Assembly (NCBI GenBank): GCA_965230045.1
Contig: OZ245940.1
Span: forward strand, 8,058 to 72,057
Direction: 5' to 3'
Source of the DNA: Bacteroidales bacterium
Lineage (GTDB): Bacteria > Bacteroidota > Bacteroidia > Bacteroidales > WRLA01
DNA: 64,000 nt
Part shown: positions 1 through 64,000 of the stretch, in pieces
Numbering within the stretch: position 1 is the first letter of the stretch
Layout of the letters: every line of letters begins with the position of its first letter
The notes under the pieces: model-generated
Seen by the model: the letters and a program-made list of their open reading frames with translations, nothing else
The model's database searches: none
Told to the model about the DNA's origin: nothing
Translations under genes and position numbers: made by a program

Positions 1-2
1 AA

Positions 3-2210
3 GTTACCTCAACGGCCTCGGTCATCGGCCCTACCATGCTCAACGATTTCCCCGAAGTAGAAAGTTTTCTCCGCATTAACCCTTGGGGCGAAACGGTAAT
101 TAAAAAAGACGAACGCACCTTTATGGAATCAAGGCTGCTGGAAGTCGATTCAACTTTTTTCGATTTTTTTTCCATTCCGCTGATACATGGAGATTCCAAA
201 ACAGTCCTTAACCGCGAACATTGCGCCGTGCTTTCCGAAAGCCTGGCAAAAAAAATATTTGGTGATGAATATCCCGTTGATCAAATGATCCGTATCGGAA
301 CAGACAGCACCTATTACCTGATTACCGGTGTGATGGCCGATATGCCGGACAATACCCACCTTCGCGGCAATATCCTGACCAGTTTCATGACCAATCCGCG
401 CTCACGCAACCAACACTGGCTCAGCAATAGTTTCGATACTTATGTCCTGCTGCATGAAGGCGCTTCTACCGATGCCATTGACCAGCGCTTTACCGATATG
501 ATCATAAAATATGTGGGGCCGGTAATCAATCAGTATTTTGGTGTTACCATGGATGATTTTCTCTCTCAGGGCAATAAATACCGTATGTATTTGCAACCGC
601 TGACCGACATCCACTTAAACCCGCGCATTGAAAACATGCTGAAACAGCCCAACGACCCAAAATATTTGTGGATTTTTGGCTCTATCGGTTTGTTGATAAT
701 CCTGATTGCCGCAGTGAATTTTATGAACCTCAGCACAGCCCAATCGACCAAAAGGGCCAAAGAAGTGGGCATTAAAAAAGTCAGTGGCTCCTCACGCGGA
801 ATGCTGATTTCGCAATTTCTTATCGAAAGCATTTTGCTGTCTGTAGTGGCTATGTTGCTTGCTGTTCTTTTGGTAGAATTTTGCCTGCCCTATTTCAATG
901 AGCTGCTCAATATTCACCTGCACTTTAATCCATTCGAAAATATCTGGATCATACCGGCTTTGCTTGCATTCTGTATTTTTACAGGAATTTTAGCCGGGAG
1001 CTATCCTGCTTTTTATATTTCCTCCTACAATCCGTATCAGGTTTTAAAAGGCATTCTGCGCAGCGGCCGGCACAACAGCAGCCTACGCAGCTCGCTGGTT
1101 GTGTTGCAGTTTACAATTTCAATAGTCTTAATCGTGGGCACAGGCATTATGTTCCGCCAAATCAATTTTATGCTCAACAAAGATCTCGGTTTTGACAAAG
1201 AACAGGTTTTGGTACTTTCCAATATCAATGCACTGCGCGATCATCAGCAAAGCTTTAAAAAAAATGTGAAAAATATTTCCGGCGTGATGAATGCTGCCAT
1301 ATCAACCGCAGTGCCGGGCCGAAATAACAACAATAATGGATATCGCCTCAAAGGGCGTGAAAAGGAAAGTTTCCTGCTGCAAACCAATTGGGTGGATTGT
1401 GATTTCCTCGACACCTATGGTATTGAGCTGGCCGACGGACGCTTCTTTAGCAAAGAGAGTGCCGCAGACAATGGCGCCTGCATCCTGAATGTTCAGGCTG
1501 CAAAACATTATAATCTGACGGATCCTTTTTCAGAACGGTTTATTGTGAGTGAAAATGATGCAGAAGAAATTGAATATATGCCCATTATCGGCCTGGTAGA
1601 TAATTTCCATTTTGAGTCCCTGCAAAAAGCCATCGGGCCTTATATGATGCGCTTCCGCGATGAGAATTTTCATTGGGGTTATGTCAGCATTCGCCTGAAA
1701 AGTGGTGTTTCAAAAGCGACTATTGAGGAAATTGAAGATGTTTGGAAAGATTATACTGGTAATGAACCCATGCAGTATTTCTTTATGGATCAGCATTTTG
1801 AACGCTTGTACCGGGAAGAAAAAACCAATGCGGAACTCTCTATTATTTTTACCATCCTGGGAATTCTCATTGCCGCATTGGGATTATATGGCCTTACTTC
1901 GTTTACAGTGCAGCAAAGAACCAAAGAAATTGGTGTGCGCAAAACCTTTGGCGCTTCCATTTTCACCATCTGGATGCTGATTAACAAAGAAATTCTCAAA
2001 CTTGTTGGGATTGCAACGCTTATCGCATGGCCTTTGATATACTGGGCTGCATCAAACTGGCTCAACCACTATCACTACCGCATTGACCTGAACCCGATCG
2101 ATTTTTTTATTGGATTTGCCATAGCGGCTTTGATTGCTTTGCTTACAACATCATACCGTGTGGTGCGGGCTGCAAGGATTAATCCTTCGGAGAGTTTACG
2201 GTACGAATAA
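3..2210 (+). CDS. FtsX/MacB-type ABC transporter permease (5' end lies outside the window)
   Basis: The frame is open from the window edge. It is paralogous along its whole length to the ORFs at 5764, 25087, 27465 and 61116. It has two FtsX-like TM modules separated by a large extracytoplasmic region, and a shared C-terminal tail ...RINPSESLRYE. Confidence 0.85.
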   Translation, partial: VTSTASVIGPTMLNDFPEVESFLRINPWGETVIKKDERTFMESRLLEVDSTFFDFFSIPLIHGDSKTVLNREHCAVLSESLAKKIFGDEYPVDQMIRIGTDSTYYLITGVMADMPDNTHLRGNILTSFMTNPRSRNQHWLSNSFDTYVLLHEGASTDAIDQRFTDMIIKYVGPVINQYFGVTMDDFLSQGNKYRMYLQPLTDIHLNPRIENMLKQPNDPKYLWIFGSIGLLIILIAAVNFMNLSTAQSTKRAKEVGIKKVSGSSRGMLISQFLIESILLSVVAMLLAVLLVEFCLPYFNELLNIHLHFNPFENIWIIPALLAFCIFTGILAGSYPAFYISSYNPYQVLKGILRSGRHNSSLRSSLVVLQFTISIVLIVGTGIMFRQINFMLNKDLGFDKEQVLVLSNINALRDHQQSFKKNVKNISGVMNAAISTAVPGRNNNNNGYRLKGREKESFLLQTNWVDCDFLDTYGIELADGRFFSKESAADNGACILNVQAAKHYNLTDPFSERFIVSENDAEEIEYMPIIGLVDNFHFESLQKAIGPYMMRFRDENFHWGYVSIRLKSGVSKATIEEIEDVWKDYTGNEPMQYFFMDQHFERLYREEKTNAELSIIFTILGILIAALGLYGLTSFTVQQRTKEIGVRKTFGASIFTIWMLINKEILKLVGIATLIAWPLIYWAASNWLNHYHYRIDLNPIDFFIGFAIAALIALLTTSYRVVRAARINPSESLRYE

Positions 2211-2212
2211 TC

Positions 2213-2774
2213 AACGTTGGCTGTATTCTAAATAACGGATGATTGTTAAGATTATAAGTTTTATTCAAAAGAACTTATAGATTTCTCAGTCGGCAATGCC
2301 TTTCAGGCATAAACCTCCATCGAAATGACCATCTTAAGGGTTATTTTGCAGGGGGAGGGCAGGTAGCGGGCGTTCCACGCCCGCTACCTGCCCTCCCCCT
2401 GCTTCCTGACAATAAAAAACGGTCATTTCGACCAAAACACAAAGCAAAGCGGAGTGTTGCCGGGAGAAATCTAAACTTCCTTATAAACTTATGTATATAA
2501 GTGGTTTGTATATGAGACGAGTCATGATTCGATGTTCTTAGATTATTTAGAGTTCGTCTATAAAGTCCAACTTCTGCGTTGTTGCTCAAAATCCAAATCC
2601 TCAAATACTTGATTATCCGGTTTGGATTTTTCACACGTACTTCGACGACGCTCAGCATAGCACCTTGAATTTGAACTTTATAGAGCAAACTTCCGACTCT
2701 ATGGACAGACACTATTTAATCCATTGATAATTGCGCTGTGAATCAACCTATATTTAGAATACAGCCTCAACGTT
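2213..2774. repeat. Composite palindromic intergenic element with about 22-bp terminal inverted repeats and an inner nested-hairpin module
   Basis: AACGTTGGCTGTATTCTAAATA (2213-2234) matches the reverse complement of TATTTAGAATACAGCCTCAACGTT (2751-2774). The inner module (about 2285-2475) pairs AGATTTCTC/GAGAAATCT and CGAAATGACC/GGTCATTTCG around a perfect GC-rich hairpin at 2348-2402. Confidence 0.7.
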
Positions 2775-2822
2775 TCAACTTTTCCAAAGCTCAAATGCGT
2801 TGGAAAAGTTGAAACAGTTTTT

Positions 2823-5492
2823 TTATTCCCGTACCAATTTTAAGCAAATTCGTTTGCCTTGGCCAAAGTCGATTTGCACGAAATACAGCCCGGAAGGCAT
2901 TGTTTTTTCCAGAAGATCCAGACGGATCCTGCCGGCTTCTTCATTCATTTCAACCGGCCATTGTTTGCCTGTTAAATCAGTAAGCAGAATGTTTTCGGCT
3001 TTGGTTTTGAATGTTGGGATTTCAATAAAAATTTCGTTTTCGAAAGGATTGGGATAAACCTGTATATCCGAGCGGATGAAATCAATGCCCACGCCGCCGA
3101 TGAGGACATCCAAATTTGCTGTATCGCCATTACAGCCAAATTCAGATGTTTCGTAACAAAATATACGGTCAGTTCCCGGGTTTTCCCACTCAAATCCGGC
3201 TTCATTGGTGCCCTGGCCACTGGCTAAAGTGCCGTTTTCTGCCCACCATGTCCATTCCGACCCTTCATGGAAAAGTACAGAATAATCGTAAGGCTGATCA
3301 TTGAGGACTTCTGTTGGTCCGGTAATTTCGGGCATTTCGGGCAGGGCATGTACGTGCACCCAAACCGTGTCTTTATTGGCGCAGCCCATTTCATCCCGAC
3401 CGGTAACAATGTATTCGCTTGTTGTTTCGGGGCAAACAATGATTGATGCTGCAAATGCTCCGGTATTCCAGGAATAGTTTACGCCTCCTGTGGCAATCAG
3501 TGTATCGCATTCGCCAAAACAAATCTCGCTGTCGGTGCCGGCATCGATTACGGGCGACTCATGAACCACGATATCCATTACAGAACCATCTCCCGCACCG
3601 CAATCGTTGGCAGGAACCACCGATATTTGCCCGCTTTCGGCATTATCGTTTACGATTACCGTAATGGTTGGTGTGGTCGTGCTTGCCGATGCAAATTCAA
3701 AACCAGAGGGCAAAGTCCATTGGTATTCTGTAGCATATTGCACAGGTTCAACAGAATACACCTTATTGCCGCCGCCCTGACATACATCTGTATCGCCAGT
3801 AATTTCGCCTGTGGCAGGCGGGATGCCAATAACTTCCACAGAAACACTTGCCGAACGGATATCTTCGCCATCATCGCAATCTACAAAATAAGTTATGTTT
3901 TCCGTGGGCTGAACCTCAGGGTTTTGCTCATTGGATGTAAAACCAGCCGGCTCTGAAGTCCATGACCATGAGTACGTTCCTGTGCCCCCGGTTGCCGAGG
4001 CACTGAGCTGGCTGCTTCCTCCGGAACAAATTGTCTGTGGATCTGCTGTTGCGTTCACTTCCAGATCGGTAATTGGCCCCAGTTCGCCGTTAAATTGTAC
4101 GTTTTGCGCATAAATATCCCCATCGTCATTACGGTCATCTGCCCATGCGGCAACAATTTGATAATCCTGCGCCATACCGGCCACCACATCGCTCTTGCCA
4201 CTGTTGGCCGATGACATATCGATTCGCTCTGATGCCCAGGCAAAAGAACCTCCCGCATCAACGGCAAAAGCAAAAATGGATTCGTTTGTAGCAGGATAAT
4301 CGGGCTGATCGGTACAAATAGCAATAACATTTCCGTCTTCGGTCAAACGGACTTGCGCCAGTTGTTTTGAGGCTTCCTCAAGCATATAAAACTCGATGCC
4401 TTGAGTTCCCCATAAGCGCTCGCCGCTTTCAAAAGCTATTTTTTGCCCGGCAATGCCTTTATAATTCTGGCTGTAACTTGATGAAGTGGTAAAAGCATAA
4501 AGGGCATTATTTTCATCGTCCCAGGCAATAAAGGGATATGTAAGCATATATGTTGATAAAACACTTATTTCCAGTCCATTTTGCTCATACTTCTGATTTC
4601 CCTCGCCATCAATATATTGTACAAAGGATTGAAATGTGGAACCTGCACGTGCGTCCATCCAGGCAATAAATGCTCCGCCATCGGGGCCTGTGGCTGTCTG
4701 TAAATCGTGATATGATTTGAATACGCTTGTGTTGAGCACAGCCACATGATTATCCCAAACCGCATTACCATCCGCATCATATTTTTGTATATAAATCATT
4801 ACATTTTGGCTGTTGGGTGGCGTATAAGCTGTATAAACGGCAAAGACGGCATCATCGCTGGCAGGCACCAGCCAAATATTATTGTATTCCATGCCGGTAT
4901 TGTCCTGCAAAACAACGCCCTCTCCCCATTGCAAGGCTCCAGCCGGATTGAGTTTTTGTAGTACGATTACAGATTCATCGCCCGAGCGTATCCAGCCGGT
5001 AACAATATTTCCTGCATCAGTAAAAGCAATTTTTGGATCTGCAGTAAAATCTTCATCATCCGAAAGCTGTATGCCATCTTCGCCCCATTCAAATTGTCCG
5101 GAAGGGCTGATTTTATAAATATATGCATTATTAAAGCCGTTACGGATATCCTGAAATGCAATATAAATACGGTTATCCGGACCGGCAATCATACTGTAAT
5201 CTGTAATCCAGCTCATGCTTTCATTATCGGATATCAATAATCCGCCCGATTCCCATTCACGATGTCCGAATACATCGTAACGCTGCATGCGTACATTATA
5301 ATTGCCGTTTTCGGGGCTGAACCAGCTGATGTAGGTGTCGCCATTGGTTTGCGTGGAAACCTTGGGAATGGCCTGCTGCCCGCTGAGTGTGGCAACAGCT
5401 TTGTTGTCAGTGGGAGAACTGCTCCATTGTGCAAAAAGCTGCGGGCAGCTAAAAAGCAGGAGCATACTGATAATGGGTAGGATTTGTTTCAT
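2823..5492 (-). CDS. Large secreted protein with a T9SS C-terminal sorting domain (N-terminal beta-propeller-like repeats, Cys-containing Ig/PKD-like modules)
   Basis: Signal peptide MKQILPIISMLLLFSCPQLFAQ starts at the ATG at 5492. The C-terminus ...VYPNPFENEIFIEIP...LTDLTGKQ...GLYFVQI is typical of a Por_Secre_tail. The repeated ...C.GG...L.A...GG...Y.W modules fit Ig/PKD-like domains. Confidence 0.8.
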   Translation of the reverse strand: MKQILPIISMLLLFSCPQLFAQWSSSPTDNKAVATLSGQQAIPKVSTQTNGDTYISWFSPENGNYNVRMQRYDVFGHREWESGGLLISDNESMSWITDYSMIAGPDNRIYIAFQDIRNGFNNAYIYKISPSGQFEWGEDGIQLSDDEDFTADPKIAFTDAGNIVTGWIRSGDESVIVLQKLNPAGALQWGEGVVLQDNTGMEYNNIWLVPASDDAVFAVYTAYTPPNSQNVMIYIQKYDADGNAVWDNHVAVLNTSVFKSYHDLQTATGPDGGAFIAWMDARAGSTFQSFVQYIDGEGNQKYEQNGLEISVLSTYMLTYPFIAWDDENNALYAFTTSSSYSQNYKGIAGQKIAFESGERLWGTQGIEFYMLEEASKQLAQVRLTEDGNVIAICTDQPDYPATNESIFAFAVDAGGSFAWASERIDMSSANSGKSDVVAGMAQDYQIVAAWADDRNDDGDIYAQNVQFNGELGPITDLEVNATADPQTICSGGSSQLSASATGGTGTYSWSWTSEPAGFTSNEQNPEVQPTENITYFVDCDDGEDIRSASVSVEVIGIPPATGEITGDTDVCQGGGNKVYSVEPVQYATEYQWTLPSGFEFASASTTTPTITVIVNDNAESGQISVVPANDCGAGDGSVMDIVVHESPVIDAGTDSEICFGECDTLIATGGVNYSWNTGAFAASIIVCPETTSEYIVTGRDEMGCANKDTVWVHVHALPEMPEITGPTEVLNDQPYDYSVLFHEGSEWTWWAENGTLASGQGTNEAGFEWENPGTDRIFCYETSEFGCNGDTANLDVLIGGVGIDFIRSDIQVYPNPFENEIFIEIPTFKTKAENILLTDLTGKQWPVEMNEEAGRIRLDLLEKTMPSGLYFVQIDFGQGKRICLKLVRE

Positions 5493-5763
5493 AATTGTTG
5501 ATTTTAAGATAAATGTACGAAAAAATCCATTACAAGGTTTCATTAATGCTAAAATTTGTGTAAATAATTATCTGATAAACCGCTTTGCCCTGCACCAGTT
5601 TTCTCCTTGCAAAGTGTTCGGAATCAGACAGACCGTTTGAAAAAATTACCAATATTTCATGCTTACAGAGCTTGTAAATACATATATTGTTGTAATTCAA
5701 CGCCTTATAAGAATGGCATTAGAATTGAACGTTTGGTCTAACTAACCCCAAAATTTTTTTCTT

Positions 5764-8190
5764 ATGCTCCAGACCTATATCAAACTGTCCGTGCGAAGTT
5801 TTCTGAAGCACAAATTTTTCACCTTCATCAATATTTTTGGACTGGCACTGGGAATTGCTGCCAGTCTTTTGATTTTTCAATATTCATGGCGTGAGCTTTC
5901 TTATGACGACTGGCACGAAAAATCGGATCAGATGTACCGCATCCGGCTCGACCGCTACAGTCAGGGCGAACTCGCCGAAGAAATGGCCACTGCGCCGGCA
6001 GCCTTTCCCTATGAGCTGCAAGACAACTATCCGGAAGTGCTTGATTTTACAGGTTTAAGCAATTTTCAATTGGAAGGATTGCTTGGTAAGGACGAGAAAA
6101 AATACCGCATCGATGGAAAGGCTTTTTACTCCACACCTTCCTTTTTTAAGATGTTCGACCATGAACTGGTAAAAGGAGATGCCGAAAGCTGCCTGAAAGA
6201 GCGCAATGCTGTTGTGCTTTCGGAAGAACTGGCGCAGCGCTTTTTCGGAGATGAAGACCCCATCGGGAAAAGCTTGCTGTGGAATAACCGTATCCCCATG
6301 ATGGTAACCGGTGTTTTCAAAAAAGATGTGCGCCCTTCGCACCTAAATTTTGAACTGCTCTACAGCTGGGAAACCATGGTTGGGATTTATGGCGATGCCA
6401 TGTACCAGCAATGGTTTATGGATGTGCCGCTCTGCTATTTCGTGTTTCAGGAAGGCACAGATATGGAAGGATTTGACAAAAAAATTGACCAGATGATCGA
6501 CAAGCGGCTTGGCGATGAACTGGCCAGGAGGAATGAAGCCATGGAGTTTTTTATCCAGCCTTTGGAGAGCATCCATTTGCATTCCAATTTCCCGGGGGAA
6601 GCAGAGAAAAACGGAAACTATAAATCGGTTTATTTCCTGCTGGTTATCTCGTTAATGATCATGCTCATCGCCTGGTTAAACTACATAAACCTGGCTACAT
6701 CGCGCTCCCTCGAGCGTGCCCGTGAAGTGGGGCTGCGCAAGGTAAGCGGCGCCACACGCCCGCAAATAATGGCTCAGTTTTTAGCCGAATCGTTGATTAT
6801 CAATTTGATTGCTGTAGCGTTGGGCCTGATTCTGGTTGCTGTGCTTTACCCCTGGTTCAATGAGTTTACCGGCCTTGAAGTTACCTTATTGCTCTGGCAG
6901 CAACCCATGTTCTGGCTGATTTTTGCCCTGGTAGTTCTGTGCGGTTCCATTCTTTCCGGGCTGTATCCTGCATTTGTAATCTCATCTTTCGAGCCTTCCA
7001 GCATTTTCCGATTAAAGAAAAAGGCCTCCTCGCGCGGCTTTAGTTTCCGTAAGGTGATGATTGTAATACAATTTGTTATTACCATGGTGCTTATTACCGG
7101 TACAATGACCGTTTACCGCCAGTTGAACTTTATGCGCTCACAGGACCGGGGCATCGAAACCGAACAAACATTGATCGTTAAATCGCCATCGGTCATCGAT
7201 TCCACGTTTTATCGTAAACTTGATGGTTTTCAAAATGAACTGCTCAATGAGAGCGAAGTAGAAAAAATCTGTGGCAGTTTCTTTGTGCCAGGCGATGAGG
7301 TTTGGTTTACGCTGCCTTTTACCAATGTTAAAGATCCGGATCAAAGGGGTTCAAGGACGCTTTGTGCGAATTTCACCAACGATCAGTTTGTGCCCTTTTA
7401 CGATTTAAAACTGCTTGGCGGAAGGAATTTTGACCGGAACATCCAGGAAGACCGTATTGCCTATATGCTCAGCGAAACAGCCATGCGCCTCATGGGACAT
7501 GACAAGCCTGAGGATGTCATCAATACGGAAATCAGGAACGACCTTTGGGATCGCGTTGGGAAATGCGTGGGCGTTTTTGAGGATTATCATCAGGAATCGC
7601 TCAAGGAAGATTACGCTCCCCTTGTTTTGGTGCATTTCCGGCATCCACGTTATGTAAAGAATTATTCAATCAAATTGAAAACCAATGATATGCATGCTTT
7701 GATTGGAATGATTCAGGAAAAATTTGAATCCTTTTTCCCGGGCAACCTCTTTGAGTATTATTTCCTGGATCAACATTATGATGAGCAATATAAAGATGAT
7801 GTACGTTTTGGAAAAACTTTTGGTTTGTTTGCCTTTTTTGCCATCATTGTGGCCAGTTTAGGACTCTTTGCCCTGGCGCTTTATTTTACATTACAGCGTA
7901 CCCGCGAGATTGCCATCCGGAAAGTGCATGGCGCCAGCGAAAGCAAGATTATGCGCCTGCTGAGTTTTGAATACATCAAGCTCTTCCTGCTCTCTGCAAT
8001 TGTTGCCTTCCCCCTGGCTTTCTTTATCATGAACCGCTGGCTGGATAATTTTGCCTATCGCATCAGTTTCGATTTATGGATGGTGCTCCTGCCATCACTC
8101 TTGATGCTGGTAGTGATTTTCCTCGCTATTGGATATCAGGTATATCATTCATCGAGGGCAAAGCCTGTGGATGCATTGAAATATGAGTAA
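5764..8190 (+). CDS. FtsX/MacB-type ABC transporter permease
   Basis: 808 aa. N-terminal TM (FTFINIFGLALGIAASLLIF), a large periplasmic domain, two FtsX 4-TM modules, and the tail ...KPVDALKYE. Confidence 0.9.
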   Translation: MLQTYIKLSVRSFLKHKFFTFINIFGLALGIAASLLIFQYSWRELSYDDWHEKSDQMYRIRLDRYSQGELAEEMATAPAAFPYELQDNYPEVLDFTGLSNFQLEGLLGKDEKKYRIDGKAFYSTPSFFKMFDHELVKGDAESCLKERNAVVLSEELAQRFFGDEDPIGKSLLWNNRIPMMVTGVFKKDVRPSHLNFELLYSWETMVGIYGDAMYQQWFMDVPLCYFVFQEGTDMEGFDKKIDQMIDKRLGDELARRNEAMEFFIQPLESIHLHSNFPGEAEKNGNYKSVYFLLVISLMIMLIAWLNYINLATSRSLERAREVGLRKVSGATRPQIMAQFLAESLIINLIAVALGLILVAVLYPWFNEFTGLEVTLLLWQQPMFWLIFALVVLCGSILSGLYPAFVISSFEPSSIFRLKKKASSRGFSFRKVMIVIQFVITMVLITGTMTVYRQLNFMRSQDRGIETEQTLIVKSPSVIDSTFYRKLDGFQNELLNESEVEKICGSFFVPGDEVWFTLPFTNVKDPDQRGSRTLCANFTNDQFVPFYDLKLLGGRNFDRNIQEDRIAYMLSETAMRLMGHDKPEDVINTEIRNDLWDRVGKCVGVFEDYHQESLKEDYAPLVLVHFRHPRYVKNYSIKLKTNDMHALIGMIQEKFESFFPGNLFEYYFLDQHYDEQYKDDVRFGKTFGLFAFFAIIVASLGLFALALYFTLQRTREIAIRKVHGASESKIMRLLSFEYIKLFLLSAIVAFPLAFFIMNRWLDNFAYRISFDLWMVLLPSLLMLVVIFLAIGYQVYHSSRAKPVDALKYE

Positions 8191-8192
8191 AT

Positions 8193-8317
8193 GGTTTCTG
8201 TCCAGAATGTCCGATCTCAGCGTTATTTCATTTGCTGGAAACAGTCATTTACTCTAGTAAACTCCTTGTTTCCAGCAAATGAAATGCCTCGACCTCGAAC
8301 ATTTTGAACCAGAAACC
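8193..8317. repeat. 125-bp palindromic intergenic element
   Basis: GGTTTCTG...CAGAAACC termini. The inner arms CATTTGCTGGAAACAG / CTTGTTTCCAGCAAATG form a long hairpin. Confidence 0.6.
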
Positions 8318-8385
8318 CGACTCCATGGCCGGACTCTGAATGGTTTTTGTATTCATCCGATGACTGAAAAGTTTACATTTTGATT

Positions 8386-8411
8386 AGCCCGGTTTATTCG
8401 GGCTTTTTTTT
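8386..8411 (+). terminator. Rho-independent terminator downstream of the FtsX gene
   Basis: AGCCCGgtttatTCGGGCT stem-loop followed by a T8 run. Confidence 0.7.
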
Positions 8412-8489
8412 GCTATTCATGCATTGTTTTCTACTTAAAAATTGCATAATTTTTTGTTCATAATTACAAATTGAGTAATTTAGAACAAT

Positions 8490-9527
8490 ATGAAGAAGAG
8501 AAAGCATATAAATCCTTTGCCAATTATTGATTATAGCGGATTTAACCCAAAGCCTGGCTGTATTCCTTTTGCTAAAAAGCATGAATATTTTGTGGTGACC
8601 AATATATCTATCACAGGAGATGCACCAAAGGACTTTATAAGGTACTATCAGTTTAAAAGAGACACTATTGTTCGAAAATCAAATCCTGATACATGGAAAT
8701 TATATTTGGCAAAACACGGTCATAAGCATTACCCAATGGAAGCTATTACAGAGTATTTGCTTAATCAAATCGGAGAAGTATTGGGGTTTAATATGGCTAA
8801 ATCGGGCTTGTTATGGTTAGGGAATCAGATTAGGTTTATATCAGAATATTTTATTGAAAGACAGGATGTTCAGTATTTGGATCATGGAGCTGACTTATAT
8901 GCAGGATATTTGCATGATAGAGAATTTGTTGAAGAAATAGAGAATACCAAACAGTCTGCCACGTTTTTCACAGTACAATTTACTGAAGATACGCTCAAAC
9001 ATTTTTTCCCAAGGAATTATAAAGAGCTAATGGGAGAATTTCTAAAATTATTAATTTTTGACGCTTTAATAGGAAATAATGATAGGCATTATTATAATTG
9101 GGGCATTGTTCGTCATATTGAAGGAACAGATAAGCCCTATTTCTCTCCAATTTATGATACTGCAAGAGGATTGTTCTGGAATGATCATGAAGAAAAAATC
9201 AGGGAGATTACTGGTAACAAAAATCGATTTGAAACGTTTATAAGAAAGTATGCCGAAGGGAGTTGCCCAAAAATTGGATGGGAAGATGCAGGGAGATTAA
9301 ATCATTTTGAATTAGTCGAAAAAATTGCCACCATGCGGGAGTATTCGGAAAATTGCACACAAATTAAGAACATTTGTGATACCAGCATATTAGATCGGTT
9401 AGATAAATTGATAGATGTTGATTTCGGAGACCTTATTAGTACTGAAAGAAAGATTATTATCAAGGAATGCTTAAAGTACAGACATAACAGAATACGAGAA
9501 ATATTTTTAGCTTTGCAACATGATTAA
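8490..9527 (+). CDS. HipA C-terminal-domain-like Ser/Thr kinase (putative toxin)
   Basis: ...LLIFDALIGNNDRHYYNWGIV...FSPIYDTARG matches the HipA-family catalytic D-x-H-x-x-N loop and the downstream YD metal-binding motif. It is 345 aa, about the size of HipT-type kinases that lack the HipA N-subdomain. Confidence 0.7.
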   Translation: MKKRKHINPLPIIDYSGFNPKPGCIPFAKKHEYFVVTNISITGDAPKDFIRYYQFKRDTIVRKSNPDTWKLYLAKHGHKHYPMEAITEYLLNQIGEVLGFNMAKSGLLWLGNQIRFISEYFIERQDVQYLDHGADLYAGYLHDREFVEEIENTKQSATFFTVQFTEDTLKHFFPRNYKELMGEFLKLLIFDALIGNNDRHYYNWGIVRHIEGTDKPYFSPIYDTARGLFWNDHEEKIREITGNKNRFETFIRKYAEGSCPKIGWEDAGRLNHFELVEKIATMREYSENCTQIKNICDTSILDRLDKLIDVDFGDLISTERKIIIKECLKYRHNRIREIFLALQHD

Positions 9528-9906
9528 AAAAAATAAACATAGCATTTGGAATAAAGAAGGACAGGCTTATGAGCCTGATTCATCTGCCATGAAAAGCGTG
9601 TTTTATTTAAAGTACAAAAATAATATTATAGGCACTTTGGTTTATGATAATCAGTGGGTGTTTAAATATTCAGAAAATTTCGTCAATTTTAATATCCAAC
9701 CTATAACGGATTTTCCAAATCCACAAAAAACTTATACCAGCGATGAATTATGGCCTTTTTTCAGGACACGAATTCCTGCTATAAATCAGCCTTTTCAACT
9801 CAAGAAAATTCAAAAAGCAAAGGTGAGTAAAAATGATTCGGTTGGCCTTTTACGGCTTTTTGGATCAGAAACAATTACGAACCCTTTTAAATTGCTGCCG
9901 GCTTAA
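9520..9906 (+). CDS. HipA N-terminal-subdomain-like / HipS-like small protein
   Basis: 128 aa. The pattern ...IIGTLVYDNQWVFKYSENF...ELWPFFRTRIP...NDSVGLLRLFGSETITNPFKL resembles the Couple_hipA N-terminal subdomain. The start overlaps the kinase stop by 8 nt (ATGATTAA). Confidence 0.55.
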   Translation: MIKKNKHSIWNKEGQAYEPDSSAMKSVFYLKYKNNIIGTLVYDNQWVFKYSENFVNFNIQPITDFPNPQKTYTSDELWPFFRTRIPAINQPFQLKKIQKAKVSKNDSVGLLRLFGSETITNPFKLLPA

Positions 9907-9909
9907 GCA

Positions 9910-11166
9910 TTATTTTGTTCTTGCTTTATTCCTTCCAGCCAAATAAAGAGGGCTCAACAGCAACATCAGCCCGGATACAATAATAATGGCTGTACCCGGT
10001 CCCCAGAGGTCGGCAAAAAAACCAATCAATGGCGCCAGCAAAGCAGCAACAACCGTTTCCGTTTGTCCGGCAGCCGATAAGGCCGTAGCCATGATGTCTT
10101 TTTCCAGTTTGTCTGATACATGGCTTATACCCATGGGCTTACGGATGTTTTCCACAATCATGATAATCATATAAACAAAAATTGCAGCCAGTTTAAAACC
10201 GGACAAATACAGAAAACCCGAAATTATGCCTGCACCAAGCCCGGCCAGTATGGAAATATTCAGTGGAATGCCGACATTGCGGAAACGGGAAGCAATTTTG
10301 CCCGAATAAAGCGATGCACGCGAAGTGAGCATATACAAAACGAAATAAGTAATCCCGATAATCGCAGCTGTTTTTTTCCCGGCATCATACCCGGCCAGAA
10401 ATGCTACGGGCGCAGTAATTGCCAGGCTTTTGATCAGCGGTTGCAGATAATCGCGTATCGCTTTATAATAACCTGTATAAACGCTGAGGTTCAGCATGGC
10501 GCGCAGTAGTTCCATGCGTTTAAATGATACGATAAAGTCTTTTCCTACAGCTTTGAATTTCTTTTTCAGGGCGCTAAATTTAAAATTCGTTTTGCCCTCA
10601 TCAAATGCCGGCGGATAAGAATAGAGCAGTATCAGGTCGATGAGATAAGGTATGATGGAAAACAGGAAGATCAAATCATAATTTCCTGTAATAAAAATGA
10701 TAAGTGCTGCAATGAGCGCCGAAAAAGCCGACCCGGCCTGCGACCACGAACGGGTGTGGCCGTAATAACTGATTTTCTGATCTTCCCAGCCTTTCATCTT
10801 CAAATATTGCAGAATCATGGCTTTATGCGTGCCCGAACGGAACGCATCGGCAAAGGCAAAAAGAACCACAGCCGCCGCAAAACCCCAGTAAGATTTTGAA
10901 ATATAATAAACCAGAAAGCTCAGGATATACAAAACAAAAGCCATCAGCATACTCCGCCTTCGTCCTACAGCATCCGCAAAAGCTCCGGCCGGGATTTCAA
11001 AAATGTTTCTCAGGATTTCGCGCAAAGTATAAAGGCTCCCGATTTCTACATAGCTCAAGCCCCGGCCCAGCAAAAAAAGGATATAAAAAGGCTCAAAAAA
11101 CCTCAGGTTCTTAAAAAAGCCATAAAGGCTGAACTTATAATATTGCCTGTCTTTTTGAAAACGCAT
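9910..11166 (-). CDS. MFS-type transporter
   Basis: 418 aa with about 12 predicted hydrophobic helices. The loop motif ...GAFADAVGRRRSM after TM2 is typical of MFS proteins. Confidence 0.75.
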   Translation of the reverse strand: MRFQKDRQYYKFSLYGFFKNLRFFEPFYILFLLGRGLSYVEIGSLYTLREILRNIFEIPAGAFADAVGRRRSMLMAFVLYILSFLVYYISKSYWGFAAAVVLFAFADAFRSGTHKAMILQYLKMKGWEDQKISYYGHTRSWSQAGSAFSALIAALIIFITGNYDLIFLFSIIPYLIDLILLYSYPPAFDEGKTNFKFSALKKKFKAVGKDFIVSFKRMELLRAMLNLSVYTGYYKAIRDYLQPLIKSLAITAPVAFLAGYDAGKKTAAIIGITYFVLYMLTSRASLYSGKIASRFRNVGIPLNISILAGLGAGIISGFLYLSGFKLAAIFVYMIIMIVENIRKPMGISHVSDKLEKDIMATALSAAGQTETVVAALLAPLIGFFADLWGPGTAIIIVSGLMLLLSPLYLAGRNKARTK

Positions 11167-11475
11167 AAGCTAATGGCAAAGATAATTGATTGGTACAGCT
11201 GCAAAAGAACAATATTAATGTTTTTAAGCGGTTATTTTTTGGAGAACAATATGTTTATGCCATTGTTAATTTTATTGGTACTACACGGAATTTTGTGAAA
11301 TGGAAAAATTAGGAATCTGTGAAAGTCTTTGGCTATTTGTTAAAAAGTACTGCAAACTCACTGCATAGCTCTAATAACAATCAAATGTTTTCAAGCTGCC
11401 TGCGAAATGCCGAGTAGAATAATTTCATAAAAAACCGAAACGGAAAAGACATTAAAAACTTTAATACACAAACAT

Positions 11476-12636
11476 ATGAACAACTTCCAGCTTTATAATC
11501 CGGTGCGCCTTGCTTTTGGCAAAGGCCAAATCAGCAATATGGGCAAAATGTTGCCCAAAGGTGCACGCATCCTCATCACCTATGGTGGAGGCAGCATCAA
11601 GCGTAATGGCGTATATGATGCCGTGGTGGAACAACTGAAAGGTTTTGAATATTTTGAATTTGGGGGCATTGAGCCAAATCCGCATTTTGAAACGCTGATG
11701 AAAGCCGTGGAGCTGATTAAAAAAGAAAAGCTCGATTTTATCCTTGCCGTTGGTGGCGGATCGGTAATCGACGGAAGTAAATTTGTAGCACTCGCCGCGA
11801 ATTTTGAAGGTGATGACCCCTGGGATATCCTGAGCAAATCAGCGCCTATAAAATCGGCAATGCCATTGGGCGCTGTGCTGACACTTGCCGCTACAGGTTC
11901 GGAAATGAACGGAAACTTTGTGGTAACTAAAGCCGAAACCCGCGAAAAACTGGCACGGGGCTCTGAACTGGTGTATCCGGTTTTTTCCATTCTCGACCCG
12001 GAATATACCTATACCCTTCCTATGCGACAGGTAGCCAATGGCATTATCGACAGCTATGTGCACACCATGGAACAGTACCTGACTTACAAAAACGGAGCCG
12101 ATCTTCAGGACAGCCTGGCCGAAGGCATTCTGCGCAGCCTGATTGCTGAAGGTCCAAAGGCAATGCAAGCCGATGAACCTGTTTATGAAAACCGGGAAAA
12201 ACTCATGTGGGCAGCAACACTGGCGCTCAACGGACTGCTGAGCTGCGGAACTATTGGCGACTGGGCCACACATATGATCGGACATGAGCTTACAGCACTT
12301 CATGGCCTCGACCATGCCGTAACTTTGGCCATTGTAATGCCGGGTGTACTCGAATTTACCATGAAAAAGCGTAAGGAGAAATTACTGCAATATGCCACAA
12401 CAGTGTGGAATATCACGGATGGTGACGATGAAAGCCGATGCAAACAGGCCATTCAGAAAACCGAAGAGTTTTTCAATGCATTGGGCGTAAAAACCCGTTT
12501 GGGCGATTATGGCATAATGGAAGACACCATTGATGAAATTCTGAAACGTTTCCGCGACCGAGGATTTGAATTTATTGGCGGCGCAGGCGATATCCGCGCA
12601 GAGGATGTGGAAGAAATCCTGAAATCGAGATTGTAA
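11476..12636 (+). CDS. Iron-containing (group III) alcohol dehydrogenase, YqhD/butanol-dehydrogenase-like
   Basis: ...ILITYGGGSIKRNG...AVGGGSVIDGSKF... and His-rich metal-site motifs (...HMIGHELTALHGLDH...). 386 aa. Confidence 0.85.
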   Translation: MNNFQLYNPVRLAFGKGQISNMGKMLPKGARILITYGGGSIKRNGVYDAVVEQLKGFEYFEFGGIEPNPHFETLMKAVELIKKEKLDFILAVGGGSVIDGSKFVALAANFEGDDPWDILSKSAPIKSAMPLGAVLTLAATGSEMNGNFVVTKAETREKLARGSELVYPVFSILDPEYTYTLPMRQVANGIIDSYVHTMEQYLTYKNGADLQDSLAEGILRSLIAEGPKAMQADEPVYENREKLMWAATLALNGLLSCGTIGDWATHMIGHELTALHGLDHAVTLAIVMPGVLEFTMKKRKEKLLQYATTVWNITDGDDESRCKQAIQKTEEFFNALGVKTRLGDYGIMEDTIDEILKRFRDRGFEFIGGAGDIRAEDVEEILKSRL

Positions 12637-12650
12637 GTGATTTTTATTTT

Positions 12651-12986
12651 GGTTCTACTAGGAATTTCGTGGGTAACAATAATGGTTGAAAATAATATGC
12701 AGATATTTATTAATAAACTATTGATCCCTAGCAGATTCCTCCCTTCACAAAGCCTTAATCACTTCGTTTGGCTTTGTTTCGATCGGAATGACGCTGTTTA
12801 TTAGGCGTTTAAGGCAAATGCGGCGAGGACACAATAATATATTTAAAACGCGTCCTCGCCGCATTTGCCTCCTGACTCCATAAAAATGTGTCATTCCGAC
12901 AAAGTTTCCGAAGTATGAGGAAAACTTTGGAGGAATCTGTTTGAAATAGCATTCTAATTTCTTTCCACGAAATTCCATGTAGAACC
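12651..12986 (+). repeat. Nested-palindrome MITE-like element, family 1, copy A
   Basis: Termini GGTTCTACTAGGAATTTCGTGG / CCACGAAATTCCATGTAGAACC. Inner pairs are CAGATTCCTCC/GGAGGAATCTG and CGGAATGACGC/GTGTCATTCCG. The apical hairpin is AGGCAAATGCGGCGAGGACAC...GCGTCCTCGCCGCATTTGCCT. Confidence 0.85.
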
Positions 12987-12998
12987 TGATTTATAAAG

Positions 12999-13033
12999 AA
13001 AGGCGCAGGTTTTCTCCGCGCCTTTTCTTTTTA
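12999..13033. terminator. Bidirectional terminator between convergent genes
   Basis: AAAGGCGC(12999-13006)/GCGCCTTT(13018-13025) stem. It is T-rich on the + strand and flanked by an A-rich tract that reads as a T-rich tail on the - strand. Confidence 0.6.
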
Positions 13034-13050
13034 TTGAATATCATAAAAAC

Positions 13051-14550
13051 CTATCGAACCATTAATTTAGCCGTGGCCCGGTGTTTTTTCCTGATGTTTG
13101 CATCTATGATGTATGTTCCGCTTGGCAAGTCGTTTATATCAAGCATGATACTGCTTTGCGGATGGCTGACAGACCATTCTTTAACCAGCCGCCCCTCTAA
13201 GGAATAAATGGAAATACTTTCAATTTCCCCATCGCTTTCAATGGAAACACTTTGGTTGGCCGGGTTGGGCTTAATGATGAGCTTTTCATTGTTTGTCTTT
13301 AATTGCTGCAAACCTGTTGATGTATTCACAAAAGGCACAAAATTAGTGTATAAAGCCCTCGCTGCCGGATGCCAGACTTTTTTTGCGGTATCGAACTGTA
13401 TTCTGTACAAGCTCTCCAGAGATCCTTTATAATAAGTCCAAACGCAGCTGTCAAGATAATCCAGCACAAGTGGGTCTTCGTGCTTGTCCCGGAAATAGCG
13501 TGTGTACTTACGTTTGTTCCCATCCTCATAATTCTCCAATCGTATCGTAAGATACAGATAGGGAATGGCTACTGTATCCCCTTCATTATAATAGAATGAA
13601 TAATGATAAAGCTCTTCTTCGTTATTATAGTGATAGTAGTTTGAATCAACATATATTGGGTAGTATTTATCCCCAAACCACCAGTTTATATTCCTTGTTT
13701 TTATTCTGTTTTTGTAGTTGTTGATATAAGTATTGAAAGTGTACCACTCATTATTGGTATAATGATAAGTGGGCTTCCAATAATACTGATTGTTGGTGTC
13801 CAATGTCCATGAATACCAATAGCTTTCCTCGGGTTGTCCCTGTTCATTATTAATAAAATTGGCCAGAACTTTGGTCTCCCATTTTTTGGTATAAATATTA
13901 TATTGAAAGTATTTCAGGCTATCAACAACATCATCATCTCCAAAATAATTGACCCATTTGTACGACCATGTGGTATCCCAAATCCCGTCCTTAATTTCAA
14001 AAAGGGTCGATTGCAAATATTCCAATGTATCAACAAATACATCAACACTGGCAACCGAATCGCGCCAATTGTTTAAGGTATTGTCCCATGCCTGAACCAG
14101 CGTTGTGTCCGTATTGCCGAACTGATCAAAAAAGTAAAGACCTCTATACAGCTTTACCCATTTCGAATTAGTTTTATTGTAATTATAATAAGTATCAACA
14201 GTTTTTCGCTGGGATTCGTCATATTCATGCGATAATTTTTGCAGGGAATCTCCTGTGGCATAATCTATATGGATTTGATCTTTCCATAAAGCAACATCAT
14301 TGTATTCGAGCGCAATAACAAGTGGGTCATGACTGAGTTCGCTGCCGTCCCATAACCAGAGGTCGTATTGTTTTGGCAGCCAGATGGTGTCTGACCGTAA
14401 TTTGCATTTTTTTAAATAGTCCTGAATGCTCGGCAGAGCAGAAGAATTATCTATTTGTGCGTTTTTTTGCAAGCCTCCATAGTATTGAGATTGTGCCAGC
14501 AAGGGGATCAAAATGAAAATCAAGGCTGTTGTAATAAATGGGTGTTTCAT
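13051..14550 (-). CDS. Secreted Tyr/Trp/Asn-rich protein with a T9SS C-terminal sorting domain
   Basis: Signal peptide MKHPFITTALIFILIPLLAQSQ. The C-terminus ...IKPNPANQSVSIESDGEIESISIYSLEGRLV...LPSGTYIIDA fits a Por_Secre_tail. Confidence 0.75.
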   Translation of the reverse strand: MKHPFITTALIFILIPLLAQSQYYGGLQKNAQIDNSSALPSIQDYLKKCKLRSDTIWLPKQYDLWLWDGSELSHDPLVIALEYNDVALWKDQIHIDYATGDSLQKLSHEYDESQRKTVDTYYNYNKTNSKWVKLYRGLYFFDQFGNTDTTLVQAWDNTLNNWRDSVASVDVFVDTLEYLQSTLFEIKDGIWDTTWSYKWVNYFGDDDVVDSLKYFQYNIYTKKWETKVLANFINNEQGQPEESYWYSWTLDTNNQYYWKPTYHYTNNEWYTFNTYINNYKNRIKTRNINWWFGDKYYPIYVDSNYYHYNNEEELYHYSFYYNEGDTVAIPYLYLTIRLENYEDGNKRKYTRYFRDKHEDPLVLDYLDSCVWTYYKGSLESLYRIQFDTAKKVWHPAARALYTNFVPFVNTSTGLQQLKTNNEKLIIKPNPANQSVSIESDGEIESISIYSLEGRLVKEWSVSHPQSSIMLDINDLPSGTYIIDANIRKKHRATAKLMVR

Positions 14551-15026
14551 AATCCTGAAATTAAAGTATATGGCCGGTTTTTAAACTTGTTCAAATCAAA
14601 TACTGGCCATATACTGGTTTATAAATAGTTGTTAATCAATCACTGCCGGATTTATATTGGTATAGAACTCCATATAAACGTCAGCTGTCAGGTTGATTTG
14701 ATATCCGATCCATTTGTAAGACCCTATTATATTCGTCATTAATTTAGTGCTTTTGGTTTTATTTCCTTCATTTCAATAAGGATACAAATCTATTATTAAT
14801 TTTAATATTATCAACATTTATTTATAATTAATTTTTCTATTTCGTCTATAATACAGATATACAGTAAGTTATGAATTAGTTTATTTTTTTTTATGTAAGG
14901 ATGTGTAAGTTTAAATATATAGGCTTTGGAAGGCCACAGTTTGTCATAACTGTCCTATAACATCAATATTGACAGGTGTTTATGAAAGGGTATGGAAGGG
15001 ACTTGTTAAGAAGGGCAGCCCGGGTC

Positions 15027-17105
15027 TTAAAACTTCATCCTCAATTGTACTTTCACTTCGCTTTTGTGGTTTCCTTCAATTTCATCTGTGCCGGAACCAA
15101 TGACCTCTTTATCAAAGAATACCGTTTGTGCAAAGCGTAGCCAGCAATCGAGCCAGTCGGTGGCATCCCATTTCAGCATGAAGTAGTAACGGTTGCCTTT
15201 ATCGTAATAAGCAGGAATGCTAAAGGCGTAGAGCACGTCGTTTTCGTAAGCATAAAGGCGCTCATCCCAGCTGTAGGTGTCAAAAATCGCATAGCGGAAA
15301 TAGAAATTCAAGGGAAGTTTATTGCTGCGCCAAACAATATCCTGATAAGCCAAAAATCCGTCGTGTTGTGGCGCTGTGCTTTTTTGGCAGGTCACGTATT
15401 CCACACGGCTTTTCATTTCAATTTCATCCGTTACCTGATAGCTGGCATGGAAGCGGTAGTTCCGTTGTAAAGTAGGATCGACCTGGTAAAAATACTCATT
15501 GTCTCCAAAAGACTGGTTGAGCCGGTTTTCCTTTTCGCGGAATTTCACATACATGGCCAAATTGCGGTTTGGGCTGTAGTTGAGCTGGATGAGGTAGTCG
15601 TGGCTGTTGGAAGGCGCATCCACACGATAGCGGAAAAAGGGAAAACGGACTATATCGGTGTAGGCCAGCAGTTTCCATCCGGCTGCCAAGTCGGCACGCA
15701 GACCGGCATATAAACCTTCTTCATTGCGGTTACCATCGCGGTCGCCAAAGGCATTGCTGAAAAAATTCTGATAATCTTTGTCGTAATGACGGTAAAGCAG
15801 CGAAAATCCAATTTCATCAATGGGCATGGTTTCTGCTCCTGCAAGAAAAGCTTTTCCGCCGTTTTCGCTGGTGGCGGCTTCACCAAAAAGGATCATTTTA
15901 TTGAACACCCAACGGAAATCCATACTGGCATTAGTGTTCTCATCGCCCCTGAAATCATAGAGTTTATATGGAGCAACATTGGGTTGCAGGGATTTATCGA
16001 AAGTGGTTTTAAAAGCCGTTGCGCCAATACTGAACCTTCCTGTATTGAAGGAAAGCCGTCCGCCGTAAACCTGCATGTTGAGGTTGCCTTTCTTGCTGAT
16101 TTCGGTCAATGTGCGGTGCAGTCCGGTTTCGTAAACAGTTGAAGCTTCGGATAAATCGAGGGTGTCCTCTTCCAAAACACTGGCATCCAGGTCACGGGTA
16201 GAGTAAAAACCGGTGATGGTGAATTTTCTTAATTCGAAACTTGCTGCGGCTCCACGCAGGAAACTGTACTCATTTACCGAATTATTGGGCGAAACTTCTT
16301 TTGCTCTTTTGTAAACTCCTGTTGCATCGGCACTTTTTCCAAATCCCAGTCCCGACCACATGCCCAAACCCTGACCAAAACGTAAATGATAGTCACCCAC
16401 AGCAAGCGCTTTAAGTTTCCAGGTGTTTTCTAAGAAAAGATGTGCGCTGTAAAAATCAAATCCTTTATCGTTTATTCCTTTAAAAAAGGGTTCGCCTGCA
16501 TCTTTATCGGCCACGATCCCGGCCTGAAATTTTCCTGGATATGTAAATTTATAGCGCATATAAAGGCGGTTTGGATCTCCTTCGTAATATCTCGATGGAT
16601 GTGCTAGTCGTAAAGAATCAGAAGCATCGGCATAGCCCGCCTGATCTTCCAAAATGCGCTGGTAACGCATCATAAGGCGGTGGCGGCCATAACGGGCAAT
16701 GGTTTTGGCATTTGTTTCTTTTTCTTCCTGTTCCAGGATGATGAAATGACTGATCAACTCAGCCTTCTCGGGTGTAATGCCTTCGATGGCAGCCAGTTCG
16801 TATTTGGAAAGCATCTCGCCATTTTGGTGGATATAGGCAATGATGCGGTTGATTTCCATTTCATTGAGAAAAAACAGCCGTTGAAGTTCTTCCGGATCAG
16901 CAAGATTGAGATTTACCGGGTGTAAAATGAGTTCTTCCACGGCACTGAGCAGGTCGGAATAATCAAGCGCAGCATCGGTTTGCTCGGTCAGGGCTTCAAT
17001 TTTTTCTACGAGCAGTTCGCGTGCCGCTTTATTGTCTTCCTGCGCATAAGATGCAACAAGAAAAAATATAGAAAGGAAAATTGTTATACCGGTTCGTTTC
17101 ATCAT
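15027..17105 (-). CDS. Helix-hairpin-helix (ComEA-like) domain fused to a large predicted outer-membrane beta-barrel
   Basis: Signal peptide, then ...VNLNLADPEELQRLFFLNEMEINRIIAYIHQNGEMLSKYELAAIEGITPEKA (HhH pattern). The remaining about 550 aa show alternating aromatic/hydrophilic beta-strand periodicity and end in ...VQLRMKF. Confidence 0.6.
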   Translation of the reverse strand: MMKRTGITIFLSIFFLVASYAQEDNKAARELLVEKIEALTEQTDAALDYSDLLSAVEELILHPVNLNLADPEELQRLFFLNEMEINRIIAYIHQNGEMLSKYELAAIEGITPEKAELISHFIILEQEEKETNAKTIARYGRHRLMMRYQRILEDQAGYADASDSLRLAHPSRYYEGDPNRLYMRYKFTYPGKFQAGIVADKDAGEPFFKGINDKGFDFYSAHLFLENTWKLKALAVGDYHLRFGQGLGMWSGLGFGKSADATGVYKRAKEVSPNNSVNEYSFLRGAAASFELRKFTITGFYSTRDLDASVLEEDTLDLSEASTVYETGLHRTLTEISKKGNLNMQVYGGRLSFNTGRFSIGATAFKTTFDKSLQPNVAPYKLYDFRGDENTNASMDFRWVFNKMILFGEAATSENGGKAFLAGAETMPIDEIGFSLLYRHYDKDYQNFFSNAFGDRDGNRNEEGLYAGLRADLAAGWKLLAYTDIVRFPFFRYRVDAPSNSHDYLIQLNYSPNRNLAMYVKFREKENRLNQSFGDNEYFYQVDPTLQRNYRFHASYQVTDEIEMKSRVEYVTCQKSTAPQHDGFLAYQDIVWRSNKLPLNFYFRYAIFDTYSWDERLYAYENDVLYAFSIPAYYDKGNRYYFMLKWDATDWLDCWLRFAQTVFFDKEVIGSGTDEIEGNHKSEVKVQLRMKF

Positions 17106-17917
17106 CAGAATGTATAAATAAGTGAAACAGAAGGCGAATACCCGAGTGTGGAATGGATTCCTGTGCCGAAATCAATTTGCAGTTTTTTCAGCATCAGGCC
17201 GAAGCCAAAAGTATATTCTGAAGGGTTTGTGATAAATCCGGCGCGGGCATAAAACCCTTTCCCAAAGAGGTATTCCATTCCAAAATGTGCGCGGGCGCCA
17301 AAATCTTCCTGCTTGCTGACTTCTGCGGCAGCTGTAAAATTGGAGCTGATGGCATAGGATATTCCGAGGCTGTACTCCAAAGGAATGCGTTCGTCGGCAT
17401 AATCGGATATTTTTGTGCGTACCGGATTATAGACTTGTGCGCCGAGTGTAATTTCATTGCTCAGCTTTGCCAGAATACCGGCTTCGAAAGTAATGGCCGA
17501 TTTGCTGCCGTATTCCTGAGCCAGGCTAAACCGCCAGAAATCAAGTTGCAATCCGAAGGAAAACCGCTCGCCAAAACTGCGTGCATAGGCCAGTCCTGCT
17601 TTTATTTCATTGTAGTTTGCATTGCCGAAATGATAAAAACTACCTCCGATTACACCAAATTTTGTTGGAACGGCCAGGCCGATAATCTGGTCGCTCAGGC
17701 TTCCCAGCAGATATCTGTTGGCAAAATGAACTCCCAAAGTAGTTCTTTCTATTCCGGCAAGCCCGGCCTGATTGTTATAAACCGACCAAAGCCCGTTTTG
17801 TGTCACACTGATGCCCCCCATGCCCATAGAGCGGGCGCCGGCAACCACTTTATCCCCGGAAGCAAAGGCCATCGCGGGAAGCAAAACAGACAAAAGAAGG
17901 GTGTAAATATGCTTCAT
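17105..17917 (-). CDS. Small outer-membrane beta-barrel protein (PorQ/PorP-like family is possible)
   Basis: Signal peptide MKHIYTLLLSVLLPAMAFA, the motif GARSMGMGG, beta-strand periodicity, and a terminal ...SVSLIYTF. It overlaps the downstream gene by 1 nt, suggesting an operon. Confidence 0.5.
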   Translation of the reverse strand: MKHIYTLLLSVLLPAMAFASGDKVVAGARSMGMGGISVTQNGLWSVYNNQAGLAGIERTTLGVHFANRYLLGSLSDQIIGLAVPTKFGVIGGSFYHFGNANYNEIKAGLAYARSFGERFSFGLQLDFWRFSLAQEYGSKSAITFEAGILAKLSNEITLGAQVYNPVRTKISDYADERIPLEYSLGISYAISSNFTAAAEVSKQEDFGARAHFGMEYLFGKGFYARAGFITNPSEYTFGFGLMLKKLQIDFGTGIHSTLGYSPSVSLIYTF

Positions 17918-18046
17918 ATTATTGTATTTCAACGTATTGTAATCTTAGTTCATATTAATTTCAAAAAGAACTTCAAAATTTTAGCACTAAATTACAATCT
18001 TTTGGCAAACAGTAAAAATTTACCAACAAAAATTAAAAAGAATTTA

Positions 18047-18387
18047 GGTTCTACTAAAAATTTTGTGAGTAATCATAATATTTGAGATTAAAACCATTCA
18101 GAGATATATTAATAGAATGTTAAAAAAAAACTTGAGTTCCAACAGATTCCTCCCTCCACAAAGCCTTGATCACTTCGTTTGGCTTTGTTTCGATCGGAAT
18201 GACGCTGTTTATTAAGCGTTTAAGGCAAATGCGGCCTGGTCACTGAGCGTAGTCGAAGTGCGCCGCATTTGCCCTCTGACGTTTTAAAACCCGTCATTCC
18301 GACAAAGTTTTCCGAAGCATGAGGAAACTTTGGAGGAATCTGTAGGAGATTTAACTTTTGTCTTTTCCACGAAATTTCAAGTGAACC
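18047..18387 (+). repeat. Nested-palindrome MITE-like element, family 1, copy B (alternative apical module)
   Basis: The basal arms match copy A (CAGATTCCTCC..., CGGAATGACGC...). The apex is replaced by GCGGCCTGGTCACTGAGCGTAGTCGAAGTGCGCCGC. Confidence 0.8.
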
Positions 18388-18477
18388 AGAATTTATTGTA
18401 GCACAGTTTTCCATTGAACAATCATCCTTTTGATTCATTGTGAGATTAGATTATCTTTGAATCAAATTATAGCGATT

Positions 18478-19140
18478 ATGAATACAGGCATTATACTTTC
18501 CTTCCTTAGTGAGCTCAAGCAGCACAACCACCGCGAATGGTTTCAGGAGCACAAAAAAGATTATCAGAAAGCCAGGGCTGAATTTGAAAATCTGATTACA
18601 GAATTGATTCCCGCATTGCAGCAGTTGGATCCTTCAGTGGGCGATATTGATATGAAAAGCAGTATTTTCCGGATTAACCGGGATATTCGGTTTTCGAAAA
18701 ACAAAGATCCGTATAAAACCAATTTTGGTTCGTTTATGGCACGTGGTGGGCGAAAAAGCATATTTGGCGGCTATTATGTGCAAATTGAACCGGATGCTTC
18801 TTTTATAGGTGGTGGTGTGTATTGCCCGCAAGGCCCTGCATTGAAAAAATTACGTACCGAAATTTACTATAATCCTGAAGAATTTAAGCAAATTATTGAA
18901 GAAGGGCAGTTTCAAAAGGTTTTTGGTGGGCTTGCCGAAATGGAAAAACTTAAAAAGGGCCCTGTAGGCTTCGACAAAAATTTTGAACACATGGATTTAT
19001 TGTTGCATAAAAATTATGTCACAATGCGTGCTTTGAGCCGCGACGAATTATTGTCAGAAAATTTAGTCCGGCTTATTTTGGAATCCTTTGCCGCTATGGT
19101 TCCTTTCAATTCTTTCCTGAACCGGGCTTTGGAAGATTAG
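18478..19140 (+). CDS. DUF2461 family protein (TIGR02453-like)
   Basis: ...HNHREWFQEHKKDYQKARAEF...FRINRDIRFSKNKDPYKTNFG...GGYYVQIEP...IGGGVYCP matches the DUF2461 pattern. The start is taken at MNTGIIL. Confidence 0.75.
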   Translation: MNTGIILSFLSELKQHNHREWFQEHKKDYQKARAEFENLITELIPALQQLDPSVGDIDMKSSIFRINRDIRFSKNKDPYKTNFGSFMARGGRKSIFGGYYVQIEPDASFIGGGVYCPQGPALKKLRTEIYYNPEEFKQIIEEGQFQKVFGGLAEMEKLKKGPVGFDKNFEHMDLLLHKNYVTMRALSRDELLSENLVRLILESFAAMVPFNSFLNRALED

Positions 19141-19193
19141 CATAAATGTACCCACCCGATGCGGACAACAAACAGGGCAGATTACAAAAAGAG

Positions 19194-19556
19194 GGTTCTA
19201 CTAGGAATTTCGTGGGTAACAATAATGTTTGAAAATAATATGGAGATATTTATTAATAAACTATTGATCCCTAACAGATTCCTCCCTCCCGATAATTATC
19301 GGGACAAAGCCTTAATCACTTCGTTTGGCTTTGTTTCGATCGGAATGACGCTGTTTATCAGGTGTTTAAGGCAAATGCGGCGAGGACACAATAGTATATC
19401 TTAAAGACGTCCTCGCCGCATTTGCCTCCTGACTTCAAAAAAACGCGTCATTCCGACAAAATTTTCCGAAGAATGAGGAATTCCGATAGCCATCGGAAGG
19501 AGGAATCTGTTTGAAATAGCATTCTAATTTCTTTCCACGAAATTCCGTGTAGAACC
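19194..19556 (+). repeat. Nested-palindrome MITE-like element, family 1, copy C
   Basis: Nearly identical to copy A. It carries an extra pair of short inserts (CCGATAATTATCGGGA / TTCCGATAGCCATCGGAA) placed symmetrically in both arms. Confidence 0.85.
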
Positions 19557-19722
19557 AAAAGAGTTGCATTTGTTTTAAAAAATACCTTATATTTGATAGC
19601 GATTACATTCAGAAAAGGAGCTAATCACAATCGTTTACTTCCATTGGATCAGATATACTGATACGTTCCGGTTTGTATGTAATAGCTCAACAATATGATA
19701 TATTAAACCAAAAAGCAAAATT

Positions 19723-20655
19723 ATGGCTATTGAGTACAAAAAAGCAAATGCAGAAGGCGTTTTAAAGTGTCTGGAATGGGAACCAAAAATCATTGAAACA
19801 AGATTGGGGCCAATTGAATATGCCGACCGTGGCGAAGGACCGGCAGTGCTTTCTGTTCACGGAGGACCGGGAGGTTTTGATCAGGCATTGGGGCTTATCG
19901 AAGTGTTCCGGACATCCGGTTTTCGGGTTATCGCCCCTTCCAGGGCAGGATATTTGGGCACACCTGCCGACAACGGGACAACTTATGAAAAGCAGGCCGA
20001 CATGCATGCTGCACTCCTGGAGGCATTGGAAATTGATCAGGCTACTGTTGTTGGGGTATCTGCAGGTGGGCCGTCATCTTACTGTCTGGCGCAAAATTAT
20101 CCCGAAAAAGTAAAAGCACTGATACCCATCGATGCAGTCTGTATGGAATATACCAAGCTCCAGGAAGTAAATAAAACAGAAGAATTCCTTTACCTCAGCA
20201 AGCCCGGGCTCTGGTTTGTAGATTATTTGATGAAACATTTTCCGGCATCTATGGTGCAAAATTTTCTAAAAACAGAAAGTACGCTTGATAAACATGATGT
20301 CAAAAAACGGATTAAAGAAGTTGTTGGCGACGAAGATCGGTTTGCATTTATGAAACTCATGATGGCAACGGTAACCAAACATTATAAACAACGTAAGCGC
20401 GGCCTTGATATTGATATCGATATTTTAACCAAAATCGATAAAGTTGCTATCGATAAAATATCCTGTCCAACTTTAATCGTTCATGGCAGGGCCGATGGCG
20501 ATGTTCCTCCTCATCAGGCAGAATATGCCCATAATACCATCAAAAATTCAGAATTATTGTGGGTTGAGAAAGGCTCTCATATTGGTTTCTGGCTTGCCGC
20601 CGATGCCTATGATGTACAGAAAAAAACCATTGAATGGCTCAGGGACCAGCATTGA
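19723..20655 (+). CDS. Alpha/beta-fold hydrolase
   Basis: ...VLSVHGGPGG... and the nucleophile elbow GVSAGG. A C-terminal ...HGRADGDVP...GSHIGF supplies the Asp/His of the triad. Confidence 0.75.
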   Translation: MAIEYKKANAEGVLKCLEWEPKIIETRLGPIEYADRGEGPAVLSVHGGPGGFDQALGLIEVFRTSGFRVIAPSRAGYLGTPADNGTTYEKQADMHAALLEALEIDQATVVGVSAGGPSSYCLAQNYPEKVKALIPIDAVCMEYTKLQEVNKTEEFLYLSKPGLWFVDYLMKHFPASMVQNFLKTESTLDKHDVKKRIKEVVGDEDRFAFMKLMMATVTKHYKQRKRGLDIDIDILTKIDKVAIDKISCPTLIVHGRADGDVPPHQAEYAHNTIKNSELLWVEKGSHIGFWLAADAYDVQKKTIEWLRDQH

Positions 20656-20867
20656 GCTGCGTTCCTTTCTCATTCAAAAATCAAAAGAACTAAAATCCAG
20701 GACAAACTTTTTACAGGTAACTTTGAATAAGTTTAACCTCCAATTTGATTACCCAATAAAAAGTCTGCAGTACCTGTTTTTAGTAAGGAAAAGCTTAAAC
20801 CATTATGCTAAAGGTGTTTTTTGGACATCATTAAATCATAACACGACACATAAAGTGCGATAAAAAA

Positions 20868-20891
20868 AGCCCTGCCAGGAATGACAGGGCT
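20868..20891 (-). terminator. Terminator of topA (hairpin also usable from the + strand)
   Basis: AGCCCTG-N10-CAGGGCT. On the - strand it is followed by a T7 run. Confidence 0.65.
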
Positions 20892-20899
20892 TTCAGTAA

Positions 20900-23289
20900 T
20901 TATTTTTTTTCCGCTTTCTTGCGGGTTGTTGTCGTTTTCTTTCGTGCAGTAGCAGCTTTCTTTTTGGCCGGGGCTTTTTTTGTTTTGCCCTTGTCTCCAT
21001 CCTCAATTAATTTCAGGCAATCTTCGTATGTAAGCTTTTCCGGCTCCATGGTTTTTGGGATGCGGTAGTTTTTGCGCCCTTTTGCCACGTATGGACCGTA
21101 GCGCCCAACTTTTACCTTGATGTCCTTATCTTCTTCAAATTCTTTGATCAGGCTTTTGGCATCTTTTTCACGTTTTTCCTGAATGATCACAACGGCACGT
21201 TCACCATCGATAGTGGCAGGATCATCGGTTTTTGCCAGGCTGTAAAATTTGGATTTATGACGCACATATGGGCCAAAACGACCAATAGCAACGCTCATAT
21301 CTGCATCTTCGAACTGACCTACGATGCGTGGAAATTTCAGCAGTTCCAGAGCTTCTTCCAGCGTGATGGTTTCGATACTCTGTGTTTTCTTTAATCCTGC
21401 GAAGCGTGGTTTTTCATCGCTTTCGGGATCTGCTTCGCCCAGTTGGATCATCGCGCCAAAACGGCCAATACGTGCAATTACATTTTTGCCTGTTGCCGGA
21501 TCGGTTCCCAAAATGCGCTCACCTTTTACTTTTTCCGATTTTTCGAGGGTTTCTTCCACATTTTCATGGAATGGGCCATAAAAATCTTTCAGCATATCCT
21601 GCCACACCATTTTCCCTTCGGCAATTTTATCGAACTGAGCCTCCACGCTGGCCGTAAAGTTGTAGTCCATAATCTTGTCGAAATAGCGCACCAGGAATTC
21701 ATTCACAAGTTTACCGATATCTGTCGGGAAAAGTTTGGCTTTTTCGTAGCCGGTTTTTTCCGTTTTGTTTTCTTCGATCAGTTTTCCGCCTTTAGCACGG
21801 AGCATCACATATTGCCGCTCTGTTCCGTCGCGGTCTTCTTTTACCACATATTCCCTTTTCTGAATGGTGGAAATGATCGGTGCATATGTTGAAGGCCTTC
21901 CGATTCCCAGCTCTTCGAGTTTGCGCACCAGACTGGCTTCTGTGAATCGCGGCGGGTGCTGGCTAAAGCGCTGTTGTGCCGTAATTTCATTATTGGCCAG
22001 CTTTTGCCCGGTTTTGAGCGGGGGCAATACGCCTTTTTGTTCTTCGCTGTCATCATCATCGCGCGATTCCAGATAAACCTTCAGGAAACCGTCAAAAGTA
22101 ATGACCTCTCCCTTGGCAACGAAGTTTTCTTTTGCTTTGGAAACATCAATCGTAAAAGTAGTGCGCTCCAGTTCAGCATCTGCCATTTGCGAAGCGATGG
22201 TGCGTTTCCAGATCAGCTCGTAGAGACGCTGCTGGTCTTTGGTGTCGCCTGCAGTATGATTGCTTATATATGTGGGCCTGATGGCTTCGTGTGCTTCCTG
22301 TGCGCCTTTGGCTTTCGTGGCATAACGGCGTGATTTCGAATAGCGTGCGCCATAACTTTCGGTGATTTCCTGCTTGGCTGTATTCACTGCCAGTGAAGAA
22401 AGGTTCACCGAGTCGGTACGCATATAGGTAATTTTTCCCGATTCGTAAAGCTGCTGTGCCACCATCATGGTTTTGGAAACCGAGAAACCCAGTTTACGGC
22501 TGGCTTCCTGCTGCAAAGTTGATGTAGTAAATGGCGGTGCCGGGCTCTTCTTTCCGGGTTTCTTTTCAATATCATTGATGATGAATTCCGATTCCAGACA
22601 TTGCTGCAGGAATGTCTCAGCCTCTTCTTTTTTAGCAAAACGCTGTGGCAGTTCGGCGATAAAGCTGTTGCGTGCATTGGCTACTTCTCCCAAAGGGAAA
22701 AATACACCACTGACTTTGAAAGAAGATATACTTTTGAAGTTTTTGATTTCGCTTTCGCGCTCAACAATCAAACGGACGGCAACCGATTGCACACGCCCGG
22801 CAGAAAGTGAGGGTTTTACTTTTTTCCAAAGTACCGGCGAAAGTTCAAAACCGACAAGGCGGTCGAGTACACGGCGTGCCTGCTGGGCATTTACCAGATT
22901 GTAGTCAATGCTTCTCGGGCTTTTTACGGCATCGAGTATGGCATTTTTGTAATTTCATGAAAAACAATCCGTTTCGTTGAATCCTGATTCAGGTTCAGCG
23001 CTTCCTGAAGGTGCCAGGCAATGGCTTCTCCTTCGCGGTCTTCATCGGATGCAAGCCAAACCGTTTCGGCCTCCTTAGCTAATTTTTTCAGCTCCCTGAT
23101 AACCTTGGTTTTATCTGCGCTTATTTCGTAATCAGGCACAAAACCCGATTCTATGTCCACACCCAGCTTCTTTTTGGAGAGGTCGCGGATATGCCCGAAA
23201 CTGGATTTAACAAGAAATTCTTTCCCTAAAAAACCTTCAATGGTTTTTGCTTTTGCAGGGGACTCGACAATAACTAAATTTTTTCCCAT
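20900..23289 (-). CDS. topA: DNA topoisomerase I, reading frame interrupted by a 1-nt deletion in a homopolymer
   Basis: The TOPRIM N-terminus [22 protein letters not shown]...[16 protein letters not shown] (22924-23289) runs to ...FHEITK. The canonical continuation [43 protein letters not shown]...[17 protein letters not shown] is in the adjacent frame. The shift maps to the T5 run at 22944-22948. Confidence 0.9.
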
Positions 23290-23542
23290 AAGATCTGAAA
23301 AATACTATTTGGCTTTAAAAACGGCGACAAAGGTATAACATTAAAAGGCTAAAAATCAAATGGCATTTGCAAATTCACATTATTAATGTGTAAGCTTATG
23401 CCGGATTTATCATTAATTTTGCGCCCCGGTTCAGGCTAAACATTTGATTGCGAAGCCTGTTTTATTCCGGCCTCTGTTATTGGCAATAAAGTCGAAACAG
23501 ACCAGATTGTTCATTTCATTTTTGATGTTAAAGAAATTATCC

Positions 23543-24874
23543 ATGGAGAAAAAATCCAGACTTTATATTGAAACTTACGGCTGCCAGATGAATTTTTCCG
23601 ATAGTGAAATCGTGGCCTCTGTATTGGAAAAAGATGATTTTATATTGGTTGATGAAGCCGGTCAGGCCGATCTTATTTTGCTCAACACCTGTTCCATCCG
23701 CGATAAAGCAGAACAGCGCATCTGGAAACGACTGGAGCATCTGCATGCGCTTAAGAAAAAAAATTCCGGACTTAAAATCGGGATTATCGGCTGTATGGCC
23801 GAGCGCCTGAAAGAAGAGCTACTGAGCGGCGAAAAATCTGTTGACCTGATTGCCGGCCCCGACGCCTATCGCGACCTGCCGCAATTGGTGCGCGAGATGG
23901 AATCCGGACAAAAAGCTGCCAATGTGCAGCTTTCGCTCGAAGAAACCTATGACGACATACAGCCGGTGCGCTACCACAGTAATGGCATTTCAGCCTTTGT
24001 TTCCATTATGCGCGGCTGCGAAAATTTCTGCACTTATTGTGTGGTGCCCTTTACCCGCGGAAAAGAACGAAGCCGTTCGGTACAAACCATCATCCACGAA
24101 TGTACTGAGCTGCAAAAAAAAGGATTTAAAGAAGTTACATTGCTCGGGCAAAATGTGAACTCCTACCGGCAAAGCGATGAAAACGGAAATGACATCGGAT
24201 TTGCACAACTCCTGCAAAAAGTCGCCGATGCCGCTCCCGGGATGCGCGTCCGTTTTACAACCTCACACCCAAAAGACCTGCCCGATGAACTATTGCATGT
24301 AATTGCCAACAATAAAAACATCTGCAAAGCCATTCACCTGGCGATGCAATCGGGAAGCAGCGTGGTGCTGGAGCGCATGAACCGTAAATACAGCCGCGAA
24401 TTTTATCTCGAACGCATAGCTTCGGCACGCAGGATTATACCCGATGTCGCCATATCAACGGATATCATTGCCGGATTTTGCGGCGAAACCGAAGAAGATC
24501 ACAAAGAAACACTTTCGGCTATGCGCAAAGCTGCTTTTGAGTATGCTTTTATGTTTAAATATTCGAAAAGGCCGGGCACTATCGCTGCCAAAAAGTTTGA
24601 TGATGATGTAAGCGAAAAAGTGAAAACCCGCCGTTTGGAAGAAATTATCGCCACACAGCAGGTGCTCTCCATGCAAAGCAACCGGCGTGATGTGGGCAAA
24701 ACTTTTGAAGTGCTGGTTGAAGGTGTGAGCAAGAAGTCAAAAACGCAATTATTTGGCCGTAATTCTCAAAATAAAGTGGTCGTTTTCGAGAATAATGGTT
24801 TTAATGCCGGTGATTTTGTCGCAGTGAAAATCACGAATTGTACTTCTGCAACATTGATCGGGGAATTGGTTTAG
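23543..24874 (+). CDS. miaB: tRNA-i6A37 methylthiotransferase MiaB (radical SAM)
   Basis: MEKKSRLYIETYGCQMN..., radical-SAM CENFCTYCVVP, and a C-terminal TRAM-like domain. Confidence 0.9.
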   Translation: MEKKSRLYIETYGCQMNFSDSEIVASVLEKDDFILVDEAGQADLILLNTCSIRDKAEQRIWKRLEHLHALKKKNSGLKIGIIGCMAERLKEELLSGEKSVDLIAGPDAYRDLPQLVREMESGQKAANVQLSLEETYDDIQPVRYHSNGISAFVSIMRGCENFCTYCVVPFTRGKERSRSVQTIIHECTELQKKGFKEVTLLGQNVNSYRQSDENGNDIGFAQLLQKVADAAPGMRVRFTTSHPKDLPDELLHVIANNKNICKAIHLAMQSGSSVVLERMNRKYSREFYLERIASARRIIPDVAISTDIIAGFCGETEEDHKETLSAMRKAAFEYAFMFKYSKRPGTIAAKKFDDDVSEKVKTRRLEEIIATQQVLSMQSNRRDVGKTFEVLVEGVSKKSKTQLFGRNSQNKVVVFENNGFNAGDFVAVKITNCTSATLIGELV

Positions 24875-24875
24875 G

Positions 24876-25083
24876 GTTTGAATACCGGCCTCTCGACTCC
24901 CTTCAGCTTTGCTCAGGGAACACGCTTGAGAACCTTAATTTTTGCAATTATCTACATTCAAGCACTCCGCTCGAGGACCTTAAATTTTGGTTTTAACTCC
25001 ATCAAAGGCCCCTGAGCGGAGCCGAAGGACCGTCTTAATTACTCACTCTGAGGTCCCTGAGCGAAGCCGAAGGGCCGACCATA
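24876..25083. repeat. REP-like palindromic cluster built from the CCTGAGCG(G/A)AGCCGAAGG motif
   Basis: The motif occurs directly at 25009-25031 and 25055-25074, and inverted at 24899-24918 (CCCTTCAGCTTTGCTCAGGG). Confidence 0.6.
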
Positions 25084-25086
25084 ATA

Positions 25087-27453
25087 TTACTCATACTTCA
25101 AAACATCAGCCGGATTGATCCGCCCGGATTTGTAGCCCTGGTGCATTACGCTGATTAAAGCAATTAATGTGCTGATTACAAGTGTTATAATAAAATATTT
25201 AGGACTGAGCGCAATACGGTAATGATATAATTCCAGCCAGTTTTTCATTAAGTACCAGCTCATGGGCAAAGCAATGGCGTTGGCAATAATCACGCGCAAG
25301 AGAAACTGGCGCAAAAAAAGCAAATGCACCTGCCCGCTGCTGGCACCCATTACCCGTCGTATGGCCGATTCGCGCAGGCGCAGCCGGCCAATAAACAATG
25401 CCAGGCCAAACAATCCAATGGCTGCTATAAAAACCGCCAGGCCGGAAAACAAACTCACCAAACGGCTTTGCTGCCGCTCCCTTTGGTATAAATGCTCATT
25501 GAAATCAACAGGACGCATCAGCTCAAAAAGCTCATCGGGAAGAATTTCGTCCCAAAGTTTTTGCAAGTCCTCCTTAATCCTCCGTGGATCGCCCTTATAG
25601 CGCAAACTGATGTACTCAAAAGCCGTTTCGGGATTCCATTCCGGCAAAGGACTGATTATCAATGGCTCAATTTTACTATGCGCCGAAGTATGCACAAAAT
25701 CCTGCAAAACGCCACAAACCCGCATATCCACGCCATTGCGTTTTATGATTTTCCCGATGGGATTGTCCCAGCCAAATTCCTGTGCAGCGGCCTGATTGAT
25801 CAATATGCTTTTGCCATCATTATTATCCGGAAATATCTGCCCGGCTACCAAAGGAACATTTAATGTGTTTATATATTCTTTGTATGCATTGATCACAAAC
25901 ATCATTTGCACATCTTGCACTCCTTCGGGAAAAAATCCATACAAAGAGCCGCCCATACCGGGTACTCCGGAACTGCTGCCTACATGTGTGACGCCACTAA
26001 TGTTTCGCACATTATCGCAAATAATACCGTGCATCTTTTTTGATTCATCATTGCGTAGCTGTAGAATATACATTTGACTACCATCAAAACCTGTATCAAA
26101 ACTTTGCAAAAATCGCAACTGCCCCTGCATGATAAGCGTACAGCAAATCAATACACTGGCGATCAAAAACTGTAAAACAACCAACAAATTCCGAATAGCG
26201 TTATTCCCATTTCCTTTTTGGGTTCTTCCAAAAGCTTCAAGCGGATTGGTGGTTGCTATGAAGCGCGCAGGATACAAACCGCCCAGCAGCCCGGCAATAA
26301 TTGCAATCAAAAATGTCGCAATGATGCTGAGCATGGCCTGATGGCCGTACAAACCAATATTCAGATTGGTCAGGCGGCTGATCCAGGGCTGAAAAAGCTC
26401 GCCCAGAATCAAGGCCAGCGGAAAAGCCAGCAAAGCCATCATCATGGATTCGGTCAAATGTTGCCGCATGAGGTTTCCGTTGTAGGCGCCTAAAACCTTT
26501 CGGATTCCGGCTTCTTTTTTACGTTTCGTAAAAAGTGCAGTGCTCAGATTTGTAAAATTAATCACAGCCAGCAGCAATATGCTGAGCGCAATCAGCGAAA
26601 CAATCCATATTTTTTGGTATCCATCGCTTTTATCGGCCAGTTTTCCCAAATGGACATCTTCGAGCGGAATAGGATTCAGGTGCATCTGGATGCCATAATT
26701 GCGGTATTCGGCATTGATATGACGTTCCATAAAATCCGGGAAAGCTTCCGACATTTGCTGCATATCCGCCTCGGGATGCAGGCGCACATAAGTCAAAAAT
26801 CCCCAGCCGCCATTCCAGCCCAAACCCATACGCTTCATCGTTTTCAGGCTTTCAAAGGAAACTACGGCCTGTGGCCTGATGGTGGAATTTGTGGGCGCAT
26901 CGGCCATAATGCCTCTGATCAGAAAGGTGTGCTCATTGTTCAGTTTTATACTTTCTCCTACGATATCGCTTTCATTACGAAAAAGCCGCTTTGCCATGCT
27001 TTCGGATAGCACGATGCTGTAAGGTTCTTTCAGGCATTCTGCCGGATTTCCTTCTTTCAGGTCAAAGCTGAACATCCGGAAAAAGGAGCTATCGGCATAA
27101 GCATAGTCTCCGGTTTCCACCACCTGGTCTCCATGGCTGAACAACTCCCCGCCGGTCATATTCACACGGCACATACATTCTACATCGGGGAATTCATCGG
27201 GCAAAGATGCGCCCAAACCGGAAGAAGCCGTCGGAACCATACTTTCCGAACCTTCGCGTTCCACGATCATATTCATCAGATATGTGCGTTCAGCTCCTTT
27301 ATGGAAACTATCGAAACTGGTTTCCTGCAGCACATACTGGAAAATCAGGCTAAAAGCCGCAAGCCCCAGCGCCAGTCCAAAAAGGTTGATGATGCTGTAG
27401 GTTTTATTTCGTTGAAAAAAACGAATTGCCGTGATTAAATTACTTTTCCACAT
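25087..27453 (-). CDS. FtsX/MacB-type ABC transporter permease
   Basis: 788 aa. Same architecture as the other paralogs, with the tail ...RINPADVLKYE. Confidence 0.9.
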   Translation of the reverse strand: MWKSNLITAIRFFQRNKTYSIINLFGLALGLAAFSLIFQYVLQETSFDSFHKGAERTYLMNMIVEREGSESMVPTASSGLGASLPDEFPDVECMCRVNMTGGELFSHGDQVVETGDYAYADSSFFRMFSFDLKEGNPAECLKEPYSIVLSESMAKRLFRNESDIVGESIKLNNEHTFLIRGIMADAPTNSTIRPQAVVSFESLKTMKRMGLGWNGGWGFLTYVRLHPEADMQQMSEAFPDFMERHINAEYRNYGIQMHLNPIPLEDVHLGKLADKSDGYQKIWIVSLIALSILLLAVINFTNLSTALFTKRKKEAGIRKVLGAYNGNLMRQHLTESMMMALLAFPLALILGELFQPWISRLTNLNIGLYGHQAMLSIIATFLIAIIAGLLGGLYPARFIATTNPLEAFGRTQKGNGNNAIRNLLVVLQFLIASVLICCTLIMQGQLRFLQSFDTGFDGSQMYILQLRNDESKKMHGIICDNVRNISGVTHVGSSSGVPGMGGSLYGFFPEGVQDVQMMFVINAYKEYINTLNVPLVAGQIFPDNNDGKSILINQAAAQEFGWDNPIGKIIKRNGVDMRVCGVLQDFVHTSAHSKIEPLIISPLPEWNPETAFEYISLRYKGDPRRIKEDLQKLWDEILPDELFELMRPVDFNEHLYQRERQQSRLVSLFSGLAVFIAAIGLFGLALFIGRLRLRESAIRRVMGASSGQVHLLFLRQFLLRVIIANAIALPMSWYLMKNWLELYHYRIALSPKYFIITLVISTLIALISVMHQGYKSGRINPADVLKYE

Positions 27454-27464
27454 AATATTTTTGT

Positions 27465-29855
27465 TTATTCAAAACGTAATGCATCGGCAGGGTTGGCCTG
27501 TGCTGCTTTGTATGACTGATAACCAATTGAAAGATAAGTGATGGCAATAGATGCCAAAAGGCTGATCACATAAATGCTCCAGGGAATCGCGATACGGAAT
27601 TCAAAACTTTCCAGCCAGCGCATACTGAAATAGTAGGCGAATGGCCATGCGATCAGATTTGCCAAAACCACCAGCATGATATATTCGCGGGTATAGGTAT
27701 AAATAATCTGGAATACTGATGCGCCAAAGGTTTTGCGGATGCCAATGGAGCGGATCTGCTGTGCCAGGACAAAGCTGATGATGCCATAGATGCCCAGAAT
27801 CGCGATAATTACAGCAACCAGCATAAAACTAAGGATTATGTATTGCATGCGCTGGTCATCCTCATAATAAAGACTGAGGTAGTCTTCCAGAGATTCGGAA
27901 CTTATAATAAAAGCCGGAAACATTTCTTCGAGCAGCTGTGTTACGGATTCATTTACCTGCTTCGCTTGTCCGGGATAATGCTTTACAATAAGCTTGTCGG
28001 CAAAAAAAGGCATGTGAAGAAACGCGATGGGACGTATTTCGGAACGGAGCGAAGAAGAATGAAAATCATTTACAATTCCCACAATCCGTGCTTTAAACAT
28101 ACTGATCCCAATAATTTCGCCAATAGTTTCATCGCCGATGGCCATTCCGGCTTTTTTGAGGAAGGTTTCATTTACCAGCACTTCATGAATACTGTCATCT
28201 TCATGCTGATAATATAACCAACGGCCATGCAGGACCTTCAGGCCAAAAGCATTTTTATAGGCGGTATCGACCAGTTTCAGGTAAATTTGGAAATCATCGT
28301 TTTTTGATTCATCACCCATGTGGAAATGTGTACCCATATTTGTTGAAGAAGAAGGAGCGCCAAGAGAAATGCTGACATTGCGGATCTGAGGGTTTTGCGA
28401 GAGCTCCGCATAAAGATGGTTTTGGTCTTCTGTACTGTTTCCCGGCAATTGAAAAATGAGGGTATTTTCTTTTTCAAAACCCAGATCTTTGGAATGCACA
28501 TAGCTGATTTGCCTGCTTATTGTCAGTACATTGATTACCAAAGCAGTTGTAATAGTAAATTGCATGATGATCAATACTTTACGCAATGTAAAGCGTTTTT
28601 GTCCTCCCGAGCGCAGATTGTTTTTCAGGCAATCGACAGGAGCAAAACGACTAATCATCCAGCCGGGATAAAGGCCGGTGAGCAAACTGGCGACAATCCA
28701 AACGGCCAGCAAAATCAATAGTATCGCCGGATCATCATAAATACTTACTTCTCCCTTTGGCATAATAAGGCGATTAAAAACCGGGAGCAATATCTCCGAA
28801 ATAATAAGCCCAAAAACAATACTGATCAGCACAATTACCGAAGTCTCGCTTATAAAACCGGCGATAATGCCTTTTCTTCCGGAGCCTAAAACCCTGCGCA
28901 TGCCTGCTTCCTTTGAGCGTCGTACCAATTGCGCTGTGCTCAGATTGATAAAATTAAAACAGGCTGCAAGCAGTATCAAAAGCCCAATCCAGATCAGATT
29001 ATTCAAAACAGACCGCTTTACCGCATAATTATTGGGTATGTCCACATATTTCGATTGAAAATGCATTTGCGAAAGCGGCTGAAGCTCATAAGTCATTTCA
29101 TTTCTATGTCTGTGATAGTTTTTATTTACACTGGCCGTAATGGCTTTTGTAATCATTTCTGAATCTATATTTTTGCCCAGCTTGATAAATGTATTCATAC
29201 CGCTCATGGTAAGATCCCATCTTTTAATGGCCATACCGCCCAAACTGTCGGGCAGGGCTTCGAAGGGTAAAATCATGCTGTAAGGCATACTGGAATTCAC
29301 TTTTTGCGTAGCCACTACTCCGCTCACCATCATATTTCTTCCCCGACCCACTTCCAGCCTTTTGCCCAACGGATTTTCGTTTCCAAAATATTTTTGCGCC
29401 AGGCTATCCGTTAATACCACATTTCCAGCTTCATGAAGAGCGGTTTCAGGATTGCCTTGCACCCATTGCAGCGGGAAAAACTCCTCAAACAGGCTGTCCA
29501 CATAAAGCAGGTTCTCTTCCCGGAATGATTTTTCACCAATAAAAACATCTTCGATATAGCGGTTGTAAATCTGCATAATGGGATAATCAGGAAGATCGAG
29601 GCGCAAGGCACGTGCCATGGGAAAAGGCGTACAGGATTCATAATTTTTATTTTGTGCGTGATGTGTTATACCACAAACCCTGTAAATATTCCTATATCCA
29701 GGAACATCACGATCGTAACTCAGCTCGTATCGAACATAAAGGCTTATCAGGATGAAGGCGGCCATTCCAATAGCCATCCCGAAAATATTGATCAGGGTAT
29801 AAGTCTTTTGTCGTTTGGCTTTACGCCAGCTTATGAGAAAAAAATTTCGGAACAT
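27465..29855 (-). CDS. FtsX/MacB-type ABC transporter permease
   Basis: 796 aa paralog, 11 nt upstream of the previous one (tandem operon). Tail ...ANPADALRFE. Confidence 0.9.
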   Translation of the reverse strand: MFRNFFLISWRKAKRQKTYTLINIFGMAIGMAAFILISLYVRYELSYDRDVPGYRNIYRVCGITHHAQNKNYESCTPFPMARALRLDLPDYPIMQIYNRYIEDVFIGEKSFREENLLYVDSLFEEFFPLQWVQGNPETALHEAGNVVLTDSLAQKYFGNENPLGKRLEVGRGRNMMVSGVVATQKVNSSMPYSMILPFEALPDSLGGMAIKRWDLTMSGMNTFIKLGKNIDSEMITKAITASVNKNYHRHRNEMTYELQPLSQMHFQSKYVDIPNNYAVKRSVLNNLIWIGLLILLAACFNFINLSTAQLVRRSKEAGMRRVLGSGRKGIIAGFISETSVIVLISIVFGLIISEILLPVFNRLIMPKGEVSIYDDPAILLILLAVWIVASLLTGLYPGWMISRFAPVDCLKNNLRSGGQKRFTLRKVLIIMQFTITTALVINVLTISRQISYVHSKDLGFEKENTLIFQLPGNSTEDQNHLYAELSQNPQIRNVSISLGAPSSSTNMGTHFHMGDESKNDDFQIYLKLVDTAYKNAFGLKVLHGRWLYYQHEDDSIHEVLVNETFLKKAGMAIGDETIGEIIGISMFKARIVGIVNDFHSSSLRSEIRPIAFLHMPFFADKLIVKHYPGQAKQVNESVTQLLEEMFPAFIISSESLEDYLSLYYEDDQRMQYIILSFMLVAVIIAILGIYGIISFVLAQQIRSIGIRKTFGASVFQIIYTYTREYIMLVVLANLIAWPFAYYFSMRWLESFEFRIAIPWSIYVISLLASIAITYLSIGYQSYKAAQANPADALRFE

Positions 29856-30025
29856 GATATATATTTTGTCAGCAAAATTGAAATAATTGTGCCCACCACA
29901 CTAATGTTCTTAAAATAAAGCCATTATGTTGATAACATTTTAGAATTATTGTTTTTATTGTTCCAATTTGAAACAAAATACTGTTTCATGGCGGAACAAT
30001 TCCGTACCTTAGCAAAAAAAGCACA

Positions 30026-31390
30026 ATGGCAAAAGACGGAAATATCCTCATTATTGATGATGATGAAGGCATACTGGCAACATCGCGCGTTGTATTGCGC
30101 CATCATTTTAAAAAACTGGTTTGCCTTACCCATCCCGATTTGGTTTCAGGGCTCGATGACTTTGCTTCTTTTGATGTGGTGATGCTCGACATGAATTTCC
30201 GTCCGGGCGCTACCAGCGGCTCAGAAGGCATGGAAGCGCTCAGAAAGTTGCTGTCGATAAATCCTGGGGCACATATTGTGATGATCACGGCTTATGCCGA
30301 TATTCACCTCGCAGTGCATGCCATGAAGGAAGGAGCCGTGGATTTTATCGTAAAACCCTGGGACAATGAGCGCTTGCTGGCTACGGTTCGCTCCGTTTTC
30401 CGCCTGAGCAAATCGCGCAGAAAAGTACAGGAACTGGAGCAAAAGCAAAAAAACCTGAACCAGGCCATCAATTATCATGGTGGCAAGCTGATTGGCGATT
30501 CGCCTTGCATGAAGGATTTGAAAAATATGATTGCGCGTGTAGGGCAAACCGATGCCAATATTTTAGTGCTTGGTGAAAACGGAAGTGGGAAAGAGCTTGT
30601 GGCGCGCGAAATCCACCGGCTTTCCCACCGCTCGGAAAAGGCTTTTGTGGCCGTAGATCTGGGCGCCATTCCGGAAAGCCTGTTTGAATCCGAACTTTTT
30701 GGCTATGTAAAAGGCGCTTTCACCGATGCCGCCGAAGATAAAGCCGGACGCTTTGAAATGGCGGATGGGGGCACGCTTTTTCTCGATGAAATCGGCAACC
30801 TGGATTTGAAGCTTCAGTCCAAATTACTGAGTGTTTTGCAAAACAGGGAAGTGTTCCGGCTGGGCAGCAACAAAGCCATTCCCCTGGATGTGCGCCTGCT
30901 TTGTGCCACCAATATGCCTTTGCGCACAATGGTGGGCGATGGCCGTTTCCGCGAAGATTTGCTCTACCGTATCAATACTTTGGAGATTAATGTTCCGCCA
31001 CTGCGCGACCGCATCGAAGATTTACCTCAACTGCTGGATTATTTCATAGCGCAATATGCCACACGATATGCCAAAAATGTGAAAGGTGTTCAGGCTGCTG
31101 CTTTGTCGCGCTTAAAGCGATATCGCTGGCCGGGCAATATCCGCGAACTGCGCCACCTGTCCGAAAGGGCCGTAATCCTGTCCGAAGGAACTATGCTGCA
31201 ATCCACCGATTTTGCCCTGCACGAGGATGTGGTCCATGATGCCCCTCCTGTGCTCAATCTGGAAAAGCTGGAAAAAACCGCCATCGCGGCAGCCATTGAA
31301 AAACATCAGGGCAATTTGAGCAATGCAGCAAAAGAACTGGGTTTGGGACGCACGACCCTCTACCGAAAAATGGAAAAATATGGCCTCTAA
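30026..31390 (+). CDS. Sigma-54-dependent response regulator (NtrC family)
   Basis: Receiver domain (ILIIDDDEGIL...DVVMLDMNF), AAA+ Walker A GENGSGKE, the GAFTGA-type loop KGAFTDA, and a C-terminal Fis-type HTH AAKELGLGRTTLYRKMEKYGL. Confidence 0.9.
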   Translation: MAKDGNILIIDDDEGILATSRVVLRHHFKKLVCLTHPDLVSGLDDFASFDVVMLDMNFRPGATSGSEGMEALRKLLSINPGAHIVMITAYADIHLAVHAMKEGAVDFIVKPWDNERLLATVRSVFRLSKSRRKVQELEQKQKNLNQAINYHGGKLIGDSPCMKDLKNMIARVGQTDANILVLGENGSGKELVAREIHRLSHRSEKAFVAVDLGAIPESLFESELFGYVKGAFTDAAEDKAGRFEMADGGTLFLDEIGNLDLKLQSKLLSVLQNREVFRLGSNKAIPLDVRLLCATNMPLRTMVGDGRFREDLLYRINTLEINVPPLRDRIEDLPQLLDYFIAQYATRYAKNVKGVQAAALSRLKRYRWPGNIRELRHLSERAVILSEGTMLQSTDFALHEDVVHDAPPVLNLEKLEKTAIAAAIEKHQGNLSNAAKELGLGRTTLYRKMEKYGL

Positions 31391-32708
31391 TTCCAACACC
31401 ATACGCATTTATTTGCGCATCAGCCTTATTGCTGTGATGTTGCTGGGCTTTTCGTTCAGCCTGGCCCAGGACAAATGGTATGTGACCAGTGGTGCATTTC
31501 TGCTGGCGGCCATAGTTTTGAGTGTTGAGTTGGCCACTTATACGCGCAAACATCTGCGCGAACTTCAAAACCTGCTCGAGGCCATCAGGCAAAATGCCTA
31601 TAACGACCAATATGTGCCCGAAAGCAATGATCCGCTATACCGTTCGGCTTTTGCCGGAATTTTGGAGGAAATGAAAAACGCACGCATTGAGAAGCAAAGC
31701 CATTACGAATACCTGCAACAGGTGATCAGTCATGCGCGTGTTGCGATGATCTGTTTTGATGAAAAGCAGCAGATCGACCTTTTTAATGCGGAGGCAGAAC
31801 AATTGCTGGGCATGAGCAAGCCCGATAACCTACGCCAGCTGAACCGTGCCGGAAGCGGCCTGGAAGAGCTGATGTTGCGCATTCGCAAAAGCGGGAAAGA
31901 GCATTATCGGCTAAACCGAGGCGGAATGCCCGTGCCGCTGGTGCTCTATGCCGGACGTTTCCGGATTTTGCAAAAGGAATACTGCTTAGTAAGCCTGCAC
32001 GATATTAAATCAGAAATGGAAGCCCAGGAAACCGAATCATGGAAAAAGCTGATCCGTGTGCTGACCCACGAAATCATGAATTCGGTTACGCCCGTAAAAT
32101 CCCTGACCTCCGCCCTGCGGCAAAATATTGAAAAGCATCCGGATATTGTAAAAAATTCGGAAGAAGGGACGGAAATAGCCGAAGGCTTACAGATTATCGA
32201 AGAACGGAGCAATGGGCTTTTGCGTTTTGTGGACCTCTACCGCAGCATCACCCGCCTGCCCGAACCCGAATGGACGGAGTTTAAAGTGCACGACATACTG
32301 AAAAATATTGTGGTGCTGATGAAACCCGGCTTAGAGGCAAGTAATATGGGACTGGAAATCAGTTATGATGCAAAAATCCCCATGCTTGTTGCCGATTACG
32401 ATATGATTCAACAGGTGCTGATCAACCTTTTGCAAAATGCCAGCGAAGCCCTGACCGGACAGGAAAACGCGCAAATAAAACTCCATGCCGGCAGCAGGAA
32501 AGGCCGTGCCTTTATTTCGGTAAGCGACAATGGCCCCGGTGTGCGCAGCGAAGATGAAGAAATGATTTTTATTCCTTTCTTCACCACACGGAAAAAAGGA
32601 AACGGCATTGGCCTGAGCCTCTCCCGCCAGATTATGCAGCTCCACAAAGGAAGCCTTTCTTTTGAAAATTTACCTCAAGCTGGGGCGCACTTTGTGTTGC
32701 AGTTTTAA
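31380..32708 (+). CDS. Sensor histidine kinase
   Basis: The start MASNSNT overlaps the regulator stop by 11 nt. It has two TM segments, the H-box LTHEIMNSVTPV, the N-box NLLQNASEA, and G-boxes DNGPGV / GNGIGLSL. Confidence 0.85.
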   Translation: MASNSNTIRIYLRISLIAVMLLGFSFSLAQDKWYVTSGAFLLAAIVLSVELATYTRKHLRELQNLLEAIRQNAYNDQYVPESNDPLYRSAFAGILEEMKNARIEKQSHYEYLQQVISHARVAMICFDEKQQIDLFNAEAEQLLGMSKPDNLRQLNRAGSGLEELMLRIRKSGKEHYRLNRGGMPVPLVLYAGRFRILQKEYCLVSLHDIKSEMEAQETESWKKLIRVLTHEIMNSVTPVKSLTSALRQNIEKHPDIVKNSEEGTEIAEGLQIIEERSNGLLRFVDLYRSITRLPEPEWTEFKVHDILKNIVVLMKPGLEASNMGLEISYDAKIPMLVADYDMIQQVLINLLQNASEALTGQENAQIKLHAGSRKGRAFISVSDNGPGVRSEDEEMIFIPFFTTRKKGNGIGLSLSRQIMQLHKGSLSFENLPQAGAHFVLQF

Positions 32709-32877
32709 TGAGGCTTCCTTTTATTGTGTCACCCGAAACTCCGCCGACTCCTTGCTTTCAATTTCAAAAGCTTTCAAAAAAATGATTTGATCTTTATTAC
32801 TTTGAATCGATTGGGATCAAAATCATCATGCATTCTTAGTATTTAAAAAAAACATTCTTCGCGATAAAAAAACCTAT

Positions 32878-34729
32878 TATATAGTGCCAGCCAGAAAACT
32901 ATAGGTTTTTAAAATTCACCCAAAAAACAGCGAGTAAAATATGCTCCGAAAGTAGCATCATGCCTAAAAAAATTAAATTTCATAGTAAATATATAGAAAT
33001 ATGATCCGGATTTGCCGGCTTATACAGCCCTGTAGAAACAACAAGGCATAATTCACCCCTGTAAAACACTTAATATACTGTAATTCAATACTTTAAAATT
33101 ATGCCGCATTAAAGCGCCCCTCACCTATGTGTTGATCAGCTACTTGCAGCCGGATCAGCTCAACTCCAATCCTGCGCAAGTTGTAAGCTGATACAGCCAG
33201 GCCAACATAACGTTTAAAATGTCCATACCCTTTGTCGGGACATCTGTCCAGCCCTCTGTGTTCCAATTCGTTTATATTTGATTCTATTGCGCTGTGCCTA
33301 TTGCGTGCCTTTATAAACCAAGGCTGGTGCTCTTGTTGGTATTCCTGCTTGTTGCATTTCCCCTTTTTGGGGAGTACCAAACGTTGGGTGTTTTGTGAGA
33401 GCAGTTCTTTATTTTCTTTTTTCCAATATCCTTTATCAAAGCTCCAACTTGCAATGTCTTTGTAGCGCAAGGATATTCTCTGGGCCAGCTGTGGAACGCA
33501 TTCTGAGTCTGACTGATTTTCTATGATCTGGTAATCGACAATGAGGTTATATTGGTCAGTGGTTATTGCCGCTTTTTTCCCAAGTTCTACATTAGGCCGC
33601 ATTTTGCCTTTTTTTATCCACTCGGTGTAGGTTTCAAAAATGGAAAACATTTTTTCTTCATGGGGGATTTCCTCCCCTTTTATCACCCTTCTTTCCAGCA
33701 GGTCTATATGTTTTTGCAACAGGGCCATATAGTGGGACAGTTCGGTCAAAACGGGATTGCCATCAATAGTGCTGCAGCCGCATTCTTTCCCGAGCTTGGC
33801 GTGAAGTGCTTTCGCTTTTGTGAGGTAGCTTTTAGCGGTTTGCCGAACCCTATCGGCTTTTCTTTTTCCTCCTGAAGCACTTGCCCGCCCCAGTGCACGC
33901 ATCTTGTTTTTGAGGTCTTTGCGCCAATTTTTATTTTTGCGCCACCCTGCCGGCGGTTGGCCGGGATAAAGCCTGGCAACTATATCGAGGCATTTGCGGG
34001 CACAGTCCCACAGCAAGTTATAGTCAGTTGGAAAATGGACATTGCTTTCTACTACAAAACTATCGGTTTTTAAGCACAATGCTTCCTCCCCTTTTTTTTT
34101 AAACACGTAGTGGCCAAAATCAGCGATAATACTGTTTAGCTCCCTGACCGATTCATCGTCCAATAATCCTACATTATCTATAATAGACTGATAACCAAAC
34201 TTATAACTACTCATTCCGTAATCGTTTTCAACACCCATGATTTGGCGCACAAGCCGGTCGTAATTGGCCAGGTAGTGCAGGTCATCGTAGCTTATGTTTT
34301 GGCAAAGGCGTACTTGGGAAAGTACAAAGACATGCCATAGATCCATTCCAGGACGCCCTGTTTTATTATTCTCGGATAGGATTTTGTCCTCAAGGATACT
34401 GAAAACTTTTTCGTTCCACTCTGGGCTTACAAAAATCTCTTTTAATGCTGCACATAGGCCGGGAAGGGCGCCACTGCGCTTTTTTGTCGGTATTACTACA
34501 TCTTGAATCAAAGTACTGCCAATTTTGATCTGCTGTTCGAATCTTTTTCTCATATCTTTCCGTGTTTTGATGTCTGAGGCGCAATAAACGAATCTCAAAC
34601 AGTTAAAGCACCGAATATCAGCAAAATAACTGTTCTACACAAGAAAATACCGCGAAAGATTCAACAAAGTTATTAACAGTAAAATACTGATAAACAAAAT
34701 GATATGAGTATTCTGGCAGGGACTATATA
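32878..34729 (-). mobile_element. IS element (ISNCY-like DDE transposase) with 19-bp imperfect terminal inverted repeats
   Basis: TATATAGTGCCAGCCAGAA (32878-32896) versus the reverse complement of TTCTGGCAGGGACTATATA (34711-34729) gives 17/19 matches. A single transposase ORF lies inside. Confidence 0.7.
33099..34553 (-). CDS. DDE transposase (ISNCY-family-like)
   Basis: The N-terminus MRKRFEQQIKIGS...GRPGMDLWHVFVLSQVRL and the C-terminus ...HSAIESNINELEHRGLDRCPDKGYGHFKRYVGLAVSAYNLRRIG are typical of IS4/IS5-superfamily, ISNCY-annotated transposases, as recalled from memory. Confidence 0.65.
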   Translation of the reverse strand: MRKRFEQQIKIGSTLIQDVVIPTKKRSGALPGLCAALKEIFVSPEWNEKVFSILEDKILSENNKTGRPGMDLWHVFVLSQVRLCQNISYDDLHYLANYDRLVRQIMGVENDYGMSSYKFGYQSIIDNVGLLDDESVRELNSIIADFGHYVFKKKGEEALCLKTDSFVVESNVHFPTDYNLLWDCARKCLDIVARLYPGQPPAGWRKNKNWRKDLKNKMRALGRASASGGKRKADRVRQTAKSYLTKAKALHAKLGKECGCSTIDGNPVLTELSHYMALLQKHIDLLERRVIKGEEIPHEEKMFSIFETYTEWIKKGKMRPNVELGKKAAITTDQYNLIVDYQIIENQSDSECVPQLAQRISLRYKDIASWSFDKGYWKKENKELLSQNTQRLVLPKKGKCNKQEYQQEHQPWFIKARNRHSAIESNINELEHRGLDRCPDKGYGHFKRYVGLAVSAYNLRRIGVELIRLQVADQHIGEGRFNAA

Positions 34730-34869
34730 ACATCTTTTCACCTGGATTTATTCTATATTTGTACCACAAAAGTGAATTTGCAGGTAAAATAGCATGTTAA
34801 TCCTTTTCGCAAATTTTTTAATAAGTTATTGATTTTAGAATTAGGAAATATATAATTAGTTGTTATACA

Positions 34870-35217
34870 ATGGATTATACAAATCAAAAAAGCAGAAGCC
34901 TGTTCTTTAACGAGAAAGGTAAAGTGCATCAGGCATTAGTTGATACAATTATATATATCGAATGTACTGGCAGTATATCCTCTATACACCTCCTTGATCA
35001 AAACAAATGCATTCACTGTTGTGAACCACTAAAAGATATCGAGGAACGTTTAGATGGGCTTAATTTTTATAGGATCAATAGAAATACTTTGCTCAATCTG
35101 AGATATTTCTCAAAATTTGTATCCGGGGAAAAAAGACTTATTCAAATCCTTAATGGTGAAGAATTAAAAGTTTCCAGAAGGCGCTGGCAAGAAATCCGAA
35201 ATATGCTAAAACAATAA
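34870..35217 (+). CDS. Stand-alone LytTR DNA-binding domain regulator
   Basis: 115 aa. ...IIYIECTGSISSIHLLDQNKCIHCCEPLKDIEERLDGLNFYRINRNTLLNLRYF... matches the LytTR pattern. There is no receiver domain. Confidence 0.8.
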   Translation: MDYTNQKSRSLFFNEKGKVHQALVDTIIYIECTGSISSIHLLDQNKCIHCCEPLKDIEERLDGLNFYRINRNTLLNLRYFSKFVSGEKRLIQILNGEELKVSRRRWQEIRNMLKQ

Positions 35218-35318
35218 ACCGCTCATTTATAAAAACGAACCGTTCATCCCTTAAAACATACCGCTTATCAAATAAAACGACCATTTGAATAAAATCTTAA
35301 TATGAATACATATCTTTG
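35217..35318 (+). promoter_or_regulatory. Four phased direct repeats (candidate LytTR sites) plus a Bacteroidetes-type -7 box, cassette 1
   Basis: AACCGCTCAT (35217), AACCGTTCAT (35238), TACCGCTTAT (35259) and GACCATTTGA (35279) are spaced 21/21/20 bp. TATCTTTG (TAnnTTTG) lies at 35311-35318, and a fifth copy AACCATTCAT at 35345. Confidence 0.5.
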
Positions 35319-35719
35319 TTTTTGTATAATTATGCTAAGATATGAACCATTCATTTAGATATAAAGTCCGACAGCTTGTTTTAAAATGGAGTTATGCTTT
35401 CAGGGACAATAGAATGCGTTCCGGTCATTGTGACATTAAATTTATAACGGATCATTGCTTGTCTCCGGACTACCACAATAGACCTATAAGAACAATCTTG
35501 CTCAAAAATGACAGCGGAAATGGATTTATTAAATTTGTCTATTTAATTTCTAAGCATATTTTTATGCTGGGAAAGAATAAGTTCGACTGACTATACCGTT
35601 TCCGGATACATTAGAACCCGACCGGAACGGCATAATGTAGAATATACGTATTAAATGGGCTCTGCAATAACAAGTTACAGTATTAGAAAATTTATGAATT
35701 GGATTAAAAATCTTATAAT

Positions 35720-35929
35720 ATGAAAAAGAAAAAATTAAGTTTAAATAAAGTTAAAGTTGCAAAGCTGCAAGATACCAAGATGAATAATGTTATTGGAGGG
35801 AATTTGGCTGAACCAACCCATACATGTCGTGAAACACAAGTTACGTGTATGCTAACTTGCTTAGATCCTGACTCAATAGTGGCTTGTGAATTATCAAGTC
35901 CTTGTACAACTCTGTTTACTACCAATTAA
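35720..35929 (+). CDS. lanA: Lanthipeptide-type precursor peptide 1 (GG leader)
   Basis: Leader MKKKKLSLNKVKVAKLQDTKMNNVIGG. The 42-aa core has 5 Cys and 12 Ser/Thr. It sits upstream of a LanC gene. Confidence 0.8.
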   Translation: MKKKKLSLNKVKVAKLQDTKMNNVIGGNLAEPTHTCRETQVTCMLTCLDPDSIVACELSSPCTTLFTTN

Positions 35930-35959
35930 TTATTATTTTGAATATTTTCATGATTTTAT

Positions 35960-35984
35960 GGGTGTCCATAAAGGACACCCTTTT
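35960..35984 (+). terminator. Hairpin plus T4 immediately after precursor gene 1 (candidate leaky terminator/attenuator)
   Basis: GGGTGTCC-ataaa-GGACACCC followed by TTTT. Confidence 0.5.
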
Positions 35985-36000
35985 ACAATATCAGCATTAT

Positions 36001-37344
36001 ATGAAAAGATTATATTTATTATTAGTACTACTTTCTACGTATCAATTACTTTTCTCACAAAACAATACCGTTGTGAAAGGAACCGTAATTGAAGAAAATA
36101 CCGGGCAACCATTGCCCAATGTAGCCATCCAGATTTGGCCGGGCAGCAAATTCGGAAGCATAAGCAACAAAGAAGGAAGGTTTAAAATCAACACAGACAA
36201 AGATAGCATAACATTGAAGTTCTCTCACATCTCGTCCGTGCCGAAACTATTAAAAGTCAATGCTAAAGCCGTGTCAGACTCCAACCTCCTTGTTACATTG
36301 AGTCCGTTTTCATACACCCTTGATGCCGTGGAAATCAGCGAAGAGAGATATGAAACGATCTATAAAAAACCCAATCAATCGGTTATTGATTACGAAATTT
36401 ACGATCACCGCATCTACTTCCTGCTGAAAGATTACTCCAATAGGAAATACCAGCTGATTTCGGTTGATGAAAACCTTAGGGACACAATCTTTAGCACTCC
36501 TCCCGGCAAGCCCAGGGGAATTATTATTGATTTTTATGGCAACCTGGATATTGTTTCAAAATCGAATTCTGTTTATCAGATTATTATTGAAAACGGCCAG
36601 ATTAACTATCTGGAACCCTTCAATTATTCAAAACTCGAAAAAGTAAATGAACTATATGATTTCAAAATTGACAGCAATTATTATTTTTCTGAATATAAGA
36701 CAAAAATCAATGATAAAATCTGCTACTACACAATAAACAGGAGCACCAAAAATATTTTTCACACCATTATAGACGATAAGAAAGTTGATTATATTTTTCA
36801 AGAACTACGGTTTTTATTGCCAAAGAAATTTTTTAACTCTGGTGTTCCTCCTGGAGATGAGAGAAGAGCCTTTATTAATAATATGTATGACAATCACGAA
36901 ATTACCTTTGATCTAAATTATCATTACAACAACATATGGAATGTATTCTTCAATATTGAAAATGAAATATATATCATTGATAACATCAAAAACAAGCTAT
37001 TAAAGTTTGATAAAAGAGGCAAGCTCGTCTCAGAGCTCAACATAACACACAGCAATGATGATGAAAAAGCTTTCAGTTTGCTGGAAATGGAAGAAGGGCG
37101 GATATGGAAGGACAAGGCATTGATAGACAACTGCAATAACGGAAAAGCATATTTCTTATGGAAACAGGGCGCCAGAACCGAGCTTTATTCATTAGATCTC
37201 AAGAGCGGCGAGATCTCATTTATTGAAACACTGCCCCATGTTTTCCCCATTAAAATAAAGGTGTATAACAACACCATTTATTATTTATACCAGAAAATTG
37301 GCAACAGCAGGAATTATGGGCTTTATAGAATGTATATAAATTAA
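36001..37344 (+). CDS. Secreted protein X1: CarboxypepD_reg-like N-domain plus an uncharacterised beta-rich (propeller-like) domain
   Basis: Signal peptide MKRLYLLLVLLSTYQLLFSQ. VKGTVIEENTGQPLPNVAIQIWPGSKFGSISNKEGRFKI resembles a carboxypeptidase-regulatory-like fold. Later repeats such as EIYIIDNIKNKLLKFDKRGKLV resemble NHL/6-bladed propeller strands. Confidence 0.6.
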   Translation: MKRLYLLLVLLSTYQLLFSQNNTVVKGTVIEENTGQPLPNVAIQIWPGSKFGSISNKEGRFKINTDKDSITLKFSHISSVPKLLKVNAKAVSDSNLLVTLSPFSYTLDAVEISEERYETIYKKPNQSVIDYEIYDHRIYFLLKDYSNRKYQLISVDENLRDTIFSTPPGKPRGIIIDFYGNLDIVSKSNSVYQIIIENGQINYLEPFNYSKLEKVNELYDFKIDSNYYFSEYKTKINDKICYYTINRSTKNIFHTIIDDKKVDYIFQELRFLLPKKFFNSGVPPGDERRAFINNMYDNHEITFDLNYHYNNIWNVFFNIENEIYIIDNIKNKLLKFDKRGKLVSELNITHSNDDEKAFSLLEMEEGRIWKDKALIDNCNNGKAYFLWKQGARTELYSLDLKSGEISFIETLPHVFPIKIKVYNNTIYYLYQKIGNSRNYGLYRMYIN

Positions 37345-37354
37345 GAATAGATTG

Positions 37355-38527
37355 ATGAATGTGGATTTGCTATTAAAAAAAGTGTACGAATCATTGTCGC
37401 CTGTAAATGAGGTAAGTGTTCATGGATTTTATTCTGATACTTCGGGAATCTCCCTTTTCCTTTTTTATTATTCCTTAATGCTAAATGATGAAAAGTGTTA
37501 CAATAAAGCGGTAATGCTTCTTGAAAAAACTTTGATGTCTTATTACCAAACCAGAATTGCGCCTTCTGACATTGCCAGATTGGGTTGGCTTTTACTAAAT
37601 CTTGATAGTAATGATTTTTTAGAGACTGATATTAATGAATTGATTGAGAAGAGTGTGAATAAAGTTTTATTCGAAAAAGTTTTGGATTATCTAAAAAATG
37701 ACAATTACGACTTCTTGCATGCTGCACTTGGTATCATTCAGTACTTTTTGAGCAAAAATGATATAGAAAGTCGGTTCTATGTTTCAGAATTTGTTGATGA
37801 ATTTGCAGAAAAGGCAGAAAGGGTAAAAGATAATGAGCTGAAATGGCTGTCAACATTAGACATCAGAACAAAAACAAAAGGCTATAATATCAGCATGTCG
37901 CACGGTCTGGCAAGCATTATCACTATGCTGAGCAAGATATACAAACAGGGAATTAACCAGGATAAAACGAAGTACTTACTTGAAGGAGCCGTGAATTATC
38001 TGCTGCAACAAAAATTGCCCAATGGCAAGTATATTTCTGTTTTCCCAAACTTTGCCATAGAAAGCATGAAAAATTTGGCCCCGAGCCGTCTTGCCTGGTG
38101 TTATGGCGATCTTGGCATTTCTGTAGCAATATGGCATGCATCACAGGCGCTTGGGCGAAAAGATTGGGAAGAAAAAGCCATTAACATTCTGCTCCACTCT
38201 GCCCAGCGAAGGGATTTGAAAGAAAACAGCGTAATAGATGCAGGGCTTTGCCATGGTACAGCTGGCATTGCACATATTTATAACCGTATGTATGGCTATA
38301 CGGGTGTTGAAGAACTGAAAGAAGCTTCTGAATACTGGTTCGGCCAAACCCTTAAAATGGCACGCTTTGAGGATGGTTTGGCGGGTTACAAGGCCTGGCA
38401 TGGGCTTGATAAAGGATGGAAAAATGAGACAGGACTGCTGGAAGGAATTGCAGGCATTGGTCTTGCCATGATTTCTGCTGTTTCGGATATAGAGCCTGCA
38501 TGGGACGAATGTTTGTTGTTAAGTTAG
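37355..38527 (+). CDS. lanC: LanC-like lanthipeptide cyclase 1
   Basis: The motifs SMSHGLASI (catalytic His), LAWCYGDLG (WCxG, Zn Cys) and LCHGTAGI (CHG, Zn Cys/His) are at LanC-typical spacing. About 390 aa. Confidence 0.85.
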   Translation: MNVDLLLKKVYESLSPVNEVSVHGFYSDTSGISLFLFYYSLMLNDEKCYNKAVMLLEKTLMSYYQTRIAPSDIARLGWLLLNLDSNDFLETDINELIEKSVNKVLFEKVLDYLKNDNYDFLHAALGIIQYFLSKNDIESRFYVSEFVDEFAEKAERVKDNELKWLSTLDIRTKTKGYNISMSHGLASIITMLSKIYKQGINQDKTKYLLEGAVNYLLQQKLPNGKYISVFPNFAIESMKNLAPSRLAWCYGDLGISVAIWHASQALGRKDWEEKAINILLHSAQRRDLKENSVIDAGLCHGTAGIAHIYNRMYGYTGVEELKEASEYWFGQTLKMARFEDGLAGYKAWHGLDKGWKNETGLLEGIAGIGLAMISAVSDIEPAWDECLLLS

Positions 38528-38578
38528 ATTGAGATGCTGGAGGCACTGAAAAGAACGCCGAAATATGCTAAAACAATA

Positions 38579-38680
38579 AACCGCTCATTTATAAAAATGA
38601 ACCGTTCATCCCTTAAAACATACCGTTTATCAAATAAAACGACCATTTGAATAAAATCTTAATATGAATACATACCTTTG
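38579..38680 (+). promoter_or_regulatory. Phased direct repeats plus -7 box, cassette 2
   Basis: The same four repeats occur at identical spacing, with TACCTTTG at 38673-38680. The block is preceded by a copy of the last about 44 nt of lytTR. Confidence 0.5.
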
Positions 38681-39081
38681 TTTTCGTATTGTTAAGCAAA
38701 GTTATGAACCATTCATTTAGATATAAAGTCCGACAGCTTGTTTTAAAATGGAGTTATGCTTTCAGGGACAATAGAATGCGTTCCGGTCATTGTGACATTA
38801 AATTTATAACGGTTCATTGCTTGTCTCCGGACTACCACAATAGACCTATAAAAACAATCTTGCTCAAAAAAGACAGCGGAAATGGATTTAATAAATTCGT
38901 CTATCTAATTTCTAAGCATATTTTTATGCTGGGAAAGAATAAGTTCGACAGGCTATGCCGTTTCCGGATACATTAGAACCCGACAGGAACGGCATAATGT
39001 AGAATATACGTATTAAATGGGCTCTGCAATAACAAGTTACAGTATTAGAAAATTTAAGAATTGGATTAAATATCTTATAAT

Positions 39082-39282
39082 ATGAAAAAGAAAAAAATAA
39101 AATTGGTTCTTACTAAAAGGACTATATCAAATTTGCAAGATTTTGAAATGAAACGGGTTCTTGGAGGAGAAGAGCCTACGAAAAATGTCACCTGCGCTAC
39201 ATGCATAGAAACTAAATATCCCGCATGTGGATGGTCTGGCTGTTGGGGGCCACGCACTTGTGCAATTACAACTACAGATTAG
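39082..39282 (+). CDS. lanA: Lanthipeptide-type precursor peptide 2 (GG leader, divergent)
   Basis: Leader MKKKKIKLVLTKRTISNLQDFEMKRVLGG. The 37-aa core EEPTKNVTCATCIETKYPACGWSGCWGPRTCAITTTD has 5 Cys and 9 Ser/Thr. Confidence 0.8.
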   Translation: MKKKKIKLVLTKRTISNLQDFEMKRVLGGEEPTKNVTCATCIETKYPACGWSGCWGPRTCAITTTD

Positions 39283-39296
39283 TTATCCTATTTTTG

Positions 39297-39340
39297 ACCT
39301 CCAATTGTGAGTATAATAGTATCACCATTGGAGGTTATTT
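39297..39340 (+). terminator. Hairpin after precursor gene 2
   Basis: ACCTCCAAT...ATTGGAGGT (39297-39335) followed by TATTT. Confidence 0.4.
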
Positions 39341-39393
39341 CTAATGGTGTGATATTGTTTGTGTTTTGATCAATTATATATATTCTAATAGTT

Positions 39394-40758
39394 TTGAAAA
39401 AAAAGATATTTAAATTTTTGTTTACTGCTTTATTAATATCAACAGTACAAGTTGGAGTATTTGGGCAATCTTCTATAATAGTTACAGGTGTTGTTAGAAA
39501 TAATCCTGATGTAAATATCTCAGTTTTAGAAACAAGTTATGGAACTATCACTAATGAAACTGGGCACTACTCTTTGGAGGTTTTTGCAGAAGCTGAGAAA
39601 ACGCAATTACTCTTCTCAAAAATTGGATATAGGGACACAATTGTACAGCTACGAAAAGAAGATATTAATATAGACACAATTTTATTAAATATTACACTAA
39701 ATAAACATTCATACCTCCTTCCGGAATTTAAGGTTAAGTCCAGCCCATATTTTTTCAGTACTTCAAACTCTATTATTCTCGATATTGAATTCATTGATAA
39801 TTTGCTGTTTGTATTAAATCGTAAGCAAAATAGATCCGAGCTTATTTTATTAGACGAAAATGGTAGTGTGCTATCTGTACAGCAGGTTAATAATAAGTAC
39901 AATGAAATTTTTAGAGATTGTTTCGGTAACTATGAATTAATCGGGAATGATTCGTGTTTGCAGTTGCATTATAATTCTTTGGATACGTCATTCAATGCAG
40001 TCGATAAATTTACAACTGCAGCTTTTAATAAAAAAATTAAACCCTTCGTTTTAAACCTTGGTTGTATGTTTCTAACTAAAGATTATTTTGAAAAAAACAG
40101 CGCAATTGTGAGCAAACATCACAACCAGAAAGTTAATTACTATTATATTGACACTTGTAAGCCCGTAAAAAATAAAAAATTACTGGTTAGCTTCTTTGAT
40201 TCTGTGGCTTATAATATTGCTGCCAGTTATTATTCGGATATAATTTCATTGTATTATGCGACAACACCGTCTAGCCAGAATCTTATAGAGTCTGGTGTCT
40301 GGAATGGAAATATTCTAAAGCTTATTAACAATAACCATAGATTGTTTAATTTAATTTCTTGGTACTTGTCAGTAGAAGCCAAGCCTGTTGAAATTGATGT
40401 GTTTGTTGATAACAACGAAATAATTTTTTATAATCATCAGAATTTCACTATCCTCAGATATAATAAATCTTTCGTTCTTATGGATAAAGGGACTGTATTT
40501 ATGCAGAATGGAGTTAAAATAGATAATATTTTGCAAGATGATATAACCGGAACTATATATGCTTCACAACTTAAGAATGGAATTAATTATATTGGTAAAT
40601 TTGATATAAAAAGCGGAAAAGTACGTAAGCAAGTTAAGTCACATACAACTCCATTTCCTAAAATATTCAGAATCCATAATAATGCTGTGTACTGCGTCTA
40701 CTATGATAGTATTAAAAGAAGAAGTACTGTTATCAGAAAGTCACTATATGAAAGATAA
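39394..40758 (+). CDS. Secreted protein X2 (divergent paralog of X1/X3)
   Basis: Same length class and architecture. It has a signal peptide and VTGVVRNNPDVNISVLETSYGTITNETGHYSL (CarboxypepD_reg-like). The C-terminus ...IHNNAVYCVYYDS...VIRKSLYE parallels ...VYNNTIYYLYQKI...LYRMYIN. The start codon is TTG or a nearby alternative. Confidence 0.55.
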   Translation: MKKKIFKFLFTALLISTVQVGVFGQSSIIVTGVVRNNPDVNISVLETSYGTITNETGHYSLEVFAEAEKTQLLFSKIGYRDTIVQLRKEDINIDTILLNITLNKHSYLLPEFKVKSSPYFFSTSNSIILDIEFIDNLLFVLNRKQNRSELILLDENGSVLSVQQVNNKYNEIFRDCFGNYELIGNDSCLQLHYNSLDTSFNAVDKFTTAAFNKKIKPFVLNLGCMFLTKDYFEKNSAIVSKHHNQKVNYYYIDTCKPVKNKKLLVSFFDSVAYNIAASYYSDIISLYYATTPSSQNLIESGVWNGNILKLINNNHRLFNLISWYLSVEAKPVEIDVFVDNNEIIFYNHQNFTILRYNKSFVLMDKGTVFMQNGVKIDNILQDDITGTIYASQLKNGINYIGKFDIKSGKVRKQVKSHTTPFPKIFRIHNNAVYCVYYDSIKRRSTVIRKSLYER

Positions 40759-40765
40759 TAAAATT

Positions 40766-41496
40766 ATGAAAATTCTTTTGGATAAGAAGTTAGATGAAAT
40801 TTCTAGGGTCTTATTGAACTCAAATTTAACAATAACACAATCAGAAAATTTGCTTGGTGACAAATCAGGTATTGCTCTTTTCTTGTTCCAATATAGCCAA
40901 TTTAAAAATGAAGCAAAATATTACGACTTTGCTTATGAAATACTTGAAAGCATTGCCAATGTATATCGCGAAAATCAAATTTTACCAACTTCAATATCAA
41001 AATTTGAATGGTTACTATTGTATCTGGAGAAACAAGGAATTATTGATTTAGATATTGAAAATATTCATGAAGATATCGACTATCATTTATACGAAGTCGC
41101 AAATGCTTGTCTTCAAAAGTATGGTTATGATTTTTTGCACGGAGCTTTAGGTATTGTGCTTTATTTTTTGAAAAAAAATGATGATCTAACCAGTAATTTC
41201 ATATTTAATCTCATTAATACTCTAGAGCTAGTTTCTGATAAGACTCAAAGTAATATTGTTAAATGGCTTTCCGTTATTGATTATAAAACAAGTGAAACGG
41301 CATACAATATCAGCATGTCGCACGGTCTGGCAAGCATTATCGCTATGCTGAGCAAGATATACAAACAGGGAATTAATCAGGATAAAACGAAGTACTTACT
41401 TGAAGGAGCCGTGAATTATCTGCTGCAACAAAAATTGCCCAATGGCAAGTATATTTCTGTTTTCCCAAACTTTGCCATAGAAAGCATGAAAAATTT
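40766..41496 (+). pseudogene. lanC: lanC2, 5' fragment (interrupted by IS66)
   Basis: The N-terminal about 180 codons are divergent. From about 41300 (YNISMSHGLASII...) the sequence is nearly nucleotide-identical to lanC1. The frame is cut after ...ESMKNL by the IS end GTAAGCC. Confidence 0.85.
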
Positions 41497-41565
41497 GTAA
41501 GCCTTCAGCAAAAGGCATATTGCACAAGCTTTTAAAGCTTCCGTTCTTTGCTGCAAAAAAGCAAT

Positions 41566-41853
41566 ATGCAAAAAGAACAAAGAAGAGCAGAGATGAAAAC
41601 ACTGGTGGATCAATGGCATACCAGTGGCCAAAGCAAAAGATCCTTTGCCGAATCACACAAAATCTGCTATCACACTTTCCTTTATTGGTATCATAAATTT
41701 GAACAGGAAGAAAGCTTGCCTGATGGCCATGGGTTCATTGAGCTTTCCGGGACTCCAGCTGCAGGGATTATCATCCGTTATCCCAATGGTATCGAGCTCA
41801 ACCTTCCGGGCAATGTGCCCTTGTCCTATCTCAAATCGCTCACCGGCCAATAA
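41566..41853 (+). CDS. tnpA: IS66 accessory protein TnpA
   Basis: Small HTH-like protein in the first position of the IS66 operon. Its stop overlaps the tnpB start (TAATG). Confidence 0.7.
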   Translation: MQKEQRRAEMKTLVDQWHTSGQSKRSFAESHKICYHTFLYWYHKFEQEESLPDGHGFIELSGTPAAGIIIRYPNGIELNLPGNVPLSYLKSLTGQ

Positions 41854-42218
41854 TGTTCAGCTTAACAGCCAGCCGCTATTACCTGTACCGCCAGCCCACC
41901 GATATGCGCAAGAGCTTTGATGGGCTGTATGGCATTGTGCGCAACAAACTGGACAAAAACCCAATGAGCGGTGATGTTTTCCTGTTCATCAACAAAAAGC
42001 GCGACCGCATAAAACTGCTGCGCTGGGAAAGCGGAGGTTTTGTGCTGTTCTACAAAAGGCTCGAAAAAGGCACTTTTCACCTGCCGGACACATCTGCTGC
42101 GCACGCCTCCCACCAGCTGATCGACTACCCTGAACTTGTAATGATAATCAATGGTATTTCCATGAAAAATGCAAGGAAATACCCACGTTTTTTCCCACAT
42201 GAAAATGTTGGTAAATAG
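41853..42218 (+). CDS. tnpB: IS66 Orf2 (TnpB)
   Basis: ...YLYRQPTDMRKSFDGLYGIV...GDVFLFINKKRDRIKLLRWESGGFVLFYKRLEKGTF is the hallmark IS66 TnpB pattern. Confidence 0.85.
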   Translation: MFSLTASRYYLYRQPTDMRKSFDGLYGIVRNKLDKNPMSGDVFLFINKKRDRIKLLRWESGGFVLFYKRLEKGTFHLPDTSAAHASHQLIDYPELVMIINGISMKNARKYPRFFPHENVGK

Positions 42219-42265
42219 CGCTTAAAATATAGTCAGCCAAGAGGTTACTTCCGTATCTTTGCCTC

Positions 42266-43720
42266 ATGGCAAGTCAGGAAAATATAACTATATCAAAAGC
42301 GGAATATGATGCAATGCAACAGAAAATATTCCTGCTTCAGCATGAACTTGTCCAGTTGAGGCGTGCGATCTATGGAGCCAAAAGCGAACGGCATATCGCG
42401 GCAGACCCCAACCAGGGCGTGCTTTTTGACGTGCCTGCACAGGAGAAAGAGCCGGAAAAGGAGCAGATCAGCTATACGCGCAATAAAAAGCAGTCCAAAA
42501 AACAGCCCGTGCGCTTAGAACTGCCCGCCCACCTGCCGCGCCATGAAATCATCATCGAACCCCAAAACCTGCCCAAAGGCGCCCATAGGGTCAACGTAAA
42601 AATCACCGAAGTACTTGATTATGTGCCCGGGACTTTTCGTGTGATCCGTTATATACGTCCTTATTATGCCGTAGCAGGCCAGGGCGAAAGCACCCAAATG
42701 ATTTGTGCAGAACTACCTTCGCGCGCCTTGTTCAAAAGCAATGCCTCAGAAGGCCTGCTCTCTTATGTGACTGTCAGCAAATTTGTTGACCACCTGCCAT
42801 TCTACCGCCTTGTCAAGATGTTCAAGCGCATGGGGATCGAAATAGCCGAATCAACAATAAACGGCTGGTTTAGCGGGGTTTGCAGATTGCTTGAGCCGCT
42901 TTACGATGCCCTGAAAAAAGAAATCATGAGGACCGATTACCTGATGGCAGACGAAACGCCTATAAAGGTATTGACCAAAGACAAGCCCGGGGCATCGCAC
43001 AAAGGGTATCACTGGGTTTATTACGACCCGCTTAAAAAACTGGCCCTGTTCGATTACCGGAAAGGCCGCGGGCGGGAAGGCCCGGATGAGATGCTGGAAA
43101 ACTATAGTGGATATTTGCAAACCGATGGCTACACCGCTTACGACAACCTAAAAAACAAAGCCGAAATCACCCAATTGGCCTGCATGGCGCATGCACGCAG
43201 GTATTTTGAGAAAGCCAAGGACAATGATGCTGCACGCAGTGAATATGCGCTGGGGCAGATAAGAAAACTGTATGCCATTGAACGTCAGGCAAGTGAGCAA
43301 GAGCTACAGCCGGAGGAGGTCAAAGCATTGCGGCAAAAGGAATCAATGCCCATATTGAACGAAATGGAAAGCTGGCTTAAGGAAGAAGTTTATAAAGTAG
43401 CGCCCAAAAGCGCAATCGGCAAAGCCATAGCTTACAGCCTGAAATTATGGGGGCGCCTGATCCGTTATATTGAAGACGGAAGGCTGCGCATTGACAACAA
43501 CCTGGTTGAAAACAGCATCAGGCCGGTAGCCATAGGGCGCAAGAATTACCTGTTTGCGGGTTCGCACAATGCAGCCCAGCACGCGGCTATGATCTACTCC
43601 TTTTTTGCCAGCTGCAAAATCCAAAATGTCGAACCCTTCGAGTGGCTCAAGCAAACATTAGAAAAAATCCAGGAACACCCAGCCAACAAGCTCCATCAAC
43701 TCCTGCCCGGACAGATTTAA
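42266..43720 (+). CDS. tnpC: IS66-family DDE transposase (TnpC)
   Basis: N-terminal coiled-coil/zipper, ...YLMADETPIKVL...HKGYHWVY...GYLQTDGYTAYD...CMAHARRYF...RIDNNLVENSIRPVAIGRKNYLFAGS. Confidence 0.9.
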   Translation: MASQENITISKAEYDAMQQKIFLLQHELVQLRRAIYGAKSERHIAADPNQGVLFDVPAQEKEPEKEQISYTRNKKQSKKQPVRLELPAHLPRHEIIIEPQNLPKGAHRVNVKITEVLDYVPGTFRVIRYIRPYYAVAGQGESTQMICAELPSRALFKSNASEGLLSYVTVSKFVDHLPFYRLVKMFKRMGIEIAESTINGWFSGVCRLLEPLYDALKKEIMRTDYLMADETPIKVLTKDKPGASHKGYHWVYYDPLKKLALFDYRKGRGREGPDEMLENYSGYLQTDGYTAYDNLKNKAEITQLACMAHARRYFEKAKDNDAARSEYALGQIRKLYAIERQASEQELQPEEVKALRQKESMPILNEMESWLKEEVYKVAPKSAIGKAIAYSLKLWGRLIRYIEDGRLRIDNNLVENSIRPVAIGRKNYLFAGSHNAAQHAAMIYSFFASCKIQNVEPFEWLKQTLEKIQEHPANKLHQLLPGQI

Positions 43721-43771
43721 AACATTATCCGGTTATATGCAAGATGCTGTTCGCCGTAGGCTTACAAAAAT

Positions 43772-44224
43772 TTGGCCCCGAGCCGTCTTGCCTGGTGCTA
43801 TGGAGATCTCGGCATTTCAGTGGCAATTTGGCATGCATCACAGGCGCTTGGGCGAAAAGATTGGGAAGAAGAAGCCATTAACATTCTGCTCCACTCTGCC
43901 CAGCGAAGGGATTTGAAAGAAAACAGCGTAATAGATGCAGGGCTTTGCCATGGTACAGCTGGCATTGCACATATTTATAACCGTATGTATGGCTATACGG
44001 GTGTTGAAGAACTAAAAGAAGCTTCTGAATACTGGTTCGGCCAAACCCTTAAAATGGCACGCTTTGAGGATGGTTTGGCGGGCTACAAGGCCTGGCATGG
44101 GCTTGATAAAGGATGGATAAACGAACCTGGACTGCTGGAAGGAATTGCCGGCATTGGTCTTGCCATGATTTCTGCTGTTTCGGATATAGAGCCTGCATGG
44201 GACGAATGTTTGTTGTTAAGTTAG
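43772..44224 (+). pseudogene. lanC: lanC2, 3' fragment
   Basis: It continues lanC2 in frame after the TSD (APSRLAWCYGDLG...CHGTAGI...ECLLLS). It is nearly identical to the 3' parts of lanC1 and lanC3. Confidence 0.85.
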
Positions 44225-44275
44225 ACTGAGATACTGAAGGCGCTGGCAGGAACTCCGAAATATGCTAAACCAATA

Positions 44276-44377
44276 AACCACTCATTTATAAAAATGAACC
44301 GTTCATCCCATAAAACATACCGTTTATCAAATAAAACGACCATTTGAATAAAAACTTAATATGAATACATACCTTTG
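44276..44377 (+). promoter_or_regulatory. Phased direct repeats plus -7 box, cassette 3
   Basis: AACCACTCAT, AACCGTTCAT, TACCGTTTAT and GACCATTTGA occur at the same spacing, with TACCTTTG at 44370-44377. The block is preceded by a lytTR 3'-end copy (GAAGGCGCTGGCAGGAACTCCGAAATATGCTAAACCAATAA). Confidence 0.5.
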
Positions 44378-44778
44378 TTTTTGTATTATTAAGCTAAGAT
44401 ATGAACCATTCATTTAGATATAAAGTCCGACTGCCTGTACTGAAATGGAATGATGCTTTCAGGAACAATAGAATGTGTTCCGGTCATTATGACATTAAAT
44501 TTATAACGGACCATTGCTTGTCTCCGGACTACCACAATAGACTTATAAGAACAATCTTGCTCAAAAAAGACAGCGGAAATGGATTCAGCGAATTTGTCTA
44601 TCTAATTTCTAACCGTATTTTTATGCTGGGAAAGAATAAGTTCGACAGGCTATGCCGTTTCCGGATACACCAGAACCCGACCGAAACGGCATAATGTAGA
44701 ATAAACGTATTAAATGGGTTCTGCAATAACAAGTTACAGTATTAGAAAATTTAAGAATTGGATTAAAAATCTTATAAT

Positions 44779-45003
44779 ATGAAAAAGAAAAAATTAAGTT
44801 TAAATAAAGTTAAAGTTGCAAAGCTGCAAGATACCAAGATGAATAATGTTATTGGAGGGAATTTGGCTGAACCAACCGATACATGTCGTGAAACAGAGCT
44901 TACCTGTATACTAACTTGTCTAGATCCTAACTCATTGGATGTATGCGAAACATCAAGTCCTTGTTTTACTCATTGGACCGATTGTAATACTTGTTGGTGT
45001 TAA
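44779..45003 (+). CDS. lanA: Lanthipeptide-type precursor peptide 3 (leader identical to peptide 1)
   Basis: The 27-aa leader is identical to peptide 1. The 47-aa core has 8 Cys and 12 Ser/Thr and diverges from peptide 1 mainly in its C-terminal third (...SSPCFTHWTDCNTCWC). Confidence 0.8.
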   Translation: MKKKKLSLNKVKVAKLQDTKMNNVIGGNLAEPTDTCRETELTCILTCLDPNSLDVCETSSPCFTHWTDCNTCWC

Positions 45004-45019
45004 TGAAATATAGTAATTA

Positions 45020-45044
45020 GGGTGTCCATAAAGGGCGCCCTTTT
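45020..45044 (+). terminator. Hairpin plus T4 after precursor gene 3
   Basis: GGGTGTCC-ataaa-GGGCGCCC followed by TTTT. The two A-to-G changes relative to cassette 1 keep pairing only as G-U in plus-strand RNA. Confidence 0.45.
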
Positions 45045-45060
45045 ACAATATCAATATTAG

Positions 45061-46401
45061 ATGAAAAAATTATATTTATTATTAGTAATACTATCTGCGC
45101 ATCAATTACTTTTCTCACAAAACAATTCCGTTGTGAAAGGAACCGTAATTGAAGAAAATACCGGGCAACCACTTGCCAATGTAGCCATCCAGATTTGGCC
45201 GGGCAGCAAATTCGGAAGCATAAGCGACAAAGAAGGAAGGTTTAAAATCAACACAGACAGAGATAGCATAACATTGAAGTTCTCTCACATCTCATCCAAA
45301 CCGAAACTGCTAAAAATCAATATCAAAACCGTTTCAGATTCCAATCTGGTGGTTACATTAATGCCATTTTCATACACCCTTGATGCAGTGGAAATTAGCG
45401 AAGAAAAATATGAAACGATCTATAAAAAACCCAACCAATCGGTTATTGATTATGAAATTTATAATCACCGCATCTACTTCCTGCTGAAAGATTACGCCAA
45501 TATGAAATACCAGCTGATTTCGGTAGATGAAAACCTTAGAGACACAATCTACAGTAGCCCTCCCGGCAAGCCCCGGGGAATTATTATTGATTTTTATGGC
45601 AACCTGGATATTGTTTCAAAATCGAATTCTGTTTATCAGATTATTATTGAAAACGATCAAATAAACTATCTGGAACCCTTCAATTATTCAAAGCTCAAGA
45701 AAGTAAACGAACTGTACGATTTTAAGATTGATAGCAATTATTATTTTTCTGAGTTCCAAACAAAAATAAAAGACATAATTAATTATGGAAAAATTAATAG
45801 AGGAAGTAAGAATATTTTCTATTCACTATTTGATGAGGATAAGATAAACTATTTTTATGATGAGATGAGATTTTTGGGATTGTTTAATAAGTGTTATTCA
45901 GCTCCACCTGGAGAAAAAAGAAGGGATATAGTTACAAAGCTTTATGACAGGCAAGAGATAAACTTCACTGTAAACTTTATGTATAACCACATTTCAAACG
46001 CCTATTTTCATATAAAGGACAGTATATACATTATAGATAATATCAATAACAAGCTATTGAAGTTTGATAAAAACGGCAAGCTCGTCTCAGAGCTCAACAT
46101 AACACACATCCATGACGATGAAAAAGCTTACAAGCTTTTGGAAAGAGAAGAAGGGCGGATATGGAAAGACAAGGCATTGATAGACAATTGCAATAATGAA
46201 AAAGCATATTTTTTATGGAAAGAGGGTGCAAAAACCGATCTATACAGCCTTGACCTTAGCGGTGGAGAGATCTCATTTATTGAAACACTGCCCCATGTTT
46301 TCCCCATTAAAATAAAGGTGTATAACAACACCATTTATTATTTATACCAGAAAATTGGCAACAGCAGGAATTATGGGCTTTATAGAATGTATATAAATTA
46401 A
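45061..46401 (+). CDS. Secreted protein X3 (paralog of X1)
   Basis: It is collinear with X1. The N- and C-terminal thirds are near-identical, and the central segment (about 45790-46050) is strongly divergent. Confidence 0.6.
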   Translation: MKKLYLLLVILSAHQLLFSQNNSVVKGTVIEENTGQPLANVAIQIWPGSKFGSISDKEGRFKINTDRDSITLKFSHISSKPKLLKINIKTVSDSNLVVTLMPFSYTLDAVEISEEKYETIYKKPNQSVIDYEIYNHRIYFLLKDYANMKYQLISVDENLRDTIYSSPPGKPRGIIIDFYGNLDIVSKSNSVYQIIIENDQINYLEPFNYSKLKKVNELYDFKIDSNYYFSEFQTKIKDIINYGKINRGSKNIFYSLFDEDKINYFYDEMRFLGLFNKCYSAPPGEKRRDIVTKLYDRQEINFTVNFMYNHISNAYFHIKDSIYIIDNINNKLLKFDKNGKLVSELNITHIHDDEKAYKLLEREEGRIWKDKALIDNCNNEKAYFLWKEGAKTDLYSLDLSGGEISFIETLPHVFPIKIKVYNNTIYYLYQKIGNSRNYGLYRMYIN

Positions 46402-46411
46402 AAATGAATTG

Positions 46412-47584
46412 ATGAATGTGGATTTGCTATTAAAAAAAGTGTACGAATCATTGTCGTCTGTAAATGAGGTAAGTGTTCATGGATTTTATTCTGATACTTC
46501 GGGAATCTCCCTTTTCCTTTTTTATTATTCCTTAATGCTAAATGATGAAAAGTGTTACAATAAAGCGGTAATGCTTCTTGAAAAAACTTTGATGTCTTAT
46601 TACCAAACCAGAATTGCGCCTTCTGACATTGCCAGATTGGGTTGGCTTTTACTAAATCTTGATAGTAATGATTTTTTAGAGACTGATATTAATGAATTGA
46701 TTGATAAGAGTGTGAATAAAGTTTTATTCGAAAAAGTTTTGGATTATCTAAAAAATGACAATTACGACTTCTTGCATGGTGCACTTGGTATCATTCAGTA
46801 CTTTTTGAGCAAAAATGATATAGAAAGTCGGTTCTATGTTTCAGAATTTGTTGATGAATTTGCAGAAAAGGCAGAAAGGGCAAAAGATAATGAGCTGAAA
46901 TGGCTGTCAACATTAGACATCAGAACAAAAACAAAAGGCTATAATATTAGCATGTCGCACGGTCTGGCAAGCATTATCGCTATGCTGAGCAAGATATACA
47001 AACAGGGAATTAATCAGAATAAAACAAAGTACTTACTTGAAGGAGCCATGAATTATCTGCTGCAACAAAAATTGCCCAATGGCAAGTATATTTCTGTTTT
47101 CCCAAACTTTGCCATAGAAAGCATGAAAAATTTGGCCCCGAGCCGTCTTGCCTGGTGTTATGGCGATCTTGGCATTTCTGTAGCAATATGGCATGCCTCA
47201 CAAGCCCTGGGGCGAAAGGATTGGGAAGAAGAAGCCATTAGAATTCTACTCCATTCTGCCCGTCGAAGGGATTTGAAAGAAAACAGCGTAATAGATGCAG
47301 GGCTTTGCCATGGTACAGCTGGCATTGCACATATTTATAACCGTATGTATGGCTATACGGGTGTTGAAGAACTAAAAGAAGCTTCTGAATACTGGTTCGG
47401 CCAAACCCTTAAAATGGCACGCTTTGAGGATGGTTTGGCGGGTTACAAGGCCTGGCATGGGCTTGATAAAGGATGGAAAAATGAACCGGGACTACTGGAA
47501 GGAATCGCAGGCATTGGTCTTGCCATGATTTCTGCTGTTTCGGATATAGAACCTGCATGGGACGAATGTTTGTTGTTAAGTTAG
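46412..47584 (+). CDS. lanC: LanC-like lanthipeptide cyclase 3
   Basis: Near-identical to lanC1, with the same HG / WCYG / CHG motifs. Confidence 0.85.
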   Translation: MNVDLLLKKVYESLSSVNEVSVHGFYSDTSGISLFLFYYSLMLNDEKCYNKAVMLLEKTLMSYYQTRIAPSDIARLGWLLLNLDSNDFLETDINELIDKSVNKVLFEKVLDYLKNDNYDFLHGALGIIQYFLSKNDIESRFYVSEFVDEFAEKAERAKDNELKWLSTLDIRTKTKGYNISMSHGLASIIAMLSKIYKQGINQNKTKYLLEGAMNYLLQQKLPNGKYISVFPNFAIESMKNLAPSRLAWCYGDLGISVAIWHASQALGRKDWEEEAIRILLHSARRRDLKENSVIDAGLCHGTAGIAHIYNRMYGYTGVEELKEASEYWFGQTLKMARFEDGLAGYKAWHGLDKGWKNEPGLLEGIAGIGLAMISAVSDIEPAWDECLLLS

Positions 47585-47590
47585 ATTTGT

Positions 47591-48490
47591 ATGGATGATA
47601 TCATGCTTTATAAGCCTTTTAATAAGTACATTTTGCGTACCCCCACCTTTCCTTTAAGTTTTGTTTGTGAGTTAACTTCAGGGGATGAAATTAGAGAAGC
47701 AGAGTTAAAACATATTTTTGCTGATCCTCTTGTTCAAGAGGCTGTATTTATCGCCTCACAACCTCTGTATCATGAAATGGAAAAATGGCTACAGGACGAT
47801 ACGGCAAAGGACAGAAAAGGGAAAAGAAAGAATGAAAAACTTAAAGAAAGCCTGCTGCGTTATTTGTTTCGTATGTCCACGCGATGCACTCCTTTTGGCA
47901 TGTTTGCAGGCTTTTCCGCAGGATCTTTTAGTGATATTAGTAAAATCGAGCTTAAATCTAAAATAGATTGTGTTTGTCATACCCGTTTGGATATGAATTA
48001 TTTGTGTGCTTTGGCATTTGATTTATCAAAAAACAGAGATATTAGAAAGCATCTAAAATTTTCACCAAACTCAAGTATATATAAAATCGGCAATCAAATC
48101 AGATATGTCGAGTATTACTATGTAAACAGTCATCGTAAACATCATATTGTTGCTGTCGATAATTCGGAATATATTACTGCTGTATTGCAAAAGGCCATTA
48201 AAGGAGAAAGGATTGACAATCTTTCCGAAATACTGGTGGATGAAGAGATTTCAATGAATGATGCCGTATCATTTGTTAACGAAATGATTGACGAACAACT
48301 CCTGATAAGTGAATTGGAACCACGTGTTACAGGAGCTGATTTTCTTGTTCAAATAATAGAAATCCTTTCCAGGATGCCCCAAGATTCCGGGATTTCTACC
48401 GTACTAAAAAACCTTGTACAAATTTACAAGGAATTAAATCAACTCAAACAGCTACCCCCGTTCCCGCGCGTGTCCTCACGCGTGGCTTAG
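47591..48490 (+). pseudogene. lanB: Lanthipeptide dehydratase LanB, N-terminal about 290 codons only (truncated)
   Basis: ...YKPFNKYILRTPTFPL...LLRYLFRMSTRCTPFGMFAGFSAG...HTRLDMNYL... resembles the start of the Lant_dehydr_N domain. Homology stops where the hairpin element begins (about 48450). Full-length glutamylation domains are several-fold longer. Confidence 0.7.
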
Positions 48491-48842
48491 CAAGTCAGGC
48501 TAAGCAAACCCGTATATTCCGTAAGTCACAAAAGCAGCTTTCTTTTAACAGCTCTTGTTGCCTTGATATTTTAATGCGCATAAAAAAAGTTTTTGATGCG
48601 CATGAAAAATTATTTCTACGCCTGTTATCATCAATTTAAATACTTGAAGTAATAGCAATAAAGTGATTTCACAAAAAATCAGGTACATTCACCAAAATCC
48701 AGTCGAAGAGGGCCTGGTGTTTTATCCTGAGGATTATTTGTACTTAGTGCATTGGATTATGCAGGAAAAAAAGGGATACTCGAAGATGTTATTGTGGTTG
48801 ATATTTAAGCAGTACCGCGCGTGAGGACACGCGCGGTAGCTG
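48449..48842 (+). mobile_element. Remnant of a REP-flanked Y1 (RAYT/IS200-like) transposase: two inverted hairpins around a degraded gene fragment
   Basis: The hairpins CCGCGCGTG-tcct-CACGCGTGG (48464-48485) and CCGCGCGTG-agga-CACGCGCGG (48815-48836) are in inverted orientation. Outer CAGCTACC / GGTAGCTG motifs flank them. Between them, 48651-48808 translates (with one frameshift) to ...VISQKIRYIHQNPVEEGLVFYPEDY / ..LSALDYAGKKGILEDVIVVDI*, which is the typical C-terminus of Y1_Tnp-type transposases. Confidence 0.5.
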
Positions 48843-48857
48843 GGGGAAACACTTTTA

Positions 48858-49355
48858 ATGCAACTCCAAGAATCTATTGAAACTCTTAGAACAGCTATTG
48901 ATGGCTGGGAAAATAAGTATATTTTACGGTCACCTATTGATGGTAGATGCGTTTTCATTCAATACTGGAGGAAGAATCAAATTGTTGCTTCCAATGAAAA
49001 AGTTATGGCAATTGTACCCGTTCATGGTAAAGACATAATTGGCAGTCTTCAAATACCAACGCATGGCTTTGGAAAAGTAAAGCAGGGGCAAGAGGTTATC
49101 ATAAGGCTTAATAATTATCCTTATATGGAATTTGGAGTGCTCAAAGGGTTCATTAAAAATATTTCAACTATTCCAAATAAGGATTTCTATTATGCTGAAG
49201 TTGATTCTCTTGATGGAATGACGACGACATATGGTATTGAAATAGAGTGTTCACAAAGTTTGTCTGGCACTGCAGAAATAATAACAGAGGATACCAGGCT
49301 GCTTTATCGTTTAATACGTCCTGTTAAGTCTTTAGTTGATAGATGGATAGGTTAG
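48858..49355 (+). pseudogene. HlyD-family membrane-fusion protein, C-terminal fragment only
   Basis: ...LRSPIDGRCVFIQYW...VMAIVP...IPTHGFGKVKQGQEVIIRLNNYPYMEFGVLKGFIKNIS...LSGTAEIITEDTRLLYRLIRP is the beta-barrel/C-terminal part of HlyD_3-type proteins. The frame opens only at the TAG inside the right hairpin. Confidence 0.7.
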
Positions 49356-49419
49356 TCATAGTGCTAGTGCAGCATTATATTTTGTAATAAGCTGAGTTAT
49401 TTCCTAATATCTTTGCCCC

Positions 49420-50115
49420 ATGCAAACAAAAATTCTTTTTCAGGACGACCATATTATCGTGGTGCATAAGCCCGCAGGCTTGCCTGTGCACAAAAACCAG
49501 CATATGCCCAAAGATGCGGATTACCTTTTGAAACAGGTAAATCATTTAACAGGCTCGGAGCTGTTTAATGTCCATCGCCTCGACCAGCCTACTTCCGGTT
49601 TGGTGGTTTTGGCGCGCACACAGGATGCGGCACGGCATTTTGCCAAAGAATTTTCCGAAAAGCAGGTGGAAAAAAAGTACCTCACTTTGGTGCATGGAAC
49701 GCTGGATGCGGAGGGTTCATACGATTTTCGAGTGCACGACAAAAGCAAAAAGCGCAAAACAGATGCTTTGACCCATTATCGTTGCATGGGGCAAGGGAAG
49801 ATCCCGCTGGCATTCCGCGATGATGCAGAATTGCAGGTCAGCCTGGCCGAAGTCAGCCCGCAAACGGGACGATGGCACCAAATCCGGCAGCATTTTGGTG
49901 GCACCGGGCATTACATCATTGGAGATAATCAGCACGGCTCGCGCCAGCTCAACCGGGCTTTAAAAGAATTTCTGGAACAGGATCAGTTGGAACTTATGTT
50001 GCATGCTTCATCGCTCTCGTTTCGTCATCCGGAAAATATGGAGCTGATGCATTTTGAAGATGCTGTTCCCGGTTATTTTCAGGAGATGCTGGAAGGGGTT
50101 GGGATAAGGATCTGA
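49420..50115 (+). CDS. RluA-family pseudouridine synthase (TruC/RluA-like)
   Basis: ...IIVVHKPAGLPVH...VHRLDQPTSGLVVLA (catalytic Asp motif) ...GRWHQIRQH.... Confidence 0.85.
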   Translation: MQTKILFQDDHIIVVHKPAGLPVHKNQHMPKDADYLLKQVNHLTGSELFNVHRLDQPTSGLVVLARTQDAARHFAKEFSEKQVEKKYLTLVHGTLDAEGSYDFRVHDKSKKRKTDALTHYRCMGQGKIPLAFRDDAELQVSLAEVSPQTGRWHQIRQHFGGTGHYIIGDNQHGSRQLNRALKEFLEQDQLELMLHASSLSFRHPENMELMHFEDAVPGYFQEMLEGVGIRI

Positions 50116-50196
50116 TCTTTTTTTGAAAAGGAGGAAACCGAAGGCACATAATTCACAAGTTTATTTTCCATAAAGGCCAGGAATTGGCACAAAAAA

Positions 50197-50222
50197 AAGG
50201 GCGCCTGTTGCGGGACGCCCTT
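50197..50222 (-). terminator. Terminator of the decarboxylase operon
   Basis: AAGGGCG-N12-CGCCCTT. On the - strand it is followed by a T8-9 run. Confidence 0.7.
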
Positions 50223-50245
50223 ACACCAAACAATAAACTCACATA

Positions 50246-51583
50246 TTACAACAAAAAGCTCAGCAGGATACCTGCGGCAACAGCGCTACCAATAACACCG
50301 GAAACATTCGGCGCCATAGCGTGCATTAGCAGGTGGTTGGTCGGATCTTCTTTTAAGCCCTCGTTCTGAACAACGCGTGCACTGTCCGGAACGGCCGATA
50401 CGCCCGCTGCACCAACCAGTGGGTTTATCTTATTATCTTTTTTGAGGAATACATTCATAAACTTAGCGAATAAAATCCCTCCTGAAGTAGCAATCATAAA
50501 TGAAAGAGCTCCCAAAATGAAAATCATAATGGATTGTGGCGTCAGGAAAACATCGGCCTGTGTACTGGCCCCAACGGTAAGCCCGAGCAAAATCGTAACG
50601 ATATCGATCAGAGCATTACGTGCTGTATCGGCCAAACGTTTGGTCACGCCGCTTTCCTTCAAAATATTTCCAAAGAACAACATACCCAAAAGAGGCAATG
50701 AACTCGGAGATATAAACGCAGTAAGTATGAGTCCTATTATAGGGAAAATGATTTTTTCTGTTTTGGAAACAGCTCTTGGCGGCCTCATACGGATGACACG
50801 TTCCTTTTTGCTGGTCAGTAATTTCATGATCGGTGGCTGGATAACAGGCACCAGAGCCATATACGAATAAGCAGCAATGGCGATTGGGCCAATCAGGTTT
50901 TGGGTTTGCAGGCCGTTGATAATGCCCCCGTTCGCCAATTTGGATGAAAGGAAAATCGCTGTAGGGCCATCGGCACCACCGATAATACCAATTGAACCGG
51001 CTTCCGGAAGGTTAAAACCGAGGAAAAGCGCACCGATCAGGGTAAGGAAAATACCTACCTGTGCAGCCGCTCCAAGCAGCATCAGGCGTGGATTGGAAAT
51101 CAGGGATGAGAAATCGGTCATCGCCCCAATCCCAAGAAAAATAAGGGGCGGATAAATCCCTTTCACTACGCCGTAGTATAAATAGTTCATTACACTACCT
51201 TCCTGATAGATACCAAGTTGCAGGTTGATATCCGGATCGTTGAAGAAGGGGATGTTACCGATGATAATCCCCGTACCGATCGGAATCAGCAGCAGGGGTT
51301 CATAATCAAAGCGGATAGCGAGGTAGATAAAAAACAGACCTACCAGAATCATGATAAAGTGCCCCCAGGTAATATTCCTGAAACCTGAATAACGATAAAA
51401 TTTGTATAATCCCTGAAAAGTAAGCGATTCATTAAAAGGCTTGGAATTATCGTTTTGCTGAACGACTTCCTGTTGATTATCTGTTTGGGTGGTTTTGCCG
51501 CTCAGGTCATCTGCAAAGACTGCTGTCAGGATACTGAGCACGGCAATAATCCCAAAAATTGTCAAAAACTTTCTAAGTGCCAT
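50246..51583 (-). CDS. Na+-translocating decarboxylase beta subunit (MmdB/OadB family)
   Basis: 445-aa polytopic membrane protein with characteristic ...GIGAMTDFS... and ...GAAGVSAVP... segments. It sits in an operon with carboxyltransferase, biotin carrier and OadG-like genes. Confidence 0.85.
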   Translation of the reverse strand: MALRKFLTIFGIIAVLSILTAVFADDLSGKTTQTDNQQEVVQQNDNSKPFNESLTFQGLYKFYRYSGFRNITWGHFIMILVGLFFIYLAIRFDYEPLLLIPIGTGIIIGNIPFFNDPDINLQLGIYQEGSVMNYLYYGVVKGIYPPLIFLGIGAMTDFSSLISNPRLMLLGAAAQVGIFLTLIGALFLGFNLPEAGSIGIIGGADGPTAIFLSSKLANGGIINGLQTQNLIGPIAIAAYSYMALVPVIQPPIMKLLTSKKERVIRMRPPRAVSKTEKIIFPIIGLILTAFISPSSLPLLGMLFFGNILKESGVTKRLADTARNALIDIVTILLGLTVGASTQADVFLTPQSIMIFILGALSFMIATSGGILFAKFMNVFLKKDNKINPLVGAAGVSAVPDSARVVQNEGLKEDPTNHLLMHAMAPNVSGVIGSAVAAGILLSFLL

Positions 51584-51617
51584 TTTTGTTCGGCTTTTAA
51601 AGGTTCATAAAAAGTGC

Positions 51618-52046
51618 TTACACCAATTCTACCAAAGGAGCTTCCTGAAGGACGTTATCCCCTACGGTGACTTTAATAGAACCCACAGTTCCGTCGCGTT
51701 CGGCCAAAACAACATTCTCCATTTTCATGGCTTCATACATTAAAAGCTTATCGCCTTTTTTTACCTCATCGCCTTCTTTTACAAAGATATTGAGGATCAC
51801 ACCGGGAAGCGGGCATTTAATGATTAAGGGGCCACCGGCAGGCTTTGCATCGGGCAGTTTGTGGCTGCCTTTGGGGTTAACAACAGCCGAACGGACCAAT
51901 GTAGGCGTTTTGCTTGTTTTGATTTCTTTGTGCAACTCCACTTTGTAAGAAGAACCGTTTACATCCATTTTGATGATGTTCTTTTCAAAGCCTTTGATTT
52001 CCACTTCGTACTGGTTGCCACGTACAGTGAATTTATATTTTCTCAT
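51618..52046 (-). CDS. Biotin carboxyl carrier subunit of the decarboxylase
   Basis: C-terminal biotinyl domain with the motif YEAMKMEN. Confidence 0.85.
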   Translation of the reverse strand: MRKYKFTVRGNQYEVEIKGFEKNIIKMDVNGSSYKVELHKEIKTSKTPTLVRSAVVNPKGSHKLPDAKPAGGPLIIKCPLPGVILNIFVKEGDEVKKGDKLLMYEAMKMENVVLAERDGTVGSIKVTVGDNVLQEAPLVELV

Positions 52047-52080
52047 CAGTAATGATCTTTATATGACTGATTAATAAATT

Positions 52081-52446
52081 TTATTGTTGCTTGTTCAGGT
52101 TGCGCATGCCGTATATCTTGGAACTCCATGGTGAGTAGTTCCGCGAAACACGTTTTATGGTCAGGATATTGCTTTCCTCATCGTGCATTTCATTGAAATA
52201 CATAAAGATTGCTGCGCTAATGGCTGCATTCTCTTCTGATGAAACCGATAATTCCTGATTTGCACACTCTTTCCCTTCCTTTTTAAGCTTTTTCCTGATA
52301 TTGATATTCAACACTTTAGGAACATTAGAAAAAACAAAGAACAGAAGTACGAGTGCGCTGAAAACAATTGAATAACCAACCAGGGTAATCACAAGGCCCT
52401 GGTTCAGGTTATGGGTAAGTTCAGCCGACATTTCTAATAAAACCAT
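52081..52446 (-). CDS. OadG-family small membrane subunit
   Basis: 121 aa with a single N-terminal TM (LVITLVGYSIVFSALVLLFFVF), located between the carboxyltransferase and the carrier. Confidence 0.65.
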   Translation of the reverse strand: MVLLEMSAELTHNLNQGLVITLVGYSIVFSALVLLFFVFSNVPKVLNINIRKKLKKEGKECANQELSVSSEENAAISAAIFMYFNEMHDEESNILTIKRVSRNYSPWSSKIYGMRNLNKQQ

Positions 52447-52464
52447 AGTACAATTATTTAATGT

Positions 52465-54024
52465 TTAAAGCGGAATATTGGAATGTTTTTTCGGCGGATT
52501 GGTATCCTTTTTCGTAGCCAGGGTGCGCAATGCGCGGCAAATCCTGAAACGGGTATTCCGTGGTTCAATTACATCATCGATATAGCCGTATTTTGCTGCT
52601 TCGTAGGGGTTGGCAAATTTATCGCGGTATTCTTCCTCTTTCTGAGCAATATATTTGGCTTGTTCTTCCGGATCTTCAATTTCTTTGATTTTCCGTCCTT
52701 CAAGCACTTCAATAGCTCCTTTGGGCCCCATCACGGCAATTTCTGCTGATGGCCATGCATAATTAATATCGCCACGGAGCTGTTTGGAACTCATCACATC
52801 GTGTGCGCCACCATAAGATTTGCGCAGGGTAAGGGTAACTTTTGGCACTGTAGCTTCACCATAGGCAAACATCAGTTTTGCACCGTGTGTAATAATTCCG
52901 CCATATTCCTGCTTGCTGCCGGGAAGGAAACCGGGAACATCAACCAAAGTGATAATGGGCAAATTAAAGGCATCACAGAAACGTACAAAACGTGCTGCTT
53001 TACGCGAGGCTTCTATATCGAGCACACCGGCGAGGAAATTGGGCTGGTTGGCAACAATACCCACGGCAGCGCCATTAAATTTAGCAAAGCCCACCACAAT
53101 GTTTTTGGCATAATGACGGTGGAATTCGAGGAATTCTTCGTGGTCAACGATATGATAAATCACATCTTTGATATCGTAAGGTTTATTTGGATTGTCAGGA
53201 ATAATGTCATTGAGCTCATCGGCCATACGGTCAATCGGGTCAGTACACTCGGTCAATGGCGGTTCTTCGAGGCAGTTTTGAGGGAGGTATTCCAAAGTTT
53301 TGCGAATAAGCATAATACCTTCTTCTTCGGAGTCCGATTTAAAATGTGCCACACCTGATTTGGAAGCGTGTACATTTGCGCCACCAAGATCTTCGGTAGT
53401 GATATCCTCACCGGTAACCGTTTTCGTAACCTTAGGGCCGGTAACGAACATATAACTGGTTTGGTCGTTCATGATGATCACGTCGGTAAGGGCCGGCGAA
53501 TAAACGGCGCCACCAGCGCAGGGGCCAAAAATGGCTGAAATCTGAGGGATTACCCCACTGGCCATAATGTTGCGCTGGAAGATTTCCGCATAACCTGCAA
53601 GGCTGTTTACGCCTTCCTGGATACGTGCACCACCGCTATCGTTGATACCGATTAGGGGAGCACCCACTTTCATGGCCTGATCCATAACTTTACAGATTTT
53701 CTGTGCAAAAGTTTCGGAAAGGGAACCTCCGAAAACGGTGAAATCCTGTGCAAAAACATATACCACGCGTCCGTCGATAGTACCATGACCGGTTACTACG
53801 CCATCGCCGAGGAATTTTTGTTTTTCCAGGCCAAAATTTGTGCAACGGTGCGACATGAACATATCGTACTCTTCAAAACTTCCTTCATCGAGGAGCATTT
53901 CGATACGCTCGCGGGCAGTGTATTTGCCCTTTTTGTGCTGAGAATCGATACGTTTCTGGCCGCCACCGAGTTTCGCTTCTTCACGGAGCTCAATAAGCTG
54001 TTTGATTTTTTCCTGACTGCTCAT
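52465..54024 (-). CDS. Methylmalonyl-CoA decarboxylase alpha subunit / acyl-CoA carboxyltransferase
   Basis: 519 aa. ...[20 protein letters not shown]...GGARIQEGV...[12 protein letters not shown]... is the carboxyl_transferase pattern. Confidence 0.9.
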
Positions 54025-54091
54025 GAATTTTAATACATTTTGCCGTTGACCGGCTAATTAAATTATAGGTTGTTTAAATCCGTTATTTGCG

Positions 54092-54496
54092 CTATTCTTT
54101 GCCACAAAATTCTGTAAGTACTCCATGTGTGGATTTCGGATGGAGAAAACCAATCCTCAGTCCTTCTGCACCATTGCGCGGCTCTTTATCAATCAGGCGC
54201 ACACCTTTTTCTTCTGCTTCTTTTAAGGCTTCACCAACATTCGGCATAGCAAATGCAACGTGGTGCATCCCCGGCCCTTTTTTCTCAACAAATTTGCCAA
54301 TAGGGCCTTCCGGATCAGTCGATTCCAAAAGTTCTATTTTCGTTTGGCCTACCATAAAAAAGGCCGTCTTCACTTTTTGATCTTTTACTTCCTCAATTTC
54401 ATAGCAGGACAGCCCCAATACTCCTTCGTAGTATTTTATGGCTTCATCAAGATTATTTACTGCTATACCAATGTGTTCAATATGAGTAGGTTTCAT
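54092..54496 (-). CDS. Methylmalonyl-CoA epimerase (VOC superfamily)
   Basis: 134 aa. MKPTHIEHIGIAVNNLDEAIKYYEGVLGL...GPGMHHVAF...FLHPKSTHGVLTEF. Confidence 0.85.
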   Translation of the reverse strand: MKPTHIEHIGIAVNNLDEAIKYYEGVLGLSCYEIEEVKDQKVKTAFFMVGQTKIELLESTDPEGPIGKFVEKKGPGMHHVAFAMPNVGEALKEAEEKGVRLIDKEPRNGAEGLRIGFLHPKSTHGVLTEFCGKE

Positions 54497-54935
54497 AGGA
54501 AATTATAATTTTATTTGTTTGCTGATAAACAATGTTAATTGATTCACAAAATTAATTCAAAAAATAGTAAAGCGCGAATTTTAAAAGCTCTTTAAAATGA
54601 GCGCCCCGAATTAACGGCAAAAAGGCATATAACATATTATATACTGAAATACAGATTGTTAAAATCAATTTTTCACTTTTGCAAAGCACATATTATAAAA
54701 CAAATCAGTATTTATCTAAAATTTAGAATTAATCTGTATTAATCTTCTAATTAGGGCTTTATAAAATTTTGGAAACAAAATAATAATACGATACAGTAAT
54801 AAATAACTTTTGTGCTTAATAAACTGATCACATTAATTTTATGGGCAATTTGAATGAAAATCCATGAAAAAAAATACAAAGATTGGCAAGCATACTATTA
54901 TAAAACTTACTTTTGTAAACAGAGCTTAAGAGCCC

Positions 54936-57191
54936 ATGAAAAAATTTATTGCCATAATCTGTTCGCTGCTGTGTGTTTTATTTTTGGATATCCACGCTCA
55001 GGATATCGATAGCATGATATTATCGAACAATACACTTGAAGATGACAGCCTCCGCATAGAAAATTTCCTGAATATCGCTAAAGTACTCAGGAGGCAAAAG
55101 CCCGATTCGGCAATTAGCTTTTATAAAAAGGCCATAGAGCTCAGCAAGGCCAAAGGGTTTCATACAATAACATGCAATACATACGAAAAAATTGCCCTTT
55201 TAGAATATAGCCGTGGGAAATTTGACAAGGCTTCTGAAATGAGCAAGGCAATCATTGCATATGCCGAAAAAAGCAAAAACAGCAAAAAATGCCTGCGCGG
55301 CTATAATCTCTTAAATTTTTTCCTGATACGGCTAAATCAAATGGAAGAGTCATTAATTGTTGCCAATAAAGCCATTCACCTGGCCGACAGCGTAGGCGAC
55401 TCTTCACTTACAGGGAGCTTTTATAACCGATCAGGCGCTGCCTACGAAGCTTTGGCCAATTATCCTCAGGCCCTTTACGCCTATCAGCAATCTCAAAAAA
55501 TTGCCGACGCACGAAAAGACAGCAATTTATTGGCCAGCACTTTAAATAATATTGGAAACATAATGGAAACCCTGGGACAAATCGATAAACAACTCCAGTA
55601 TTATGAACAGGCACTTGAAATCCGAAAGCTCCAAAATGATCCCGGAAAAATCGCTGCACTTCTCGAAAATATTGGCGTTGCCCATCTAAGCCTGAAACAA
55701 TATAATGTTGCCCTGGACTATTTTAACCGCACGCTCACAACACGAAAAGAACTGAATGACCAGGCAGGCCAAAGCCAAACATACATCAATATCGGCAACG
55801 CCCACGAAGGCTTGAACAACCTGAACCAGGCACTCGAAAACTACAATCGGGCCTTGCGCAATCTCGATGGAAATGAAGACGTTAAAGCGAAATGCCTGGC
55901 AAATATTTCGGACATCTACTACAAAAAAGGTTCGTTTGTGAAAGCAGAAAAATATGCACAGCAAAGCCTTGCCATTGCCGATAAATTAAATGACAAGGAA
56001 TTGCAGCGACAGACCTACAAATATCTCGTAAAAATCTACGACACAACCAGTCAATATAAAAAGGCGCTCAATTATTATCGTTTATACTCACAGGTAAAAG
56101 ACAGTATTTCCGGAATTGAAATCAGCAAACAGCTTCAGGAGCTGGAAACCAAATATCAATCCGAAAAAAAAGCACAGGAGAACGCCCTTTTAAACGCCCG
56201 TGTTACTACACAAAACCTTCGCTTAAAACAGCAGGAACTCCAACAATACGGATTGATAAGCGGTATTTTACTGATGTTGCTTATTGCGCTGGTGGTTTGG
56301 CGAAATTATCGTCAGAAAAAACGCGCCAACGAACTACTGGCCCAACAGAAACAGGAAATTGAAAACAAAAACCTCGATCTGGAAACGGCCAACCATGAAA
56401 TCACTGCCCAAAAGAACATCATCGAGGAAAAGAATGTGAAAATCATTGACAGTATCCGCTATGCGCGCCGGATACAGGAAACTATTCTTCCGCCTCAAAG
56501 CATGATCAACCGTTTGCTGCCCGATTCATTTGTCCTCTATCGACCAAAAGATATTGTCAGCGGTGATTTTTACTGGCTCACCGAAACCGACGACAATAAA
56601 GTTCTGGTATCTGCCATTGACTGTACAGGCCATGGTGTGCCGGGCGCTTTTGTATCCATCGTTGGCCATAACAGCATCAACCGTGTTGTGAAAGAATTTG
56701 ACATTACGCAGCCCGCCGCCGTACTCGATAAACTTAATGAGCTGGTTGTAAAAAGCTTCAGCAAGCAACAGGAGCATGAAGTAAAAGACGGAATGGACAT
56801 GGCACTGTGCATGCTCGACCAGGAAAACATGATCCTGGAATATGCCGGCGCAAATAATCCCCTGTACCTGGTACGCAATGGCGAGCTCAGCATAACCAAA
56901 GCCGACAAACAGCCCATCGGCGCCTACGAAAACAGAAAAGCATTTACAAACCACCGCTTTGAATTACAAAAAGGCGATGTAATTTATATTTTTTCCGATG
57001 GCTATATCGATCAGTTTGGTGGCCCCAGAGGCAAAAAATTTATGTCGCGCCGCTTCCGCGAAATGTTGCTCCAAATCCATAATCTTCCGCCAATGGAGCA
57101 AAAAGAATTCCTGAACAAAACCATTGTGGAATGGATGGACAAGGAAGAACAAATTGATGATATACTCGTAATTGGTATCCGGATTTCATAA
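54936..57191 (+). CDS. TPR-repeat sensor fused to a SpoIIE/PP2C phosphatase domain
   Basis: Signal peptide, about 9 TPR-like repeats, a TM segment (LISGILLMLLIALVVW), a coiled coil, and a C-terminal ...SGDFYW...IDCTGHGVPGA...DGMDMAL...SDGYIDQFGG... PP2C-type domain. Confidence 0.8.
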   Translation: MKKFIAIICSLLCVLFLDIHAQDIDSMILSNNTLEDDSLRIENFLNIAKVLRRQKPDSAISFYKKAIELSKAKGFHTITCNTYEKIALLEYSRGKFDKASEMSKAIIAYAEKSKNSKKCLRGYNLLNFFLIRLNQMEESLIVANKAIHLADSVGDSSLTGSFYNRSGAAYEALANYPQALYAYQQSQKIADARKDSNLLASTLNNIGNIMETLGQIDKQLQYYEQALEIRKLQNDPGKIAALLENIGVAHLSLKQYNVALDYFNRTLTTRKELNDQAGQSQTYINIGNAHEGLNNLNQALENYNRALRNLDGNEDVKAKCLANISDIYYKKGSFVKAEKYAQQSLAIADKLNDKELQRQTYKYLVKIYDTTSQYKKALNYYRLYSQVKDSISGIEISKQLQELETKYQSEKKAQENALLNARVTTQNLRLKQQELQQYGLISGILLMLLIALVVWRNYRQKKRANELLAQQKQEIENKNLDLETANHEITAQKNIIEEKNVKIIDSIRYARRIQETILPPQSMINRLLPDSFVLYRPKDIVSGDFYWLTETDDNKVLVSAIDCTGHGVPGAFVSIVGHNSINRVVKEFDITQPAAVLDKLNELVVKSFSKQQEHEVKDGMDMALCMLDQENMILEYAGANNPLYLVRNGELSITKADKQPIGAYENRKAFTNHRFELQKGDVIYIFSDGYIDQFGGPRGKKFMSRRFREMLLQIHNLPPMEQKEFLNKTIVEWMDKEEQIDDILVIGIRIS

Positions 57192-57195
57192 TTTT

Positions 57196-57524
57196 GGTTC
57201 TACACGGAATTTCGTGGAAAGAAATTAGAATGCTATTTCAAACAGATTCCTCCAAAGTTTTCCTCATACTTCGGAAACTTTGTCGGAATGACACATTTTT
57301 ATGGAGTCAGGAGGCAAATGCGGCTTGGTCACTGAGCGGAGTCGAAGTGCGCCGCATTTGCCTTAAACGCCTAATAAACAGCGTCATTCCGACCGGAACA
57401 AAGCCAAACGAAGTGATTAAGGCTTTGTGAAGGGAGGAATCTGTTAGGGATCAATGGTTTATTAATAAATATCTGCATATTATTTTCAAACATTATTGTT
57501 ACCCACGAAAATCTTAGTAGAACC
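57196..57524 (-). repeat. Nested-palindrome MITE-like element, family 1, copy D (inverted; apical module as in copy B)
   Basis: Reverse orientation of copies A-C. The apex is GCGGCTTGGTCACTGAGCGGAGTCGAAGTGCGCCGC. Confidence 0.85.
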
Positions 57525-57536
57525 ATAATTTTTTTT

Positions 57537-57816
57537 AGAGGTCAGTATGTAGGTGCATATTAGTTTTGGCAAATCATAAAAACGATAATGATTTGCTATT
57601 GAGTAACATAGATTTATCTGCCGAAGCTTCGGCATCGAAATGACCTTTTGCTGTGTTCAAGTGGCAAAGGCGGCGAGGACACAATAAAAAATATAAAATG
57701 AGTCCTCGCCGCCTTTGCCCAAACAATTAATAAACAGTCATTTCGACGACCAGCGGGAGGAGAAATCTATTTATTCACGAGCATAAATCATTCTATGTAC
57801 TTATCTACTGACCTCT
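57537..57816. repeat. Nested-palindrome element, family 2 (related to the inner module at 2285-2475)
   Basis: Termini AGAGGTCAGTA / TACTGACCTCT. The arms are CGAAATGACC / GTCATTTCG, and the apex is GGCAAAGGCGGCGAGGACAC...GAGTCCTCGCCGCCTTTGCC. Confidence 0.75.
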
Positions 57817-57901
57817 AATTTTTTTTCATTTCCTATTTTCCCGGCTTCTTAAGCAGAAAGCATTTATTTTTGCATCGCCAATGATTCAATAAAGTTAATC
57901 C

Positions 57902-59719
57902 ATGCGGAAACATCAACAGTATTCTTCACGTAAATTTGTCCTGATTGCCATCCTGACGGTTACTGCATTGATTTATTTGAGCAAACTTGCTTATATTCAA
58001 ATCATTGAGGACAAATACAAAATGCTTTCCTACAGTAATGTACGGCGCACGGTAACTTTATATCCTTCACGTGGCCTGATCTTCGACCGAAACAACAAGC
58101 TTTTGGTTTCCAATGATGTGGCATATGATTTAATGGTAATTCCAAAGCAGGTCAAAAAAATTGACACCCTGCGTTTTTGCCGGCTTGTTGGGATCAGCCC
58201 TGATGATTTCATTGACAAACTCACCAAGGCCCAACAATATTCACGTTATAAGTCATCAGTTTTTGAAGCCCAGATCAGCAAGGAGACTTATGGCTATCTT
58301 CAGGAAAAACTTTTTGAATTTCCCGGCTTTTTTGTGCAGGCACGTGCCATACGCAAATACGATCAGGATGTTGCGGCCCATGTTTTGGGATATGTCAGCG
58401 AAGTGAACCGGCGCGACCTGGAACAAGACGAATATTATAAATCGGGCGACTATATCGGAAAAACCGGTTTGGAAAAATTTTATGAGAAAGAACTTCGCGG
58501 AGAAAAAGGCAAAGCCATAAAAGTTGTAGATGTTTTTAACCGTGAAAAAGGCAGTTTTGAAAGCGGCAAATACGACGAAGAGCCCATTGCCGGAAAAAAC
58601 ATTTATACAAGCATAGACAGGGACTTGCAGGAGTTTGGCGAAGAATTGATGAAAAACAAGCGCGGCAGCATTGTGGCCATAGAGCCTGCAACAGGCGAAA
58701 TACTGGCATTGGTCTCTTCTCCTGCTTTTGACCCAAACCTCCTGATTGGCCGCGAAAGGGGCAAAAACTTTGCGCAACTGAGCCGGGACACGCTCAAGCC
58801 TTTATTTAACCGCACGGTTTCAGCACGTTATCCTCCCGGCTCCACTTTTAAAATGATGAATGCACTTATCGGTTTGCAGGAAGGTACTTTGGATGAACAT
58901 ATGCAATACAGCTGCCAGGGGCCTGAATCATCGCCAATCCGCTGTACGCATTACCATACTTCACCGCTTAATGTGCGGCAGTCGATCGAAATAAGCTGCA
59001 ACCCATTTTACTGGAATGTATTCCGCAGCATCCTCGAAAACCCGAAATACAATAACATTTATGAATCGTACAATAAATGGCGCGACTACGTGCTCAGTTT
59101 TGGCCTGGATGCCCCTTTTGATACAGACATTCTCAGCCAGCGCAAAGCCAGCGTGCCCGCTACGGATTATTTCGACCGTTATTACCGAAAAAACCACTGG
59201 AAAGCAATAACGGTACGCTCGCTGTCGATCGGCCAGGGAGAAATTGAACTCTCGCCCCTGCAGTTGGCCAATTATACCGCAGCTATTGCCAACCGCGGCT
59301 ATTTCTACGAGCCACATCTTGCACGTGCCATTGGTGAAAATAACGATAAAAGCCTGAAGGAAACAAAAAAACGCATCACAAAAATAGATCCCAAAAACTT
59401 TGAAATCATAATTGACGGAATGGAAAACGTTTTCCTCGGAGAAGAAGGGACCGCGCGCTGGTACCAAACCGACAGCCTTTCCATTTGTGGCAAAACCGGC
59501 ACGGCAGAGAACCCTCACGGTAAAGATCACAGTGTTTTTATTGCCTTTGCACCCAGGGAAAGTCCAAAAATTGCTGTAGCCGTTGTTATTGAAAACGGTG
59601 GGTTTGGATCAACCTGGGCCGCGCCTATTGCCACTTTGATGGTAGAAAAATACTTGCGGGGAGAAACAACGGACAGCTGGTTCAAGGAAAAAATGCTTAA
59701 CGAACACCCAATTGACTAA
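57902..59719 (+). CDS. mrdA: Penicillin-binding protein 2 (elongasome transpeptidase)
   Basis: N-terminal TM, motifs STFK (GSTFKM), SxN (SCN) and KTG (GKTGTA), directly upstream of rodA. Confidence 0.9.
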   Translation: MRKHQQYSSRKFVLIAILTVTALIYLSKLAYIQIIEDKYKMLSYSNVRRTVTLYPSRGLIFDRNNKLLVSNDVAYDLMVIPKQVKKIDTLRFCRLVGISPDDFIDKLTKAQQYSRYKSSVFEAQISKETYGYLQEKLFEFPGFFVQARAIRKYDQDVAAHVLGYVSEVNRRDLEQDEYYKSGDYIGKTGLEKFYEKELRGEKGKAIKVVDVFNREKGSFESGKYDEEPIAGKNIYTSIDRDLQEFGEELMKNKRGSIVAIEPATGEILALVSSPAFDPNLLIGRERGKNFAQLSRDTLKPLFNRTVSARYPPGSTFKMMNALIGLQEGTLDEHMQYSCQGPESSPIRCTHYHTSPLNVRQSIEISCNPFYWNVFRSILENPKYNNIYESYNKWRDYVLSFGLDAPFDTDILSQRKASVPATDYFDRYYRKNHWKAITVRSLSIGQGEIELSPLQLANYTAAIANRGYFYEPHLARAIGENNDKSLKETKKRITKIDPKNFEIIIDGMENVFLGEEGTARWYQTDSLSICGKTGTAENPHGKDHSVFIAFAPRESPKIAVAVVIENGGFGSTWAAPIATLMVEKYLRGETTDSWFKEKMLNEHPID

Positions 59720-60978
59720 TGAGAGAACGGCGGCACATATTTCAAAATATTGACTGGGTCTTGGTTTTATTGTACCTGCTGCTTGTTTTTGCAGGCTGGA
59801 TTAATATTTATGCCGCTGTTTACAATCAGGAACACCAAAGCATTCTCGATATCAGCCAGAATTACGGCAAGCAACTCATATGGATCGGGACGTCCGTATT
59901 CCTCGGTTTGGTCATCCTTTTTATCGACAGTAAATTTTATCATGCTTTCTCCTACCCTATTTATTTTCTGGTGCTATTATCGTTGGTCGCTGTCTTGCTG
60001 GTCGGCAAAAAAGTAGCCGGTGCAACAAGCTGGTTTGCAATAGGCTCTTTCAGTATTCAACCTTCAGAATTTGCCAAGATGGCCACAGCTTTGGCTTTGG
60101 CGCACTTTCTCAGCGGAATGGATGTTAATTTAAAGAAATTACGCACAAAAATGATCAGCGGAATCATTATCGGGCTGCCGGCTGTGCTTATCCTGCTGCA
60201 AAACGACACCGGTTCGGCACTGGTTTATTTCTCGCTCATATTGGTGCTCTATCGCGAAGGCATGTCGGGCGATATACTGATCATAGGCTTCATCACGGCG
60301 GTGCTTTTTGTACTGACGCTGCTTATCGACCAATATATTGTTTTGGGTATTTATGCTGCCGGGATTATTGCTTTTGCGGTATTTTTAAAACGCAGCAAAC
60401 GAAACTACCTGATCCTTGCAGCCCTTTTAATTGCTGGCGCCGGGCTTATTTTCAGTGTTCATTATGCCTTTAACAACATTTTGGAAGAACATCAAAAAAC
60501 ACGCATCAACGTACTTTTAGGCAAAGAAAAAGACATTCACGGCGCCGGTTACAATGTGCACCAATCCCTTATTGCAATTGGTTCGGGTGGGTTCAGCGGC
60601 AAAGGCTTCCTTCAGGGAACACAAACCAAATATGATTTTGTTCCGGAACAAAGCACAGATTTTATTTTCTGCACAGTAGGCGAAGAATGGGGCTTTCTGG
60701 GCACAGCCACTACCATCATTCTATTTTGCGCATTGCTGTTTCGGATTGTTTACGTAGCCGAACGCCAGCGCTCGCATTTCAGCCGAATATATGGATATGC
60801 TGTTTTCAGTATTTTATTTTTTCATTTTGCCATAAATATCGGCATGACCATTGGCCTGGTTCCTGTGATTGGGATTCCCCTGCCCTTTTTCAGTTATGGC
60901 GGCAGCTCGCTATGGGGTTTCACAGTTCTGCTTTTTGTGTTTATCCGGATGGATGCCAGCAGGCTTCAATTATTATAA
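59719..60978 (+). CDS. rodA: Rod shape-determining protein RodA (SEDS family)
   Basis: 419-aa polytopic protein with FtsW/RodA/SpoVE motifs ...QPSEFAK... and ...PFFSYGGSS.... The start overlaps the mrdA stop. Confidence 0.9.
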   Translation: MRERRHIFQNIDWVLVLLYLLLVFAGWINIYAAVYNQEHQSILDISQNYGKQLIWIGTSVFLGLVILFIDSKFYHAFSYPIYFLVLLSLVAVLLVGKKVAGATSWFAIGSFSIQPSEFAKMATALALAHFLSGMDVNLKKLRTKMISGIIIGLPAVLILLQNDTGSALVYFSLILVLYREGMSGDILIIGFITAVLFVLTLLIDQYIVLGIYAAGIIAFAVFLKRSKRNYLILAALLIAGAGLIFSVHYAFNNILEEHQKTRINVLLGKEKDIHGAGYNVHQSLIAIGSGGFSGKGFLQGTQTKYDFVPEQSTDFIFCTVGEEWGFLGTATTIILFCALLFRIVYVAERQRSHFSRIYGYAVFSILFFHFAINIGMTIGLVPVIGIPLPFFSYGGSSLWGFTVLLFVFIRMDASRLQLL

Positions 60979-61115
60979 TACAGCAAACTGTCCGTTAGTG
61001 TACGCCCTCTGTACCATATTATACACCCATCCGGCTTTGAACTTTATTTCAAACGATTGATTTCAGGCAGTTTATGTTTTGGCACAATTCATGAATTGAA
61101 GCAGAAAATTAAATT

Positions 61116-63536
61116 ATGCTTTTTGCCAATATAAAACACAGCCTGCGTCGTTTTAATAAAGGACGCACCTATGCTTTATTGAATATAGCAGGGCTCACTG
61201 CCGGAATTTCTGCAGCCCTGATGATTTTCCTATGGATTGCACAAGAAACAAGTTATGACAGGCAATGGCCCGGCGACCCTTTGATTTACCGCGTTTCGGA
61301 AGAAATAAACTACAACAACGGAAATCACGACCGTTTTGCGCTGAGCGGCTTTCCTCTGGCTCCATCATTGCAGGAGCACATCCCCACCATCGATGCGTAT
61401 TGCCGCATTTCATATAGCGGAAACCCTGTTCTGGCTTGGTTGGATGAAGAATCCTTTTCTGTAGATAACTTTCATTATGTTGATACTAATTTCCTGGAAT
61501 TTTTTGAATATCCGGTTTTATACGGCAATCCGAAAACGGCATTAAACAAACCCGAAAAAGCCGTAATTGATAAAGAAACCGCATTACGCCTTTTTAAAAA
61601 GGAGAATGCCTTGGGCGAAAGCATGCGCATAGGCAGCAGAAATTTCATTGTAAGTGCGGTTATCGACACAAAAGCCATCAATTCACACCTCGATCCCCAC
61701 ATCCTGATTCCAAACACCAATTACCCCAACGCCACGGTGGAAGCCTACAACCGCGACTGGACACGCATGGCGAACTACACCTACATTCGCTTTATGCAGC
61801 AACCCGATATGGAGCGGCTTCGTGAGCAAATGAAAGAATGGAACCAAAAAGTAATCGAGGCGTGGATTGAAATGCATGAATTGACCTGGAGCCTCGATTT
61901 TTCGGTTCATCCCATTGATGATGTGCACTTCAGCACAAAATTTCAATACGATTTTGACGGCAACAGCAATGCCCGCCTGATTTATATCTTCGGTACAATA
62001 GCCTTTTTTATCCTGCTGCTGGCGTCCATTAATTACATTAACCTCAGCACGGCACGGGCAATGAAACGGGCGCGCGAAACCGGAATCAGGAAAGCGGTTG
62101 GTGCGAGCCGCAACAGCCTGATGTTTCTGTATATGTCGGAAGCAGTATTTACTACGCTTTTAGCCTTTATTTTTGCACTTGTCATTTCTGAGCTTCTTTT
62201 GCCCTTTTTTGGTCAAATCAGTGGAAGTGAAGAAATCCTGCTCAGCAGTTTCAGTGCCGCTCAATGGGTTTTGGCAATTGTATTTGCCATCCTTATCGGG
62301 ATGTTAAGCGGTTTCTTTCCGGCAGTGGTGTTGTCGTCCTATAAAGCTGTGGACAGCTTGAAGGGCAGTAGTATGCCGGGCAGCAATGGTTCTTCTCAAA
62401 ATTTACAGCTTGTGCTGCGCAAATCCCTTATTGTTTTTCAATTTTTTATCTCCACCAGCCTGATTTTCGGCACATTAGTAGTATATGCCCAGATGAACTT
62501 TATGAAAAACAGCGATACAGGATACGAGCGCGACCATGTTTTGGTTTTTAATATCCCCCGCGATACGCTGATTGACAAAAAACTGCCGGACATGCGCAGC
62601 CGTTTCCTGCAAAACCCCGGTGTTGAGCAGGTTTCTTTAACCCGCCATCTGCCGAGCAAAAAACCCGGGCGGCTGACCTTTTATATTGACCGCGACGGAA
62701 ATTGGGAACAGCAAATGTTGAGCCTTTATACGGTTGACCATCATTTTGCAGATTTATTAAAAATCCCTGTGGTAAAAGGGCGGTTTTTTGATGAAAAAAA
62801 TAAAACCGACCGTGAAACCGCTGTTGTGTTAAATGAAGCTGCCGTTAAAATGCTGGGCTGGGAAGATGATCCGCTCGGTCACAGGCTGGCCAATGGCCTG
62901 GGCGTTGACGGCAAAGTAATCGGTGTGGTGAAAGACTTCCATTTTACAAGCCTGCACAACTCCATTGAACCCATGGCTTTGCAGCTCCTACCCGATCTTA
63001 AAAGCTATATACTACTGAAAATCAATGAAAAAAATCTTAAAACAACCCTTAAAGATATTGAAAGCCAGTGGCAGGAATTTATTGGGAAATACCCTTCCGA
63101 ATATTTTTTCCTTGACGAAGACCTGATGAATGGGTATCAAAAGGATGAGAAGCTTTTTGACTTGTTCTCTGCTTTTAGTATTCTGGGGCTGGCAATTTCT
63201 ATTCTGGGATTGATTGGCCTGGTGGTTTATACTGCTGAACAAAAAACCCGCGAGATTGGCATAAGAAAAACGCTTGGAGCCAATATAAACCAGTTAATGT
63301 TCCATATTTCAAGCAGTTATTTTTATTGGTTGATCGGAGGGATTCTTTTGAGTTGGCCTATATCGTGGTGGGCGATGGAGCAATGGTTGACTGATTTTGC
63401 CTACCGCATAGGCATCCATCCGGCTTTTTATCTACTATCGGGCCTGTTTAGTATTTTGCTTTCCATATTGTCGGTAGGAATAATTACTTACAAGGCTGCC
63501 CGAACCAATCCTGTGGATGCGCTTCGTTATGAATAG
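61116..63536 (+). CDS. FtsX/MacB-type ABC transporter permease
   Basis: 806-aa paralog with the tail ...TNPVDALRYE. Confidence 0.9.
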   Translation: MLFANIKHSLRRFNKGRTYALLNIAGLTAGISAALMIFLWIAQETSYDRQWPGDPLIYRVSEEINYNNGNHDRFALSGFPLAPSLQEHIPTIDAYCRISYSGNPVLAWLDEESFSVDNFHYVDTNFLEFFEYPVLYGNPKTALNKPEKAVIDKETALRLFKKENALGESMRIGSRNFIVSAVIDTKAINSHLDPHILIPNTNYPNATVEAYNRDWTRMANYTYIRFMQQPDMERLREQMKEWNQKVIEAWIEMHELTWSLDFSVHPIDDVHFSTKFQYDFDGNSNARLIYIFGTIAFFILLLASINYINLSTARAMKRARETGIRKAVGASRNSLMFLYMSEAVFTTLLAFIFALVISELLLPFFGQISGSEEILLSSFSAAQWVLAIVFAILIGMLSGFFPAVVLSSYKAVDSLKGSSMPGSNGSSQNLQLVLRKSLIVFQFFISTSLIFGTLVVYAQMNFMKNSDTGYERDHVLVFNIPRDTLIDKKLPDMRSRFLQNPGVEQVSLTRHLPSKKPGRLTFYIDRDGNWEQQMLSLYTVDHHFADLLKIPVVKGRFFDEKNKTDRETAVVLNEAAVKMLGWEDDPLGHRLANGLGVDGKVIGVVKDFHFTSLHNSIEPMALQLLPDLKSYILLKINEKNLKTTLKDIESQWQEFIGKYPSEYFFLDEDLMNGYQKDEKLFDLFSAFSILGLAISILGLIGLVVYTAEQKTREIGIRKTLGANINQLMFHISSSYFYWLIGGILLSWPISWWAMEQWLTDFAYRIGIHPAFYLLSGLFSILLSILSVGIITYKAARTNPVDALRYE

Positions 63537-63538
63537 AG

Positions 63539-64000
63539 CTATTTTTGCCCGGCACGTGGCACAAAGATCGGTTCCGATTCAATGAAATTGCTCTGGTTTA
63601 AAGCACGGTCTAAAATGGAAATACGGTATTTTACCGTATCAAAAGCAGAATTGAAATTATAGGCAAAAACGGTATCATAAATCTCGCCTTTAATGCCTTT
63701 ATAGTTTCCTTCCGGCGTCAAAACCGGTATGCGGCCGTTCATGTTCAGTGTGTCCCACTTAAGGCTTTCGGGATCATACCATCGCAGCACGATTTTCTTC
63801 CAAACCCCGTTTTGCAATTCGTAAAAATCGACCAACAAATTATAATCGTAGGGAGGAATTGTATCTGCACCCGTGAGGCCAATATCGCCATTGCCGTCTT
63901 CATAACTAAAAACCAGAACAGCACGGTCATAAATGCCCAAATCCGGATTAAAAACCAGCTCAGATTGAACAAAAGAAATGTAGGGAACATCCGGCAGGTC
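63539..64000 (-). CDS. Hypothetical protein (N-terminus lies beyond the window end)
   Basis: The frame stays open from 63940 to the window edge (…DLPDVPYISFVQSELVFNPDLGIYD…). I recognise no motif. Confidence 0.5.
   Translation of the reverse strand, partial: DLPDVPYISFVQSELVFNPDLGIYDRAVLVFSYEDGNGDIGLTGADTIPPYDYNLLVDFYELQNGVWKKIVLRWYDPESLKWDTLNMNGRIPVLTPEGNYKGIKGEIYDTVFAYNFNSAFDTVKYRISILDRALNQSNFIESEPIFVPRAGQK

What the first reader, a model, noticed from the sequence alone, without database searches (positions are those of the whole stretch)
36001..37344. Uncharacterised secreted protein family (X1/X2/X3) is a fixed member of every precursor-LanC cassette
X1 (36001-37344), X2 (39394-40758) and X3 (45061-46401) always sit between the precursor and lanC. 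All three have a cleavable signal peptide and an N-terminal CarboxypepD_reg-like beta-sandwich (VKGTVIEENTGQPL..ISNKEGRFKI). The remaining about 330 aa form a beta-rich region with propeller-like strands (IYIIDNIKNKLLKFDKRGKLV, AYFLWK, IYYLYQK). I recognise no protease, transporter or known LanI/LanFEG immunity signature. X divergence tracks precursor divergence: X1 and X3 go with the related peptides 1 and 3, and X2 is very distant and goes with the unrelated peptide 2. That pattern fits a peptide-specific partner, such as periplasmic immunity, a chaperone or receptor, or leader processing.
Basis: inference. Interest (0 to 1): 0.8.

Follow-up and report, generated by a model that had tools for sequence, protein, structure and literature searches.

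The report
TonB-box propeller partner of lanthipeptide cassettes
Each lanthipeptide cassette in this Bacteroidota gene cluster carries an uncharacterised exported protein, built from the front end of a TonB-dependent receptor joined to a beta-propeller, which is swapped together with its peptide and is probably its peptide-specific periplasmic partner (immunity is the leading guess).

Summary
X1 (36001-37344), X2 (39394-40758) and X3 (45061-46401) are real genes under purifying selection (dN/dS about 0.2). Each lies between a class I lanthipeptide precursor and a lanC. X1 and X3 are 80% identical. X2 is about 22% identical to them but homologous over its full length (hhalign 98.9%).

The first ~120 residues are the N-terminal module of SusC/TonB-dependent transporters: signal peptide, invariant Gln, NTE beta-sandwich and a conserved Ton-box motif (LxEVxI). 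A six-bladed propeller-like domain follows, and no Pfam or NCBIfam model covers it.

In cassette 2 the core peptide, X and the first half of LanC form one swapped module. X1 and X3 differ mainly in a segment (residues 236-320) that holds a helical insert. X stays intact where the cluster has decayed; in this window LanB is truncated, LanT is deleted and LanC2 is split by IS66. Cassette-type X genes also form orphan arrays with no lan genes nearby.

The wider family has at least 364 clusters at 50% identity and is mostly not next to RiPP genes. A related contig has a different secreted protein in the same slot.

Best reading: a peptide-type-specific periplasmic binder, probably immunity, possibly coupled to TonB. 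This is inference only. Uptake or sensing is a serious rival.

The parts
34870..35217 (+). LytTR-domain-only protein (115 aa) at the head of cassette 1
   Evidence: Pfam PF04397, E 4e-14. A copy heads each cassette in the related locus L033.
35218..35719 (+). Conserved upstream region of the cassette. It repeats at 38528-39081 and 44225-44778 and holds an 82-97 aa ORF with no family match.
   Evidence: The region is nearly identical in all three cassettes. There is no Pfam, NCBIfam or Rfam match. The stop position varies between copies, so it is probably regulatory DNA.
35720..35929 (+). Precursor peptide 1 (69 aa, GG leader, five-Cys core)
   Evidence: NCBIfam lant_leader_L1a, 34.9 bits against a cut-off of 22.
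35960..35984 (+). Terminator-like hairpin plus U-run between precursor 1 and X1
   Evidence: 8-bp G+C stem. The fold is -18.4 kcal/mol with z -4.3.
36001..37344 (+). X1 (447 aa), the exported NTE / Ton-box / propeller protein
36001..36057 (+). X1 signal peptide (residues 1-19, cleavage before Gln20)
   Evidence: The sequence is MKRLYLLLVLLSTYQLLFS|Q. Gln20 is invariant in 65 family members. AF2 predicts a helix at 2-17.
36073..36330 (+). X1 NTE / CarboxypepD_reg-like beta-sandwich (residues 25-110)
   Evidence: PF13715, E 2e-12. It aligns with the NTE of SusC, RagA and TBDT structures.
36310..36342 (+). X1 Ton-box-like linker motif (residues 104-114, SYTLDAVEISE)
   Evidence: It aligns with the Ton box of SusC 8aa4_A (LDEVVVVGYG) and TBDT 9gbc_A (LNEVVVST), and with that of a Plug-containing TBDT (TLDAVQIQG). 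L107, V110 and I112 are conserved in 151, 149 and 162 of 166 members. AF2 pLDDT is below 50 for residues 104-119.
36376..37341 (+). X1 C-terminal six-bladed propeller-like domain (residues 126-447)
   Evidence: AF2 pLDDT 86.5, pTM 0.84, with six groups of 3-4 strands. Foldseek hits are all propellers. There is no Pfam or NCBIfam match.
36706..36960 (+). Type-specific segment of X1 (residues 236-320: outer strands of blade 3 plus a helical insert)
   Evidence: Between X1 type and X3 type, dN is about 0.4 and dS is saturated here, while the flanks are nearly identical. Within a type dN is 0.01-0.06. The helices lie at residues 259-309.
37352..38527 (+). LanC1 (391 aa)
   Evidence: PF05147, E 2e-34.
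39082..39282 (+). Precursor peptide 2 (66 aa, same leader, unrelated core)
   Evidence: lant_leader_L1a, 31.5 bits.
39295..39337 (+). Hairpin between precursor 2 and X2
   Evidence: z -2.4.
39394..40758 (+). X2 (454 aa), a distant paralogue with the same architecture
40766..41500 (+). LanC2, 5' part. The first ~520 nt are divergent and the rest is 85-100% identical to LanC1.
41501..43771 (+). IS66 element inserted in LanC2 (ORFs 41548-41853, 41853-42218, 42266-43720)
   Evidence: Pfam TnpB_IS66 and DDE_Tnp_IS66.
43772..44224 (+). LanC2, 3' part
   Evidence: PF05147 profile positions 220-350.
44779..45003 (+). Precursor peptide 3 (74 aa)
   Evidence: lant_leader_L1a, 34.7 bits.
45020..45044 (+). 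Terminator-like hairpin between precursor 3 and X3
   Evidence: z -4.8.
45061..46401 (+). X3 (446 aa)
   Evidence: 80% identical to X1. PF13715, E 6e-13.
46409..47584 (+). LanC3 (391 aa, 97% identical to LanC1)
47591..48490 (+). Truncated LanB (first 299 of about 744 residues)
   Evidence: PF04738 profile positions 1-242 of 649. Collinearity with the intact cluster L008 ends at window position 48458.
48458..48846 (.). Deletion scar. It replaces 5.3 kb that in L008 hold the rest of LanB, the LanB C-terminal protein, LanT-C39 and most of HlyD. It contains a remnant of a REP-associated tyrosine transposase.
   Evidence: blastn against L008. NCBIfam REP_Tyr_transpos fragment.
48858..49355 (+). HlyD-type membrane-fusion protein, C-terminal remnant (165 aa)
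   Evidence: phmmer against the L008 HlyD, E 9e-104. Pfam HlyD_3 matches the intact L008 protein.

Best explanation
X1, X2 and X3 are exported through Sec into the periplasm. Each has two parts. The first is an N-terminal module inherited from SusC/TonB-dependent transporters: an NTE beta-sandwich followed by a flexible linker that carries a Ton-box motif. The second is a six-bladed beta-propeller with a variable segment that holds a helical insert. Each X is the extracytoplasmic partner specific to the core peptide encoded just upstream. It is transcribed with lanC by read-through of a hairpin that follows the precursor gene. I propose that the propeller, mainly through its type-specific segment, binds the mature lanthipeptide of its own type in the periplasm and so protects the cell, which is immunity by sequestration. 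I also propose that the Ton box tethers X to TonB, either to place it beneath the outer-membrane entry route or to let TonB pull the complex apart. Shown here: export signals, domain architecture, homology and conservation of the Ton box, co-inheritance of core and X as one module, purifying selection, retention in decayed clusters, and orphan arrays. Inferred only: peptide binding, immunity, and any interaction with TonB.
For: Location: signal peptide with an invariant Gln at the cleavage site, no lipobox and no T9SS tail. X therefore cannot act on the cytoplasmic LanB/LanC steps. Architecture: the NTE plus Ton box aligns with solved SusC, RagA and TBDT chains (E 6e-9 to 3e-4) and with Plug-containing TBDTs. 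The motif is conserved in about 90-98% of 166 family members, although the linker is modelled as disordered. The C-terminal propeller is modelled at pLDDT 86.5. Specificity: the divergent block of cassette 2 runs from the leader/core junction, through X2, to about nt 520 of lanC2, while the promoter region, leader and the rest of lanC stay 85-100% identical. X1 and X3 differ mainly in residues 236-320 (dN about 0.4, against 0.01-0.06 within a type), and the flanks look homogenised. X type follows core type in other contigs (L001, L034, L036). Value independent of production: in this window LanB is truncated, LanT is deleted and LanC2 is interrupted by an IS, yet all three X genes are intact with dN/dS about 0.2. 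L033 and L001 show the same pattern. Orphan arrays: a trio of X genes orthologous to cassette types Xb, Xc and Xd, in the same order and with no precursor or lanC, lies at one chromosomal site in two genomes. Two of its members are also encoded in the window's own genome. A Bacteroidales MAG carries four X genes, three of them closest to cassette types, with no lan genes nearby. The intact cluster L008 has no LanI/LanFEG-like gene, so an immunity function is otherwise unaccounted for.
Against: There is no experimental evidence and no model of a complex. It is not known whether these peptides are antibacterial. The only characterised Bacteroidota class I lanthipeptides, the pinensins, are reported as antifungal and bind zinc at nanomolar affinity (PMC13532221). 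Most of the family is not next to RiPP genes, so its ancestral role may be a general envelope function. The precursors are also retained in the decayed clusters, so retention of X may only reflect recent decay. The correlation between core and X is expected for any two tightly linked genes. The variable module of cassette 2 also includes half of lanC, so the coupling is not exclusive to X. The window's genome has both cassette and orphan copies, so the orphan trio is not simply the signature of a non-producing cheater. A Ton-box motif is short, and its function outside a TBDT is untested.
Confidence: 0.4

Rival explanations
1. X is an uptake or sensing receptor. It would be a TonB-associated periplasmic binding protein that receives its cognate lanthipeptide after import through an outer-membrane transporter. 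The peptide would then be a metallophore or a signal rather than a toxin. Orphan arrays would let a cell use or eavesdrop on peptides made by neighbours.
For: This explains the same genomic patterns: specificity for the peptide type, retention without production, and orphan arrays. A Ton box fits an import pathway naturally. Pinensins bind Zn(II) at nanomolar affinity (PMC13532221). A LytTR regulator heads the cassettes. From my own knowledge, E. coli FhuD and BtuF have been reported to contact TonB. In two of the non-lan loci a TBDT gene lies just downstream of the X array (L012, L011).
Against: No TBDT and no inner-membrane importer is found in the intact cluster L008 or beside the orphan trios. 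Only 2 of about 30 loci have a TBDT gene within 10 kb. Metal binding or signalling by these particular peptides is unknown.
Confidence: 0.2
2. X is a general envelope protein family, for instance a modulator of TonB or of the BAM complex as BamP is. Several of its lineages became resident in lan clusters. X would then protect or tune an envelope machine rather than bind the peptide.
For: The family is large and mostly unlinked to RiPP genes. It often occurs as tandem arrays among housekeeping genes, and sometimes beside an ECF sigma factor, a membrane protein and an OMP. The layout resembles BamP: an NTE-like domain, an extended linker and a C-terminal domain. BamP's linker occupies the BamA lateral seam, and BamP homologues protect against the RiPP darobactin (PMC12611786). 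X1-type and Xb-type proteins hit the NCBIfam BamP model at 33-38 bits.
Against: The BamP hits are far below the cut-off of 230 bits. The solved BamP chain scores only 19 bits against the X N-terminal profile, while TBDTs score 39. A general role does not explain why X is swapped together with the core peptide. It also does not explain why paralogues keep one sharply type-specific segment.
Confidence: 0.2
3. X is a maturation or export helper. It would act as a periplasmic chaperone that hands the peptide on after LanT/HlyD, or as an enzyme that trims or modifies the exported peptide, for example by removing the N-terminal NLAEPT-type stretch left after GG cleavage.
For: X is co-transcribed with lanC in the biosynthetic cassette. 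Some six-bladed propellers are enzymes, and the Foldseek hits include LRE and SMP30 lactonases. The cores carry a short conserved N-terminal stretch after GG.
Against: No catalytic His, Ser or Cys is conserved. The near-invariant residues of the propeller are one Asp at the start of most blades plus Gln, Tyr and Gly, which looks like a structural repeat. Orphan arrays, and intact X genes in clusters that cannot make peptide, are hard to explain for a biosynthetic helper. A LanT-HlyD exporter would normally bypass the periplasm.
Confidence: 0.1
4. X is a fragment or pseudogene of a TonB-dependent receptor.
For: The N-terminal ~120 residues are homologous to the N-termini of TBDTs.
Against: X has no Plug domain and no barrel. 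Hundreds of full-length relatives of 430-460 aa share the same C-terminal domain. That domain folds confidently as a propeller. Selection is purifying.
Confidence: 0.01

Closest known systems
SusC/RagA-type TonB-dependent transporters of Bacteroidota (N-terminal extension plus Ton box)
   Same: Both have a signal peptide followed by Gln, a PF13715 NTE beta-sandwich, and immediately after it the Ton-box motif L-[DEQ]-E-V-x-[VI]. The homology is detectable by sequence (E 6e-9 to 1e-6 against solved chains).
   Different: X has no plug and no 22-strand barrel. It is 430-460 aa long and soluble, with a beta-propeller where the transporter body would be.
BamP, the periplasmic accessory subunit of the Flavobacterium johnsoniae BAM complex (PMC12611786)
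   Same: Both are periplasmic proteins with a CarboxypepD_reg-like N-domain, an extended strand-forming linker and a C-terminal domain. BamP occurs as several paralogues that differ in one segment and protect against a RiPP antibiotic, darobactin.
   Different: Sequence similarity is weak: 19 bits to chain 9n2d_E, and 33-38 bits to the NCBIfam model against a cut-off of 230. BamP is about 250 aa with a small C-domain, not a propeller. No link between X and BamA has been shown.
TolB (Tol-Pal system)
   Same: The design logic is the same (my own knowledge). TolB is a periplasmic protein of about 430 aa with a small N-domain and a six-bladed propeller that binds a partner. A short disordered motif docks by strand addition onto the energised TolA/TonB-type protein, which then pulls the complex apart.
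   Different: There is no detectable sequence relationship. No TolB_N or PD40 hits were found, and TolB is not among the top Foldseek matches. The motif in X is a Ton box placed after the N-domain, not at the N-terminus.
LanI / LanFEG lantibiotic immunity of Gram-positive producers
   Same: The proposed role is the same: a peptide-specific self-protection protein outside the cytoplasm, encoded in the biosynthetic operon.
   Different: The fold is unrelated. X has no lipobox and no ABC components. The setting is a Gram-negative periplasm, and X carries a motif for coupling to TonB.
Orphan immunity gene arrays of Bacteroidales (acquired interbacterial defence islands; my own knowledge)
   Same: Both are tandem arrays of diverged paralogues that match toxin-linked partners found elsewhere, and both lack the toxin or production genes.
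   Different: The known arrays neutralise T6SS effectors and use other protein families. No mobile-element signature was seen around the X arrays examined here.

Membership tests
TonB-dependent transporter (SusC/RagA type) | NTE (PF13715) domain after the signal peptide | tested here: met
   PF13715, E 2e-12 for X1 and 6e-13 for X3; X2 scores 29.5 bits, just under the cut-off. The region aligns with the solved NTE structure 9hfj_A and with SusC chains.
TonB-dependent transporter (SusC/RagA type) | Ton-box motif directly after the NTE | tested here: met
   The X profile segment 'sYtLdeveik' aligns with LDEVVVVGYG of 8aa4_A and LNEVVVST of 9gbc_A. The columns are conserved in 90-98% of 166 members. 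Binding to TonB was not tested.
TonB-dependent transporter (SusC/RagA type) | Plug domain (PF07715) and 22-strand beta-barrel | tested here: not met
   No Plug or TonB_dep_Rec hit in X1-X3 or in 10 diverse relatives. The C-terminal 328 aa are modelled as a propeller.
BamP (NCBIfam NF053692) | Whole-protein score above the equivalog cut-off (230 bits) | tested here: not met
   33.5 to 38.3 bits, covering only profile positions 1-134 of 251. The solved BamP chain 9n2d_E scores 19 bits, E 0.009.
BamP (NCBIfam NF053692) | Linker inserted in the lateral seam of BamA | not testable with these tools
   This needs a complex model or biochemistry.
LanI / LanFEG immunity | Lipoprotein LanI fold, or an ABC transporter LanFEG | tested here: not met
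   No lipobox Cys in the first 30 residues. No matching Pfam or NCBIfam model.
LanI / LanFEG immunity | Confers resistance to the cognate lantibiotic | not testable with these tools
   This needs expression in a sensitive strain and purified peptide.
Six-bladed beta-propeller (NHL / SMP30 / TolB-like folds) | Closed ring of six four-stranded blades | tested here: inconclusive
   DSSP shows six groups of 3-4 strands, with a helical insert between groups 3 and 4. All top Foldseek hits are propellers (probability 1.0), but TM is only 0.25-0.43 and rmsd 8-14 A. I could not inspect coordinates.
Class I lanthipeptide biosynthetic cluster (context) | Precursor with a lanthipeptide leader, LanC, LanB and an exporter | tested here: met
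   Leaders and LanC are present in the window. LanB_N, LanB_C, LanT-C39 and HlyD are intact only in the syntenic relative L008. In the window they are truncated or deleted.

The most novel reading that the evidence does not exclude
The X family would be a previously undescribed class of soluble periplasmic proteins that carry a genuine Ton box, or a BamP-like seam-binding linker. They would use an energised or essential envelope machine (TonB or BamA) as their docking point. Their diversified propellers would give peptide-type-specific protection against RiPPs in Bacteroidota. This would be the missing immunity mechanism of Gram-negative lanthipeptide producers. The tandem arrays common in gut and rumen Bacteroidales would then be collections of acquired immunity genes against neighbours' peptides.
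Probability: 0.2. Interest if true: 0.85.

Novelty: new variant of a known kind. Interest (0 to 1): 0.68.

Why it matters
[quoted passage not shown] The papers I searched name no self-protection or accessory system for these producers. A protein family that travels with the core peptide as one swappable unit is a direct experimental handle on what these peptides target and how producers cope. The Ton box on a soluble propeller is a second point of interest. If it is functional, TonB coupling would extend beyond outer-membrane barrels and imported toxins. It would also give a testable role to a large family that sources label only as hypothetical or as 'carboxypeptidase-like regulatory domain-containing protein', and that is common in gut and rumen Bacteroidales. 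In practice, X type could be used to classify and prioritise Bacteroidota lanthipeptide clusters. Orphan X arrays could mark which peptides are ecologically active in a community.

Tried and rejected
1. TBDT fragment or pseudogene: rejected. X has no plug or barrel, has hundreds of full-length relatives, is under purifying selection and has a confident propeller model.

2. BamP membership: rejected. Scores are 33-38 bits against a cut-off of 230, and the solved BamP chain scores below TBDTs. I keep BamP only as an analogy.

3. A specific structural family for the propeller: two Foldseek runs against the PDB gave only generic propellers with TM at most 0.43.

4. Pfam or NCBIfam coverage of the C-terminal domain: none in X1-X3 or in diverse relatives.

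5. The orphan trio as a decayed lan cluster: rejected. Homology to the cassettes is confined to the mature X coding region and the flanks are unrelated. The window's own genome has both sets.

6. Hidden precursors beside non-lan X genes: a leader HMM run on all small ORFs of L004-L036 found none outside the lan-type loci.

7. Consistent neighbours of non-lan X genes: the recurrent ones are housekeeping genes (adk, GH77, DeoC). ECF sigma factors and TBDTs appear only occasionally.

8. An RNA element in the conserved upstream region: no Rfam hit.

The genome scan therefore used X2-branch patterns and is biased towards rumen and gut Bacteroidales. A look-up of the trio copy P0184 found no record. 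The Pedobacter lusitanus paper is not held.

10. Literature: seven full-text searches (five of them aimed at this family) found no description of it. One myxobacterial class I cluster lists an unstudied 'carboxypeptidase regulatory-like domain' gene next to lanC (PMC11876861).

11. The two 499-aa ORFs at 13051 and 33099 are unrelated.
Full report
**1. What is in the window**

Positions 34.8-49.4 kb form a low-GC island (about 34-37% G+C in most of it, against about 44% around it). An ISNCY transposase gene (33099-34598) borders it on the left.

The island holds three tandem cassettes, all on the + strand.
- Each cassette starts with a conserved upstream region of about 550 bp.
- A precursor gene follows: 35720-35929, 39082-39282 or 44779-45003.
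- Next comes a terminator-like hairpin: 35960-35984, 39295-39337 or 45020-45044.
- The X gene follows: 36001-37344, 39394-40758 or 45061-46401.
- A lanC gene begins 8 nt after X.

The precursors match NCBIfam lant_leader_L1a above its cut-off, so these are class I lanthipeptide cassettes with GG leaders. A LytTR-only gene (34870-35217) heads cassette 1.

The cluster is decayed. LanC2 is split by an IS66 element. Comparison with a syntenic intact relative, L008, shows what is missing. L008 carries at least four cassettes, then LanB_N, LanB_C, LanT-C39 and HlyD, then the same RluA and OAD-beta genes as window positions 49420 and 50246. In the window, 5.3 kb holding most of lanB, the LanB C-terminal protein gene, lanT and most of hlyD have been replaced by 388 bp (48458-48846).

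**2. Check of the observation**

- X1 and X3 are 80% identical.
- X2 has almost no pairwise similarity to X1. Profiles built from the relatives of each still align over 403 columns (hhalign probability 98.9%, E 1.6e-17), so the three proteins belong to one family.
- All three begin with a Lys-rich stretch and a hydrophobic stretch, followed by Gln. That Gln is invariant in a 65-member alignment. From my own knowledge, this is the pattern of signal peptidase I substrates in Bacteroidota, the 'Q-rule'.
- None has a lipobox Cys, and none has a T9SS tail.
- PF13715 covers residues 25-110.
- AlphaFold2 models the whole of X1 at pLDDT 77 and the C-terminal 328 residues at pLDDT 86.5, pTM 0.84.
- The C-terminal model has six groups of 3-4 strands and a helical insert between groups 3 and 4.
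- Foldseek against the PDB returns only beta-propellers (NHL, LRE/SMP30, BamB, WD40) with TM at most 0.43. The fold class is supported, but no specific family is.
- No Pfam or NCBIfam model covers this domain in X1-X3 or in diverse relatives.
- Orthologue comparisons give dN/dS of about 0.2, the same as for LanC.

**3.

A profile of the family matches the N-termini of solved SusC and RagA proteins and of another TonB-dependent transporter. Examples are 8aa4_A at E 1e-6 and 9gbc_A at E 6e-9, 39 bits.

The match does not stop at the NTE domain. The family segment 'sYtLdeveik' aligns with high posterior probability to LDEVVVVGYG in SusC and to LNEVVVST in the TBDT. In Bt1763 this segment (DEVVVTG, directly after the NTE) is the experimentally defined Ton box (PMC7782687). 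A Plug-containing TBDT found in the homologue search reads TLDAVQIQG where X1 reads TLDAVEISE.

I counted residues at this motif in 166 family members.

| Position (X1 numbering) | Residue(s) | Members with it |
|---|---|---|
| 107 | Leu | 151 of 166 |
| 110 | Val, Ile or Phe | 149 of 166 |
| 112 | Ile or Val | 162 of 166 |

AlphaFold models the linker (residues 104-119) as disordered. Strong conservation inside a disordered linker is what one expects of a short docking motif.

X therefore consists of a signal peptide, an NTE, a Ton box and a propeller. It is the front end of a TonB-dependent receptor joined to a soluble propeller in place of the plug and barrel. It is not a receptor fragment. 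The 430-460 aa architecture is shared by hundreds of full-length relatives.

BamP is the periplasmic BAM subunit whose linker occupies the BamA seam and which protects against darobactin (PMC12611786). It has a comparable layout. It scores only 19 bits against the X N-terminal profile, and the X proteins reach only 33-38 bits against a 230-bit cut-off. I treat BamP as an analogue and not as the family of X.

**4. Evidence that X is tied to its peptide**

*(a) Mosaic structure.*
- The upstream region and the leader are nearly identical in all three cassettes.
- Cassette 2 diverges exactly at the leader/core junction.
- Identity to cassette 1 returns (85-100%) about 520 nt into lanC2.
- The core peptide, X and the first half of LanC were therefore exchanged as one block.

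*(b) A type-specific segment.*
- Between X1 type and X3 type, residues 236-320 have dN of about 0.4 and saturated dS.
- The flanking parts are almost identical within a genome (dS 0.05-0.16 in L008 and L009). This points to homogenisation everywhere except this segment.
- Within a type the segment is conserved (dN 0.01-0.06).
- The segment covers the outer strands of blade 3 and the helical insert.
- Peptides 1 and 3 have likewise similar N-terminal two-thirds and different C-terminal tails.

*(c) The pairing recurs elsewhere.*
- L036 carries a peptide-2-like core (YPACGFSGCWGARTCEITITD), an X2-like protein (38% identity) and a LanC whose gene overlaps X by 8 nt.
- L001 and L034 carry peptide-1/3-like cores with X proteins 46-56% identical to X1 and X3.
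- Across 11 pairs, X identity and core identity correlate (Mantel r 0.92, p 1e-4). Linked genes would show such a correlation anyway, so it shows a stable unit and not function.

**5. Evidence that X has value without production**
- In the window all three X genes are intact while LanB, LanT, HlyD and LanC2 are broken.
- In L033 two X genes are intact, one LanC is a remnant, and there is no LanB or LanT.
- In L001 a precursor and X persist with no LanC nearby.
- L009 and L032 carry three X genes back to back at the same chromosomal site, next to FeS-assembly genes (the suf operon in L009) on one side and the histidine ammonia-lyase and HisRS genes on the other. They have no precursor and no lanC.
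- These three genes are orthologous, in order, to cassette types Xb (66-67%), Xc/X1 (90-92%) and Xd/X3 (86-87%).
- Homology between the trio and the cassettes is confined to the mature coding region, so the trio is not a decayed cluster.
- Cluster membership shows that the window's own 5.14-Mb contig also encodes two trio-type copies, each 94% identical to a trio member in L009.
- In an unrelated Bacteroidales MAG (L010), four X genes stand together with no lan genes nearby. Three of them are closest to cassette types: Xb 50%, Xa 38% and the X2/L036 type 62%.

**6. Limits of the association**

The family is large. A profile search of 1.84 billion representative proteins finds 364 clusters at E<1e-30 and 1374 at E<1e-10. 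Sources name the relatives only as hypothetical or as 'carboxypeptidase-like regulatory domain-containing protein'.

None of the 22 genome loci retrieved with X2-branch patterns has lanC, lanB, lanT or a lanthipeptide leader within 10 kb. All 22 come from gut or rumen Bacteroidales-type MAGs. There the X genes sit in tandem arrays among housekeeping genes. An ECF sigma factor with a membrane protein and an OMP, or a TBDT, appears occasionally. This sample is biased by the search pattern.

The slot is also not reserved for X. In L034 a second precursor is followed by a secreted erythromycin-esterase-like protein (PF05139) and then by lanC.

**7. Interpretation**

X is exported, so it cannot take part in the cytoplasmic dehydration and cyclisation steps. 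The near-invariant residues of the propeller are one Asp at the start of most blades plus Gln, Tyr and Gly. This looks like a structural repeat and not a catalytic site. A specific binding role is therefore the most economical reading.

Several observations fit a peptide-specific immunity protein:
- X is swapped together with the core peptide.
- It has one sharply type-specific segment.
- It is retained in clusters that cannot produce peptide.
- It forms orphan arrays.
- The intact cluster has no LanI/LanFEG-like gene.

I give this reading 0.4.

The same patterns also fit a receptor that captures an imported peptide used as a metallophore or a signal. That reading gains weight from the Ton box and from the nanomolar zinc affinity of the pinensins (PMC13532221). 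I give it 0.2.

A general envelope role with secondary residence in lan clusters, for example BamP-like or TonB-modulating, also gets 0.2. A maturation or export helper gets 0.1.

The Ton box suggests that X works while docked on TonB, whichever role is correct. The nearest design analogue I know is TolB. It is a periplasmic six-bladed propeller whose short disordered motif engages the energised TolA protein, which then pulls TolB off its partner. This comparison is from my own knowledge, and no homology was detected.

**8. Novelty**

Seven full-text literature searches, five of them aimed at this family, found no description of it or of a soluble NTE/Ton-box/propeller protein. The large survey of lanthipeptide clusters describes the LxLxKx5L/GG leader motif and the C39 protease in Bacteroidetes class I clusters; my term search of its main text found no mention of PF13715 or of a carboxypeptidase-like protein (PMC7268733).

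I rate the finding as a new variant of a known kind: an operon-encoded, peptide-specific accessory or immunity protein, built from an undescribed protein family with an unexpected motif for coupling to TonB. All functional statements are inferences from sequence, predicted structure and comparative genomics.

Noticed in passing
window 48458-48846 (compare L008 13434-18690): The lanthipeptide cluster in this genome cannot be complete. A 5.3-kb stretch with most of lanB, the LanB C-terminal protein gene, lanT-C39 and most of hlyD is replaced by 388 bp. That stretch contains a remnant of a REP-associated tyrosine transposase (48663-48824).
   Followed up: yes
window 41501-43771: An IS66 element (three ORFs, including TnpB_IS66 and DDE_Tnp_IS66) is inserted in lanC2. 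The ends show the inverted sequence GTAAGCCT...AGGCTTAC.
   Followed up: partly
window 35218-35719, 38528-39081, 44225-44778: A region of about 550 bp upstream of every precursor is nearly identical in all three cassettes and 93% identical in the relative L008. It contains an 82-97 aa ORF with no Pfam, NCBIfam or Rfam match, and the ORF's stop position differs between copies. It is probably a regulatory region, perhaps bound by the LytTR protein.
   Followed up: partly
window 35960-35984, 39295-39337, 45020-45044: A stable G+C-rich hairpin with a U-run sits between each precursor gene and X (z -4.3, -2.4 and -4.8). It looks like the leaky terminator that sets the precursor-to-enzyme ratio in lantibiotic operons.
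   Followed up: partly
window 40766-41500 compared with 37352-38527: LanC2 is a mosaic. Its first ~520 nt are only 50-60% identical to lanC1 and the rest is 85-100% identical. The N-terminal half of LanC therefore belongs to the same swapped module as the core peptide and X, and may carry substrate specificity.
   Followed up: partly
L034 2067-2264, 2349-3614, 3644-4243: In a related metagenome contig a second GG-leader precursor is followed by a secreted erythromycin-esterase-like protein (PF05139) and then by lanC, not by X. Proteins of the same family (cluster c16) also lie beside X arrays in three rumen MAG loci (L018, L021, L028).
   Followed up: partly
L009 7231-11344; L032 8621-12737; window genome copies P0184 and P0186: An orphan trio of X genes lies at a conserved chromosomal site, next to FeS-assembly genes on one side and the histidine ammonia-lyase and HisRS genes on the other. 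Its DNA similarity to the cassette X genes starts about 40 nt inside the coding region and ends at the stop codon. This suggests copying or gene conversion of the mature coding part only.
   Followed up: partly
L004 10001-15408; L024 and L026: Some X genes not linked to lan clusters are adjacent to an ECF sigma factor, a putative membrane anti-sigma protein and a 433-aa OMP_b-brl_2 protein. This hints at envelope-stress or surface-signalling control of part of the family.
   Followed up: no
L012 13922-16387: A CarboxypepD_reg-type TonB-dependent receptor (821 aa) lies 38 nt downstream of, and in the same direction as, an array of three X genes. Its N-terminal 126 residues score 72 bits against the X family profile.
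   Followed up: partly
window 34870-35217; L033 8870-9217 and 13093-13440: A 115-aa protein consisting only of a LytTR DNA-binding domain, with no receiver domain, heads the cassettes. Its regulatory input is unknown.
   Followed up: no
window 25087-29855 and 30026-32708: Two MacB-type FtsX permease genes and a sigma-54 response regulator / histidine kinase pair flank the island. The same genes flank it in L033. I did not test whether they relate to peptide resistance.
   Followed up: no

Follow-up and report, generated by a model that had tools for sequence, protein, structure and literature searches.

The stretch of DNA analysed in this study (the window; 64,000 nucleotides) corresponds to positions 8058-72057 of one 5.14-Mb contig of the genome G000. 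Five genomes of the same genus, G000-G004, were compared; those with records other than G000 are MAG assemblies. Between 47591 and 49355, the window carries the remains of lanB and hlyD, two genes of a class I lanthipeptide operon, and between them a short composite of repeats and a transposase gene fragment:

47591-48458, plus strand: 5' remnant of lanB, codons 1-289 of 744, 97.4% identical to lanB of G002
48449-48458, plus strand: native lanB sequence CAGCTACCCC at the left breakpoint, present in the intact lanB of G002
48455-48485, plus strand: left end (L-REP), consisting of a C-run, a GTTC foot and the hairpin 48464-48485; this 37-nt end is identical at G000 1198540-1198576
48486-48652, plus strand: truncated X module, an intergenic repeat, 76-91% identical to other L-REP+X copies
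48652-48654, no strand: internal X/RAYT joint GAAGTAATAGCAAT, with microhomology of at most 1-2 nt
48654-48808, plus strand: RAYT pseudogene fragment, codons 135-185 plus stop, 95% identical in DNA to the intact gene
48809-48846, plus strand: right end (R-REP), consisting of the hairpin 48815-48836 and the foot TAGCTGGGGG at 48837-48846; alike downstream of the intact RAYT gene
48846-49355, plus strand: 3' remnant of hlyD, codons 265-433 of 433, 94.5% identical to G002 from 48846

The orthologous operon of G002 served as the reference for the lost segment. Its gene order is the end of lanC, lanB, a Lant_dehydr_C gene, a C39-ABC exporter, hlyD and rluA, after which the genes of the window follow. 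The four genes concerned are:

lanB, 744 aa, complete Lant_dehydr_N
elimination-domain gene, 328 aa, Lant_dehydr_C
exporter, 737 aa, C39-peptidase ABC
hlyD, 433 aa, HlyD adaptor

With a glutamylation domain, an elimination domain and an exporter, all of them complete, the G002 cluster is of the split-LanB class I type. Since both lanB and hlyD are full-length in G002, homologous clusters are not naturally short at this place. The G002 LanB (744-746 aa) is 99% identical to the LanB remnant of the window. When the two loci were aligned, window 47153-48458 matched positions 2-1307 of the G002 locus at 97.4% identity, and window 48846-54000 matched positions 6563-11716 at 94.5% identity, so that the two genomes are collinear for kilobases on both sides of the junction. 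Homology to the intact lanB stops at 48458 and homology to hlyD resumes at 48846, close to where a first reading of this DNA, made from the letters without database searches (the sequence-only reading), had placed both limits. Compared with G002, exactly 5,255 bp are missing from the window (G002:C2:1352307-1357561), and 387 bp (48459-48845) occupy their place. The lost DNA encodes LanB codons 290-744, the elimination gene, the exporter and HlyD codons 1-264 (the 5' 61%). The multi-kilobase loss of most of lanB, the exporter and the 5' half of hlyD that had been postulated was thus confirmed, with the elimination gene to be added to it. The lost coding sequences were sought across the rest of the G000 genome and were not found; the loss therefore represents a deletion, and inversion or translocation of the missing genes was ruled out.

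What is left of the cluster is fragmentary. The open reading frame of the lanB remnant (47591-48490) runs into the inserted sequence and ends at a TAG stop (48488-48490); it covers only positions 1-242 of the 649 in the Pfam Lant_dehydr_N profile and is the sole Lant_dehydr_N match in the G000 genome. The hlyD remnant is a 165-aa open reading frame matching TIGR01843 at positions 257-413 of 422, and its first in-frame ATG lies at 48858. With only LanB residues 1-289 left, the window cluster is not a complete class I lanthipeptide cluster, and the 5,255-bp deletion renders it non-functional. In biological terms the deletion is ordinary gene-cluster decay: one 5.3-kb event took the only dehydratase, elimination domain and exporter, and a locus with three cassettes makes no product. 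The same cluster has suffered a second, independent injury. An IS66-family element (window 41498-43765) that is absent from G002 splits a lanC copy, and the alignments flanking it overlap by ~9 bp in G002 at that site (target duplication).

The sequence-only reading had described two inverted 22-nt GC-rich hairpins at the borders of the inserted sequence, and both were found at its coordinates. The hairpins at 48464-48485 (CCGCGCGTGTCCTCACGCGTGG) and 48815-48836 are inverted copies that are complementary at 21 of 22 positions, and the inverted repeat as a whole reaches 31 nt (48455-48485/48815-48845). When folded as ssDNA, they gave -11.6 and -17.6 kcal/mol, respectively (z = -3.7 and -6.9), and the hairpin motif had 0 matches in dinucleotide shuffles of the window. 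A search of 48300-49000 against Rfam returned nothing near threshold. Outside the hairpins, motifs had been noted at both ends, CAGCTACC being the left one. The right-end foot GGTAGCTG reads as CAGCTACC on the opposite strand; the left copy, however, is native lanB sequence that is present in G002, and it does not belong to the element. In the 6.6-kb G002 operon, CAGCTACC occurs once, exactly at the left breakpoint. At that joint the CCCC of CAGCTACCCC overlaps the terminal C-run of the element, which amounts to a 4-nt microhomology; at the right joint, base-by-base comparison with G002 revealed a 1-nt G overlap.

The sequence between the hairpins had been taken as a whole for the remnant of a Y1 transposase gene. 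This holds for its right part, 48654-48808, but not for its left part, the X module. Window 48654-48847 is 95% identical to the last 195 bp of an intact RAYT unit elsewhere in the genome (G000 1197921-1198115), right hairpin included, and tblastn with the intact 185-aa protein recovered the fragment. A 1-nt deletion near 48743 shifts its frame. It retains the catalytic-tyrosine motif YIHQNP without the HUH motif, so that no complete HUH-Y1 core stands in one open frame. The PF01797 search that had been proposed for this fragment (48 aa) gave no match, because the Pfam Y1_Tnp model covers only the HUH core. It was identified instead by aligning its DNA with the intact gene and through the NCBIfam model NF047646, which it matches at positions 118-146 of 146 (E = 1.3e-5, sub-threshold). 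On the left, the intact RAYT unit has the same end, without a mismatch over window 48455-48491, and this L-REP end has 15 further L-type copies in G000; the R-REP structure likewise occurs at 8 other R-type sites. The 167-bp segment between them, 48486-48652, does not align to the RAYT gene and, judged from these alignments, is not RAYT-derived. The joint between X and RAYT was sought in the five genus genomes, where hits covered positions 1-198 or 200-392 of the query and never both. Exact junction patterns had no match in metagenome contigs and genome contigs.

Nine other copies of X are present in G000, and many in G001-G003; the RAYT/REP family and X are both absent from G004 by similarity search. 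The common layout is an L-REP, a second small hairpin (GCTTAGC/GCTAAGC), ~60 nt, two to four 22-bp units and ~45 nt. The window copy has the small hairpin at 48485-48505 and two 22-bp units with the palindrome ATGCGCAT at 48565-48608, and it lacks the ATCCAGGAAGACCTTAG with which X continues in other copies. Its identity to the other copies is no more than 76-91%, so its source is unsampled. All nine L-REP/X modules of G000 are without an R-REP and lie inside multi-kb mosaic intergenic repeats. Two roles for X were considered and rejected. It could have served a conserved gene downstream as its promoter or leader, but the neighbouring open reading frames differ and orientation is inconsistent; or it could have been the 5' leader with which some RAYT variant naturally begins, but no such full-length copy exists. 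A looser composite occurs at 2042 kb in G000 and at its G001 orthologue, where an L-REP, X, other repeats, 90 bp of RAYT and an R-REP follow one another. The tandem 22-bp units of X copies each carry the palindrome TTTTCATGCGCATGAAAA, which has no Rfam match, and look like candidate sites for a dimeric DNA-binding protein. Two X mosaics of G000 that are 94% identical lie 240 kb apart (1386-1387 kb and 1624-1626 kb). G003 has at one locus (L030, C2:~1118 kb) a single X mosaic whose left flank is orthologous to that at 1387 kb in G000 and whose right flank is orthologous to that at 1625 kb, a difference which, from the arrangement of the flanks, suggests a large rearrangement through recombination between X mosaics.

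An intact copy with the same flanking hairpins, which the earlier reading had said should be sought, was located by a whole-genome Y1_Tnp scan of G000. This single intact RAYT gene, 185 aa in length, lies at 1.198 Mb, at G000 1197963-1198517, and is flanked on both sides by the hairpins of the window in inverted orientation (G000 1197932-1198568). It scored 93.3 bits against NF047646, NCBIfam 'REP-associated tyrosine transposase' (cut-off 80; positions 4-146 of 146), 41.9 bits against Pfam Y1_Tnp (cut-off 23) and 35.4 bits against the IS200 model NF033573, below the cut-off of 55. A PDB sequence search gave marginal matches to ISDra2-type transposase chains (E ~0.03). The protein has the motifs NHVH (HUH) and YVHQNP (tyrosine), and its W motif is WR, not WQ. 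The motifs published for subclass 2.6 are NH[LIV]H and YIH[QN]NP (PMC6006769, Table 1), and this TnpA_REP subclass (Quentin et al. 2018, PMC6006769) equals RAYT group 5 (Bertels et al. 2017, PMC5581495). On these motifs and profile scores, the cognate family of the inserted sequence is assigned to the Bacteroidota RAYTs of subclass 2.6 / group 5. Subclass 2.6 is found mostly in Bacteroidetes; on either side of its genes stand 'atypical secondary structures', further copies of which are present in the genome (PMC6006769). A scan of species-representative genomes yielded 467 relatives, of which the nearest come from MAGs of uncultured Bacteroidales and Lentimicrobiaceae. Among the best 80 loci, about 60 have the gene bracketed by inverted copies of a hairpin built in the same way as that of the window (CCCC-GCTN-CCGCRCG, loop, CGYGTGG).

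Elsewhere in G000, the hairpin does recur, as the sequence-only reading had predicted. It is present at 26 sites, 16 of the L type and 10 of the R type, in about 18 REP-carrying loci over 5.1 Mb; these numbers are low compared with classical REPs. The further suggestion that such an enzyme mobilises the many nested palindromes of this genome is borne out for this one low-copy hairpin family only. The window unit is not a REPIN, as its hairpins are 329 nt apart and the spacer is not self-complementary. REPIN-like doublets, in which an R-REP directly follows an L-REP, were observed at 438028-438094, 439460-439522 and 441436-441498 of G000. All three fold as one long hairpin (-29.7 kcal/mol), and the 441-kb doublet is also found at the orthologous site of G002 and hence is not recent. 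A 105-bp repeat with ~8 copies in G000 lies inside the RAYT gene of both G001 (L023:1228-1332) and G002 (L025:1228-1332), at the same position, and thus the main RAYT copy is broken in G001 and G002 and intact in G000. Other RAYT loci of the genus are likewise decayed, by internal deletion and foreign repeats. Another tandem repeat family is built on the 24 nt that adjoin the intact RAYT unit on its right side; these recur at a spacing of 154-186 bp in short arrays (G000:C1:1201935-1202330, 4821093-4821425 and 3378055-3378130). A 1391-aa frame resembling a fused restriction-modification protein (G000:C1:3902231-3906403) contains a mid-inserted Y1_Tnp-like segment (PF01797, E = 1.8e-7) and a low-complexity stretch.

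The ends of the element were defined in other genera. Polaribacter sp. HL-MS24 has three ~700-bp copies that are at least 98% identical, and Zhouia amylolytica has two that are 95% identical. All of these end exactly at the left C-run and the right G-run feet and have unrelated flanks; no target duplication was detected at any of them, and the host sequence flanking the Polaribacter insertions has no C-run. Near-identical copies with exact shared ends in unrelated surroundings indicate that the family moves as a unit with these canonical termini (5'-CCCC...foot-hairpin ... hairpin-foot...GGGG-3'), which match both joints of the window base for base. Within the genus, the window locus was the only one found at which the family shows a clean empty/filled polymorphism. 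In an empty-site comparison of G001-G003 with G000, the loci proved to sit in multi-kb mosaic repeats, and the joined flanks of the 1581-kb X copy had no orthologue in the sister genomes. In three genera, the outer half of the R-REP (stem and foot) is partly tandem-duplicated directly after the right end of the unit (G000:C1:2042150-2042230 and 2049925-2050000; L085:1613-1632 in Polaribacter; L064:1608-1627 in Zhouia). These partial duplications may have arisen through slippage at the right end, or may be a trace of faulty cleavage and rejoining there.

The orientation of the units was also compared with the direction of replication, as inferred from GC skew (origin near 0.39-0.44 Mb, terminus near 3.04 Mb). 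The 15 non-doublet units of G000, among them the window copy, all point the same way relative to replication, with the RAYT sense strand on the leading-strand template (G000:C1, in kb: 56.5, 1198, 1386, 1577, 1581, 1626, 1949, 1954, 2042, 2049, 2972, 2991, 3145, 3230 and 4121). When obvious duplicates were counted once, the result was 13 of 13 (two-sided p ~2e-4). The only exceptions are the three palindromic doublets, which lie at the inferred origin. Such a strand bias is expected for Y1 enzymes acting on ssDNA at replication forks (PMC6006769).

The analysis established how the junction is built, how much was deleted, which family the element belongs to and that its termini are canonical. 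We propose, at a probability of roughly 0.6, that 48459-48845 is the defunct remnant of a RAYT unit, chimeric in build and bounded by REPs, and that it took the place of 5,255 bp in a class I lanthipeptide operon. Because both outer joints fall exactly on canonical termini, the endpoints of the deletion appear to have been set by the element and not by a later fill. The earlier suggestion that a RAYT/REP element had either mediated the deletion or filled it afterwards is accordingly narrowed, in that mediation is no more than plausible and later filling is unlikely.

As to the order of events and the enzymology, the path that we infer is tentative, and we would put it at somewhat below even odds. 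In a first step, one REP-bounded unit would have inserted in hlyD between codons 264 and 265, creating the present right joint; it would have been mobilised by RAYT in cis or in trans, as ssDNA, in a replication-linked manner and without target duplication. In a second step, a leftward adjacent deletion would have joined the C-run of the unit to the sole CAGCTACCCC of lanB, creating the left joint. In a third, which could have come before or after, the interior of the unit would have decayed, with an X module replacing the gene's 5' portion, a kind of decay also seen at other RAYT loci in the genus. In favour of this path, C-runs are rare in the AT-rich operon (CCCC occurs at only 5 places in the 6.6 kb of G002). 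Moreover, since the Polaribacter flanks have no C-run, a left joint with 4 nt of CCCC overlap looks like the product of a deletion and not of an insertion. The frequent decay of RAYT loci in this genus, and their gain of foreign repeats, would account for the chimeric interior. Against it, the five genus genomes and the metagenome contigs contained no donor of the chimeric unit, X is only 76-91% identical to other copies although the event post-dates a split of ~3-5% divergence, and two CCCC sites nearer to the element were left unused. The lack of a second clean empty/filled pair within the genus also speaks against it.

The chimeric interior is the point at which a second explanation does better. 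Two units of the same orientation, an L-REP/X in lanB and a RAYT unit in hlyD, could have inserted separately and then lost ~6 kb between them by illegitimate interior deletion, leaving one L end and one R end; the true deletion joint would then be the X/RAYT joint at 48652/48653. Such a history directly predicts a chimeric joint without counterpart elsewhere, as well as the cutting of both X and RAYT at non-canonical internal points. The equal orientation of the two parts would be expected from the strand bias, and mobile elements already accumulate in the island, as the IS66 copy in lanC (absent from G002) attests. However, it requires two rare events within 5 kb, when only ~18 REP loci exist in 5.1 Mb. 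The nine L-REP/X modules that lack an R-REP offer no evidence of insertion of their own, and the 4-nt CCCC overlap at the left joint is left unexplained. We therefore regard two insertions as unlikely, though as the strongest competitor to the single-unit path.

The position of the left breakpoint on the only CAGCTACC of the operon has a chance of ~1e-3, a figure judged post hoc. From the resemblance of the motif to the right-end foot, the coincidence could hint at recognition of a foot-like motif. Carried further, the deletion itself would be a footprint of RAYT catalysis, in which cleavage at the left foot and at the foot-like CAGCTACCCC was followed by joining in cis, with 5.25 kb looped out. 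We consider this improbable. If it were true, the locus would offer the first in vivo evidence of a subclass 2.6 RAYT moving REP-bounded units, and also the first in vivo evidence of adjacent deletions directed by a foot-like motif.

Replication-based repair would dispense with the transposase: a broken or stalled fork in lanB would have changed template at microhomologies, using CCCC to reach an X copy, moving on to a RAYT copy and returning to hlyD through G, with 5.25 kb lost and two unrelated pieces of repeat copied in. The chimeric insert fits such template switching, as do joint microhomologies of 4, at most 2 and 1 nt, and GC-rich hairpins are plausible stall sites. Copying, however, would need to have begun and ended precisely at the two canonical termini, and no close donor exists (76-91% identity for X, 95% for RAYT), so we hold this explanation to be more doubtful still. 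Least credible is that the deletion came first, for unrelated reasons, and the remnant was inserted later at the joint, or that the assembly is at fault: the genus genomes with records are indeed MAG assemblies, but insertion at the exact 1-bp joint of a prior deletion would be an improbable coincidence, the X/RAYT joint shares no repeat able to mislead an assembler, and collinearity with G002 extends for kilobases to either side.

The element and the cluster can be set against several known systems. The G002 cluster resembles pinensin-type clusters in its split LanB, C39-ABC exporter and HlyD. As in IS-linked decay of biosynthetic gene clusters, the end of a mobile element here forms a deletion joint, in a cluster that was also struck by IS66. 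Adjacent deletions are classically the work of DDE transposases, whereas the window element belongs to the Y1/RAYT type, for which we know of no documented case.

With the published subclass 2.6 / group 5, the family shares a length of ~180 aa, the HUH and tyrosine motifs, and flanking structures that recur in the genome at low copy. It departs from that description in its W motif (WR instead of WQ) and in its flanks, described as 'atypical' and weak for the subclass; here they are strong GC-rich hairpins with C-run feet conserved in many genera. Furthermore, the Polaribacter and Zhouia copies, together with the new-locus remnant of the window, indicate movement as a unit, which to our knowledge has not been attributed to REPtrons in the literature. 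We likewise know of no study of the activity of a subclass 2.6 RAYT. The E. coli REPtron and the Pseudomonas REPINs also have a Y1 HUH gene bracketed by inverted REP hairpins, with REP doublets (here at 438-441 kb of G000) and one intact gene per REP type. Unlike in those systems, only 26 REPs are present instead of hundreds, and fragments of the gene travel with the REPs; in addition, no 5' GTAG foot was found in the register of the E. coli REPtron.

As a member of a known RAYT subclass, the element makes for a useful but incremental finding. Its value lies in G002 and G000 forming a clean before/after pair, in which a REP-bounded unit stands at a new locus with its ends located. This pair, the Polaribacter and Zhouia copies and the strand bias jointly suggest that 'domesticated' RAYTs in Bacteroidota still behave like minimal ssDNA insertion sequences. 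In this respect they resemble the IS200/IS605 elements (IS608, ISDra2), with which they share a minimal unit of ~700 bp, subterminal hairpins, the absence of target duplication, a single Y1 transposase and a strand bias relative to replication. The strand preference of IS608 is apparently opposite to a sense strand on the leading-strand template, and the ends of IS200/IS605 elements are distinct (LE and RE), whereas those of the present family are inverted copies of one hairpin.
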